From the NCBI GenBank assembly GCA_046563655.1, contig CM102283.1, forward strand, positions 4,464,001-4,528,000: 64,000 nt of DNA. Reading direction: 5' to 3'. Numbering within the stretch: position 1 is the first letter of the stretch; each line of letters starts with the position of its first letter. The DNA is from Yuukianura sp. NJ FZ-2021 (lineage: Eukaryota). Below the pieces are notes generated by a model that was not told where the DNA came from, searched no databases, and saw nothing but the letters and a program-made list of their open reading frames with translations. The translations under genes were made by a program, and so were the position numbers. Shown piece by piece: positions 1-64,000 of this stretch.

Positions 1-3000
1 TTTTAAGTTGAAATTAGATATGCTTTGGAACAGCTATTTTATTAAAACCCGCTTGCATTTGGACAAAGAGTAAAGCGGATTCTTTTCCCAAATTTCTGAG
101 TGCGACCACTAAATTCTAAGGCTATACAGACACATCTCATTCCATTCTAACGCTATTATACAATGGTGTTTGATATGCCGCCTTTTAGTTTAGGAATAGT
201 TTCGCTTGTGTTTTAAGTTTAAATTAGATATGCTTTGGAACAGCTATTTTATTAAAACCCGCTTGCATTTGGACAAAGAGTAAAGCGGATTTTTTTCAAA
301 ATTTCTGAGTGCGACCACTAAATTCTAAGGCTATACAGACACATCTCATTCCATTCTAACGCTATTATACAATGGTGTTTGATATGCCGCCTTTTAGTTT
401 AGGAACAGTTTCGCCTGTGTTTTAAGTTGAAATTAGATATGCTTTGGAACAGCTATTTTATTAAAACCCGCTTGCATTTGGACAAAGAGTAAAGCGGATT
501 TTTTTTCAAAATTTCTGAGTGCGACCACTAAATTCTAAGGCTATACAGACACATCTCATTCCATTCTAACGGTATTGTACAATGGTGTTTGATATGCCGC
601 CTTCTATTTTAGGAATAGTTTCGCTTGTGTTTTAAGTTGAAATTAGATATGCTTTGGAACAGCTATTTTATTAAAACCCGCTTGCATTTGGACAAAGAGT
701 AAAGCGGATTTTTCCCCAAAATTTCTGAGTGCGACCACTAAATTCTAAGGCTATACAGACACATCTCATTCCATTCTAACGCTATTATACAATGGTGTTT
801 GATATGCCGCCTTTTAGTTTAGGAATAGTTTCGCTTGTGTTTTAAGTTTAAATTAGATATGCTTTGGAACAGCTATTTTATTAAAACCCGCTTGCATTTG
901 GACAAAGAGTAAAGCGGATTCTTTTCCCAAATTTCTGAGTGCGACCACTAAATTCTAAGGCTATACAGACACATCTCATTCCATTCTAACGCTATTATAC
1001 AATGGTGTTTGATATGCCGCCTTTTAGTTTAGGAACAGTTTCGCCTGTGTTTTAAGTTGAAATTATATATGCTTTGGAACAGCTATTTTATTAAAACCCG
1101 CTTGCATTTGGACAAAGAGTAAAGCGGATTTTTTTTTTCAAAATTTCTGAGTGCGACCACTAAATTCTAAGGCTATACAGACACATCTAAGTCCATTCTA
1201 ACGCTATTTTACAATGGTGTTTGATATGCCGCCTTTTAGTTTAGGAACAGTTTCGCCTGTGTTTTAAGTTGAAATTAGATATGCTTTGGAACAGCTATTT
1301 TATTAAAACCCGCTTGCATTTGGACAAAGAGTAAAGCGGATTTTTTTCAAAATTTCTGAGTGCGACCACTAAATTCTAAGGCTATACAGACACATCTCAT
1401 TCCATTCTAACGCTATTATACAATGGTGTTTGATATGCCGCCTTCTATTTTAGGAACAGCTTCGCCTGTGTTTTAAGTTGAAATTAGATATGCTTTGGAA
1501 CAGCTATTTTATTAAAATCCGCTTGCATTTGGACAAAGAGTAAAGCGGATTTTTTTTTTCAAAATTTCTGAGTGCGACCACTAGATTCTAAGGCTATACA
1601 GACACATCTAAGTCCATTCTAACGGTATTGTACAATGGTGTTTGATATGCCGCCTTCTATTTTAGGAATAGTTTCGCTTGTGTTTTAAGTTAAAATTAGA
1701 TATGCTTTGGAACAGGCTATTTTATTAAAACCCGCTTGCTTTTGGACAAAGAGTAAAGCGGATTGTTTTCCCAAATTTCTGAGTGCGACCACTAAATTCT
1801 AAGGCTATACAGACACATCTCATTCCATTCTAACGCTATTATACAATGGTGTTTGATATGCCGCCTTTTAGTTTAGGAACAGTTTCGCCTGTGTTTTAAG
1901 TTGAAATGAGATATGCTTTGGAACAGCTATTTTATTAAAACCCGCTTGCATTTGGACAAAGAGTAAAGCGGATTCTTTTCCCAAATTTCTGAGTGCGACC
2001 ACTAGATTCTAAGGCTATACAGACACATCTCATTCCATTCTAACGCTATTATACAATGGTGTTTGATATGCCGCCTTTTAGTTTAGGAACAGTTTCGCCT
2101 GTGTTTTAAGTTGAAATTAGATATGCTTTGGAAAAGCTATTTTATTAAAACCCGCTTGCATTTGGACAAAGAGTAAAGCGGATTTTTTCCCAAAATTTCT
2201 GAGTGCGACCACTAAATTCTAAGGCTATACAGACACATCTCATTCCATTCTAACGCTATTATACAATGGTGTTTGATATGCCGCCTTCTATTTTAGGAAC
2301 AGCTTCGCCTGTGTTTTAAGTTGAAATTAGATATGCTTTGGAACAGCTATTTTATTAAAACCCGCTTGCATTTGGACAAAGAGTAAAGCGGATTTTTTTC
2401 TCAAAATTTCTGAGTGCGACCACTAGATTCTAAGGCTATACAGACACATCTAAGTCCATTCTAACGGTATTGTACAATGGTGTTTGATATGCCGCCTTCT
2501 ATTTTAGGAATAGTTTCGCTTGTGTTTTAAGTTGAAATTAGATATGCTTTGGAACAGCTATTTTATTAAAACCCGCTTGCATTTGGACAAAGAGTAAAGC
2601 GGATTTTTTTTTTCAAAATTTCTGAGTGCGACCACTAAATTCTAAGGCTATACAGACACATCTCATTCCATTCTAACGCTATTATACAATGGTGTTTGAT
2701 ATGCCGCCTTTTAGTTTAGGAACAGTTTCGCCTGTGTTTTAAGTTGAAATGAGATATGCTTTGGAACAGCTATTTTATTAAAACCCGCTTGCATTTGGAC
2801 AAAGAGTAAAGCGGATTGTTTTCCCAAATTTCTGAGTGCGACCACTAGATTCTAAGGCTATACAGACACATCTAAGTCCATTCTAACGCTATTATACAAT
2901 GGTGTTTGATATGCCGCCTTTTAGTTTAGGAACAGTTTCGCCTGTGTTTTAAGTTGAAATTAGATATGCTTTGGAACGGCTATTTTATTAAAACCCGCTT

Positions 3001-6000
3001 GCATTTGGACAAAGAGTAAAGCGGATTTTTTTCCAAAATTTCTGAGTGCGACCACTAAATTCTAAGGCTATACAGACACATCTCATTCCATTCTAACGCT
3101 ATTATACAATGGTGTTTGATATGCCGCCTTTTAGTTTAGGAACAGTTTCGCCTGTGTTTTAAGTTGAAATTAGATATGCTTTGGAACAGCTATTTTATTA
3201 AAACCCGCTTGCATTTGGACAAAGAGTAAAGCGGATTTTTTTCAAAATTTCTGAGTGCGACCACTAGATTCTAAGGCTATACAGACACATCTCATTCCAT
3301 TCTAACGCTATTATACAATGGTGTTTGATATGCCGCCTTTTAGTTTAGGAACAGTTTCGCCTGTGTTTTAAGTTGAAATTAGATATGCTTTGGAAAAGCT
3401 ATTTTATTAAAACCCGCTTGCATTTGGACAAAGAGTAAAGCGGATTTTTTCCCAAAATTTCTGAGTGCGACCACTAAATTCTAAGGCTATACAGACACAT
3501 CTCATTCCATTCTAACGCTATTATACAATGGTGTTTGATATGCCGCCTTCTATTTTAGGAATAGTTTCGCCTGTGTTTTAAGTTGAAGTTAGATATGCTT
3601 TGGAACAGCTATTTTATTAAAACCCGCTTGCATTTGGACAAAGAGTAAAGCGGATTTTTTTTTCAAAATTTCTGAGTGCGACCACTAGATTCTAAGGCTA
3701 TACAGACACATCTAAGTCCATTCTAACGGTATTGTACAATGGTGTTTGATATGCCGCCTTCTATTTTAGGAATAGTTTCGCTTGTGTTTTAAGTTGAAAT
3801 TAGATATGCTTTGGAACAGCTATTTTATTAAAACCCGCTTGCATTTGGACAAAGAGTAAAGCGGATTTTTTTTTCAAAATTTCTGAGTGCGACCACTAAA
3901 TTCTAAGGCTATACAGACACATCTCATTCCATTCTAACGCTATTATACAATGGTGTTTGATATGCCGCCTTTTAGTTTAGGAACAGTTTCGCCTGTGTTT
4001 TAAGTTGAAATTAGATATGCTTTGGAACAGCTATTTTATTAAAACCCGCTTGCATTTGGACAAAGAGTAAAGCGGATTTTTTTCCAAAATTTCTGAGTGC
4101 GACCACTAGATTCTAAGGCTATACAGACACATCTCATTCCATTCTAACGCTATTATACAATGGTGTTTGATATGTCGCCTTTTAGTTTAGGAACAGTTTC
4201 GCCTGTGTTTTAAGTTGAAATTAGATATGCTTTGGAACAGCTATTTTATTAAAACCCGCTTGCATTTGGACAAAGAGTAAAGCGGATTTTTTCCAAAATT
4301 TCTGAGTGCGACCACTAAATTCTAAGGCTATACAGACACATCTCATTCCATTCTAACGCTATTATACAATGGTGTTTGATATGCCGCCTTCTATTTTAGG
4401 AACAGCTTCGCCTGTGTTTTAAGTTGAAATTAGATATGCTTTGGAACAGCTATTTTATTAAAACCCGCTTGCATTTGGACAAAGAGTAAAGCGGATTTTT
4501 TTTTCAAAATTTCTGAGTGCGACCACTAGATTCTAAGGCTATACAGACACATCTAAGTCCATTCTAACGGTATTGTACAATGGTGTTTGATATGCCGCCT
4601 TCTATTTTAGGAATAGTTTCGCCTGTGTTTTAAGTTGAAGTTAGATATGCTTTGGAACAGCTATTTTATTAAAACCCGCTTGCATTTGGACAAAGAGTAA
4701 AGCGGATTTTTTTTTCAAAATTTCTGAGTGCGACCACTAAATTCTAAGGCTATACAGACACATCTCATTCCATTCTAACGCTATTATACAATGGTGTTTG
4801 ATATGCCGCCTTTTAGTTTAGGAATAGTTTCGCTTGTGTTTTAAGTTTAAATTAGATATGCTTTGGAACAGCTATTTTATTAAAACCCGCTTGCATTTGG
4901 ACAAAGAGTAAAGCGGATTTTTTTTTCAAAATTTCTGAGTGCGACCACTAGATTCTAAGGCTATACAGACACATCTAAGTCCATTCTAACGCTATTATAC
5001 AATGGTGTTTGATATGCCGCCTTTTAGTTTAGGAACAGTTTCGCCTGTGTTTTAAGTTGAAATTAGATATGCTTTGGAACGGCTATTTTATTAAAACCCG
5101 CTTGCATTTGGACAAAGAGTAAAGCGGATTTTTTTTTTCAAAATTTCTGAGTGCGACCACTAGATTCTAAGGCTATACAGACACATCTAAGTCCATTCTA
5201 ACGGTATTGTACAATGGTGTTTGATATGCCGCCTTCTATTTTAGGAATAGTTTCGCCTGTGTTTTAAGTTGAAGTTAGATATGCTTTGGAACAGCTATTT
5301 TATTAAAACCCGCTTGCATTTGGACAAAGAGTAAAGCGGATTTTTTTTTCAAAATTTCTGAGTGCGACCACTAGATTCTAAGGCTATACAGACACATCTA
5401 AGTCCATTCTAACGGTATTGTACAATGGTGTTTGATATGCCGCCTTCTATTTTAGGAATAGTTTCGCTTGTGTTTTAAGTTGAAATTAGATATGCTTTGG
5501 AACAGCTATTTTATTAAAACCCGCTTGCATTTGGACAAAGAGTAAAGCGGATTTTTTTCAAAATTTCTGAGTGCGACCACTAAATTCTAAGGCTATACAG
5601 ACACATCTCATTCCATTCTAACGCTATTATACAATGGTGTTTGATATGCCGCCTTCTATTTTAGGAACAGTTTCGCCTGTGTTTTAAGTTGAAATTAGAT
5701 ATGCTTTGGAACAGCTATTTTATTAAAACCCGCTTGCATTTGGACAAAGAGTAAAGCGGATTTTTTTCAAAATTTCTGAGTGCGACCACTAGATTCTAAG
5801 GCTATACAGACACATCTCATTCCATTCTAACGCTATTATACAATGGTGTTTGATATGCCGCCTTTTAGTTTAGGAACAGTTTCGCCTGTGTTTTAAGTTG
5901 AAATTAGATATGCTTTGGAACGGCTATTTTATTAAAACCCGCTTGCATTTGGACAAAGAGTAAAGCGGATTTTTTTCCAAAATTTCTGAGTGCGACCACT

Positions 6001-9000
6001 AAATTCTAAGGCTATACAGACACATCTCATTCCATTCTAACGCTATTATACAATGGTGTTTGATATGCCGCCTTCTATTTTAGGAACAGCTTCGCCTGTG
6101 TTTTAAGTTGAAATGAGATATGCTTTGGAACAGCTATTTTATTAAAACCCGCTTGCATTTGGACAAAGAGTAAAGCGGATTTTTTTCCAAAATTTCTGAG
6201 TGCGACCACTAGATTCTAAGGCTATACAGACACATCTAAGTCCATTCTAACGGTATTGTACAATGGTGTTTGATATGCCGCCTTTTAGTTTAGGAACAGT
6301 TTCGCCTGTGTTTTAAGTTGAAATTAGATATGCTTTGGAACAGCTATTTTATTAAAACCCGCTTGCATTTGGACAAAGAGTAAAGCGGATTTTTTTTTCA
6401 AAATTTCTGAGTGCGACCACTAAATTCTAAGGCTATACAGACACATCTCATTCCATTCTAACGCTATTATACAATGGTGTTTGATATGCCGCCTTCTATT
6501 TTAGGAACAGCTTCGCCTGTGTTTTAAGTTGAAATTAGATATGCTTTGGAACAGCTATTTTATTAAAACCCGCTTGCATTTGGACAAAGAGTAAAGCGGA
6601 TTTTTTTTTCAAAATTTCTGAGTGCGACCACTAGATTCTAAGGCTATACAGACACATCTAAGTCCATTCTAACGGTATTGTACAATGGTGTTTGATATGC
6701 CGCCTTCTATTTTAGGAATAGTTTCGCCTGTGTTTTAAGTTGAAGTTAGATATGCTTTGGAACAGCTATTTTATTAAAACCCGCTTGCATTTGGACAAAG
6801 AGTAAAGCGGATTTTTTTTTCAAAATTTCTGAGTGCGACCACTAGATTCTAAGGCTATACAGACACATCTCATTCCATTCTAACGCTATTATACAATGGT
6901 GTTTGATATGCCGCCTTTTAGTTTAGGAACAGTTTCGCCTGTGTTTTAAGTTGAAATTAGATATGCTTTGGAACGGCTATTTTATTAAAACCCGCTTGCA
7001 TTTGGACAAAGAGTAAAGCGGATTTTTTTTTCAAAATTTCTGAGTGCGACCACTAGATTCTAAGGCTATACAGACACATCTCATTCCATTCTAACGCTAT
7101 TATATAATGGTGTTTGATATGCCGCCTTCTATTTTAGGAACAGTTTCGCCTGTGTTTTAAGTTGAAATTAGATATGCTTTGGAACAGCTATTTTATTAAA
7201 ACCCGCTTGCATTTGGACAAAGAGTAAAGCGGATTTTTTTTTCAAAATTTCTGAGTGCGACCACTAGATTCTAAGGCTATACAGACACATCTAATTCCAT
7301 TCTAACGGTATTATACAATGGTGTTTGATATGCCGCCTTCTATTTTAGGAACAGTTTCGCCTGTGTTTTAAGTTGAAATTAGATATGCTTTGGAACAGCT
7401 ATTTTATTAAAACCCGCTTGCATTTGGACAAAGAGTAAAGCGGATTTTTTTCAAAATTTCTGAGTGCGACCACTAGATTCTAAGGCTATACAGACACATC
7501 TAAGTCCATTCTAACGGTATTGTACAATGGTGTTTGATATGCCGCCTTCTATTTTAGGAATAGTTTCGCCTGTGTTTTAAGTTGAAGTTAGATATGCTTT
7601 GGAACAGCTATTTTATTAAAACCCGCTTGCATTTGGACAAAGAGTAAAGCGGATTTTTTTTTCAAAATTTCTGAGTGCGACCACTAGATTCTAAGGCTAT
7701 ACAGACACATCTAAGTCCATTCTAACGCTATTATACAATGGTGTTTGATATGCCGCCTTTTAGTTTAGGAACAGTTTCGCCTGTGTTTTAAGTTGAAATT
7801 AGATATGCTTTGGAACGGCTATTTTATTAAAACCCGCTTGCATTTGGACAAAGAGTAAAGCGGATTTTTTTTTTCAAAATTTCTGAGTGCGACCACTAGA
7901 TTCTAAGGCTATACAGACACATCTAAGTCCATTCTAACGGTATTGTACAATGGTGTTTGATATGCCGCCTTCTATTTTAGGAATAGTTTCGCTTGTGTTT
8001 TAAGTTGAAATTAGATATGCTTTGGAACAGCTATTTTATTAAAACCCGCTTGCATTTGGACAAAGAGTAAAGCGGATTTTTTTTTCAAAATTTCTGAGTG
8101 CGACCACTAGATTCTAAGGCTATACAGACACATCTAAGTCCATTCTAACGGTATTGTACAATGGTGTTTGATATGCCGCCTTCTATTTTAGGAATAGTTT
8201 CGCTTGTGTTTTAAGTTGAAATTAGATATGCTTTGGAACAGCTATTTTATTAAAACCCGCTTGCATTTGGACAAAGAGTAAAGCGGATTTTTTTCAAAAT
8301 TTCTGAGTGCGACCACTAAATTCTAAGGCTATACAGACACATCTCATTCCATTCTAACGCTATTATACAATGGTGTTTGATATGCCGCCTTTTAGTTTAG
8401 GAATAGTTTCGCTTGTGTTTTAAGTTGAAATTAGATATGCTTTGGAACAGCTATTTTATTAAAACCCGCTTGCATTTGGACAAAGAGTAAAGCGGATTTT
8501 TTTTCAAAATTTCTGAGTGCGACCACTAGATTCTAAGGCTATACAGACACATCTCATTCCATTCTAACGCTATTATACAATGGTGTTTGATATGCCGCCT
8601 TTTAGTTTAGGAACAGTTTCGCCTGTGTTTTAAGTTGAAATTAGATATGCTTTGGAACAGCTATTTTATTAAAACCCGCTTGCATTTGGACAAAGAGTAA
8701 AGCGGATTTTTTTTTTCAAAATTTCTGAGTGCGACCACTAGATTCTAAGGCTATACAGACACATCTCATTCCATTCTAACGCTATTATACAATGGTGTTT
8801 GATATGCCGCCTTCTATTTTAGGAACAGTTTCGCCTGTGTTTTAAGTTGAAATTAGATATGCTTTGGAACAGCTATTTTATTAAAACCCGCTTGCATTTG
8901 GACAAAGAGTAAAGCGGATTTTTTTTTTCAAAATTTCTGAGTGCGACCACTAGATTCTAAGGCTATACAGACACATCTAAGTCCATTCTAACGGTATTGT

Positions 9001-12000
9001 ACAATGGTGTTTGATATGCCGCCTTCTATTTTAGGAACAGTTTCGCCTGTGTTTTAAGTTGAAATGAGATATGCTTTGAAACAGCTGTTTTATTAAAACC
9101 CGCTTGCATTTGGACAAAGAGTAAAGCGGATTTTTTTTTCAAAATTTCTGAGTGCGACCACTAAATTCTAAGGCTATACAGACACATCTCATTCCATTCT
9201 AACGCTATTATACAATGGTGTTTGATATGCCGCCTTTTAGTTTAGGAACAGTTTCGCCTGTGTTTTAAGTTGAAATTAGATATGCTTTGGAACAGCTATT
9301 TTATTAAAACCCGCTTGCATTTGGACAAAGAGTAAAGCGGATTTTTTTTCAAAATTTCTGAGTGCGACCACTAAATTCTAAGGCTATACAGACACATCTC
9401 ATTCCATTCTAACGCTATTATACAATGGTGTTTGATATGCCGCCTTTTAGTTTAGGAATAGTTTCGCTTGTGTTTTAAGTTTAAATTAGATATGCTTTGG
9501 AACAGCTATTTTATTAAAACCCGCTTGCATTTGGACAAAGAGTAAAGCGGATTTTTTTTTCAAAATTTCTGAGTGCGACCACTAGATTCTAAGGCTATAC
9601 AGACACATCTAAGTCCATTCTAACGGTATTGTACAATGGTGTTTGATATGCCGCTTTTTAGTTTAGGAACAGTTTCGCCTGTGTTTTAAGTTGAAATTAT
9701 ATATGCTTTGGAAAAGCTATTTTATTAAAACCCGCTTGCATTTGGACAAAGAGTAAAGCGGATTTTTTCCCAAAATTTCTGAGTGCGACCACTAGATTCT
9801 AAGGCTATACAGACACATCTAAGTCCATTCTAACGGTATTGTACAATGGTGTTTGATATGCCGCCTTCTATTTTAGGAATAGTTTCGCTTGTGTTTTAAG
9901 TTGAAATTAGATATGCTTTGGAACAGCTATTTTATTAAAACCCGCTTGCATTTGGACAAAGAGTAAAGCGGATTTTTTTCAAAATTTCTGAGTGCGACCA
10001 CTAAATTCTAAGGCTATACAGACACATCTCATTCCATTCTAACGCTATTATACAATGGTGTTTGATATGCCGCCTTTTAGTTTAGGAACAGTTTCGCCTG
10101 TGTTTTAAGTTGAAATTATATATGCTTTGGAACAGCTATTTTATTAAAACCCGCTTGCATTTGGACAAAGAGTAAAGCGGATTTTTTTCCAAAATTTCTG
10201 AGTGCGACCACTAGATTCTAAGGCTATACAGACACATCTCATTCCATTCTAACGCTATTATACAATGGTGTTTGATATGCCGCCTTTTAGTTTAGGAACA
10301 GTTTCGCCTGTGTTTTAAGTTGAAATTAGATATGCTTTGGAACGGCTATTTTATTAAAACCCGCTTGCATTTGGACAAAGAGTAAAGCGGATTTTTCCCC
10401 AAAATTTCTGAGTGCGACCACTAAATTCTAAGGCTATACAGACACATCTCATTCCATTCTAACGCTATTATACAATGGTGTTTGATATGCCGCCTTCTAT
10501 TTTAGGAACAGCTTCGCCTGTGTTTTAAGTTGAAATGAGATATGCTTTGGAACAGCTATTTTATTAAAACCCGCTTGCATTTGGACAAAGAGTAAAGCGG
10601 ATTTTTTCCCAAAATTTCTGAGTGCGACCACTAGATTCTAAGGCTATACAGACACATCTAAGTCCATTCTAACGGTATTGTACAATGGTGTCTAATATGC
10701 CGCCTTTTAGTTTACGAACAGTTTCGCCTGTGTTTTAAGTTGAAATTAGATATGCTTTGGAACAGCTATTTTATTAAAACCCGCTTGCATTTGGACAAAG
10801 AGTAAAGCGGATTTTTTTTCAAAATTTCTGAGTGCGACCACTAGATTCTAAGGCTATACAGACACATCTCATTCCATTCTAACGGTATTGTACAATGGTG
10901 TTTGATATGCCGCCTTCTATTTTAGGAACTGTTTCGCCTGTGTTTTAAGTTGAAATTAGATATGCTTTGGAACAGCTATTTTATTAAAACCCGCTTGCAT
11001 TTGGACAAAGAGTAAAGCGGATTTTTTTTTTCAAAATTTCTGAGTGCGACCACTAGATTCTAAGGCTATACAGACACATCTCATTCCATTCTAACGCTAT
11101 TATACAATGGTGTTTGATATGCCGCCTTTTAGTTTAGGAACAGTTTCGCCTGTGTTTTAAGTTGAAATTAGATATGCTTTGGAACAGCTATTTTATTAAA
11201 ACCCGCTTGCATTTGGACAAAGAGTAAAGCGGATTTTTTCCCAAAATTTCTGAGTGCGACCACTAAATTCTAAGGCTATACAGACATATCTCATTCCATT
11301 CTAACGGTATTGTACAATGGTGTTTGATATGCCGCCTTCTATTTTAGGAACAGCTTCGCCTGTGTTTTAAGTTGAAATTAGATATGCTTTGGAACAGCTA
11401 TTTTATTAAAACCCGCTTGCATTTGGACAAAGAGTAAAGCGGATTTTTTTTTCAAAATTTCTGAGTGCGACCACTAGATTCTAAGGCTATACAGACACAT
11501 CTAAGTCCATTCTAACGGTATTGTACAATGGTGTTTGATATGCCGCCTTCTATTTTAGGAATAGTTTCGCCTGTGTTTTAAGTTGAAGTTAGATATGCTT
11601 TGGAACAGCTATTTTATTAAAACCCGCTTGCATTTGGACAAAGAGTAAAGCGGATTTTTTTTTCAAAATTTCTGAGTGCGACCACTAGATTCTAAGGCTA
11701 TACAGACACATCTAAGTCCATTCTAACGGTATTGTACAATGGTGTTTGATATGCCGCCTTCTATTTTAGGAATAGTTTCGCTTGTGTTTTAAGTTGAAAT
11801 TAGATATGCTTTGGAACAGCTATTTTATTAAAACCCGCTTGCATTTGGACAAAGAGTAAAGCGGATTTTTTTTTCAAAATTTCTGAGTGCGACCACTAGA
11901 TTCTAAGGCTATACAGACACATCTAAGTCCATTCTAACGCTATTATACAATGGTGTTTGATATGCCGCCTTTTAGTTTAGGAACAGTTTCGCCTGTGTTT

Positions 12001-15000
12001 TAAGTTGAAATTAGATATGCTTTGGAACGGCTATTTTATTAAAACCCGCTTGCATTTGGACAAAGAGTAAAGCGGATTTTTTTCCAAAATTTCTGAGTGC
12101 GACCACTAGATTCTAAGGCTATACAGACACATCTCATTCCATTCTAACGCTATTATATAATGGTGTTTGATATGCCGCCTTCTATTTTAGGAACAGTTTC
12201 GCCTGTGTTTTAAGTTGAAATTATATATGCTTTGGAACAGCTATTTTATTAAAACCCGCTTGCATTTGGACAAAGAGTAAAGCGGATTTTTTCCCAAAAT
12301 TTCTGAGTGCGACCACTAGATTCTAAGGCTATACAGACACATCTAAGTCCATTCTAACGGTATTGTACAATGGTGTCTAATATGCCGCCTTTTAGTTTAG
12401 GAACAGTTTCGCCTGTGTTTTAAGTTGAAATTAGATATGCTTTGGAACAGCTATTTTATTAAAACCCGCTTGCATTTGGACAAAGAGTAAAGCGGATTTT
12501 TTTTTTCAAAATTTCTGAGTGCGACCACTAAATTCTAAGGCTATACAGACACATCTCATTCCATTCTAACGGTATTGTACAATGGTGTTTGATATGCCGC
12601 CTTCTATTTTAGGAATAGTTTCGCCTGTGTTTTAAGTTGAAGTTAGATATGCTTTGGAACAGCTATTTTATTAAAACCCGCTTGCATTTGGACAAAGAGT
12701 AAAGCGGATTTTTTCCCAAAATTTCTGAGTGCGACCACTAGATTCTAAGGCTATACAGACACATCTAAGTCCATTCTAACGGTATTGTACAATGGTGTTT
12801 GATATGCCGCCTTCTATTTTAGGAATAGTTTCGCTTGTGTTTTAAGTTGAAATTAGATATGCTTTGGAACAGCTATTTTATTAAAACCCGCTTGCATTTG
12901 GACAAAGAGTAAAGCGGATTTTTTTTTCAAAATTTCTGAGTGCGACCACTAGATTCTAAGGCTATACAGACACATCTAAGTCCATTCTAACGGTATTGTA
13001 CAATGGTGTTTGATATGCCGCTTTTTAGTTTAGGAACAGTTTCGCCTGTGTTTTAAGTTGAAATTATATATGCTTTGGAACAGCTATTTTATTAAAACCC
13101 GCTTGCATTTGGACAAAGAGTAAAGCGGATTTTTTTTCAAAATTTCTGAGTGCGACCACTAAATTCTAAGGCTATACAGACACATCTCATTCCATTCTAA
13201 CGGTATTGTACAATGGTGTTTGATATGCCGCCTTTTAGTTTAGGAACAGTTTCGCCTGTGTTTTAAGTTGAAATTAGATATGCTTTGGAACAGCTATTTT
13301 ATTAAAACCCGCTTGCATTTGGACAAAGAGTAAAGCGGATTTTTTTTTCAAAATTTCTGAGTGCGACCACTAGATTCTAAGGCTATACAGACACATCTAA
13401 GTCCATTCTAACGGTATTGTACAATGGTGTTTGATATGCCGCTTTTTAGTTTAGGAACAGTTTCGCCTGTGTTTTAAGTTGAAATTATATATGCTTTGGA
13501 ACAGCTATTTTATTAAAACCCGCTTGCATTTGGACAAAGAGTAAAGCGGATTGTTTTTCAAAATTTCTGAGTGCGACCACTAGATTCTAAGGCTATACAG
13601 ACACATCTAAGTCCATTCTAACGGTATTGTACAATGGTGTTTGATATGCCGCCTTCTATTTTAGGAATAGTTTCGCCTGTGTTTTAAGTTGAAATTAGAT
13701 ATGCTTTGGAACAGCTATTTTATTAAAACCCGCTTGCATTTGGACAAAGAGTAAAGCGGATTTTTTTCCAAAATTTCTGAGTGCGACCACTAGATTCTAA
13801 GGCTATACAGACACATCTAAGTCCATTCTAACGGTATTGTACAATGGTGTTTGATATGCCGCCTTCTATTTTAGGAATAGTTTCGCTTGTGTTTTAAGTT
13901 GAAATTAGATATGCTTTGGAACAGCTATTTTATTAAAACCCGCTTGCATTTGGACAAAGAGTAAAGCGGATTTTTTTCAAAATTTCTGAGTGCGACCACT
14001 AGATTCTAAGGCTATACAGACACATCTAAGTCCATTCTAACGGTATTGTACAATGGTGTTTGATATGCCGCCTTCTATTTTAGGAATAGTTTCGCCTGTG
14101 TTTTAAGTTGAAATTAGATATGCTTTGGAACAGCTATTTTATTAAAACCCGCTTGCATTTGGACAAAGAGTAAAGCGGATTTTTTTCCAAAATTTCTGAG
14201 TGCGACCACTAGATTCTAAGGCTATACAGACACATCTCATTCCATTCTAACGCTATTATACAATGGTGTTTGATATGCCGCCTTTTAGTTTAGGAACAGT
14301 TTCGCCTGTGTTTTAAGTTGAAATTATATATGCTTTGGAACAGCTATTTTATTAAAACCCGCTTGCATTTGGACAAAGAGTAAAGCGGATTTTTTTTTTC
14401 AAAATTTCTGAGTGCGACCACTAGATTCTAAGGCTATACAGACACATCTCATTCCATTCTAACGGTATTGTACAATGGTGTTTGATATGCCGCCTTCTAT
14501 TTTAGGAATAGTTTCGCCTGTGTTTTAAGTTGAAGTTAGATATGCTTTGGAACAGCTATTTTATTAAAACCCGCTTGCATTTGGACAAAGAGTAAAGCGG
14601 ATTTTTTTCCAAAATTTCTGAGTGCGACCACTAGATTCTAAGGCTATACAGACACATCTAAGTCCATTCTAACGGTATTGTACAATGGTGTTTGATATGC
14701 CGCCTTCTATTTTAGGAATAGTTTCGCCTGTGTTTTAAGTTGAAGTTAGATATGCTTTGGAACAGCTATTTTATTAAAACCCGCTTGCATTTGGACAAAG
14801 AGTAAAGCGGATTTTTTTTTCAAAATTTCTGAGTGCGACCACTAGATTCTAAGGCTATACAGACACATCTAAGTCCATTCTAACGGTATTATACAATGGT
14901 GTTTGATATGCCGCCTTCTATTTTAGGAACAGCTTCGCCTGTGTTTTAAGTTGAAATTAGATATGCTTTGGAACAGCTATTTTATTAAAACCCGCTTGCA

Positions 15001-18000
15001 TTTGGACAAAGAGTAAAGCGGATTTTTTTTTCAAAATTTCTGAGTGCGACCACTAGATTCTAAGGCTATACAGACACATCTAAGTCCATTCTAACGGTAT
15101 TGTACAATGGTGTTTGATATGCCGCTTTTTAGTTTAGGAACAGTTTCGCCTGTGTTTTAAGTTGAAATTATATATGCTTTGGAACAGCTATTTTATTAAA
15201 ACCCGCTTGCATTTGGACAAAGAGTAAAGCGGATTTTTTTTTTCAAAATTTCTGAGTGCGACCACTAGATTCTAAGGCTATACAGACACATCTAAGTCCA
15301 TTCTAACGGTATTGTACAATGGTGTTTGATATGCCGCCTTCTATTTTAGGAATAGTTTCGCCTGTGTTTTAAGTTGAAGTTAGATATGCTTTGGAACAGC
15401 TATTTTATTAAAACCCGCTTGCATTTGGACAAAGAGTAAAGCGGATTTTTTTTTCAAAATTTCTGAGTGCGACCACTAGATTCTAAGGCTATACAGACAC
15501 ATCTAAGTCCATTCTAACGGTATTGTACAATGGTGTTTGATATGCCGCCTTCTATTTTAGGAATAGTTTCGCTTGTGTTTTAAGTTGAAATTAGATATGC
15601 TTTGGAACAGCTATTTTATTAAAACCCGCTTGCATTTGGACAAAGAGTAAAGCGGATTTTTTTCAAAATTTCTGAGTGCGACCACTAAATTCTAAGGCTA
15701 TACAGACACATCTAATTCCATTCTAACGGTATTATACAATGGTGTTTGATATGCCGCCTTTTAGTTTAGGAATAGTTTCGCTTGTGTTTTAAGTTGAAAT
15801 TAGATATGCTTTGGAACAGCTATTTTATTAAAACCCGCTTGCATTTGGACAAAGAGTAAAGCGGATTTTTTTTTTCAAAATTTCTGAGTGCGACCACTAG
15901 ATTCTAAGGCTATACAGACACATCTAAGTCCATTCTAACGGTATTGTACAATGGTGTTTGATATGCCGCCTTCTATTTTAGGAATAGTTTCGCCTGTGTT
16001 TTAAGTTGAAGTTAGATATGCTTTGGAACAGCTATTTTATTAAAACCCGCTTGCATTTGGACAAAGAGTAAAGCGGATTTTTTTTTCAAAATTTCTGAGT
16101 GCGACCACTAGATTCTAAGGCTATACAGACACATCTAAGTCCATTCTAACGGTATTGTACAATGGTGTTTGATATGCCGCCTTCTATTTTAGGAACAGTT
16201 TCGCCTGTGTTTTAAGTTTAAATTAGATATGCTTTGGAACAGCTATTTTATTAAAACCCGCTTGCATTTGGACAAAGAGTAAAGCGGATTTTTTTTTCAA
16301 AATTTCTGAGTGCGACCACTAGATTCTAAGGCTATACAGACACATCTAAGTCCATTCTAACGGTATTGTACAATGGTGTTTGATATGCCGCTTTTTAGTT
16401 TAGGAACAGTTTCGCCTGTGTTTTAAGTTGAAATTATATATGCTTTGGAACAGCTATTTTATTAAAACCCGCTTGCATTTGGACAAAGAGTAAAGCGGAT
16501 TTTTTTCAAAATTTCTGAGTGCGACCACTAGATTCTAAGGCTATACAGACACATCTAAGTCCATTCTAACGGTATTGTACAATGGTGTTTGATATGCCGC
16601 CTTCTATTTTAGGAATAGTTTCGCTTGTGTTTTAAGTTGAAATTAGATATGCTTTGGAACAGCTATTTTATTAAAACCCGCTTGCATTTGGACAAAGAGT
16701 AAAGCGGATTTTTTTCAAAATTTCTGAGTGCGACCACTAAATTCTAAGGCTATACAGACACATCTCATTCCATTCTAATGGTATTATACAATGGTGTTTG
16801 ATATGCCGCCTTTTAGTTTAGGAACAGTTTCGCCTGTGTTTTAAGTTGAAATTATATATGCTTTGGAACAGCTATTTTATTAAAACCCGCTTGCATTTGG
16901 ACAAAGAGTAAAGCGGATTTTTTTTTCAAAATTTCTGAGTGCGACCACTAGATTCTAAGGCTATACAGACACATCTAAGTCCATTCTAACGGTATTGTAC
17001 AATGGTGTTTGATATGCCGCTTTTTAGTTTAGGAACAGTTTCGCCTGTGTTTTAAGTTGAAATTATATATGCTTTGGAACAGCTATTTTATTAAAACCCG
17101 CTTGCATTTGGACAAAGAGTAAAGCGGATTTTTTTTTTCAAAATTTCTGAGTGCGACCACTAGATTCTAAGGCTATACAGACACATCTAAGTCCATTCTA
17201 ACGGTATTGTACAATGGTGTTTGATATGCCGCCTTCTATTTTAGGAATAGTTTCGCTTGTGTTTTAAGTTGAAATTAGATATGCTTTGGAACAGCTATTT
17301 TATTAAAACCCGCTTGCATTTGGACAAAGAGTAAAGCGGATTTTTTTCCAAAATTTCTGAGTGCGACCACTAGATTCTAAGGCTATACAGACACATCTAA
17401 GTCCATTCTAACGGTATTGTACAATGGTGTTTGATATGCCGCCTTCTATTTTAGGAATAGTTTCGCTTGTGTTTTAAGTTGAAATTAGATATGCTTTGGA
17501 ACAGCTATTTTATTAAAACCCGCTTGCATTTGGACAAAGAGTAAAGCGGATTTTTTTTTCAAAATTTCTGAGTGCGACCACTAGATTCTAAGGCTATACA
17601 GACACATCTCATTCCATTCTAACGGTATTATACAATGGTGTTTGATATGCCGCCTTGTAGTTTAGGAATAGTTTCGCTTGTGTTTTAAGTTGAAATTAGA
17701 TATGCTTTGGAACAGCTATTTTATTAAAATCCGCTTGCATTTGGACAAAGAGTAAAGCGGATTTTTTTTTCAAAATTTCTGAGTGCGACCACTAGATTCT
17801 AAGGCTATACAGACACATCTAAGTCCATTCTAACGCTATTATACAATGGTGTTTGATATGCCGCCTTTTAGTTTAGGAACAGTTTCGCCTGTGTTTTAAG
17901 TTGAAATTATATATGCTTTGGAAAAGCTATTTTATTAAAACCCGCTTGCATTTGGACAAAGAGTAAAGCGGATTTTTTCCCAAAATTTCTGAGTGCGACC

Positions 18001-21000
18001 ACTAGATTCTAAGGCTATACAGACACATCTAAGTCCATTCTAACGGTATTGTACAATGGTGTTTGATATGCCGCCTTCTATTTTAGGAATAGTTTCGCTT
18101 GTGTTTTAAGTTGAAATTAGATATGCTTTGGAACAGCTATTTTATTAAAACCCGCTTGCATTTGGACAAAGAGTAAAGCGGATTTTTTTTTCAAAATTTC
18201 TGAGTGCGACCACTAGATTCTAAGGCTATACAGACACATCTCATTCCATTCTAACGGTATTATACAATGGTGTTTGATATGCCGCCTTTTAGTTTAGGAA
18301 CAGTTTCGCCTGTGTTTTAAGTTGAAATTATATATGCTTTGGAACAGCTATTTTATTAAAACCCGCTTGCATTTGGACAAAGAGTAAAGCGGATTTTTTT
18401 TTTCAAAATTTCTGAGTGCGACCACTAGATTCTAAGGCTATACAGACACATCTAAGTCCATTCTAACGGTATTGTACAATGGTGTTTGATATGCCGCCTT
18501 TTATTTTAGGAACAGTTTCGCCTGTGTTTTAAGTTGAAATTAGATATGCTTTGGAACAGCTATTTTATTAAAACCCGCTTGCATTTGGACAAAGAGTAAA
18601 GCGGATTTTTTTCCAAAATTTCTGAGTGCGACCACTAGATTCTAAGGCTATACAGACACATCTAAGTCCATTCTAACGGTATTGTACAATGGTGTTTGAT
18701 ATGCCGCCTTCTATTTTAGGAATAGTTTCGCTTGTGTTTTAAGTTGAAATTAGATATGCTTTGGAACAGCTATTTTATTAAAACCCGCTTGCATTTGGAC
18801 AAAGAGTAAAGCGGATTTTTTTTCAAAATTTCTGAGTGCGACCACTAGATTCTAAGGCTATACAGACACATCTAAGTCCATTCTAACGGTATTGTACAAT
18901 GGTGTTTGATATGCCGCCTTCTATTTTAGGAATAGTTTCGCTTGTGTTTTAAGTTGAAATTAGATATGCTTTGGAACAGCTATTTTATTAAAACCCGCTT
19001 GCATTTGGACAAAGAGTAAAGCGGATTTTTTTCAAAATTTCTGAGTGCGACCACTAGATTCTAAGGCTATACAGACACATCTAAGTCCATTCTAACGGTA
19101 TTGTACAATGGTGTTTGATATGCCGCCTTCTATTTTAGGAATAGTTTCGCTTGTGTTTTAAGTTGAAATTAGATATGCTTTGGAACAGCTATTTTATTAA
19201 AACCCGCTTGCATTTGGACAAAGAGTAAAGCGGATTTTTTTACAAAATTTCTGAGTGCGACCACTAAATTCTAAGGCTATACAGACACATCTCATTCCAT
19301 TCTAACGGTATTGTACAATGGTGTTTGATATGCCGCTTTTTAGTTTAGGAACAGTTTCGCCTGTGTTTTAAGTTGAAATTAGATATGCTTTGGAACAGCT
19401 ATTTTATTAAAACCCGCTTGCATTTGGACAAAGAGTAAAGCGGATTTTTTTTTTCAAAATTTCTGAGTGCGACCACTAGATTCTAAGGCTATACAGACAC
19501 ATCTAAGTCCATTCTAACGGTATTGTACAATGGTGTTTGATATGCCGCCTTCTATTTTAGGAATAGTTTCGCCTGTGTTTTAAGTTGAAGTTAGATATGC
19601 TTTGGAACAGCTATTTTATTAAAACCCGCTTGCATTTGGACAAAGAGTAAAGCGGATTTTTTTTTCAAAATTTCTGAGTGCGACCACTAGATTCTAAGGC
19701 TATACAGACACATCTAAGTCCATTCTAACGGTATTGTACAATGGTGTTTGATATGCCGCCTTCTATTTTAGGAATAGTTTCGCCTGTGTTTTAAGTTGAA
19801 GTTAGATATGCTTTGGAACAGCTATTTTATTAAAACCCGCTTGCATTTGGACAAAGAGTAAAGCGGATTTTTTTTTCAAAATTTCTGAGTGCGACCACTA
19901 GATTCTAAGGCTATACAGACACATCTAAGTCCATTCTAACGGTATTGTACAATGGTGTTTGATATGCCGCCTTCTATTTTAGGAATAGTTTCGCTTGTGT
20001 TTTAAGTTGAAATTAGATATGCTTTGGAACAGCTATTTTATTAAAACCCGCTTGCATTTGGACAAAGAGTAAAGCGGATTTTTTTCCAAAATTTCTGAGT
20101 GCGACCACTAAATTCTAAGGCTATACAGACACATCTCATTCCATTCTAACGCTATTATACAATGGTGTTTGATATGCCGCCTTTTAGTTTAGGAATAGTT
20201 TCGCCTGTGTTTTAAGTTGAAATTAGATATGCTTTGGAACAGCTATTTTATTAAAACCCGCTTGCATTTGGACAAAGAGTAAAGCGGATTCTTTTCCCAA
20301 ATTTCTGAGTGCGACCACTAGATTCTAAGGCTATACAGACACATCTAAGTCCATTCTAACGGTATTGTACAATGGTGTTTGATATGCCGCCTTTTAGTTT
20401 AGGAACAGTTTCGCCTGTGTTTTAAGTTGAAATTAGATATGCTTTGGAACAGCTATTTTATTAAAACCCGCTTGCATTTGGACAAAGAGTAAAGCGGATT
20501 TTTTTTTTCAAAATTTCTGAGTGCGACCACTAGATTCTAAGGCTATACAGACACATCTAAGTCCATTCTAACGGTATTGTACAATGGTGTTTGATATGCC
20601 GCCTTCTATTTTAGGAATAGTTTCGCCTGTGTTTTAAGTTGAAATTAGATATGCTTTGGAACAGCTATTTTATTAAAACCCGCTTGCATTTGGACAAAGA
20701 GTAAAGCGGATTTTTTTCCAAAATTTCTGAGTGCGACCACTAGATTCTAAGGCTATACAGACACATCTAAGTCCATTCTAACGGTATTGTACAATGGTGT
20801 TTGATATGCCGCCTTCTATTTTAGGAATAGTTTCGCTTGTGTTTTAAGTTGAAATTAGATATGCTTTGGAACAGCTATTTTATTAAAACCCGCTTGCATT
20901 TGGACAAAGAGTAAAGCGGATTTTTTTCCAAAATTTCTGAGTGCGACCACTAGATTCTAAGGCTATACAGACACATCTAAGTCCATTCTAACGGTATTGT

Positions 21001-24000
21001 ACAATGGTGTTTGATATGCCGCCTTCTATTTTAGGAATAGTTTCGCTTGTGTTTTAAGTTGAAATTAGATATGCTTTGGAACAGCTATTTTATTAAAACC
21101 CGCTTGCATTTGGACAAAGAGTAAAGCGGATTTTTTTTTCAAAATTTCTGAGTGCGACCACTAGATTCTAAGGCTATACAGACACATCTAAGTCCATTCT
21201 AACGGTATTGTACAATGGTGTTTGATATGCCGCCTTTTAGTTTAGGAATAGTTTCGCCTGTGTTTTAAGTTGAAATTAGATATGCTTTGGAACAGCTATT
21301 TTATTAAAACCCGCTTGCATTTGGACAAAGAGTAAAGCGGATTTTTTTTTCAAAATTTCTGAGTGCGACCACTAGATTCTAAGGCTATACAGACACATCT
21401 AAGTCCATTCTAACGGTATTGTACAATGGTGTTTGATATGCCGCTTTTTAGTTTAGGAACAGTTTCGCCTGTGTTTTAAGTTGAAATTATATATGCTTTG
21501 GAAAAGCTATTTTATTAAAACCCGCTTGCATTTGGACAAAGAGTAAAGCGGATTTTTTCCCAAAATTTCTGAGTGCGACCACTAAATTCTAAGGCTATAC
21601 AGACACATCTCATTCCATTCTAACGCTATTATACAATGGTGTTTGATATGCCGCCTTTTAGTTTAGGAACAGTTTCGCCTGTGTTTTAAGTTGAAATTAT
21701 ATATGCTTTGGAACAGCTATTTTATTAAAACCCGCTTGCATTTGGACAAAGAGTAAAGCGGATTTTTTTCCAAAATTTCTGAGTGCGACCACTAGATTCT
21801 AAGGCTATACAGACACATCTAAGTCCATTCTAACGGTATTGTACAATGGTGTTTGATATGCCGCCTTCTATTTTAGGAATAGTTTCGCTTGTGTTTTAAG
21901 TTGAAATTAGATATGCTTTGGAACAGCTATTTTATTAAAACCCGCTTGCATTTGGACAAAGAGTAAAGCGGATTTTTTTCCAAAATTTCTGAGTGCGACC
22001 ACTAGATTCTAAGGCTATACAGACACATCTAAGTCCATTCTAACGGTATTGTACAATGGTGTTTGATATGCCGCCTTCTATTTTAGGAATAGTTTCGCTT
22101 GTGTTTTAAGTTGAAATTAGATATGCTTTGGAACAGCTATTTTATTAAAACCCGCTTGCATTTGGACAAAGAGTAAAGCGGATTTTTTTTCCAAAATTTC
22201 TGAGTGCGACCACTAGATTCTAAGGCTATACAGACACATCTAAGTCCATTCTAACGGTATTGTACAATGGTGTTTGATATGCCGCCTTCTATTTTAGGAA
22301 TAGTTTCGCTTGTGTTTTAAGTTGAAATTAGATATGCTTTGGAACAGCTATTTTATTAAAACCCGCTTGCATTTGGACAAAGAGTAAAGCGGATTTTTTT
22401 TCAAAATTTCTGAGTGCGACCACTAGATTCTAAGGCTATACAGACACATCTCATTCCATTCTAACGGTATTGTACAATGGTGTTTGATATGCCGCCTTCT
22501 AGTTTAGGAACAGTTTCGCCTGTGTTTTAAGTTGAAATTAGATATGCTTTGGAACAGCTATTTTATTAAAACCCGCTTGCATTTGGACAAAGAGTAAAGC
22601 GGATTTTTTTCAAAATTTCTGAGTGCGACCACTAGATTCTAAGGCTATACAGACACATCTCATTCCATTCTAACGGTATTGTACAATGGTGTTTGATATG
22701 CCGCCTTCTATTTTAGGAATAGTTTCGCCTGTGTTTTAAGTTGAAATTAGATATGCTTTGGAACAGCTATTTTATTAAAACCCGCTTGCATTTGGACAAA
22801 GAGTAAAGCGGATTTTTTTCCAAAATTTCTGAGTGCGACCACTAGATTCTAAGGCTATACAGACACATCTAAGTCCATTCTAACGGTATTGTACAATGGT
22901 GTTTGATATGCCGCCTTCTATTTTAGGAATAGTTTCGCCTGTGTTTTAAGTTGAAGTTAGATATGCTTTGGAACAGCTATTTTATTAAAACCCGCTTGCA
23001 TTTGGACAAAGAGTAAAGCGGATTTTTTTTTCAAAATTTCTGAGTGCGACCACTAGATTCTAAGGCTATACAGACACATCTAAGTCCATTCTAACGGTAT
23101 TGTACAATGGTGTTTGATATGCCGCCTTCTATTTTAGGAATAGTTTCGCTTGTGTTTTAAGTTGAAATTAGATATGCTTTGGAACAGCTATTTTATTAAA
23201 ACCCGCTTGCATTTGGACAAAGAGTAAAGCGGATTTTTTTTTCAAAATTTCTGAGTGCGACCACTAGATTCTAAGGCTATACAGACACATCTCATTCCAT
23301 TCTAACGCTATTATACAATGGTGTTTGATATGCCGCCTTCTATTTTAGGAACAGTTTCGCCTGTGTTTTAAGTTGAAATTAGATATGCTTTGGAACAGCT
23401 ATTTTATTAAAACCCGCTTGCATTTGGACAAAGAGTAAAGCGGATTTTTTTCCAAAATTTCTGAGTGCGACCACTAGATTCTAAGGCTATACAGACACAT
23501 CTAAGTCCATTCTAACGGTATTGTACAATGGTGTTTGATATGCCGCCTTCTATTTTAGGAATAGTTTCGCTTGTGTTTTAAGTTGAAATTAGATATGCTT
23601 TGGAACAGCTATTTTATTAAAACCCGCTTGCATTTGGACAAAGAGTAAAGCGGATTTTTTTTTCAAAATTTCTGAGTGCGACCACTAGATTCTAAGGCTA
23701 TACAGACACATCTAAGTCCATTCTAACGGTATTGTACAATGGTGTTTGATATGCCGCCTTCTATTTTAGGAATAGTTTCGCTTGTGTTTTAAGTTGAAAT
23801 TAGATATGCTTTGGAACAGCTATTTTATTAAAACCCGCTTGCATTTGGACAAAGAGTAACGCGGGTTTTTTTCCAAAATTTCTGAGTGCGACCACTAGAT
23901 TCTAAGGCTATACAGACACATCTCATTCCATTCTAACGGTATTGTACAATGGTGTTTGATATGCCGCTTTTTAGTTTAGGAACAGTTTCGCCTGTGTTTT

Positions 24001-27000
24001 AAGTTGAAATTATATATGCTTTGGAACAGCTATTTTATTAAAACCCGCTTGCATTTGGACAAAGAGTAAAGCGGATTTTTTTTTCAAAATTTCTGAGTGC
24101 GACCACTAGATTCTAAGGCTATACAGACACATCTAAGTCCATTCTAACGGTATTGTACAATGGTGTTTGATATGCCGCTTTTTAGTTTAGGAACAGTTTC
24201 GCCTGTGTTTTAAGTTGAAATTATATATGCTTTGGAACAGCTATTTTATTAAAACCCGCTTGCATTTGGACAAAGAGTAAAGCGGATTTTTTTCCAAAAT
24301 TTCTGAGTGCGACCACTAGATTCTAAGGCTATACAGACACATCTAAGTCCATTCTAACGGTATTGTACAATGGTGTTTGATATGCCGCCTTCTATTTTAG
24401 GAATAGTTTCGCCTGTGTTTTAAGTTGAAATTAGATATGCTTTGGAACAGCTATTTTATTAAAACCCGCTTGCATTTGGACAAAGAGTAAAGCGGATTTT
24501 TTTCCAAAATTTCTGAGTGCGACCACTAGATTCTAAGGCTATACAGACACATCTAAGTCCATTCTAACGGTATTGTACAATGGTGTTTGATATGCCGCCT
24601 TCTATTTTAGGAATAGTTTCGCTTGTGTTTTAAGTTGAAATTAGATATGCTTTGGAACAGCTATTTTATTAAAACCCGCTTGCATTTGGACAAAGAGTAA
24701 AGCGGATTTTTTTTTCAAAATTTCTGAGTGCGACCACTAGATTCTAAGGCTATACAGACACATCTAAGTCCATTCTAACGGTATTGTACAATGGTGTTTG
24801 ATATGCCGCCTTCTATTTTAGGAATAGTTTCGCTTGTGTTTTAAGTTGAAATTAGATATGCTTTGGAACAGCTATTTTATTAAAACCCGCTTGCATTTGG
24901 ACAAAGAGTAAAGCGGATTTTTTTCCAAAATTTCTGAGTGCGACCACTAGATTCTAAGGCTATACAGACACATCTAAGTCCATTCTAACGGTATTGTACA
25001 ATGGTGTTTGATATGCCGCCTTCTATTTTAGGAATAGTTTCGCTTGTGTTTTAAGTTGAAATTAGATATGCTTTGGAACAGCTATTTTATTAAAACCCGC
25101 TTGCATTTGGACAAAGAGTAAAGCGGATTTTTTTTTTCAAAATTTCTGAGTGCGACCACTAAATTCTAAGGCTATACAGACACATCTCATTCCATTCTAA
25201 CGGTATTGTACAATGGTGTTTGATATGCCGCTTTTTAGTTTAGGAACAGTTTCGCCTGTGTTTTAAGTTGAAATTATATATGCTTTGGAACAGCTATTTT
25301 ATTAAAACCCGCTTGCATTTGGACAAAGAGTAAAGCGGATTTTTTTCCAAAATTTCTGAGTGCGACCACTAGATTCTAAGGCTATACAGACACATCTAAG
25401 TCCATTCTAACGGTATTGTACAATGGTGTTTGATATGCCGCCTTCTATTTTAGGAATAGTTTCGCTTGTGTTTTAAGTTGAAATTAGATATGCTTTGGAA
25501 CAGCTATTTTATTAAAACCCGCTTGCATTTGGACAAAGAGTAAAGCGGATTTTTTTCCAAAATTTCTGAGTGCGACCACTAGATTCTAAGGCTATACAGA
25601 CACATCTAAGTCCATTCTAACGGTATTGTACAATGGTGTTTGATATGCCGCCTTCTATTTTAGGAATAGTTTCGCTTGTGTTTTAAGTTGAAATTAGATA
25701 TGCTTTGGAACAGCTATTTTATTAAAACCCGCTTGCATTTGGACAAAGAGTAAAGCGGATTTTTTTTTCAAAATTTCTGAGTGCGACCACTAGATTCTAA
25801 GGCTATACAGACACATCTCATTCCATTCTAACGGTATTGTACAATGGTGTTTGATATGCCGCCTTTTAGTTTAGGAATAGTTTCGCCTGTGTTTTAAGTT
25901 GAAATTAGATATGCTTTGGAACAGCTATTTTATTAAAACCCGCTTGCATTTGGACAAAGAGTAAAGCGGATTTTTTTTTCAAAATTTCTGAGTGCGACCA
26001 CTAGATTCTAAGGCTATACAGACACATCTAAGTCCATTCTAACGGTATTGTACAATGGTGTTTGATATGCCGCCTTCTATTTTAGGAATAGTTTCGCCTG
26101 TGTTTTAAGTTGAAATTAGATATGCTTTGGAACAGCTATTTTATTAAAACCCGCTTGCATTTGGACAAAGAGTAAAGCGGATTTTTTTCCAAAATTTCTG
26201 AGTGCGACCACTAGATTCTAAGGCTATACAGACACATCTAAGTCCATTCTAACGGTATTGTACAATGGTGTTTGATATGCCGCCTTCTATTTTAGGAATA
26301 GTTTCGCTTGTGTTTTAAGTTGAAATTAGATATGCTTTGGAACAGCTATTTTATTAAAACCCGCTTGCATTTGGACAAAGAGTAAAGCGGATTTTTTTCC
26401 AAAATTTCTGAGTGCGACCACTAGATTCTAAGGCTATACAGACACATCTAAGTCCATTCTAACGGTATTGTACAATGGTGTTTGATATGCCGCCTTCTAT
26501 TTTAGGAATAGTTTCGCTTGTGTTTTAAGTTGAAATTAGATATGCTTTGGAACAGCTATTTTATTAAAACCCGCTTGCATTTGGACAAAGAGTAAAGCGG
26601 ATTTTTTTCCAAAATTTCTGAGTGCGACCACTAGATTCTAAGGCTATACAGACACATCTAAGTCCATTCTAACGGTATTGTACAATGGTGTTTGATATGC
26701 CGCCTTCTATTTTAGGAATAGTTTCGCTTGTGTTTTAAGTTGAAATTAGATATGCTTTGGAACAGCTATTTTATTAAAACCCGCTTGCATTTGGACAAAG
26801 AGTAAAGCGGATTTTTTTTTCAAAATTTCTGAGTGCGACCACTAGATTCTAAGGCTATACAGACACATCTCATTCCATTCTAACGGTATTGTACAATGGT
26901 GTTTGATATGCCGCCTTCTATTTTAGGAATAGTTTCGCCTGTGTTTTAAGTTGAAATTAGATATGCTTTGGAACAGCTATTTTATTAAAACCCGCTTGCA

Positions 27001-30000
27001 TTTGGACAAAGAGTAAAGCGGATTTTTTTCCAAAATTTCTGAGTGCGACCACTAGATTCTAAGGCTATACAGACACATCTAAGTCCATTCTAACGGTATT
27101 GTACAATGGTGTTTGATATGCCGCCTTCTATTTTAGGAATAGTTTCGCTTGTGTTTTAAGTTGAAATTAGATATGCTTTGGAACAGCTATTTTATTAAAA
27201 CCCGCTTGCATTTGGACAAAGAGTAAAGCGGATTTTTTTCCAAAATTTCTGAGTGCGACCACTAGATTCTAAGGCTATACAGACACATCTAAGTCCATTC
27301 TAACGGTATTGTACAATGGTGTTTGATATGCCGCCTTCTATTTTAGGAATAGTTTCGCTTGTGTTTTAAGTTGAAATTAGATATGCTTTGGAACAGCTAT
27401 TTTATTAAAACCCGCTTGCATTTGGACAAAGAGTAAAGCGGATTTTTTTCCAAAATTTCTGAGTGCGACCACTAGATTCTAAGGCTATACAGACACATCT
27501 AAGTCCATTCTAACGGTATTGTACAATGGTGTTTGATATGCCGCCTTCTATTTTAGGAATAGTTTCGCTTGTGTTTTAAGTTGAAATTAGATATGCTTTG
27601 GAACAGCTATTTTATTAAAACCCGCTTGCATTTGGACAAAGAGTAAAGCGGATTTTTTTCCAAAATTTCTGAGTGCGACCACTAGATTCTAAGGCTATAC
27701 AGACACATCTAAGTCCATTCTAACGGTATTGTACAATGGTGTTTGATATGCCGCCTTCTATTTTAGGAATAGTTTCGCTTGTGTTTTAAGTTGAAATTAG
27801 ATATGCTTTGGAACAGCTATTTTATTAAAACCCGCTTGCATTTGGACAAAGAGTAAAGCGGATTTTTTTCCAAAATTTCTGAGTGCGACCACTAGATTCT
27901 AAGGCTATACAGACACATCTAAGTCCATTCTAACGGTATTGTACAATGGTGTTTGATATGCCGCCTTCTATTTTAGGAATAGTTTCGCTTGTGTTTTAAG
28001 TTGAAATTAGATATGCTTTGGAACAGCTATTTTATTAAAACCCGCTTGCATTTGGACAAAGAGTAAAGCGGATTTTTTTCCAAAATTTCTGAGTGCGACC
28101 ACTAGATTCTAAGGCTATACAGACACATCTAAGTCCATTCTAACGGTATTGTACAATGGTGTTTGATATGCCGCCTTCTATTTTAGGAATAGTTTCGCTT
28201 GTGTTTTAAGTTGAAATTAGATATGCTTTGGAACAGCTATTTTATTAAAACCCGCTTGCATTTGGACAAAGAGTAAAGCGGATTTTTTTTTCAAAATTTC
28301 TGAGTGCGACCACTAGATTCTAAGGCTATACAGACACATCTAAGTCCATTCTAACGGTATTGTACAATGGTGTTTGATATGCCGCCTTCTATTTTAGGAA
28401 TAGTTTCGCTTGTGTTTTAAGTTGAAATTAGATATGCTTTGGAACAGCTATTTTATTAAAACCCGCTTGCATTTGGACAAAGAGTAAAGCGGATTTTTTT
28501 CCAAAATTTCTGAGTGCGACCACTAGATTCTAAGGCTATACAGACACATCTAAGTCCATTCTAACGGTATTGTACAATGGTGTTTGATATGCCGCCTTCT
28601 ATTTTAGGAATAGTTTCGCTTGTGTTTTAAGTTGAAATTAGATATGCTTTGGAACAGCTATTTTATTAAAACCCGCTTGCATTTGGACAAAGAGTAAAGC
28701 GGATTTTTTTTTTCAAAATTTCTGAGTGCGACCACTAGATTCTAAGGCTATACAGACACATCTCATTCCATTCTAACGGTATTGTACAATGGTGTTTGAT
28801 ATGCCGCCTTCTATTTTAGGAATAGTTTCGCTTGTGTTTTAAGTTGAAATTAGATATGCTTTGGAACAGCTATTTTATTAAAACCCGCTTGCATTTGGAC
28901 AAAGAGTAAAGCGGATTTTTTTCAAAATTTCTGAGTGCGACCACTAAATTCTAAGGCTATACAGACACATCTCATTCCATTCTAACGGTATTGTACAATG
29001 GTGTTTGATATGCCGCTTTTTAGTTTAGGAACAGTTTCGCCTGTGTTTTAAGTTGAAATTATATATGCTTTGGAACAGCTATTTTATTAAAACCCGCTTG
29101 CATTTGGACAAAGAGTAAAGCGGATTTTTTTCCAAAATTTCTGAGTGCGACCACTAGATTCTAAGGCTATACAGACACATCTAAGTCCATTCTAACGGTA
29201 TTGTACAATGGTGTTTGATATGCCGCCTTTTAGTTTAGGAACAGTTTCGCCTGTGTTTTAAGTTGAAATTAGATATGCTTTGGAACAGCTATTTTATTAA
29301 AACCCGCTTGCATTTGGACAAAGAGTAAAGCGGATTTTTTTCCAAAATTTCTGAGTGCGACCACTAGATTCTAAGGCTATACAGACACATCTAAGTCCAT
29401 TCTAACGGTATTGTACAATGGTGTTTGATATGCCGCCTTCTATTTTAGGAATAGTTTCGCTTGTGTTTTAAGTTGAAATTAGATATGCTTTGGAACAGCT
29501 ATTTTATTAAAACCCGCTTGCATTTGGACAAAGAGTAAAGCGGATTTTTTTCCAAAATTTCTGAGTGCGACCACTAGATTCTAAGGCTATACAGACACAT
29601 CTAAGTCCATTCTAACGGTATTGTACAATGGTGTTTGATATGCCGCCTTCTATTTTAGGAATAGTTTCGCTTGTGTTTTAAGTTGAAATTAGATATGCTT
29701 TGGAACAGCTATTTTATTAAAACCCGCTTGCATTTGGACAAAGAGTAAAGCGGATTTTTTTCCAAAATTTCTGAGTGCGACCACTAGATTCTAAGGCTAT
29801 ACAGACACATCTCATTCCATTCTAACGGTATTATACAATGGTGTTTGATATGCCGCCTTTTAGTTTAGGAACAGTTTCGCCTGTGTTTTAAGTTGAAATT
29901 AGATATGCTTTGGAACAGCTATTTTATTAAAACCCGCTTGCATTTGGACAAAGAGTAAAGCGGATTTTTTTTTTCAAAATTTCTGAGTGCGACCACTAGA

Positions 30001-33000
30001 TTCTAAGGCTATACAGACACATCTCATTCCATTCTAACGCTATTATACAATGGTGTTTGATATGCCGCTTTTTAGTTTAGGAACAGTTTCGCCTGTGTTT
30101 TAAGTTGAAATTATATATGCTTTGGAACAGCTATTTTATTAAAACCCGCTTGCATTTGGACAAAGAGTAAAGCGGATTTTTTTCCAAAATTTCTGAGTGC
30201 GACCACTAGATTCTAAGGCTATACAGACACATCTAAGTCCATTCTAACGGTATTGTACAATGGTGTTTGATATGCCGCCTTCTATTTTAGGAATAGTTTC
30301 GCTTGTGTTTTAAGTTGAAATTAGATATGCTTTGGAACAGCTATTTTATTAAAACCCGCTTGCATTTGGACAAAGAGTAAAGCGGATTTTTTTCCAAAAT
30401 TTCTGAGTGCGACCACTAGATTCTAAGGCTATACAGACACATCTAAGTCCATTCTAACGGTATTGTACAATGGTGTTTGATATGCCGCCTTCTATTTTAG
30501 GAATAGTTTCGCTTGTGTTTTAAGTTGAAATTAGATATGCTTTGGAACAGCTATTTTATTAAAACCCGCTTGCATTTGGACAAAGAGTAAAGCGGATTTT
30601 TTTCCAAAATTTCTGAGTGCGACCACTAGATTCTAAGGCTATACAGACACATCTAAGTCCATTCTAACGGTATTGTACAATGGTGTTTGATATGCCGCCT
30701 TCTATTTTAGGAATAGTTTCGCTTGTGTTTTAAGTTGAAATTAGATATGCTTTGGAACAGCTATTTTATTAAAACCCGCTTGCATTTGGACAAAGAGTAA
30801 AGCGGATTTTTTTCCAAAATTTCTGAGTGCGACCACTAGATTCTAAGGCTATACAGACACATCTAAGTCCATTCTAACGGTATTGTACAATGGTGTTTGA
30901 TATGCCGCCTTCTATTTTAGGAATAGTTTCGCTTGTGTTTTAAGTTGAAATTAGATATGCTTTGGAACAGCTATTTTATTAAAACCCGCTTGCATTTGGA
31001 CAAAGAGTAAAGCGGATTTTTTTCCAAAATTTCTGAGTGCGACCACTAGATTCTAAGGCTATACAGACACATCTAAGTCCATTCTAACGGTATTGTACAA
31101 TGGTGTTTGATATGCCGCCTTCTATTTTAGGAATAGTTTCGCTTGTGTTTTAAGTTGAAATTAGATATGCTTTGGAACAGCTATTTTATTAAAACCCGCT
31201 TGCATTTGGACAAAGAGTAAAGCGGATTTTTTTCCAAAATTTCTGAGTGCGACCACTAGATTCTAAGGCTATACAGACACATCTAAGTCCATTCTAACGG
31301 TATTGTACAATGGTGTTTGATATGCCGCCTTCTATTTTAGGAATAGTTTCGCTTGTGTTTTAAGTTGAAATTAGATATGCTTTGGAACAGCTATTTTATT
31401 AAAACCCGCTTGCATTTGGACAAAGAGTAAAGCGGATTGTTTTTCAAAATTTCTGAGTGCGACCACTAGATTCTAAGGCTATACAGACACATCTAATTCC
31501 ATTCTAACGGTATTGTACAATGGTGTTTGATATGCCGCCTTCTATTTTAGGAATAGTTTCGCTTGTGTTTTAAGTTGAAATTAGATATGCTTTGGAACAG
31601 CTATTTTATTAAAACCCGCTTGCATTTGGACAAAGAGTAAAGCGGATTTTTTTTTCAAAATTTCTGAGTGCGACCACTAGATTCTAAGGCTATACAGACA
31701 CATCTAAGTCCATTCTAACGGTATTGTACAATGGTGTTTGATATGCCGCCTTCTATTTTAGGAATAGTTTCGCTTGTGTTTTAAGTTGAAATTAGATATG
31801 CTTTGGAACAGCTATTTTATTAAAACCCGCTTGCATTTGGACAAAGAGTAAAGCGGATTTTTTTTTCAAAATTTCTGAGTGCGACCACTAGATTCTAAGG
31901 CTATACAGACACATCTAAGTCCATTCTAACGGTATTGTACAATGGTGTTTGATATGCCGCCTTCTATTTTAGGAATAGTTTCGCTTGTGTTTTAAGTTGA
32001 AATTAGATATGCTTTGGAACAGCTATTTTATTAAAACCCGCTTGCATTTGGACAAAGAGTAAAGCGGATTTTTTTCCAAAATTTCTGAGTGCGACCACTA
32101 GATTCTAAGGCTATACAGACACATCTAAGTCCATTCTAACGGTATTGTACAATGGTGTTTGATATGCCGCCTTCTATTTTAGGAATAGTTTCGCTTGTGT
32201 TTTAAGTTGAAATTAGATATGCTTTGGAACAGCTATTTTATTAAAACCCGCTTGCATTTGGACAAAGAGTAAAGCGGATTTTTTTCCAAAATTTCTGAGT
32301 GCGACCACTAGATTCTAAGGCTATACAGACACATCTAAGTCCATTCTAACGGTATTGTACAATGGTGTTTGATATGCCGCCTTCTATTTTAGGAATAGTT
32401 TCGCTTGTGTTTTAAGTTGAAATTAGATATGCTTTGGAACAGCTATTTTATTAAAACCCGCTTGCATTTGGACAAAGAGTAAAGCGGATTTTTTTCCAAA
32501 ATTTCTGAGTGCGACCACTAGATTCTAAGGCTATACAGACACATCTAAGTCCATTCTAACGGTATTGTACAATGGTGTTTGATATGCCGCCTTCTATTTT
32601 AGGAATAGTTTCGCTTGTGTTTTAAGTTGAAATTAGATATGCTTTGGAACAGCTATTTTATTAAAACCCGCTTGCATTTGGACAAAGAGTAAAGCGGATT
32701 TTTTTTTCAAAATTTCTGAGTGCGACCACTAGATTCTAAGGCTATACAGACACATCTAAGTCCATTCTAACGGTATTGTACAATGGTGTTTGATATGCCG
32801 CCTTCTATTTTAGGAATAGTTTCGCTTGTGTTTTAAGTTGAAATTAGATATGCTTTGGAACAGCTATTTTATTAAAACCCGCTTGCATTTGGACAAAGAG
32901 TAACGCGGGTTTTTTTCCAAAATTTCTGAGTGCGACCACTAGATTCTAAGGCTATACAGACACATCTAATTCCATTCTAACGGTATTGTACAATGGTGTT

Positions 33001-33331
33001 TGATATGCCGCCTTCTATTTTAGGAATAGTTTCGCTTGTGTTTTAAGTTGAAATTAGATATGCTTTGGAACAGCTATTTTATTAAAACCCGCTTGCATTT
33101 GGACAAAGAGTAAAGCGGATTTTTTTTTTCAAAATTTCTGAGTGCGACCACTAAATTCTAAGGCTATACAGACACATCTCATTCCATTCTAACGGTATTG
33201 TACAATGGTGTTTGATATGCCGCCTTTTAGTTTAGGAATAGTTTCGCTTGTGTTTTAAGTTGAAATTAGATATGCTTTGGAACAGCTATTTTATTAAAAC
33301 CCGCTCGCATTTGGACAATGAGTAAACCGGA
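1..33331. repeat. Tandem satellite DNA, ~210-bp monomer (segment 1, ~158 copies; continues left of window)
   Basis: Unit TTTTAAGTTGAAATTAGATATGC...TTTCGCYTGTG recurs at 1, 211, 420, 630 etc. Length varies slightly, mostly through one T-tract. No unique spacers and no ORFs in the track. Confidence 0.99.
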
Positions 33332-33787
33332 TTTTTTTTTTTTTTTTTTTTTTGAACGGGTACGAGATGTAGCACCCCCTAAAGCGGGGCCTTACACTAC
33401 TTCGCGTTGAGTTGTCTTGCTATCTTTCCATTCGGCTAGAGAAGGTAACTCTAGGTATTAGGAAAACCACATCGGAAAAACGCTAATACAAAGTTGATAA
33501 GCAAGACAACTCGGGGACGTTACTTTACAGTTACGTTACATATACTGATGAGAAAGGCAGGTCCTCTGCTTGTTTTTACGGTGAGTTTACAGCTCACCAA
33601 CCTCAAGGAAACAGACTCATCAGCATCTCAGAATGAAATTGAAAGGGAATAAGGAAATGGCAAATTCCTTATGCACATAGGCAAATTTTCATTCACTTTT
33701 TTTATTGCGAGTGACCGACAGGATTCGATCTCACAGACAGGCAGTTGGCAGAATAGAGACTCATACCACTGCGCTATCATGGCTCGC
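33332..33787 (-). mobile_element. tRNA-derived SINE with poly(A) tail inserted in the satellite T-tract
   Basis: Minus-strand head has A box TAGCGCAGTGG (33766-33776), B box GATCGAATCC (33721-33730) and a CTGCCAA anticodon-like loop (Gly GCC). The 22-T run at 33332-33353 is the tail plus target T-tract. Satellite resumes in register at the T-tract from 33788. Confidence 0.88.
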
Positions 33788-36700
33788 TTTTTTTTCAAAA
33801 TTTCTGAGTGCGACCACTAAATTCTAAGGCTATACAGACACATTTCATTCCATTCTAAAGCTATTATACAATGGTGTTTGATATGCCGCTTTTTAGTTTA
33901 GGAACAGTTTCGCCTGTGTTTTAAGTTGAAATTATATATGCTTTGGAACAGCTATTTTATTAAAACCCGCTTGCATTTGGACAAAGAGTAAAGCGGATTT
34001 TTTTCCAAAATTTCTGAGTGCGACCACTAGATTCTAAGGCTATACAGACACATCTAAGTCCATTCTAACGGTATTGTACAATGGTGTTTGATATGCCGCC
34101 TTCTATTTTAGGAATAGTTTCGCCTGTGTTTTAAGTTGAAATTAGATATGCTTTGGAACAGCTATTTTATTAAAACCCGCTTGCATTTGGACAAAGAGTA
34201 AAGCGGATTTTTTCCCAAAATTTCTGAGTGCGACCACTAGATTCTAAGGCTATACAGACACATCTAAGTCCATTCTAACGGTATTGTACAATGGTGTTTG
34301 ATATGCCGCCTTCTATTTTAGGAATAGTTTCGCCTGTGTTTTAAGTTGAAATTAGATATGCTTTGGAACAGCTATTTTATTAAAACCCGCTTGCATTTGG
34401 ACAAAGAGTAAAGCGGATTTTTTTCCAAAATTTCTGAGTGCGACCACTAGATTCTAAGGCTATACAGACACATCTAAGTCCATTCTAACGGTATTGTACA
34501 ATGGTGTTTGATATGCCGCCTTCTATTTTAGGAATAGTTTCGCCTGTGTTTTAAGTTGAAATTAGATATGCTTTGGAACAGCTATTTTATTAAAACCCGC
34601 TTGCATTTGGACAAAGAGTAAAGCGGATTTTTTTCCAAAATTTCTGAGTGCGACCACTAGATTCTAAGGCTATACAGACACATCTAAGTCCATTCTAACG
34701 GTATTGTACAATGGTGTTTGATATGCCGCCTTCTATTTTAGGAATAGTTTCGCTTGTGTTTTAAGTTGAAATTAGATATGCTTTGGAACAGCTATTTTAT
34801 TAAAACCCGCTTGCATTTGGACAAAGAGTAAAGCGGATTTTTTTCCAAAATTTCTGAGTGCGACCACTAGATTCTAAGGCTATACAGACACATCTAAGTC
34901 CATTCTAACGGTATTGTACAATGGTGTTTGATATGCCGCCTTCTATTTTAGGAATAGTTTCGCTTGTGTTTTAAGTTGAAATTAGATATGCTTTGGAACA
35001 GCTATTTTATTAAAACCCGCTTGCATTTGGACAAAGAGTAAAGCGGATTTTTTTCCAAAATTTCTGAGTGCGACCACTAGATTCTAAGGCTATACAGACA
35101 CATCTAATTCCATTCTAACGGTATTATACAATGGTGTTTGATATGCCGCCTTTTAGTTTAGGAACAGTTTCGCCTGTGTTTTAAGTTGAAATTATATATG
35201 CTTTGGAACAGCTATTTTATTAAAACCCGCTTGCATTTGGACAAAGAGTAAAGCGGATTTTTTCCCAAAATTTCTGAGTGCGACCACTAGATTCTAAGGC
35301 TATACAGACACATCTAAGTCCATTCTAACGGTATTGTACAATGGTGTTTGATATGCCGCCTTCTATTTTAGGAATAGTTTCGCCTGTGTTTTAAGTTGAA
35401 ATTAGATATGCTTTGGAACAGCTATTTTATTAAAACCCGCTTGCATTTGGACAAAGAGTAACGCGGGTTTTTTTCCAAAATTTCTGAGTGCGACCACTAG
35501 ATTCTAAGGCTATACAGACACATCTAATTCCATTCTAACGGTATTGTACAATGGTGTTTGATATGCCGCCTTCTATTTTAGGAATAGTTTCGCTTGTGTT
35601 TTAAGTTGAAATTAGATATGCTTTGGAACAGCTATTTTATTAAAACCCGCTTGCATTTGGACAAAGAGTAAAGCGGATTTTTTTTTCAAAATTTCTGAGT
35701 GCGACCACTAGATTCTAAGGCTATACAGACACATCTAAGTCCATTCTAACGGTATTGTACAATGGTGTTTGATATGCCGCCTTCTATTTTAGGAATAGTT
35801 TCGCTTGTGTTTTAAGTTGAAATTAGATATGCTTTGGAACAGCTATTTTATTAAAACCCGCTTGCATTTGGACAAAGAGTAAAGCGGATTTTTTTCCAAA
35901 ATTTCTGAGTGCGACCACTAGATTCTAAGGCTATACAGACACATCTAAGTCCATTCTAACGGTATTGTACAATGGTGTTTGATATGCCGCCTTCTATTTT
36001 AGGAATAGTTTCGCCTGTGTTTTAAGTTGAAGTTAGATATGCTTTGGAACAGCTATTTTATTAAAACCCGCTTGCATTTGGACAAAGAGTAAAGCGGATT
36101 TTTTTCCAAAATTTCTGAGTGCGACCACTAGATTCTAAGGCTATACAGACACATCTAAGTCCATTCTAACGGTATTGTACAATGGTGTTTGATATGCCGC
36201 CTTCTATTTTAGGAATAGTTTCGCTTGTGTTTTAAGTTGAAATTAGATATGCTTTGGAACAGCTATTTTATTAAAACCCGCTTGCATTTGGACAAAGAGT
36301 AAAGCGGATTTTTTTCCAAAATTTCTGAGTGCGACCACTAGATTCTAAGGCTATACAGACACATCTAAGTCCATTCTAACGGTATTGTACAATGGTGTTT
36401 GATATGCCGCCTTCTATTTTAGGAATAGTTTCGCTTGTGTTTTAAGTTGAAATTAGATATGCTTTGGAACAGCTATTTTATTAAAACCCGCTTGCATTTG
36501 GACAAAGAGTAAAGCGGATTTTTTTCCAAAATTTCTGAGTGCGACCACTAGATTCTAAGGCTATACAGACACATCTAAGTCCATTCTAACGGTATTGTAC
36601 AATGGTGTTTGATATGCCGCCTTCTATTTTAGGAATAGTTTCGCTTGTGTTTTAAGTTGAAATTAGATATGCTTTGGAACAGCTATTTTATTAAAACCCG

Positions 36701-39700
36701 CTTGCATTTGGACAAAGAGTAAAGCGGATTTTTTTCCAAAATTTCTGAGTGCGACCACTAGATTCTAAGGCTATACAGACACATCTAAGTCCATTCTAAC
36801 GGTATTGTACAATGGTGTTTGATATGCCGCCTTCTATTTTAGGAATAGTTTCGCTTGTGTTTTAAGTTGAAATTAGATATGCTTTGGAACAGCTATTTTA
36901 TTAAAACCCGCTTGCATTTGGACAAAGAGTAAAGCGGATTTTTTTCCAAAATTTCTGAGTGCGACCACTAGATTCTAAGGCTATACAGACACATCTAAGT
37001 CCATTCTAACGGTATTGTACAATGGTGTTTGATATGCCGCCTTCTATTTTAGGAATAGTTTCGCTTGTGTTTTAAGTTGAAATTAGATATGCTTTGGAAC
37101 AGCTATTTTATTAAAACCCGCTTGCATTTGGACAAAGAGTAAAGCGGATTTTTTTCCAAAATTTCTGAGTGCGACCACTAGATTCTAAGGCTATACAGAC
37201 ACATCTAAGTCCATTCTAACGGTATTGTACAATGGTGTTTGATATGCCGCCTTCTATTTTAGGAATAGTTTCGCTTGTGTTTTAAGTTGAAATTAGATAT
37301 GCTTTGGAACAGCTATTTTATTAAAACCCGCTTGCATTTGGACAAAGAGTAAAGCGGATTTTTTTCCAAAATTTCTGAGTGCGACCACTAGATTCTAAGG
37401 CTATACAGACACATCTAAGTCCATTCTAACGGTATTGTACAATGGTGTTTGATATGCCGCCTTCTATTTTAGGAATAGTTTCGCTTGTGTTTTAAGTTGA
37501 AATTAGATATGCTTTGGAACAGCTATTTTATTAAAACCCGCTTGCATTTGGACAAAGAGTAAAGCGGATTTTTTTCCAAAATTTCTGAGTGCGACCACTA
37601 GATTCTAAGGCTATACAGACACATCTAAGTCCATTCTAACGGTATTGTACAATGGTGTTTGATATGCCGCCTTCTATTTTAGGAATAGTTTCGCTTGTGT
37701 TTTAAGTTGAAATTAGATATGCTTTGGAACAGCTATTTTATTAAAACCCGCTTGCATTTGGACAAAGAGTAAAGCGGATTTTTTTCCAAAATTTCTGAGT
37801 GCGACCACTAGATTCTAAGGCTATACAGACACATCTAAGTCCATTCTAACGGTATTGTACAATGGTGTTTGATATGCCGCCTTCTATTTTAGGAATAGTT
37901 TCGCTTGTGTTTTAAGTTGAAATTAGATATGCTTTGGAACAGCTATTTTATTAAAACCCGCTTGCATTTGGACAAAGAGTAAAGCGGATTTTTTTCCAAA
38001 ATTTCTGAGTGCGACCACTAGATTCTAAGGCTATACAGACACATCTCATTCCATTCTAACGGTATTATACAATGGTGTTTGATATGCCGCTTTTTAGTTT
38101 AGGAACAGTTTCGCCTGTGTTTTAAGTTGAAATTATATATGCTTTGGAACAGCTATTTTATTAAAACCCGCTTGCATTTGGACAAAGAGTAAAGCGGATT
38201 TTTTTCCAAAATTTCTGAGTGCGACCACTAGATTCTAAGGCTATACAGACACATCTAATTCCATTCTAACGGTATTGTACAATGGTGTTTGATATGCCGC
38301 CTTCTATTTTAGGAATAGTTTCGCTTGTGTTTTAAGTTGAAATTAGATATGCTTTGGAACAGCTATTTTATTAAAACCCGCTTGCATTTGGACAAAGAGT
38401 AAAGCGGATTTTTTTTTCAAAATTTCTGAGTGCGACCACTAGATTCTAAGGCTATACAGACACATCTCATTCCATTCTAACGGTATTGTACAATGGTGTT
38501 TGATATGCCGCCTTCTATTTTAGGAATAGTTTCGCTTGTGTTTTAAGTTGAAATTAGATATGCTTTGGAACAGCTATTTTATTAAAACCCGCTTGCATTT
38601 GGACAACGAGTAAAGCGGTTTTTTTTTTCAAAATTTCTGAGTGCGACCACTAAATACTAAGGCTATACAGACACATCTCATTCCATTCTAACGCTATTAT
38701 ACAATGGTGTTTGATATGCCGCCTTCTATTTTAGGAATAGTTTCGCTTGTGTTTTAAGTTGAAATTAGATATGCTTTGCAACAGCTATTTTATTAAAACA
38801 CGCTTGCATTTGGACAACGAGTAAAGCGGTTTTTTTTCAAAATTTCTGAGTGCGACCACTAAATTCTAAGGCTATACAGACACATCTCATTCCATTCTCA
38901 CGCTATTATACAATGGTGTTTGATATGCCGCCTTTTAGTTTAGGAATAGTTTCGCCTGTGTTTTAAGTTGAAATTAGATATGCTTTGGAACAGCTATTTT
39001 ATTAAAACCCGCTTGCATTTGGACAAAGAGTAACGCGGTTTTTTTTTCCAAAATTTCTGAGTGCGACCACTAGATTCTAAGGCTATACAGACACATCTAA
39101 GTCCATTCTAACGGTATTGTACAATGGTGTTTGATATGCCGCCTTCTATTTTAGGAATAGTTTCGCCTGTGTTTTAAGTTGAAATTAGATATGCTTTGGA
39201 ACAGCTATTTTATTAAAACCCGCTTGCATTTGGACAAAGAGTAAAGCGGATTTTTTTCCAAAATTTCTGAGTGCGACCACTAGATTCTAAGGCTATACAG
39301 ACACATCTAAGTCCATTCTAACGGTATTGTACAATGGTGTTTGATATGCCGCCTTCTATTTTAGGAATAGTTTCGCTTGTGTTTTAAGTTGAAATTAGAT
39401 ATGCTTTGGAACAGCTATTTTATTAAAACCCGCTTGCATTTGGACAAAGAGTAAAGCGGATTTTTTTCCAAAATTTCTGAGTGCGACCACTAGATTCTAA
39501 GGCTATACAGACACAGCTAAGTCCATTCTAACGGTATTGTACAATGGTGTTTGATATGCCGCCTTCTATTTTAGGAATAGTTTCGCTTGTGTTTTAAGTT
39601 GAAATTAGATATGCTTTGCAACAGCTATTTTATTAAAACACGCTTGCATTTGGACAACGAGTAAAGCGGTTTTTTTTTTCAAAATTTCTGAGTGCGACCA

Positions 39701-41961
39701 CTAAATACTAAGGCTATACAGACACATCTCATTCCATTCTAACGCTATTATACAATGGTGTTTGATATGCCGCCTTCTATTTTAGGAATAGTTTCGCTTG
39801 TGTTTTAAGTTGAAATTAGATATGCTTTGCAACAGCTATTTTATTAAAACCCGCTTGCATTTGGACAACGAGTAAAGCGGATTTTTTTTTCAAAATTTCT
39901 GAGTGCGACCACTAAATACTAAGGCTATACAGACACATCTCATTCCATTCTAACGCTATTATACAATGGTGTTTGATATGTCGCCTTTTAGTTTAGGAAC
40001 AGTTTCGCCTGTGTTTTAAGTTGAAATTAGATATGCTTTGGAACAGCTATTTTATTAAAACCCGCTTGCATTTGGACAAAGAGTAACGCGGGTTTTTTTT
40101 CCAAAATTTCTGAGTGCGACCACTAAATACTAAGGCTATACAGACACATCTCATTCCATTCTAACGCTATTATACAATGGTGTTTGATATGCCGCCTTCT
40201 ATTTTAGGAATAGTTTCGCTTGTGTTTTAAGTTGAAATTAGATATGCTTTGCAACAGCTATTTTATTAAAACACGCTTGCATTTGGACAACGAGTAAAGC
40301 GGTTTTTTTTTCAAAATTTCTGAGTGCGACCACTAAATACTAAGGCTATACAGACACATCTCATTCCATTCTAACGCTATTATACAATGGTGTTTGATAT
40401 GTCGCCTTTTAGTTTCAGAACAGTTTCGCCTGTGTTTTAAGTTGAAATTAGATATGCTTTGGAACAGCTATTTTATTAAAACCCGCTTGCATTTGGACAA
40501 AGAGTAACGCGGGTTTTTTTTCCAAAATTTCTGAGTGCGACCACTAGATTCTAAGGCTATACAGACACAGCTAAGTCCATTCTAACGGTATTGTACAATG
40601 GTGTTTGATATGCCGCCTTCTATTTTAGGAATAGTTTCGCCTGTGTTTTTAAGTTGAAATTAGATATGCTTTGGAACAGCTATTTTATTAAAACCCGCTT
40701 GCATTTGGACAAAGAGTAAAGCGGATTTTTTTCCAAAATTTCTGAGTGCGACCACTAGATTCTAAGGCTATACAGACACATCTAAGTCCATTCTAACGGT
40801 ATTGTACAATGGTGTTTGATATGCCGCCTTCTATTTTAGGAATAGTTTCGCTTGTGTTTTAAGTTGAAATTAGATATGCTTTGGAACAGCTATTTTATTA
40901 AAACCCGCTTGCATTTGGACAAAGAGTAAAGCGGATTTTTTTCCAAAATTTCTGAGTGCGACCACTAGATTCTAAGGCTATACAGACACAGCTAAGTCCA
41001 TTCTAACGGTATTGTACAATGGTGTTTGATATGCCGCCTTCTATTTTAGGAATAGTTTCGCTTGTGTTTTAAGTTGAAATTAGATATGCTTTGAAACAGC
41101 TATTTTATTAAAACACGCTTGCATTTGGACAACGAGTAAAGCGGTTTTTTTTTCAAAATTTCTGAGTGCGACCACTAAATACTAAGGCTATACAGACACA
41201 TCTCATTCCATTCTAACGCTATTATACAATGGTGTTTGATATGCCGCCTTCTATTTTAGGAATAGTTTCGCTTGTGTTTTAAGTTGAAATTAGATATGCT
41301 TTGCAACAGCTATTTTATTAAAACACGCTTGCATTTGGACAACGAGTAAAGCGGTTTTTTTTCAAAATTTCTGAGTGCGACCACTAAATACTAAGGCTAT
41401 ACAGACACATCTCATTCCATTCTAACGCTATTATACAATGGTGTTTGATATGTCGCCTTTTAGTTTCAGAACAGTTTCGCCTGTGTTTTAAGTTGAAATT
41501 AGATATGCTTTGGAACAGCTATTTTATTAAAACCCGCTTGCATTTGGACAAAGAGTAACGCGGGTTTTTTTCCAAAATTTCTGAGTGCGACCACTAGATT
41601 CTAAGGCTATACAGACACATCTAAGTCCATTCTAACGGTATTGTACAGTGGTGTTTGATATGCCGCCTTCTATTTTAGGAATAGTTTCGCCTGTGTTTTT
41701 AGTTGAAGTTAGATATGCTTTGGAACAGCTATTTTATTAAAACCCGCTTGCATTTGGACAAAGAGTAAAGCGGATTTTTTTCCAAAATTCCTGAGTGCGA
41801 CCACTAGATTCTAAGGCTATACAGACACATCTAAGTCCATTCTAACGGTATTGTACAATGGTGTTTGATATGCCGCCTTCTATTTTAGGAATAGTTTCGC
41901 TTGTGTTTTAAGTTGAAATTAGATATGCTTTGGAACAGCTATTTTATTAAAACCCGCTTGC
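33788..41961. repeat. 210-bp satellite, segment 2 (~39 copies)
   Basis: Same monomer and orientation; includes runs of apparently identical copies. Confidence 0.99.
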
Positions 41962-42320
41962 GAATCACGGCTCTTTCAGTCTTCCTCCTTTGGAAAGAAT
42001 CATGTACAATTAAACTTTAACTTAATTAATCGCGATCAACAACAATCTATCACAACCGACGTTACTCCACCACCTCACAGTGAGGAACGTACAACACAAA
42101 TCTGTGCCATATCAACGGAAACTGGACGAATTCACCGATTAAGCTAACTCACATTTGGGATATATGGTATAGCTATTGCATGCCTATATCTATATCCCAG
42201 TCCAAGCAATTCGAGAACCAACAAAGTTAAGTTACAAAAATCCTAAAATCAGAGATTAGAACCGATTACTACTAAATCTCTACATTTTCAGCAAACACTT
42301 GTCATTGCCAGTGCCAAAAA

Positions 42321-43163
42321 ATGCCGGTAGAAAGGTCTCCAGGAAAAGAAATTGGAACGCCCACACAAGGCACATTCCGACAATCGATATTGAATTTCGA
42401 GGGAACCCCGAAACGTCCCGATGGCAGCGGAAAAAGACCGCTAGTAGACACTGACGCACTCACCCCGCACAAATCACAACGTATCGCTCCAGTATACGAC
42501 GAAAAATTTGTCGAACTAATCGTCACGAAGCTCAACACACAAATGGAGGCACAGATGAAGGCCCATACGTCCGAAATTCTAAACAATCAAAAGGAACTTG
42601 TTGCGAGCGTGCAAGCGGAAATCTCGTCAGTCAAAGCAAATGTACAGAACCTCACGTCTCTCGTTGAAGCACTACAACACGACAATTATACCTTGAACTC
42701 CCGAGTCAGTACGAACGAAGACCAACTCTCTGCACTTAAAAATGACGTCTCAAATCTCCAAAGCGCAACACGATCTCTCCAAATTACCGCAGCTCACGCC
42801 GTTGCGGAAGCCAGGAAGAATAATCTCATTTTCCAAGGTATCGCTGAAGGTCCTCAAGACACTATCGAAGCCCAGGTTCTGCATTACATTCAAGTTACAC
42901 TGAACCAGAAATCAATAACTCCATTACAAATTCGTAAATTGGGGAGAACTAACCCAGACGCCGGTAGGCCCAGACCCACATCGGTACTCTTCAAGGACTT
43001 CGCTCAGAGGGACACTGTTTTTGCCTCCGCCAGACAGTTCAGACACCCCACTATCGCCGTCTACAGTGACAGGCCAAAAATACTCCGAGATGAAGCTAAA
43101 AAAAGGCGAGAAGAGAACTCTGGACGTCACATAAATCCGATACCTCCAGATAGATCACAATGA
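42321..43163 (+). CDS. LINE ORF1 protein (coiled coil plus RRM-like nucleic-acid chaperone), 280 aa
   Basis: Heptad-rich centre followed by RKNNLIFQGIAE...RKLGR...PRPTSVLF...VYSDRP, typical of L1/CR1-type ORF1. Confidence 0.9.
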   Translation: MPVERSPGKEIGTPTQGTFRQSILNFEGTPKRPDGSGKRPLVDTDALTPHKSQRIAPVYDEKFVELIVTKLNTQMEAQMKAHTSEILNNQKELVASVQAEISSVKANVQNLTSLVEALQHDNYTLNSRVSTNEDQLSALKNDVSNLQSATRSLQITAAHAVAEARKNNLIFQGIAEGPQDTIEAQVLHYIQVTLNQKSITPLQIRKLGRTNPDAGRPRPTSVLFKDFAQRDTVFASARQFRHPTIAVYSDRPKILRDEAKKRREENSGRHINPIPPDRSQ

Positions 43164-46100
43164 CAATCAATTTCCCCACATTTACGCTACGCAGTCCCAG
43201 TTTCACTACTTTACTACAATGTATCAGGTTTAGTTAACAAAAGTCTCGATTTTTACACTAATTTGATAAATATTAAACCAGTAATCTTTTGCCTGTCGGA
43301 GACTATGTCTTCTAGCCAATCTCCTTACCACAGAATACTAGCTGAAAACTACAATTTGGTAGTGGTTCCGGGCTACCGACCAAAACGTGGAAGACCATCA
43401 GGTGGACTTGTACTTGGATGGGAAAAAACACTGCATGGTATAGGTGTATCAGAAATTAATCATACGGAATATTATATTTTAGTTAGGCTAACAACACAAA
43501 CTATCACGTTCTTACTAGTATTTTTTTATTTATCTCCAGACAGTACACACTCGGTTAAGTTAACATCGCTATTTGAAGAGATCACTCATCATCGGGCACA
43601 CTATGACAAAATCATTTTAATGGGGGACGCCAACGCATGGACTGGTGAACTAAACACAGAGTTAGGGGCAGCACGGTGTAGCAAAGACGCACGAATAAAC
43701 GCCAAAGGAAAACAACTGCTCAAAGCAGCGGAAGAGTGCGGTTTTCAAATTGGAAATGGGGCATTGGCGGGAGATCTAGACGGAGAAATAACCTATACAA
43801 GCCGTACAGGCAACAAATGCGGCAGCAGCGTCATCGATCTCCTTCTATACACGCTACCAGCATCTATGTTCATCAGCTCCTTCAGAGTATTAGACTTCCC
43901 ACACTCGTCTCACTTCCCGATCCTAGCCGAACTCAACATCTCCAGACAACAAACTCTACAGAGAAATCTGACCGGAAGAATTATCACACCATCAAATCCC
44001 AGCCAATTGTTCAGTCTCAAAGAACAATTAAACTCAGCAATATGTAAAATAGTACCCACGGACGACGTTAACCAATTCTCCACTGCGATCGACAACAGCG
44101 TAAAGACTACCTGTAAATCCCTAGGGCTACTGAAGTGCTCCAGAAGGCAAACCACAAACATATCACTACCAAAATGGTTCGACGCGGAGTGCAAAAGCAT
44201 GAAGCACAAAGTCCTCAAGCAGCTCAGACACTACCGAAGAATTGAACCATACAAAAGCAGAAAAAAAGGCGAAGCTTTGGAAAACTACATCAATATAAAT
44301 TCCGAATACAAATCTCTCTGCAAATCGAAAGCCGAACTAGCACGCAGTGTAAAAGAGAAATCCCTGCACAACTCTCACAGACCGACAGAGTTTTGGAACG
44401 CCGTCAAGTCACTCCGCCAGCACCGAAGAAAGCCAAACTCCAGTATCACACAAACAGAATGGCAAAACCACTTCGGGAAGGTATACAATCCCACGTGCCA
44501 AAAACAATCTTCTTCACCCAACATCGAATACGACAACCCACATGGGAAAGACCCAATCCTAGATCCGGACTTCAACATGTTTGAACTCAAACTAGCCTTG
44601 AAAAGACTCAAAAACGCAAAGGCCCCAGGTCCAGATCTCATCCCTAATGAAATCTGGAAGCTTTTGTCAGGTCCGGCCCTAGAAAAAATTCTAAATCTGT
44701 TCCAAAACGTGTACAACTCAGGAATCGTCCCGCACGCATGGTCACAATCCAACGTGATTCCAGTTCACAAGAAAGGATGCCACGACGATCCCAGCAACTA
44801 CCGCCCTATCTCCCTACTCAGTACACTGCTAAAACTTTTCACGACGATCCTGGTGTCCAGATTTAATTCATGGATTAAAAAAAACAACAAGCTCTCGAAA
44901 TTCCAAGCAGGGTTTCAACGTGGAAAGAGCACCCTCGACCACATCTTCGTACTAAACTCCCTAATTCAGAAGCAATTCAAAAAGAACAAAAAACTCTACG
45001 TATGCTTCGTCGACTTGAGACAAGCATTCGACAGCCCAAACCACGGCTTACTATGGAGGTGCCTGGTAAACGAGAAAGTACCAAACAGATTTATCAAGGT
45101 ATTCAAAAGTCTATACGACCAAGCCGCCGCTCGTATCCTCACGGACGATGGGCAGACCGAAGAAATCAACATAGCGAGGGGAGTACTACAAGGCGAGTCA
45201 GCTAGTCCGGCACTTTTCAATATTTTCATGGAAGGGCTCTCTAAAATATACGAACGAACGTTCATCGCCGGTGTCAACCTCTCAAACACAACTATACACC
45301 ACTTGCTCTACGCAGATGACCTCGCCATCATAGCCCCTTCCGCGCATGCACTCCAAGAAAAGATTACTCTGGCATCCAACTTTTTCCAATCTCGCGCACT
45401 AGAAGTCAACTTATCCAAAACGCAAGTAGTAATATTCAGTAAATCAGGTCGCTCTTGCAAGACTGACAAGTTCACTTGGAGAAGGACGGCACTAAAAATA
45501 GTGAAACAATACACATACTTGGGAATTACTTTCACTTCGAACGGGAAATTCCAGACGCATGCTGGACTAGCAGTGACAAAAGGACACTCGGCAGGAGCCT
45601 CCGTCATTGCAGTTCTAAAGTTTCCTAGAATCTTCTCCCTGAGCTCATCCAAGTCGCTTCTCTCCTCCATACTACTACCGAACACACTGTACGCCGCAGG
45701 AATATGGGGGCTGACCCACGCCGAACAATTAGAGTCCACACAACAGAGGTTCTTAAAGAAACTAATTGGCCTTCCACGTAACACGCCAAAATACTTCGTT
45801 AGACTCGAAACAGGAATTCACCACGTCTCACTTACGGTGGCTAAGTTAGGGTACTTGTTCTGGACAAGAATACTTCGGGCGCAAGAAGGATCCCTAATAA
45901 AAGAAGCGTACCATGAGTTGAGAAAGGCGACAGCGTCCCCCATTTCAACAAACGAATGGAACTGGTGTGCCCAGATGAGTGAGATCTTCAAGTCGCTAGG
46001 ACTGAGCAGTATTTGGCAAGCAAATAATTATAATTTAGCAATAAGATCTTATAACAATTTTTTGTATCAACTCAGGGAGAAACTAGGCAAAGCCGACATG

Positions 46101-46511
46101 GCGTCAGTGGAACGATCCTACACAATGACGCACTACAAGTCCCTTCTTGGCTCGGACTTCACTGAAAAATTCTACTTCAAGGCCAACTTTCCCAGCTACG
46201 CCATTACGCGAATCGCCCAAATCCGTCTACAACGCAACAACGTCTTAAATCGGAGGACCTGGGTCAACCTGGGGGATTTTGTCGATCTACCCTGCAAATA
46301 CTGTGGTGAAACACTCTCCTTACGTCACGCGATGGTTATCTGCCCGCAACAAAACGAACCCAGAAAAACGTTCGCCAAACATCTAGATACATTACACCCC
46401 GCCACGAACTTTGAAAAACAACTGGAAAATATTGCATCTTCTCCCCACCCTCTTGAAACTTACAAAGCGCTCCACATATTCATGTGCAACATTTTGTCAA
46501 ATTACAATTAA
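43164..46511 (+). CDS. LINE ORF2: APE endonuclease, reverse transcriptase and C-terminal Cys/His motif; no AUG before the endonuclease
   Basis: Frame is open from 43164 (track starts at TTG 43263). APE motifs YYNVSGL, LSET, GDANA, VIDL, SSHFP. RT motifs KAPGPD, NYRPISLL, QAGF, FVDLRQAFD, GVLQG, YADD. C-terminal CKYC..H..ICP. Confidence 0.95.
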   Translation, partial: QSISPHLRYAVPVSLLYYNVSGLVNKSLDFYTNLINIKPVIFCLSETMSSSQSPYHRILAENYNLVVVPGYRPKRGRPSGGLVLGWEKTLHGIGVSEINHTEYYILVRLTTQTITFLLVFFYLSPDSTHSVKLTSLFEEITHHRAHYDKIILMGDANAWTGELNTELGAARCSKDARINAKGKQLLKAAEECGFQIGNGALAGDLDGEITYTSRTGNKCGSSVIDLLLYTLPASMFISSFRVLDFPHSSHFPILAELNISRQQTLQRNLTGRIITPSNPSQLFSLKEQLNSAICKIVPTDDVNQFSTAIDNSVKTTCKSLGLLKCSRRQTTNISLPKWFDAECKSMKHKVLKQLRHYRRIEPYKSRKKGEALENYININSEYKSLCKSKAELARSVKEKSLHNSHRPTEFWNAVKSLRQHRRKPNSSITQTEWQNHFGKVYNPTCQKQSSSPNIEYDNPHGKDPILDPDFNMFELKLALKRLKNAKAPGPDLIPNEIWKLLSGPALEKILNLFQNVYNSGIVPHAWSQSNVIPVHKKGCHDDPSNYRPISLLSTLLKLFTTILVSRFNSWIKKNNKLSKFQAGFQRGKSTLDHIFVLNSLIQKQFKKNKKLYVCFVDLRQAFDSPNHGLLWRCLVNEKVPNRFIKVFKSLYDQAAARILTDDGQTEEINIARGVLQGESASPALFNIFMEGLSKIYERTFIAGVNLSNTTIHHLLYADDLAIIAPSAHALQEKITLASNFFQSRALEVNLSKTQVVIFSKSGRSCKTDKFTWRRTALKIVKQYTYLGITFTSNGKFQTHAGLAVTKGHSAGASVIAVLKFPRIFSLSSSKSLLSSILLPNTLYAAGIWGLTHAEQLESTQQRFLKKLIGLPRNTPKYFVRLETGIHHVSLTVAKLGYLFWTRILRAQEGSLIKEAYHELRKATASPISTNEWNWCAQMSEIFKSLGLSSIWQANNYNLAIRSYNNFLYQLREKLGKADMASVERSYTMTHYKSLLGSDFTEKFYFKANFPSYAITRIAQIRLQRNNVLNRRTWVNLGDFVDLPCKYCGETLSLRHAMVICPQQNEPRKTFAKHLDTLHPATNFEKQLENIASSPHPLETYKALHIFMCNILSNYN

Positions 46512-46718
46512 GTATAGTTAATAGTATAGTTAAGCATAGTTAAGTATAAGTAGAGAAAGTAGAATAGATCGTTAGGTAATCATAAGGATAAACGAAAGTA
46601 ATCATATAACACAAAGAATAATACATAAGAAATCAAAAAGTGCCTTTAAAAAATAGCAAACTTGTTGATCAGGGTGTATCACCGAAAGTCAATAAATAAT
46701 CAATCAATCAAAAAAAAA

Positions 46719-49700
46719 ATTAAAACCCGCTTGCATTTGGACAAAGAGTAAAGCGGATTTTTTTCCAAAATTTCTGAGTGCGACCACTAGATTCTAAGGC
46801 GATACAGACACAGCTAAGTCCATTCTAACGGTATTGTACAATGGTGTTTGATATGCCGCCTTCTATTTTAGGAATAGTTTCGCTTGTGTTTTAAGTTGAA
46901 ATTAGATATGCTTTGGAACAGCTATTTTATTAAAACCCGCTTGCATTTGGACAAAAAGTAAAGCGGATTTTTTTCCAAAATTTCTGAGTGCGACCACTAG
47001 ATTCTAAGGCTATACAGACACAGCTAAGTCCATTCTAACGGTATTGTACAATGGTGTTTGATATGCCGCCTTCTATTTTAGGAATAGTTTCGCTTGTGTT
47101 TTAAGTTGAAATTAGATATGCTTTGGAACAGCTATTTTATTAAAACCCGCTTGCATTTGGACAAAGAGTAAAGCGGATTTTTTTCCAAAATTTCTGAGTG
47201 CGACCACTAGATTCTAAGGCTATACAGACACAGCTAAGTCCATTCTAACGGTATTGTACAATGGTGTTTGATAGGTGTTTGATATGCCGCCTTCTATTTT
47301 AGGAATAGTTTCGCTTGTGTTTTAAGTTGAAATTAGATATGCTTTGGAACAGCTATTTTATTAAAACCCGCTTGCATTTGGACAAAAAGTAAAGCGGATT
47401 TTTTTCCAAAATTTCTGAGTGCGACCACTAGATTCTAAGGCTATACAGACACAGCTAAGTCCATTCTAACGGTATTGTACAATGGTGTTTGATATGCCGC
47501 CTTCTATTTTAGGAATAGTTTCGCTTGTGTTTTAAGTTGAAATTAGATATGCTTTGGAACAGCTATTTTATTAAAACCCGCTTGCATTTGGACAAAGAGT
47601 AAAGCGGATTTTTTTCCAAAATTTCTGAGTGCGACCACTAGATTCTAAGGCTATACAGACACATCTAAGTCCATTCTAACGGTATTGTACAATGGTGTTT
47701 GATATGCCGCCTTCTATTTTAGGAATAGTTTCGCTTGTGTTTTAAGTTGAAATTAGATATGCTTTGGAACAGCTATTTTATTAAAACCCGCTTGCATTTG
47801 GACAAAAAGTAAAGCGGATTTTTTTCCAAAATTTCTGAGTGCGACCACTAGATTCTAAGGCTATACAGACACAGCTAAGTCCATTCTAACGCTATTATAC
47901 AATGGTGTTTGATATGCCGCCTTTTAGTTTCAGAGCAGTTTCGCCTGTGTTTTAAGTTGAAATTAGATATGCTTTGGAACAGCTATTTTATTAAAACCCG
48001 CTTGCATTTGGACAAAGAGTAAAGCGGATTTTTTTCCAAAATTTCTGAGTGCGACCACTAGATTCTAAGGCTATACAGACACAGCTAAGTCCATTCTAAC
48101 GGTATTGTACAATGGTGTTTGATATGCCGCCTTCTATTTTAGGAATAGTTTCGCTTGTGTTTTAAGTTGAAATTAGATATGCTTTGGAACAGCTATTTTA
48201 TTAAAACCCGCTTGCATTTGGACAAAGAGTAAAGCGGATTTTTTTTCAAAATTTCTGAGTGCGACCACTAGATTCTAAGGCTATACAGACACATCTAAGT
48301 CCATTCTAACGGTATTGTACAATGGTGTTTGATATGCCGCCTTCTATTTTAGGAATAGTTTCGCCTGTGTTTTTAGTTGAAGTTAGATATGCTTTGGAAC
48401 AGCTATTTTATTAAAACCCGCTTGCATTTGGACAAAGAGTAAAGCGGATTTTTTTTCAAAATTTCTGAGTGCGACCACTAGATTCTAAGGCTATACAGAC
48501 ACATCTAATTTCATTCTAACGGTATTGTACAATGGTGTTTGATATGTCGCCTTTTAGTTTAGGAACAGTTTCGCTTGTGTTTTAAGTTGAAATTAGATAT
48601 GCTTTGGAACAGCTATTTTATTAAAACCCGCTTGCATTTGGACAAAGAGTAAAGCGGATTTTTTTTTCAAAATTTCTGAGTGCGACCACTAGATTCTAAG
48701 GCTATACAGACACATCTAAGTCCATTCTAACGGTATTGTACAATGGTGTTTGATATGCCGCCTTCTATTTTAGGAATAGTTTCGCCTGTGTTTTTAGTTG
48801 AAGTTAGATATGCTTTGGAACAGCTATTTTATTAAAACCCGCTTGCATTTGGACAAAGAGTAAAGCGGATTTTTTTCCAAAATTTCTGAGTGCGACCACT
48901 AGATTCTAAGGCTATACAGACACATCTAATTCCATTCTAACGGTATTGTACAATGGTGTTTGATATGCCGCCTTCTATTTTAGGAATAGTTTCGCTTGTG
49001 TTTTAAGTTGAAATTAGATATGCTTTGCAACAGCTATTTTATTAAAACCCGCTTGCATTTGGACAACGAGTAAAGCGGATTTTTTTTCAAAATTTCTGTG
49101 TGCGACCACTAAATACTAAGGCTATACAGACACATCTCATTCCATTCTAACGCTATTATACAATAGTGTTTGATATGTCGCCTTCTATTTTAGGAATAGT
49201 TTCGCTTGTGTTTTAAGTTGAAATTAGATATGCTTTGGAACAGCTATTTTATTAAAACCCGCTTGCATTTGGACAATGAGTAAAGCGGATTTTTTTTCAA
49301 AATTTCTGAGTGCGACCACTAAATTCTAAGGCTATACAGACACATCTCATTCCATTCTAAAGCTATTATACAATGGTGTTTGATATGCCGCTTTTTAGTT
49401 TAGGAACAGTTTCGCCTGTGTTTTAAGTTGAAATTATATATGCTTTGGAACAGCTATTTTATTAAAACCCGCTTGCATTTGGACAAAGAGTAAAGCGGAT
49501 TTTTTCCCAAAATTTCTGAGTGCGACCACTAGATTCTAAGGCTATACAGACACATCTAAGTCCATTCTAACGGTATTGTACAATGGTGTTTGATATGCCG
49601 CCTTCTATTTTAGGAATAGTTTCGCTTGTGTTTTAAGTTGAAATTAGATATGCTTTGGAACAGCTATTTTATTAAAACCCGCTTGCATTTGGACAAAGAG

Positions 49701-51862
49701 TAAAGCGGATTGTTTTTCAAAATTTCTGAGTGCGACCACTAGATTCTAAGGCTATACAGACACATCTAATTCCATTCTAACGGTATTGTACAATGGTGTT
49801 TGATATGCCGCCTTCTATTTTAGGAATAGTTTCGCTTGTGTTTTAAGTTGAAATTAGATATGCTTTGCAACAGCTATTTTATTAAAACCCGCTTGCATTT
49901 GGACAACGAGTAAAGCGGATTTTTTTTCAAAATTTCTGAGTGCGACCACTAAATACTAAGGCTATACAGACACATCTCATTCCATTCTAACGCTATTATA
50001 CAATGGTGTTTGATGTGTCGCCTTCTATTTTAGGAATAGTTTCGCTTGTGTTTTAAGTTGAAATTAGATATGCTTTGGAACAGCTATTTTATTAAAACCC
50101 GCTTGCATTTGGACAAAGAGTAAAGCGGATTTTTTTCCAAAATTTCTGAGTGCGACCACTAGATTCTAAGGCTATACAGACACATCTAAGTCCATTCTAA
50201 CGGTATTGTACAATGGTGTTTGATATGCCGCCTTCTATTTTAGGAATAGTTTCGCTTGTGTTTTAAGTTGAAATTAGATATGCTTTGGAACAGCTATTTT
50301 ATTAAAACCCGCTTGCATTTGGACAAAGAGTAAAGCGGATTTATTTTCAAAATTTCTGAGTGCGACCACTAGATTCTAAGGCTATACAGACACATCTAAT
50401 TCCATTCTAACGGTATTGTACAATGGTGTTTGATATGCCGCCTTCTATTTTAGGAATAGTTTCGCTTGTGTTTTAAGTTGAAATTAGATATGCTTTGCAA
50501 CAGCTATTTTATTAAAACCCGCTTGCATTTGGACAACGAGTAAAGCGGATTTTTTTTTTCAAAATTTCTGAGTGCGACCACTAAATACTAAGGCTATACA
50601 GACACATCTCATTCCATTCTAACGCTATTATACAATGGTGTTTGATATGTCGCCTTCTATTTTAGGAATAGTTTCGCTTGTGTTTTAAGTTGAAATTAGA
50701 TATGCTTTGGAACAGCTATTTTATTAAAACCCGCTTGCATTTGGACAAAGAGTAAAGCGGATTTTTTTCCAAAATTTCTGAGTGCGACCACTAGATTCTA
50801 AGGCTATACAGACACATCTAAGTCCATTCTAACGGTATTGTACAATGGTGTTTGATATGCCGCCTTCTATTTTAGGAATAGTTTCGCTTGTGTTTTAAGT
50901 TGAAATTAGATATGCTTTGGAACAGCTATTTTATTAAAACCCGCTTGCATTTGGACAAAGAGTAAAGCGGATTTTTTTTTCAAAATTTCTGAGTGCGACC
51001 ACTAGATTCTAAGGCTATACAGACACATCTAATTCCATTCTAACGGTATTGTACAATGGTGTTTGATATGCCGCCTTCTATTTTAGGAATAGTTTCGCTT
51101 GTGTTTTAAGTTGAAATTAGATATGCTTTGCAACAGCTATTTTATTAAAACCCGCTTGCATTTGGACAACGAGTAAAGCGGATTTTTTTTCAAAATTTCT
51201 GAGTGCGACCACTAAATACTAAGGCTATACAGACACATCTCATTCCATTCTAACGCTATTATACAATGGTGTTTGATACGTCGCCTTCTATTTTAGGAAT
51301 AGTTTCGCTTGTGTTTTAAGTTGAAATTAGATATGCTTTGCAACAGCTATTTTATTAAAACACGCTTGCATTTGGACAACGAGTAAAGCGGTTTTTTTTT
51401 CAAAATTTCTGAGTGCGACCACTAAATACTAAGGCTATACAGACACATTCCATTCCATTCTAACGCTATTATACAATGGTGTTTGATATGTCGCCTTTTA
51501 GTTTAGGAACAGTTTCGCCTGTGTTTTAAGTTGAAATTATATATGCTTTGGAACAGCTATTTTATTAAAACCCGCTTGCATTTGGACAAAGAGTAACGCG
51601 GTTTTTTTCCAAAATTTCTGAGTGCGATCACTAGATTCTAAGGCTATACAGACACATCTAATTCCATTCTAACGGTATTGTACAATGGTGTTTGATATGC
51701 CGCATTCTATTTTAGGAATAGTTTCGCTTGTGTTTTAAGTTGAAATTAGATATGCTTTGCAACAGCTATTTTATTATAACACGCTTGCATTTGGACAACG
51801 AGTAAAGCGGTTTTTTTTTCAAAATTTCTGAGTGCGACCACTAAATACTAAGGCTATACAGA
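46719..51862. repeat. 210-bp satellite, segment 3 (~24 copies, more diverged edge of array)
   Basis: Same monomer; ends abruptly at ...AGGCTATACAGA (51862). Confidence 0.99.
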
Positions 51863-51957
51863 AGTAGATAGCTGGGTAGGACAACCGCATACTCCTATTT
51901 TTAGAACAGCCACGGGGGTTAGTCGGCCGCAATATTGGGGAGGGAAAAAACTCACAA

Positions 51958-52058
51958 CAACAAAAAATGTCGTCAACAAAAAAGTCGACAACAAAAATGT
52001 CGACAAAAAAGATCGAAAACAAAAATGTCGATAACAAAAAAGTCGACAACAAAAAACA
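51958..52058. repeat. Subterminal ~15-bp tandem repeat CAACAAAAAWGTCGA, about 6 copies
   Basis: Directly visible, about 100 bp inside the junction. Confidence 0.9.
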
Positions 52059-52087
52059 AGTAGTGAAATTTTTGTATAGAAAATTCG

Positions 52088-52229
52088 AACATTGACTCTA
52101 GCCTAGTGTCTAAGTGCTTGTAACTACTTCTCTACGACCGCTGGTTCGAATACCACACGGGTCAACGCTTGTGGTTAAGAAGTTACAAGTACTTAGATAC
52201 AAGACTGGGGTCAATGTTATTATTTTTTT
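52088..52229 (+). ncRNA. Candidate Pol III-transcribed hairpin RNA (VA-RNA-like architecture)
   Basis: 38-bp terminal stem (52088-52125 with 52181-52218), A-box-like TAGCCTAGTG (52099), B-box-like GGTTCGAATACC (52143) and a T7 run at 52223-52229. Confidence 0.5.
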
Positions 52230-52442
52230 ATTTATTTTTAGTTAAGGATTGAGTTCTTGGAAAAATATCTTTTCTCAAGAAAAACGTTTTTTCTTGAAAA
52301 GTTCTCAAAATAACATTTCTTTAGAAAAAAACGTTTTTGAAAAATTTCAAAATAGCATTTCAAACGTTGTCCAAGTAGTACTTAAACAGCGAGTTTTGAG
52401 ACTAGCAATCATCAGTTCTGAAACCAGTCTCAATCTGCAACC

Positions 52443-53312
52443 ATGACCGTGGAAGGGTTTCGACCTTATATGGAAGTTTTAACGCCTTTTAGTGACATGG
52501 AGGATGTCATTGCAGTGAAGATTGCTGAACACTCAATTCTGCTAGCAGCAGAGGAACTCCCGACCGTGGTCGAAAAGCTGGTTAAAGCATACATCGAAGC
52601 TGGGAGAATGATGGAGGATCTTCCACATTTTGAAAGAATCATGGCAAGGAACCGCAAGAATGGATTCCTGAAGTTATTCCGAGTTCTAGAAAGACCACCA
52701 GCATCGGAAATCCAAATAATGAAAGAAAAGCTCGATACGCCACTTCTTCCAATCCACTGCATTAAAAACGAATCAGACCAAGTGTTTCTTATTAGAAGCG
52801 GTGGTCCTCTCACAGTGAACATCAGTGATATTCCTCTTCTGGTGGAATCGCTTCTAAAGTGTGGTTGCTTTCCTACTTCTTATCCGGAAAGGAATCTGGA
52901 CGAGCTTATTCATGAAACTAAGCGTGTTTTCCTCAATAAGCTGCGCAAGGAAGCCCTCAACACTTGTGCGAACAGAATTAAAAGCAAAATTGGGAAAGTC
53001 GTAGGGATACAGCCAGACAAGAAAATTCATCCGTACAAAAGTGAAAAACGAAGTATTTTTCAGCGATTTAATTGCTGCTGTCCAACAGTTGATGATACTC
53101 TGAAGCCACGCTATCGGATGCACATAACGGACGTTACCAAAGACCAACAAGAACGTATTAACAAATCAAGGATTGTTTCAGAAGGAGATTTTGGAGATGC
53201 TCAACTTGCCAACATCGAAAATTACCGATTAGCGCCATATTCCTCTCAAGCCGTCCACATGATTGTTCATCATAGTGAACGAGATCATTCTGCATATGAC
53301 ATTTTTTGTTAG
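52443..53312 (+). CDS. Hypothetical protein, 289 aa (element-borne orphan)
   Basis: Uninterrupted ORF with CAACCATG start context, Inr-like TCAGTT about 30 bp upstream and AATAAA at 53359. No domain recognised. Confidence 0.7.
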   Translation: MTVEGFRPYMEVLTPFSDMEDVIAVKIAEHSILLAAEELPTVVEKLVKAYIEAGRMMEDLPHFERIMARNRKNGFLKLFRVLERPPASEIQIMKEKLDTPLLPIHCIKNESDQVFLIRSGGPLTVNISDIPLLVESLLKCGCFPTSYPERNLDELIHETKRVFLNKLRKEALNTCANRIKSKIGKVVGIQPDKKIHPYKSEKRSIFQRFNCCCPTVDDTLKPRYRMHITDVTKDQQERINKSRIVSEGDFGDAQLANIENYRLAPYSSQAVHMIVHHSERDHSAYDIFC

Positions 53313-53494
53313 CTGAATTTCTGTTATTTAATGGTTTAGTATTACACTTTTACACTTGAATAAAATCCAGGATTTTAAATTATTTGTCACATTGAAAATT
53401 CATTTATTGGATTCATATTGTAAATTTAAACAAGATTTAAACACCAAATAATAAATCAATGTTGTATAAAATTGTAATTTTTTGTTGTTGAAAT

Positions 53495-54399
53495 TTATTT
53501 CCAACTGGCCGGAGCCTTCCACTCTTCCAGAAAGGTGTCATCCACACTAGACTCGTTCTCATTTTCATCTTCTTCTTCACCATCACTCACACTGGGGGTT
53601 TCTTCTTCTCCTTCGCTAGTGCTGGAATCCTCCACAATTCGTCTTTTCTTTCTATGGTTCACTCCTTGAGACGGCTGAAATAGGTATTGTCTTGATTCAG
53701 GTAACTCATGTGTTGGCAATTTTCGGGATTTCATAAACTGAATCATCCCCGAAATCAATGAACCGTTTAGCCTGCGTCTACCATCACTAATAACACGAAT
53801 TCCGTCTTCAAAGTCACAGCGCTGCATTTGTTCACTGCCAAAAACAACAGTTTCCCCTTGTAAAATGGCTCCATTATTCAGAAAAAGCTGAAGAAGGTTT
53901 TGTCCTTGTTTTGGAAAGTTTGAAAAATTGAACTGGTTTTGCTCCAGAATCGGTTTTAGCAACTCCGTGGGCTTGTGTTCTTCTACGCCTTTTGCCTCAA
54001 CTTCCAATGTCTTTATGTCCTTCGAATCAACTGACTTTTGCTGTTCCACGTTTCGTCGATTCTGGAATTGACGAATTAGAGCATGTAGCATATGGTTTTG
54101 AAGTTCAACTGATGTCTTTCCGTTGTCGAACTGATCATTCAGTCTAGTTACTTCTCGTTTTATCAAATTTCTTTTTGTGTCACTCGCAAATGTTTCAAAA
54201 GGAATTGTTTCCGTTTTCTGTTCCATTGGTGGCATCCACACAGATTTAACCTGTGACGTATTCGAAGTCAATTTGTCATATGCTGCTTCCTCCATCACCC
54301 TGTAAGGGCATGGTTTGTCTTTAACATAAACGTTACACTTTTCAGGAAAAATGTTGTCTCTAATGCGAAACAAATCATTCTGACGCTGTGTTAAATCTA
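53495..54399 (-). pseudogene. 3' part of the interrupted packaging ATPase gene (ATPase C-terminus plus ~275-aa extension with acidic tail)
   Basis: Removing the Tc1/mariner element joins YGYLFI to DLTQRQNDLFRIRDNIFP in frame, the typical Polinton ATPase C-terminal motif. AATAAA overlaps the stop codon. Confidence 0.8.
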
Positions 54400-54744
54400 C
54401 AGAGGGTGGGGACACTTTATTTGCACAACTTTGAAGTCTGATTGCTATTGTCCTGTAATGTCTACAGTCTTAAAATTTTAGCCACTTATTTATAATGTTG
54501 TTGAAATCATGTGGCGCGAATTTCATACAAATCGGCGGAATATTGCCAAAAATATTGAGTTCCGAAGTTGACACTATCAAAAAAAAGTTTCCAGTGAAGG
54601 TTTAAGCCTCAGATTAATTCAAAAAAGGCTCAGGGTCAAAGGTCACAGTGTCAACGTGTCGTCAATCGGTAATATAGTTAATTCAAAGCGTGAAATTCGA
54701 GAAACTGGCAAAAACACTGGTGTCAATCGTCGCAAACCGCAATT

Positions 54745-55061
54745 TTGCCAAAAAGAACAAGAGTCCTCCGACCTGGGTTTCACAGAGAAAAAAAAGTTTT
54801 GAGAAAAAGTTCATGGTGGTGCGGGAAGGGCGCACTACCCCTCATCAAAGCACCCGCAAAGGTCAAGGTCAACACTGAACTTTACATCCAGCACATTCTG
54901 AAGCCTTTGGTGGAAGTGCACGTGCCTTAAGTTTACGGAAACGAGGTCAACAAGGTCATTGTTGACCATGATCAAGGCTCATCGCACACATCAAAGAAAG
55001 GTCAAGGCTATGCAGCTGACCTTAAGGTCAGACTCGGCATAAGTATTTTGCCAAAAGCCCA
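54745..55061 (+). pseudogene. Tc1/mariner transposase fragment (catalytic region, 5' part)
   Basis: KFMV, then shifted frame KVKVNTELYIQHILKPLV...*...HDQGSSHTSK. In-frame stop at 54928; truncated by the LTR insertion. Confidence 0.8.
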
Positions 55062-55515
55062 TGTTGGAGGAATTGACAAGGCCAAGCCAATAGCCGCTTG
55101 ACCTTGGTCAACCCCTCCACTAATTAAATTAAAATTCTTTCTTTCTCGAGTCTTACAGGCTCCAAGCCTGTCTTAATGTCATGCCTTGTGACATGATCCA
55201 TGGCACAAGGTGAGGCATTTTGTGTTCATGGACTGACGAGTGACCAAGGTCACTCAGCATCCCATGTCAAGACTCTCCTGCCCCACCAACTTTAGTCAGT
55301 TTCTAGCTCTCTTTGAGTAAACTTCCAAATAAGTTGTAAGATTCTGATTCCACCTCCAATACTAAATCGAAACATTAGGCTCCGTCATTTCTTTCTTTTT
55401 TAATAAAAAGGGTGAAAGCCCCAAAAAATCCAATCTCATCTTGTTGTTTTCACCTGGCTTGATTTCAACTTCAAGTTTTTCCTAATTACCACCGAGTTCG
55501 CGTAGAACTCGAACA
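55062..55515 (+). repeat. 5' LTR
   Basis: Direct repeat of 61296-61749; 3 mismatches seen by eye. Confidence 0.97.
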
Positions 55516-55547
55516 GTTTTTTGGATTTTTGGCAAAAGTGATTTGTT

Positions 55548-58500
55548 GTGCCACCACCGTACTTCGAATTACTCAAGATGAGCACCGAAGAGGAAGTGAT
55601 GGTGGATCCTGATATCCCTTACGAACACGCTGTTTTTGGACTTGAACAGTTCAAAATCAGCGCCAAAAAGTTTGCTGACACGGTTGACCCTCAAAAGTGG
55701 TCAAAGTTCAACAGCCTCGAGGTCACCGTGAAGGAAGGCAAACTAACCAAAATGGAAACCCAACTGGAGTTTTGGCGGGAAAAAATCATCCTCGCTTGTT
55801 CGGTGGTGAAAGACTCTCACCAAGTTCTCCAGACCCACCAAGTGACCCTTGACCTTTGCGAAAATCTCCTGGAAAAGTGTCAGTTACAAATCCTTCGTGC
55901 ACGTGAGTTGTGCAACGAAAGGAAGAAATCAACCACCAATACAAATCAAGATTCCGAGGAACTTCCGGACGGCTCCGATTTTAAGTTGGAGCGTACCAAA
56001 CCACCAACTTTCTCCGGAAACTACTCGGAATGGCCCCACTTTGCCGATCTGTTCAAAGCAGCAGTAATCGACAACAAGAAAATATCAGGTGCGTCTAAAT
56101 TAATGTACTTAAAAAATTCACTCATAGGAGAAGCAGCATCCATCGCAGCATCGTTTCCGCCCACAAACCTCAGTTTTCAAGAAGCTTGGGCGTTGGTCGA
56201 GAAGCGATACAACAAAAAGCGAGAAATCGCTTTCTCTCATCTCCAAAAGCTCTTCTCTCTACAGACAGTCTCTGACACGACTTCCGGCTTACGGAAGGTC
56301 ATTGACCTTGTCAACCAAACATCAATTTCGCTCAAGCAGATGGGACTGGCCGTGGACCAATGGGACGTTTTCATCGTCTACTGGGTCCAAACAAAGTTAG
56401 ATCCGGAAACCCGAAAACAGTGGCTACTCTCAGAAGGCGACGACCTCCCTGTTCTTGCGGAATTCCTGGAATTCCTTGAACGCAGATCCAGTGCACTGTC
56501 AGAGCCAACAAAACATTCCAAGGTCAAACCACCCACCACATCTTCCTCTACGCACCACGTCAATGCCACCCAGAGCAAACAACAACCGCTACCAGCCAAA
56601 TGTCCAAAGTGTTCATCTGACCATCGTCTATTCCATTGCCCAGAATTTCAAGGTCTTCCGCTCAATGACAAATGGTCACTCGTGCACAAATGCAAATTGT
56701 GCAACTTGTGCCTTCGTCATGGACATTCCACTGCAGATTGTTTTTACAAAACTTTCTGCAGACACTGCAACAAAAAACACCATCCATCACTACACAAGTT
56801 CGACTCCAAGGACTCCACGTCCTCTAAGCCTGACTCCCACCAGAGTCAAGGTCACTCAAACTCAAAGTCACAGGAAAGCCAGTCTGCTCCATCCACCAGT
56901 GCCACTAAATCAGCCCCACCAAATGACGTCACATCACATCACTCTACAGCTCCGTTCTCCAAGGACAGTGTTGTGCTTATGGCCACTTTAATAGTGAATG
57001 TGCTGGACGCCAATGGTACTCTCCAACCATGCCGAGTGTTTCTGGACCCTGGTTCGGACACAAATTTTGTATCCGAAAATTTCATGTCACGGTTGGGATT
57101 ACCCAGACAACACTCATGTGTAAACATAACTGGTATTGGTGGTTCCAAAAGTGACTTTTCTCGTGGACTAGTGTCTTTCATTGCCCACTCCACCTCCACC
57201 ACATTTTCACTTCCAGTGAAAGCACTTGTTCTGCCTAAGTTGACGGGTCACCTTCCCCGGGAAAAGTGCCAGGTCAACTTTCCTCATCTAGAGGGTCTCA
57301 CCCTCTCCGATCCGATCTTTCACTCTCCCGCTCACGTGGACATTCTCTTCGGAGCGGAAGTGGAAGCACTTATCAAACTTCCGGGACTTCGCAGAGGACT
57401 CCCGGGTACACCAATTGCCCAAAATACCAAATTCGGTTGGTATTTGAGTGGAAGTGCTCCCACACAAGTGTCAGTTTCCAATTTTTTTGCCTCTTCATTC
57501 CATTCCACTTGTTCAGTCAACGACCAGTGCCTGGAATCGTCACTCCAAAAATTTTGGGAATTGGAAGAACCAACTCCCACTTCCTCAAATCTCACTTCCA
57601 GTGACCAACAGTGTGAAGATCACTTTCTCTCCACTTTCACTCGCGACTCCGAAGGTCGCTACGAGGTCAATCTCCCGTTTTCCACTAATGCTGGGGTTCT
57701 GGGGGAATCTCGCCACAAAGCAGTTTCCTGCTTCCGCTCACTGGAGAGACAACTGGAAAAGGATCCAGCTCTCCAGGAAAACTACCATTCCCAAATTGAG
57801 AATTTTATTTTCAATAAATGGGTTGAAGTAGTTCCACAACTCCAATCCACCGAAAAAGTGAAAGTGACAAATGTGTCTAAAGCCGAGTGCACACTTAACC
57901 CCTATTACATACCACATCACGTGGTAGTGAAACCCGAAAATACCACCACCAAAGTGCGTATTGTGTTCAACGCTTCTGCGAAGACCACTTCCGGTGAAAG
58001 TTTGAACTCTCTCCTCCTCCCTGGACCAAAGATCCAAACCGATCTGCATCCACTCCTCACTCGGTTTCGATCCCACCAAATTGCATTATCTGCGGATATT
58101 GTCAAATTCTATCATCAAGTGAAAGTGCATCCAGACCATTCGGACTTTCAACGCTTCGTTTGGAGAAAGTCCCCGGATCACACTTTCACCGACCTCCGGT
58201 TTAACCGTGTTATTTTTGGCGTAACTTCGGCTCCGTTTTTGGCGATCCGAGTTTTACGCCAACTGGGGGAAGAGGCTAAAGCCGAATTCCCACTCGCCCA
58301 TGCAGCCATCACCAGCGACTTCCTCGTCGACAACTTGCTTTCCGGTGCAACGACGATGGAAGAAGCAATGGAACTGAAGTCCCAAGTGACAACAGTTCTC
58401 AACCAAGGAAAGTTTCCACTTCAAAAATGGTGTTCTAACCACCCGGAAGTGTTAAGCACCATTCCCACCTCCGAGCGGGAAACTTTTTCCCTCAACATCC

Positions 58501-61037
58501 AGGAAGACGAGTCCGTCAAAACCATCGGACTCTACTGGCATCCACATTCGGACACTTTTGGTGTAAAAATATGTGACCCCCCAAAAGTTACCCAAGCAAC
58601 CAAACGCGAAGTTTTGTCGCATACTGCCAGGGTTTTTGACCCTCTCAATTGGCTTGCTCCCGTTACCATCATTCCCAAAATCATTCTACAAGAGCTATGG
58701 AAGCTCAAACTAACATGGGACGAACCAATTCCACTTCACATCTTCAAAAAATGGGAAAAGTACTGCGCAGAACTTTCCCTCCTCAAACAATTCCGAATTC
58801 CACGGTGTCTGACTTTCTCCACTTTCTCTCCCGACAACACTCACTACGACCTAATTGGGTTTTGCGATGCCAGTAACCAAGCATACTGCGCATGCGCATA
58901 CCTCCGCTCCATTCAAAATGGAGAAGTGAAAGTGGAGTTAGTTGCCGCCAAAACCCGAGTTGCTCCGGTAGCCGGGGAAACCACTCCAAAACTGGAATTG
59001 TGTAGTGCAGTGCTACTCACCAATTTAGTGAACTCCATTTCAACTGCACTTTCTCCAACAAAAATCAAAATCGAAAAGTTCATCTGCTTCACCGATTCCA
59101 CCGGTGCCTTAGGTCAACTGTTTTCAACCGAAAAACAATCTGTGTTTGTGCTAAACCGAGTGCGCAAAATCAAAAATTCTATTGCGCAACTCCATTGGTT
59201 TCATGTCCCAGGCGGCATGAATCCTGCCGACTTGCCTACTCGGGGACTCACTGCACTCCAACTACTAACCAGTGAACTTTGGCTACACGGGCCCACCTTC
59301 CTCCTGACAGATGAACTGCCACCACAACCATACTCCAAATCAGTGACGTCATTCGTCACCGCCACTTCCACTTCTACAGGAATTGACTATGTCAACTCCT
59401 GCCTACTCCGACTCATCACCACCGTTTCGTCTTTTCAAAAAATGAAAAGGCTCATAGCGTACTGGTTACGCTATAAAACACAACTACGACAACGGTGTGT
59501 TGACAGGGTCAAATCACAACTGACGTCACAACTAGCCACGCCCATCCAAATTTACATAACTACAAAGGAAATCAGTGACGCAGTGATTCCCTTAGTGAAG
59601 TGTGTCCAACGTCTGGCTTTTTCATCAGAAATTAATTTTTGTGCCCAATGTCACAAAAAGCCCGCCAAAACCAAACTTCGTTTTTTATCTCCGTTTTTGG
59701 ATGAAAACGGAGTACTCCGAGTTGGTGGACGCCTACAACAGTCGCCAATCAATTTCCACATGCGTCACCCCATCTTACTTCCAAAATTCCGACGTCGCCC
59801 GAGCAACACGGCACAACAACAAATCAACGCTTTTGTTTTGGCCATCGTTCGCGACTTCCATCTTCACCACCTACACGCAGGACCGAAGTTGCTTCTTTCT
59901 CTCCTCCGGACCGAGTTCTGGATACAACGGGGTCATGACCTTTGCAAATGGGTATACCGCCGCTGCATTCAGTGCTTCAAGGTCAACCCAACACCAAATC
60001 TCCAACTCATGGGCCAACTTCCTCCTGCTCGTGTAACCAGTGACTTTCCCTTTGTGAAAGTGGGAACGGACTACGCAGGTCCGTTTGAAATCGCCGCCAC
60101 CACTGGAAGGAAACCGCGCATGCTCAAAGCGTATGTTTGTGTTTTTATTTGTATGGCCACCAAGGCCATTCATCTGGAATTTTCTGGAGGACTCAGCACT
60201 CTAGACTTTCTCTCCGCCTTCCAACGCTTCATTTCAATCCGAAATGCACCATCCGACATTTTCTGCGACGGAGGCAGAAATTTCCTTGGCGCCAAAAATG
60301 AGATGGCAGAACTCCAGCGTCTCATCTCATCTCCACAACACCTCAACAAGGTTAACCTCTTCTGCTTAGGTGAAAGTATTAACTTTCACTTCTCTCCACC
60401 CTATGGACCACATCACGGCGGCATTTGGGAAGCAGCCGTGAAAAGTATGAAGACTAACCTTGCCAAGGTCACCCAAGGTCATCATCCTTCCATCGAAGAG
60501 TTCGTGACTCTGCTAGCCAGAACCTCCGCTAATCTCAATTCCCGACCGCTCACTCCACTCTCCGACTCTCCAGACGACTTCCAGGTGCTAACACCATTTC
60601 ACTTCCTCACCCTACGCGGACCAAGGGAAGTGACCGAGGAAGACGTCACTTGGAGGAAAAGTCACAGTTCCCGCTGGCAACACGTCCAACAGATGACCCA
60701 ACATTTGTTCAAACGCTGGAAGTTGGATTACCTCCACACTCTCCAGCAAAAAGGAAAGTGGCTTGACCCCAAGCCCAACATCACCAAGGACATGCTGGTT
60801 CTGCTCCATGACGCTGACTCTTCCATTGGACCACAACGCTGGACACTTGGAAGAATCGAAGACGTCTTCCCAGGAAAAGACGGACTTGTACGCAGCTGCG
60901 ATGTGCGCATTCCTGTACCACCGGATCCCGCCAAACCGGATGGAAAACCATTCAAGATTTTCCATCGACCCATTACCAAACTTTCCCCACTCCCATTGGA
61001 CGACGATGTCATCGCCAACTACTCTACACTCCAATAA
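55548..61037 (+). CDS. BEL/Pao Gag-Pol polyprotein (first ATG at 55578)
   Basis: Gag PTFSG..EW..F..LF, three Cys/His knuckles, protease FLDPGS, RT ADIVKFYHQV/FGVTSAPF/LVDN, RNase H GFCDAS/FTDS/NPAD, integrase HHCC/DYAGP/CDGGRNF/GGIWE. The PR-RT-RH-IN order and motifs fit BEL/Pao. Confidence 0.97.
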   Translation: MPPPYFELLKMSTEEEVMVDPDIPYEHAVFGLEQFKISAKKFADTVDPQKWSKFNSLEVTVKEGKLTKMETQLEFWREKIILACSVVKDSHQVLQTHQVTLDLCENLLEKCQLQILRARELCNERKKSTTNTNQDSEELPDGSDFKLERTKPPTFSGNYSEWPHFADLFKAAVIDNKKISGASKLMYLKNSLIGEAASIAASFPPTNLSFQEAWALVEKRYNKKREIAFSHLQKLFSLQTVSDTTSGLRKVIDLVNQTSISLKQMGLAVDQWDVFIVYWVQTKLDPETRKQWLLSEGDDLPVLAEFLEFLERRSSALSEPTKHSKVKPPTTSSSTHHVNATQSKQQPLPAKCPKCSSDHRLFHCPEFQGLPLNDKWSLVHKCKLCNLCLRHGHSTADCFYKTFCRHCNKKHHPSLHKFDSKDSTSSKPDSHQSQGHSNSKSQESQSAPSTSATKSAPPNDVTSHHSTAPFSKDSVVLMATLIVNVLDANGTLQPCRVFLDPGSDTNFVSENFMSRLGLPRQHSCVNITGIGGSKSDFSRGLVSFIAHSTSTTFSLPVKALVLPKLTGHLPREKCQVNFPHLEGLTLSDPIFHSPAHVDILFGAEVEALIKLPGLRRGLPGTPIAQNTKFGWYLSGSAPTQVSVSNFFASSFHSTCSVNDQCLESSLQKFWELEEPTPTSSNLTSSDQQCEDHFLSTFTRDSEGRYEVNLPFSTNAGVLGESRHKAVSCFRSLERQLEKDPALQENYHSQIENFIFNKWVEVVPQLQSTEKVKVTNVSKAECTLNPYYIPHHVVVKPENTTTKVRIVFNASAKTTSGESLNSLLLPGPKIQTDLHPLLTRFRSHQIALSADIVKFYHQVKVHPDHSDFQRFVWRKSPDHTFTDLRFNRVIFGVTSAPFLAIRVLRQLGEEAKAEFPLAHAAITSDFLVDNLLSGATTMEEAMELKSQVTTVLNQGKFPLQKWCSNHPEVLSTIPTSERETFSLNIQEDESVKTIGLYWHPHSDTFGVKICDPPKVTQATKREVLSHTARVFDPLNWLAPVTIIPKIILQELWKLKLTWDEPIPLHIFKKWEKYCAELSLLKQFRIPRCLTFSTFSPDNTHYDLIGFCDASNQAYCACAYLRSIQNGEVKVELVAAKTRVAPVAGETTPKLELCSAVLLTNLVNSISTALSPTKIKIEKFICFTDSTGALGQLFSTEKQSVFVLNRVRKIKNSIAQLHWFHVPGGMNPADLPTRGLTALQLLTSELWLHGPTFLLTDELPPQPYSKSVTSFVTATSTSTGIDYVNSCLLRLITTVSSFQKMKRLIAYWLRYKTQLRQRCVDRVKSQLTSQLATPIQIYITTKEISDAVIPLVKCVQRLAFSSEINFCAQCHKKPAKTKLRFLSPFLDENGVLRVGGRLQQSPINFHMRHPILLPKFRRRPSNTAQQQINAFVLAIVRDFHLHHLHAGPKLLLSLLRTEFWIQRGHDLCKWVYRRCIQCFKVNPTPNLQLMGQLPPARVTSDFPFVKVGTDYAGPFEIAATTGRKPRMLKAYVCVFICMATKAIHLEFSGGLSTLDFLSAFQRFISIRNAPSDIFCDGGRNFLGAKNEMAELQRLISSPQHLNKVNLFCLGESINFHFSPPYGPHHGGIWEAAVKSMKTNLAKVTQGHHPSIEEFVTLLARTSANLNSRPLTPLSDSPDDFQVLTPFHFLTLRGPREVTEEDVTWRKSHSSRWQHVQQMTQHLFKRWKLDYLHTLQQKGKWLDPKPNITKDMLVLLHDADSSIGPQRWTLGRIEDVFPGKDGLVRSCDVRIPVPPDPAKPDGKPFKIFHRPITKLSPLPLDDDVIANYSTLQ

Positions 61038-61295
61038 CTTTAAGTTTTCTTTTCTTTTTTTTCCAATTCGAGTAAAGTAAACACTAGATTTACTTTAAAT
61101 TTACTTTAACTTTAAAATTCATTAATTATTTACCTATATCCAAATTTACAAAATTTACAAATTCCCTTTTCTTCCCTAGGGTTGGCTTTTTCTCCAGCAC
61201 TCCATTTCCATTTCCAATTCCACTTTCATTTTCCATTTTCAAATTTCATTTTCCAAAATCTCTTGGTGGATCTTAAATCCACCAAGGGCCGGGAG

Positions 61296-61749
61296 TGTTG
61301 GAGGAATTGACAAGGCCAAGCCAATAGCCGCTTGACCTTGGTCAACCCCTCCACTAATTAAATTAAAATTCTTTCTTTCTCGAGTCTTACAGGCTCCAAG
61401 CCTGTCTTAATGTCATGCCTTGTGACATGATCCATGGCACAAGGTGAGGCATTTTGTGTTCATGGACTGACGAGTGACCAAGGTCACTCAGCAGCCCATG
61501 TCAAGACTCTCCTGCCCCACCAACTTTAGTCAGTTTCTAGCTCTCTTTGAGTAAACTTCCAAATAAGTTGTAAGATTCTGATTCCACCTCCAATACTAAA
61601 TCGAAACATTAGGCTCCGTCATTTCTTTCTTTTTTAATAAAAAGGGTGAAAGCCCCAAAAAATCCAATCTCATCTTGTTGTTTTCACCTGGCTTGATTTC
61701 AACTTCAAGTTTTTCCTAATTACCACATAGTTCGCGTAGAACTCGAACA
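61296..61749 (+). repeat. 3' LTR
   Basis: Direct repeat of the 5' LTR, preceded by the PPT. Confidence 0.97.
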
Positions 61750-61754
61750 GCCCA

Positions 61755-62013
61755 CATGCCTGTCAAAGGCCCTGCCATCAGCCCCATGGACTTTTACGGG
61801 TTTGGGACACTGAAACAGCGCCTGTTCCGAGGTCGACCGAGGACCGTCGAAGGCGTCTGGAAACTTTTAAATGAAGAGGGTAATCGTGTGACCCCGGAAA
61901 AGGTCACAAGGGTGTTCGTTGAGTGGAAAATGAGGTTGCGGTTGGTTACTACGATCAATGGGCTACATGTTGATGTTAAAACCCAAATCCATCAGCGACA
62001 ATTACTTAGTTAA
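61755..62013 (+). pseudogene. Tc1/mariner transposase fragment (C-terminal part)
   Basis: PVKGPAISPMDFYGFGTLKQRL...WKMRLRLV...NGLHV corresponds to the WPxxSPDLNPxD...G.H pattern. It is in frame with 54931-55061 after removing the BEL element. Confidence 0.85.
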
Positions 62014-62057
62014 ATTCTAATTCGAAAAGTGTGCAAATAAAGTGTCCCCACCCTCTG

Positions 62058-62812
62058 TATAAAGAGGTATCCATAGTCTTTGGACATGCAATTTTTGTAC
62101 GCATTCTCCATCGTTGTATTTTTCTTTCCGCCATTCATTTGACGCCCCAGGCAAGCGACAAACTGAGAGTCTCGAGGGTTCTTCATTAGAACCAAGTAAT
62201 GGCAGTTGGCAGTAATTTCCTTCAAGTTCTTGTGAAAAAGTTTTGCACAAGAATAATGAGTGATACATTGCGGTGGTGAGATGTTCTAGTGAACGCAGTG
62301 CCAACTTCGGATTTCTTTCCAACTTCATGCATTAAATCATGCAGCACTACAAGGGACGGTTTATCAGATCCGTCATGCCATTTATCCAGTAGCCCGTGGT
62401 GAAACTTTATTTGAGGCATGGCACATTTTAGTTGTGTAAACAACTCTGGCTGTAACTCTGTATAGCAGTATGTAACACGATTGAACTTTTCCCCAGTAGA
62501 CGTCAGAATGATCTCGTTCCGACGAAGGATGATTTCCTTAACCAGAGTACTTTTTCCGCTTTGAGTCATCCCGCTGATGCACATCGTAAAAGGAGCACGT
62601 AAATGAGCATCAAATGTTGCCCCGGACAACTCGTCCATAAACAGCGACCCTTTGCCATGCTCTTCCGATACATATTCGGCAGGAGTCAAGTGATAAGCAA
62701 TGTTGTTGTTAACAGGAATGGGGACTTGCATAGTCTTGCATGTCAATTTGTGACGTTTAAAGTTATCCGACCGTCCAAACTTTTTTGAACAACCTGAACA
62801 ACTGTATTCCAT
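62058..62812 (-). pseudogene. 5' part of Polinton-type A32/FtsK-like DNA packaging ATPase with N-terminal C2H2-like zinc finger; frameshifted
   Basis: CSGCSKKFGRSDNFKRHKLTC; Walker A GMTQSGKST; Walker B LVVLHDLM (D>H); FTRTSHHRNVSLIILVQN. After a 1-nt frameshift near 62235-62239 it continues ITANCHYLVLMKNPRD...LGRQ...YGYLFI. Confidence 0.88.
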
Positions 62813-63049
62813 TTTTATATTCACTACGGCAAGGTGTTTACGCTCTGTGAATTCGTTGTAACTTTTGTGATTTCCACTCAGCGAGAAGAAGAGAGATTCA
62901 AAGAGAATATATCTTGTCCGCTTCTGATCTGTGACTAAATGAATTCTCTATCAGCGTGTAGGACTTATACTCCTCCTCATCTTACTTTTCAGACAGCCGA
63001 AAAGCGTGCTTCTACTCCTCACTCCTCTTCCTCCTCCTCTCCTCCTCCT

Positions 63050-63410
63050 CAAATAGCTCAAGAGCATGCCTATACTCCTCCTCCTCAGATATCTCAAGAG
63101 CATGCCTATACTCCTCCTCCTCAGATAGCTCAAGAGCATGCCTATACTCCTCCTCCTCAGATAGCTCAAGAGCATGCCTATACTCCTCCTCCTCCTCCTC
63201 AGATATCTCAAGAGCATGCCTATACTCCTCCTCCTCCCCTCCTCAGATACCTGAAGAGCATGCCTATACTCCTCCTCCTCCCCTCCTCAGATACCTGAAG
63301 AGCATGCCGATACTCCTCCTCCTCCCATCCTCAGATACTTTAAGAGCATACCTATACTCCTCCTCCTCCCCTCCTCAGATATCTCAAGAGCATGCCTATA
63401 CCCCTCCTCC
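63050..63410. repeat. Minisatellite, 36-43-bp unit CAGATATCTCAAGAGCATGCCTATACT(CCT)n, about 9 copies
   Basis: Directly visible; unit length varies with the CCT tract. Confidence 0.92.
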
Positions 63411-64000
63411 TCGGCCGAAGAGCTTACCTATACTCCCCCTCCTCCTCCTCAGTCCACGCGCATGCCATCACCCATCACCTAACCTAACCTAGCCTAACCT
63501 TATGGCATCCTACTGGAATCATTTTATTTTAGTACACTGTACTTCAATCAACTACACTGGACTTTTCTAAAACTGCTTTGTAATTTCAATAAACTACACT
63601 GCACTTTTCTAAAACTGCTTTGTAATTTCAATCAACTACACCGGACTTTTCTAAACCTGCTTTGTAATTTCAATAAACTATGCTGGACTTTACTTAGTTT
63701 AGTTTTACTTACTTTACTTTAGTTTTAGAAAAGTCCAGTGTAGTTGATTGAAGTACAGTGTACTAAAATAAAATGATTCCAGTAGGATGCCATAAGGTTA
63801 GGCTAGGTTAGGTTAGGTGGTGGGTGATGGCATGCGCGTGGACTGAGGAGGAGGGGGGGGGAGTAAAGGTAAGCTCTTCGGCCGAGGAGGAGGGGTATAG
63901 GCATGCTCTTGAGATATCTGAGGAGGGGAGGAGGAGGAGTATAGGTATGCTCTTAAGGTATCTGAGGATGGGAGGAGGAGGAGTATCGGCATGCTCTTCA
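63296..64000. repeat. Long inverted repeat (arms 63296-63574 and 63721-64000, running off the window) with 146-bp spacer
   Basis: 63721-64000 is the reverse complement of 63296-63574 with a few substitutions and a small indel. Confidence 0.95.
63543..63691. repeat. 42-bp tandem repeat, about 3.5 copies, in the palindrome centre
   Basis: TTCAATCAACTACACTGGACTTTTCTAAAACTGCTTTGTAAT-like units at 63543, 63585, 63627 and 63669 (partial). Confidence 0.92.

Follow-up and report, generated by a model that had tools for sequence, protein, structure and literature searches.

A full-length LINE of Yuukianura sp. with ORF1 and ORF2 in a common frame split by a single UGA, a candidate for stop codon readthrough

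The element and its insertion site

The window analysed here is a 64,000-nt stretch of the Yuukianura sp. NJ FZ-2021 assembly (contig CM102283.1, positions 4,464,001 to 4,528,000), and all coordinates below are positions in it. It has one LINE copy, which splits an array of a 210-bp satellite into two parts (1-41961 and 46719-51862). A neighbouring BEL/Pao ORF of 1831 codons has zero internal UGA codons. The insertion is delimited by the following features.

41947..41961, no strand: target-site duplication, left copy of 15 nt within the 210-bp satellite; the identical 15 nt stand at 46720-46734
41962..46719, + strand: full-length LINE insertion with 5'UTR, ORF1, stop, ORF2, 3'UTR and poly(A), from satellite and protein matches
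46710..46719, + strand: poly(A) tail (A10), whose final A may equally be target site
46720..46734, no strand: target-site duplication, right copy, repeating the left 15 nt

A contig from a public sequencing run has a joint from 41945 to 46719, at which 16 letters fit either side. The window copy has the look of a recent, complete insertion: its target-site duplication has 15 nt, its tail is A10 and both ORFs are intact. Judged by its domains, duplication and poly(A) tail, the element is classified as an APE-type LINE with an ORF1p of L1 type (coiled coil and RRM).

Coding regions

The coding features of the element are given below; invariant columns refer to seven elements, namely the window copy and six relatives described further on, unless another number is stated.

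42321..43160, + strand: ORF1, 280 codons from the ATG at 42321; its translation has a coiled coil and an RRM-like domain as in L1 ORF1p, followed by a short proline/basic-rich tail
43164..46508, + strand: ORF2 frame, 1115 codons, with AP-type endonuclease, reverse transcriptase and C-terminal CCHC motif
43218..43220, + strand: Asn19 of the endonuclease N-terminal motif, an invariant column (7/7 elements)
43299..43301, + strand: Glu46 of the L-S-E-T motif, an invariant column (7/7 elements)
44763..45533, + strand: reverse transcriptase domain, ORF2 residues 534-790, from Pfam
46293..46343, + strand: C-terminal Cys-x2-Cys-x7-His-x4-Cys (C1044, C1047, H1055, C1060), four columns invariant in 9/9 aligned sequences
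46509..46511, + strand: ORF2 terminator TAA, read from the sequence

By itself, the window ORF1 gave no curated Pfam family, and neither it nor the alignment of seven ORF1 sequences (longer hits) gave a match in homologue searches. The profile of this alignment matches human LINE-1 ORF1p (2yko, 2ykp) with E=1.6e-10, from the coiled coil through the RRM into the beginning of the C-terminal domain (CTD). According to the ORF1 alignment, the remainder of the CTD is apparently truncated in the group formed by the window copy and relatives L001-L005.

In ORF2, the Pfam family RVT_1 was recognized over its cut-off (E=3.5e-36, 125.3 bits), while two endonuclease families were slightly below their curated cut-offs: Exo_endo_phos_2 with E=1.1e-5 and 25.7 bits (cut-off 27.4), and Exo_endo_phos (PF03372) with E=9.8e-4 and 19.4 bits (cut-off 24.5). 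The top solved-structure match of ORF2 is human L1 ORF2p (8uw3, E=6e-44) in one stretch comprising part of the endonuclease and the reverse transcriptase; this match does not fix the clade, the reverse transcriptases in the PDB being of L1 and R2 type only. With the endonuclease region as a single-sequence query, no PDB match was obtained, and the endonuclease profile gave weak PDB matches only (TRAS1 EN, E=0.021). By analogy with L1-EN and APE1, Asn19 would be a catalytic residue.

The junction of ORF1 and ORF2

The junction is made up of the following features.

43158..43169, + strand: junction context CAA TGA CAA TCA, compared with relatives
43160..43237, + strand: out-of-frame ATG overlapping the TGA (ATGA), with 25 open codons and then a stop
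43161..43163, + strand: single in-frame TGA separating ORF1 from ORF2, from the sequence and the ORF translation
43164..43211, + strand: post-stop linker of 16 codons without ATG; the PF03372 match starts at ORF2 residue 17
43305..43307, + strand: first ATG in the ORF2 frame, at codon 48, directly after L-S-E-T and downstream of Asn19 and Glu46

The letters around the junction are tca caa TGA caa tca att, and the TGA is the only in-frame stop in 1411 codons from ORF1 to ORF2 (stop to stop, from 42276). A preliminary description of this DNA had placed both ORFs in one frame with a single TGA between them and had given 1396 aa for the fused frame; the ORF layout (42321-43160 and 43164-46508) and the sum of 280 + 1 + 1115 agree with this. 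The first APE motif, YYNVSGL, lies in the open frame after the stop, as had been described, at a distance of 16 codons, and the description also holds for the first in-frame ATG, which comes only past L-S-E-T, and for the ATG at 43160, which is in another frame that is open for 25 codons only.

Near-identical copies and selection

Near-identical copies are represented by contigs from four public sequencing runs. All four contigs bridge the stop, and none differs at 43161-43163 among the differences listed (3 of 3 for run X1, record 4; 7 of 8 for run X2, record 11; 13 of 55 for run X5, record 27; run X3, record 18, has 0 differences). Contigs of a second organism and a second study have at least 35 coding differences from the window copy, and among those listed 26 are synonymous and 9 non-synonymous; within ORF2 the numbers are 24 and 8. 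As 26 of the 35 listed coding differences are synonymous, ORF2 is under purifying selection, and the excess of synonymous differences means that the lineage, stop included, evolved under protein-level selection. A variant copy in run X5 is without 125 nt bounded by GT..AG in the 5'UTR (42165 to 42291), away from the junction.

Relatives and conservation of the common frame

A metagenome scan revealed 24 relative loci. Those with both an ORF1 and a junction (L001-L005 and L010) were counted, and together with the window copy they form the comparison set of seven elements; all but one of the relatives (5/6) were found in a single metagenome. Loci L006-L009, which have no junction or are themselves broken, and L011-L024, distant or partial, were left out of all counts. 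Scans of viral contigs and of genome contigs gave zero relatives. Pairwise identity of ORF2 is 43-60% among six of the elements and 24-27% when these are compared with L010, and the median end branch in the tree of elements is 0.6 changes per site.

In all seven elements, a homologous ORF1, which measures 252-347 codons from stop to stop, shares its frame with ORF2; a single stop divides the two, and it is the only in-frame stop in each element over 917-1445 codons. Conservation in related families had been proposed as a check of the stop, and it was kept in 6/6 relatives; neither a sense codon at this place, as expected of a private nonsense mutation, nor an indel that brings the overlapping ATG into the ORF2 frame was found in any of the six. 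On these sequences, the in-frame stop is apparently not private to the window copy, and because the same arrangement is present in 6/6 relatives with a readable junction, the layout is beyond chance. Linker length ranges from 21 to 82 codons on the ORF1 side of the stop, and between the stop and the invariant Asn of the endonuclease there are 18-26 codons (7/7). Since the linkers differ in this way among diverged elements, many indels happened while the common frame stayed unbroken. Both other frames are closed within 8-38 codons of the stop in 7/7 elements, and thus frame 0 alone leads into ORF2. A stop followed by a long ORF of the same frame with essential domains, conserved in diverged relatives, is the arrangement of a predicted readthrough site.

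The first in-frame AUG is at codons 48-57, past the Asn and Glu of the endonuclease, in 6/7 elements, and the exception is L002 with Met at codon 21. Start-like codons touching the stop are AUG in four elements, GUG in two and AUA in one, and their frame shuts after 8-34 codons in 7/7; in the six relatives, the frame of the overlapping ATG is likewise shut after 8-34 codons. Stop-start coupling of the SART1 UAAUG or AUGA type was looked for, and no abutting start in the ORF2 frame was seen in any of the seven elements.

It is highly improbable that ORF2 is untranslated, with ORF1-only or dead copies mobilised in trans, a private nonsense mutation in the window copy included. Such an explanation would suit the presence of a single copy in the window, and the finding of no sense codon in sister copies covers the differences listed. 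It is opposed by the stop in 7/7 elements from at least two data sources, with ORF2 frames otherwise uninterrupted, and by the ratio of 26 synonymous to 9 non-synonymous changes (24 to 8 in ORF2) among the listed coding differences of two organisms. Against it stands also the count of zero clean natural fusion proteins among 227 related proteins.

Search for natural fusions

These 227 proteins were searched with an ORF1 HMM, and an ORF1-like domain was recognized in 0 of the first 79 and in 5 of all 227 (P0148, P0108, P0153, P0104, and P0082). Four of the five were examined by sequence, and no clean natural ORF1-ORF2 fusion was found. In P0148 and P0104 the N-terminus of the endonuclease is skipped, and P0153 starts with an unrelated N-terminal region, so that at least three of the four examined look like composite gene models. 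Relative L014 has a single ORF of 1412 codons, but its repetitive N-terminus is not ORF1-like, and it was rejected as a natural fusion. P0104 and P0108, which are more distant relatives, have 2A-type NPGP motifs upstream of the ORF1-like domain; these motifs are a hint that the clade may lie outside L1.

Stop codon and its context

The junction stop is TGA in 6/7 elements and TAG in one (L010, UAG-G), and TAA was found in 0/7, while the five readable ORF2 terminators are UAA in four and UGA in one (L002). The codon before the junction stop is one for Lys, Gln or Glu (VAR: AAA, AAG, CAA or GAA) in 7/7, and C is at +4 in 5/6 of the TGA elements. Related elements are treated as independent in the corresponding p-values, which therefore overstate significance: 0.010 (Fisher) for junction stops against ORF2 terminators, about 6e-6 for the 7/7 VAR codons at a background frequency of 0.181, and 0.004 (binomial) for C at +4 at a frequency of C at codon position 1 of 0.243. 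The conserved signal, as it appears from these alignments, is a leaky stop (UGA or UAG, never UAA) with a VAR codon at -1 and mostly C at +4.

Junction hexanucleotides of the UGA elements are UGACUA in L005, UGACUC in L004, UGACGC in L002, UGACAA in the window copy, UGACAC in L001, and UGAUAC in L003. By the account in the review PMC13517186, UGACUA, UGACUC, and UGACGC belong to the established type II readthrough motifs or to viral variants of these; UGACAA, UGACAC, and UGAUAC are missing from the viral readthrough sites listed there. A tobamovirus-type signal with CAR-YYA after the stop had been proposed. It is present in the window copy (CAA TCA) but in none of the six relatives (1/7), and for this reason it is not the conserved signal; as a family feature it was not borne out, the stop being UGA where the type I motif has UAG.

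Stimulatory RNA structure near the stop was not found above shuffled sequences in seven elements and two windows, when minimum free energy (MFE) was computed without pseudoknots. Readthrough sites of type III and some of type II require a 3' structure of this kind, others do not. The z-scores were +0.92, +1.81, +1.54, -0.17, +0.91, -0.09, and +0.65 for the 120 nt after the stop, and +1.23, -0.07, +0.69, +0.66, -0.83, +0.73, and +0.86 for the 150 nt centred near it. As no structure was detected, readthrough would depend on context alone, with an efficiency of perhaps ~1% or less. In L001 and L003 a nucleotide block after the stop is conserved (19/24 nt, 7/8 third positions, rank 53 of 1320 windows); this block was chosen after the fact and is a hint only, and it was not seen in the other four pairs with placeable stops. 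No 2A motif was recognized at the ORF1-ORF2 junction. In the whole window, Rfam at gathering thresholds gave no SECIS and no other family, and ARAGORN predicted no tRNA.

Mechanism of ORF2 expression

Context-driven readthrough of the stop, yielding an ORF1-ORF2 fusion, is the best reading of these sequences and seems somewhat probable. Readthrough had already been proposed in the preliminary description; it still appears to be the best-supported mechanism, with stop and frame kept in 7/7 elements, while the CAR-YYA signal put forward for it did not hold. We infer from the layout that this L1-like LINE is young and intact and belongs to a clade that would deliberately keep its two ORFs in a common frame, with one leaky stop between them. 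Most ribosomes would terminate at the UGA and release ORF1p, an RNA-binding coiled-coil protein. In a minor fraction of ribosomes, a near-cognate tRNA would decode the UGA, and a 1396-residue ORF1p-ORF2p fusion with endonuclease and reverse transcriptase would be made. The stop would in this way set a high ORF1p:ORF2p ratio from a single mRNA, like the UAG of gammaretroviral Gag/Gag-Pol, and the fusion could enter ORF1p assemblies on its own RNA via the shared coiled coil. The signal would be the local context (a Lys, Gln or Glu codon, UGA, then C) rather than a downstream RNA structure.

The main rival is termination-dependent, AUG-independent reinitiation, in which unrecycled ribosomes restart a few codons past the UGA and produce free ORF2p. 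Human L1 ORF2 is reportedly translated AUG-independently by termination/reinitiation, so the missing AUG alone does not require readthrough, and PMC5009743, PMC5972666, and PMC2881922 describe an ORF2 translation dependent on ORF1 in both L1 and SART1. The ORF1p found here is also of L1 type; the near-constant 18-26 codons from the stop to the endonuclease Asn fit equally an ORF2p N-terminus near the stop, and there are near-cognate codons in the post-stop linkers, at positions that are not conserved. Reinitiation makes no demand on the frame, yet frame 0, zero spacer and no second stop were found in 7/7 diverged elements, and the sole start-like codon touching the stop belongs to another frame, which is shut after 8-34 codons. 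The coupling in SART1 needs downstream structure, as stated in PMC5972666, and none is detectable here. The bias to UGA-C without UAA is typical of weak termination, and reinitiation is not known to require it. On balance, reinitiation is possible but rather unlikely.

Improbable is any removal or redefinition of the stop by selenocysteine, by A-to-I editing to a Trp codon, by a host code with UGA as sense, or by splicing across the stop. Selenocysteine is opposed by the lack of an Rfam SECIS in the whole window. One A-to-I edit makes UGA or UAG UGG-like, which it does not do with UAA, and the stop usage of 6/1/0 fits this; the stop is outside any stable duplex, however, and the 5' G beside the A of UGA is unfavourable, ADAR being known to disfavour a 5' G. 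Sense use of UGA is contradicted by its single occurrence in 1411 LINE codons, its absence from the 1831-codon BEL/Pao ORF and its role as ORF2 terminator in L002. Splicing could be suggested by the X5 copy without the 125 nt bounded by GT..AG, though these are in the 5'UTR and not at the junction, and contig joints across the junction were none.

Comparison with known systems

The preliminary description had considered readthrough as not well described for LINEs. A literature search, with older subscription papers outside its scope, found no LINE ORF2 readthrough and no functional ORF1p-ORF2p fusion for any LINE, which is in accord with this. In-frame stops may be mentioned in some of the older papers on LINEs of plants or fish, and in-frame ORFs were reportedly discussed for human L1 by McMillan and Singer in 1993, with a fusion rejected.

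The Gag-Pol of Moloney MuLV is expressed by readthrough of an in-frame UAG, with UAG-G and an H-type pseudoknot, according to PMC5009743 and PMC13517186. The two systems are alike in having a gene for a nucleic-acid-binding structural protein and a reverse transcriptase gene in one frame with one stop between them, and in both the enzyme would be part of a less abundant readthrough product, by which the stoichiometry would be set. They differ in that UGA-C is present here in 5/7 elements with no structure detected, and UAG-G in L010 only; furthermore, LINEs have no protease that could cut the enzyme out of the fusion, and their replication proceeds by target-primed reverse transcription. The UGA-C with a polymerase downstream is shared with alphavirus nsP3/nsP4 and with type II opal sites of dicistrovirus type (UGA-CUA, UGA-CGG, and variants), but these sites belong to RNA viruses, and in many cases an extended stem-loop follows the stop. 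The window copy resembles tobamovirus type I sites (UAG-CAA-UUA, CAR-YYA) in the CAA before and the CAA-UCA after the stop, but it has UGA instead of UAG, and CAR-YYA was found in 0/6 relatives.

With human L1 and Bombyx SART1 the element shares an L1-type ORF1p and an APE and RT ORF2p on one mRNA, and its ORF2 is expected to be ORF1-dependent. In human L1 a spacer of 63 nt precedes an ORF2 with its own AUG, and termination/reinitiation is unconventional (PMC5009743, PMC5972666, PMC2881922). In SART1 stop and start overlap as UAAUG, ORF2 is read in the frame of this AUG, and a downstream structure is required (PMC5972666). In the family described here, by comparison, ORF2 follows ORF1 with zero spacer in a common frame that is conserved, a usable AUG is missing, and no structure was detected. 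Recoding precedents in non-LTR elements, according to PMC5972666 and PMC5009743, are 2A StopGo (trypanosome L1Tc, sea urchin) and HeT-A frameshifting; these differ in the kind and position of recoding from a junction with an in-frame stop.

Significance for LINE biology

LINEs have long posed the question of how ORF2 is translated from a bicistronic mRNA and how ORF2p is kept at a low level while remaining associated with its own RNA. In the studied cases, L1 and SART1, the answer is a poorly understood reinitiation, and a clade with one frame and a leaky stop would be a simple, testable alternative. With about even confidence, the element represents an ancient animal clade of L1-like LINEs in which endonuclease and reverse transcriptase are made only as a fusion, by readthrough of UGA (rarely UAG), and are tethered to their own RNA by the coiled coil. 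Pipelines demanding an ATG-initiated ORF2 would label such active elements as defective. If readthrough is true, its efficiency sets the stoichiometry, and co-assembly of the fusion with ORF1p would explain cis-preference. The junctions would also offer small natural cassettes for UGA-C readthrough that do without RNA structure, and a retrovirus-like Gag/Gag-Pol strategy would have arisen independently in non-LTR retrotransposons.

The LINE and its setting

A single full-length LINE interrupts a satellite array in the window, with the following arrangement.

Features of the LINE and its surroundings
1-41961 and 46719-51862: 210-bp satellite array, split by the LINE
41962-46719, + strand: single full-length LINE, inserted in the satellite array and ending in A10 at its 3' end
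41947-41961 and 46720-46734: target-site duplication of 15 nt flanking the LINE
42321-43160, + strand: ORF1, from ATG at 42321, 280 codons
43161-43163, + strand: junction stop TGA, in frame with ORF1 and ORF2
From the TGA to TAA at 46509, + strand: ORF2, open for 1115 codons in the frame of ORF1

ORF2 codes for an AP-type endonuclease domain (two Pfam matches, both slightly below Pfam's curated cut-offs) and a reverse transcriptase (RVT_1, E=3.5e-36), and it has a CCHC motif at its C-terminal end. Human L1 ORF2p was the top match of the ORF2 family profile, with E=6e-44 over one stretch covering part of the endonuclease and reverse transcriptase, and the ORF1 profile matched human L1 ORF1p over the coiled coil and RRM (E=1.6e-10). 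The LINE is of APE type, and its ORF1p is of L1 type. Caution with the label "L1 clade" is suggested by the 2A-like NPGP motifs of distant relatives. In the distant ORF2-relative proteins P0104 and P0108 (32-35% identity), such motifs (...E.NPGP) lie upstream of the ORF1-like domain, and StopGo recoding at the N-terminus of ORF1 may thus occur in more distant members of the group.

The LINE is present once in the window, but contigs of public sequencing runs hold copies with other flanks, with loose ends at 42003 and 46708-46710; the element is multicopy and not satellite-specific. Upstream of 42003, contigs of other copies in three runs (X1, X2, and X5) no longer match the window copy, whose first 41 nt (41962-42002) may thus be copy-specific, either because the 5' end varies or because nucleotides were added to it. 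In one X5 contig, the copy has no counterpart of 125 nt of the 5'UTR (42165-42291), with GT..AG at the bounds, and may have arisen by retrotransposition of a spliced variant or just by deletion.

The satellite is about 47 kb long and very homogeneous (199 + 24 copies, 95-96% matches), and contigs of the runs cover it several hundred times as deeply as the LINE. Besides the LINE, it hosts one other retroposon. An insertion of about 450 bp (33339-33788, − strand) splits the satellite within its T-run. The long T-run at its left end, equal to poly(A) on the − strand, makes it look like a short non-autonomous retroposon; no tRNA was found in it by ARAGORN, and its 3' end does not obviously resemble that of the LINE. 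At 55542-61037 (+ strand) lies an uninterrupted ORF of 1831 codons from a BEL/Pao LTR retrotransposon, with Peptidase_A17 (E=1.2e-49), DUF1759, DUF5641, and integrase zinc domains, which indicates an animal host. An ORF of 241 codons (62222-62947, − strand) codes for a C2H2 finger and a P-loop region weakly similar to the poxvirus A32 packaging ATPase (E=7e-4, under Pfam's cut-off), and may be a remnant of Polinton/Maverick type. Proline-rich tandem repeats of 36-132 bp (63039-63430) adjoin it.

Conserved layout of the ORF1-ORF2 junction

The preliminary description of the junction was accurate in its details. The context CAA TGA CAA TCA is present, YYNVSGL is located 16 codons past the stop, the first in-frame ATG of ORF2 is codon 48 (43305), immediately behind L-S-E-T, the ATG at 43160 that overlaps the stop belongs to another frame, which closes after 25 codons, and the predicted read-through product has 1396 residues.

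Protein searches found ORF2 relatives with 40-54% identity on metagenome contigs. A metagenome scan gave 24 loci, of which six (L001-L005 and L010) had an upstream ORF as well as the beginning of ORF2 and were counted together with the window copy; the other 18, which were without a junction, broken, or very distant, are outside all counts. Within the group formed by the window copy and L001-L005, ORF2 proteins are 43-60% identical, and L010 shares 24-27% identity with them; these elements are old relatives. In all seven, the upstream ORF (252-347 codons, stop to stop) shares the frame of ORF2, with exactly one stop between them, and this is the only in-frame stop over 917-1445 codons. The relatives' upstream ORFs are homologues of the window ORF1 and share the coiled coil, the RRM motif NL..G.PE, and KPDL...TR. 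The stop could have been a private nonsense mutation, but it is kept in 6/6 relatives with a junction and never replaced by a sense codon; by this comparison it is a family trait.

The linker around the stop is of low complexity, unalignable, and variable in length, with the stop lying 21-82 codons past the last ORF1 anchor and 18-26 codons ahead of the invariant endonuclease Asn. Such variation points to repeated indels, yet the frames never parted and no second stop was gained. Both alternative frames are shut within 8-38 codons of the stop in 7/7 elements, leaving frame 0 as the only entry to ORF2, and six of the seven have no usable ORF2 AUG.

In the alignment of ORF1 proteins, the C-terminal domain of the window copy and L001-L005 seems cut off after KPDL...TR and is replaced by a tail rich in Pro/Thr/Gln/Arg and of variable length; L010 and distant relatives retain a longer C-terminal domain.

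Sister copies and selection

Five public runs contain the element: a single sample of organism A gave four of them, and the fifth is from organism B in another study. Four of the five were compared; the organism A runs are maybe the source of the assembly and hence not independent. Contigs span 43161-43163 in all four, with no change of the stop among the differences listed, which are complete for X1 record 4 (3/3) and X3 record 18 (0 differences) and partial for X2 record 11 (7/8) and X5 record 27 (13/55). No contig joint crosses the junction, and splicing across it is accordingly disfavoured.

The 35 coding differences listed for the organism B run divide into 26 synonymous and 9 nonsynonymous ones (24 vs. 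8 in ORF2 alone). By this split, the lineage has been under purifying selection on ORF2 while carrying the stop, which means that ORF2 is translated somehow. A reassigned host code would make UGA a sense codon, but this is disfavoured, as UGA occurs once in 1411 LINE codons and never in the neighbouring 1831 codons of the BEL/Pao ORF, and it terminates ORF2 of L002.

Signals at the junction stop

Junction stops are TGA (6) and TAG (1), with no TAA, while ORF2, in the five elements with a readable terminator, ends in TAA (4) or TGA (1) (Fisher p=0.010). In 5/6 cases, the base after the junction TGA is C, whose background frequency is 0.243 (p=0.004); relatedness is ignored in both tests, so each significance is an upper bound. 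The codon before the stop is AAA (3), AAG (2), CAA (1), or GAA (1), i.e., Lys/Gln/Glu in 7/7, compared with 0.181 for such codons in the background (p about 6e-6 on the assumption of independence, again an upper bound of significance). Since the flanking linker is otherwise unconserved, the pattern is meaningful.

UGA-CUA and UGA-CGG are described as type II readthrough sites, with UGACGC and UGACUC as variants in alphaviruses and dicistro-like viruses (PMC13517186, a 2026 review). These hexanucleotides are matched by L005 (UGACUA), L004 (UGACUC), and L002 (UGACGC); the window copy has UGACAA. The tobamovirus signal CAR-YYA, proposed in the preliminary description, occurs in the window copy only (1/7) and there with UGA instead of UAG, and so is not the signal of the family. 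That interpretation is partly supported: the conserved architecture of readthrough type stands, and the TMV-type signal does not.

No RNA structure was detectable near the stop (z-scores −0.83 to +1.81 for the seven elements in two windows), and Rfam gave no match, SECIS included. Selenocysteine insertion at the UGA is thus disfavoured. The same holds for A-to-I editing of the stop, which lies outside any stable duplex; a 5' G beside the A of UGA is also unfavourable for editing. Over the 24 nt right after the stop, L001 (1013-1036) and L003 (1417-1440) are identical at 19/24 nt and 7/8 third positions, with ORF2 proteins 49% identical; other pairs show no such likeness. This block, picked after the fact, hints at what may be a lineage-specific nucleotide signal.

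Mechanism of ORF2 expression

Readthrough has its main rival in AUG-independent termination/reinitiation, the route proposed for human L1 (PMC5009743, PMC5972666, PMC2881922). This rival accounts for the missing AUG and for the constant short distance from stop to endonuclease, but it predicts neither the conserved common frame, the zero spacer, nor the UGA-C bias, and the sole start-like codon touching the stop lies in a dead frame. The deeply conserved layout, the preference for leaky stops, the lack of a usable AUG for ORF2 (6/7), and the selection on ORF2 are best accommodated by programmed, context-driven readthrough of the ORF1 stop giving an ORF1p-ORF2p fusion, a reading we hold to be moderately probable. 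From these observations, we infer that ribosomes read through the junction stop.

The recoding of non-LTR elements described in the sources cited here comprises reinitiation or coupling (L1, SART1), 2A StopGo, and HeT-A frameshifting (PMC2881922, PMC5972666, PMC5009743). No description of readthrough for LINE ORF2 was found in full-text searches or in the passages of these three reviews. A LINE with ORF2 apparently reached by readthrough may be new; in-frame stops may have been mentioned in older work on plant, fish, or insect LINEs. In the proposed scheme, the ORF1 stop would mostly terminate translation and yield abundant ORF1p, and readthrough would give a rare ORF1p-ORF2p fusion, by the same logic as Gag and Gag-Pol of MuLV (PMC5009743). 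The fusion would be the active enzyme and would enter ORF1p assemblies via its coiled coil.
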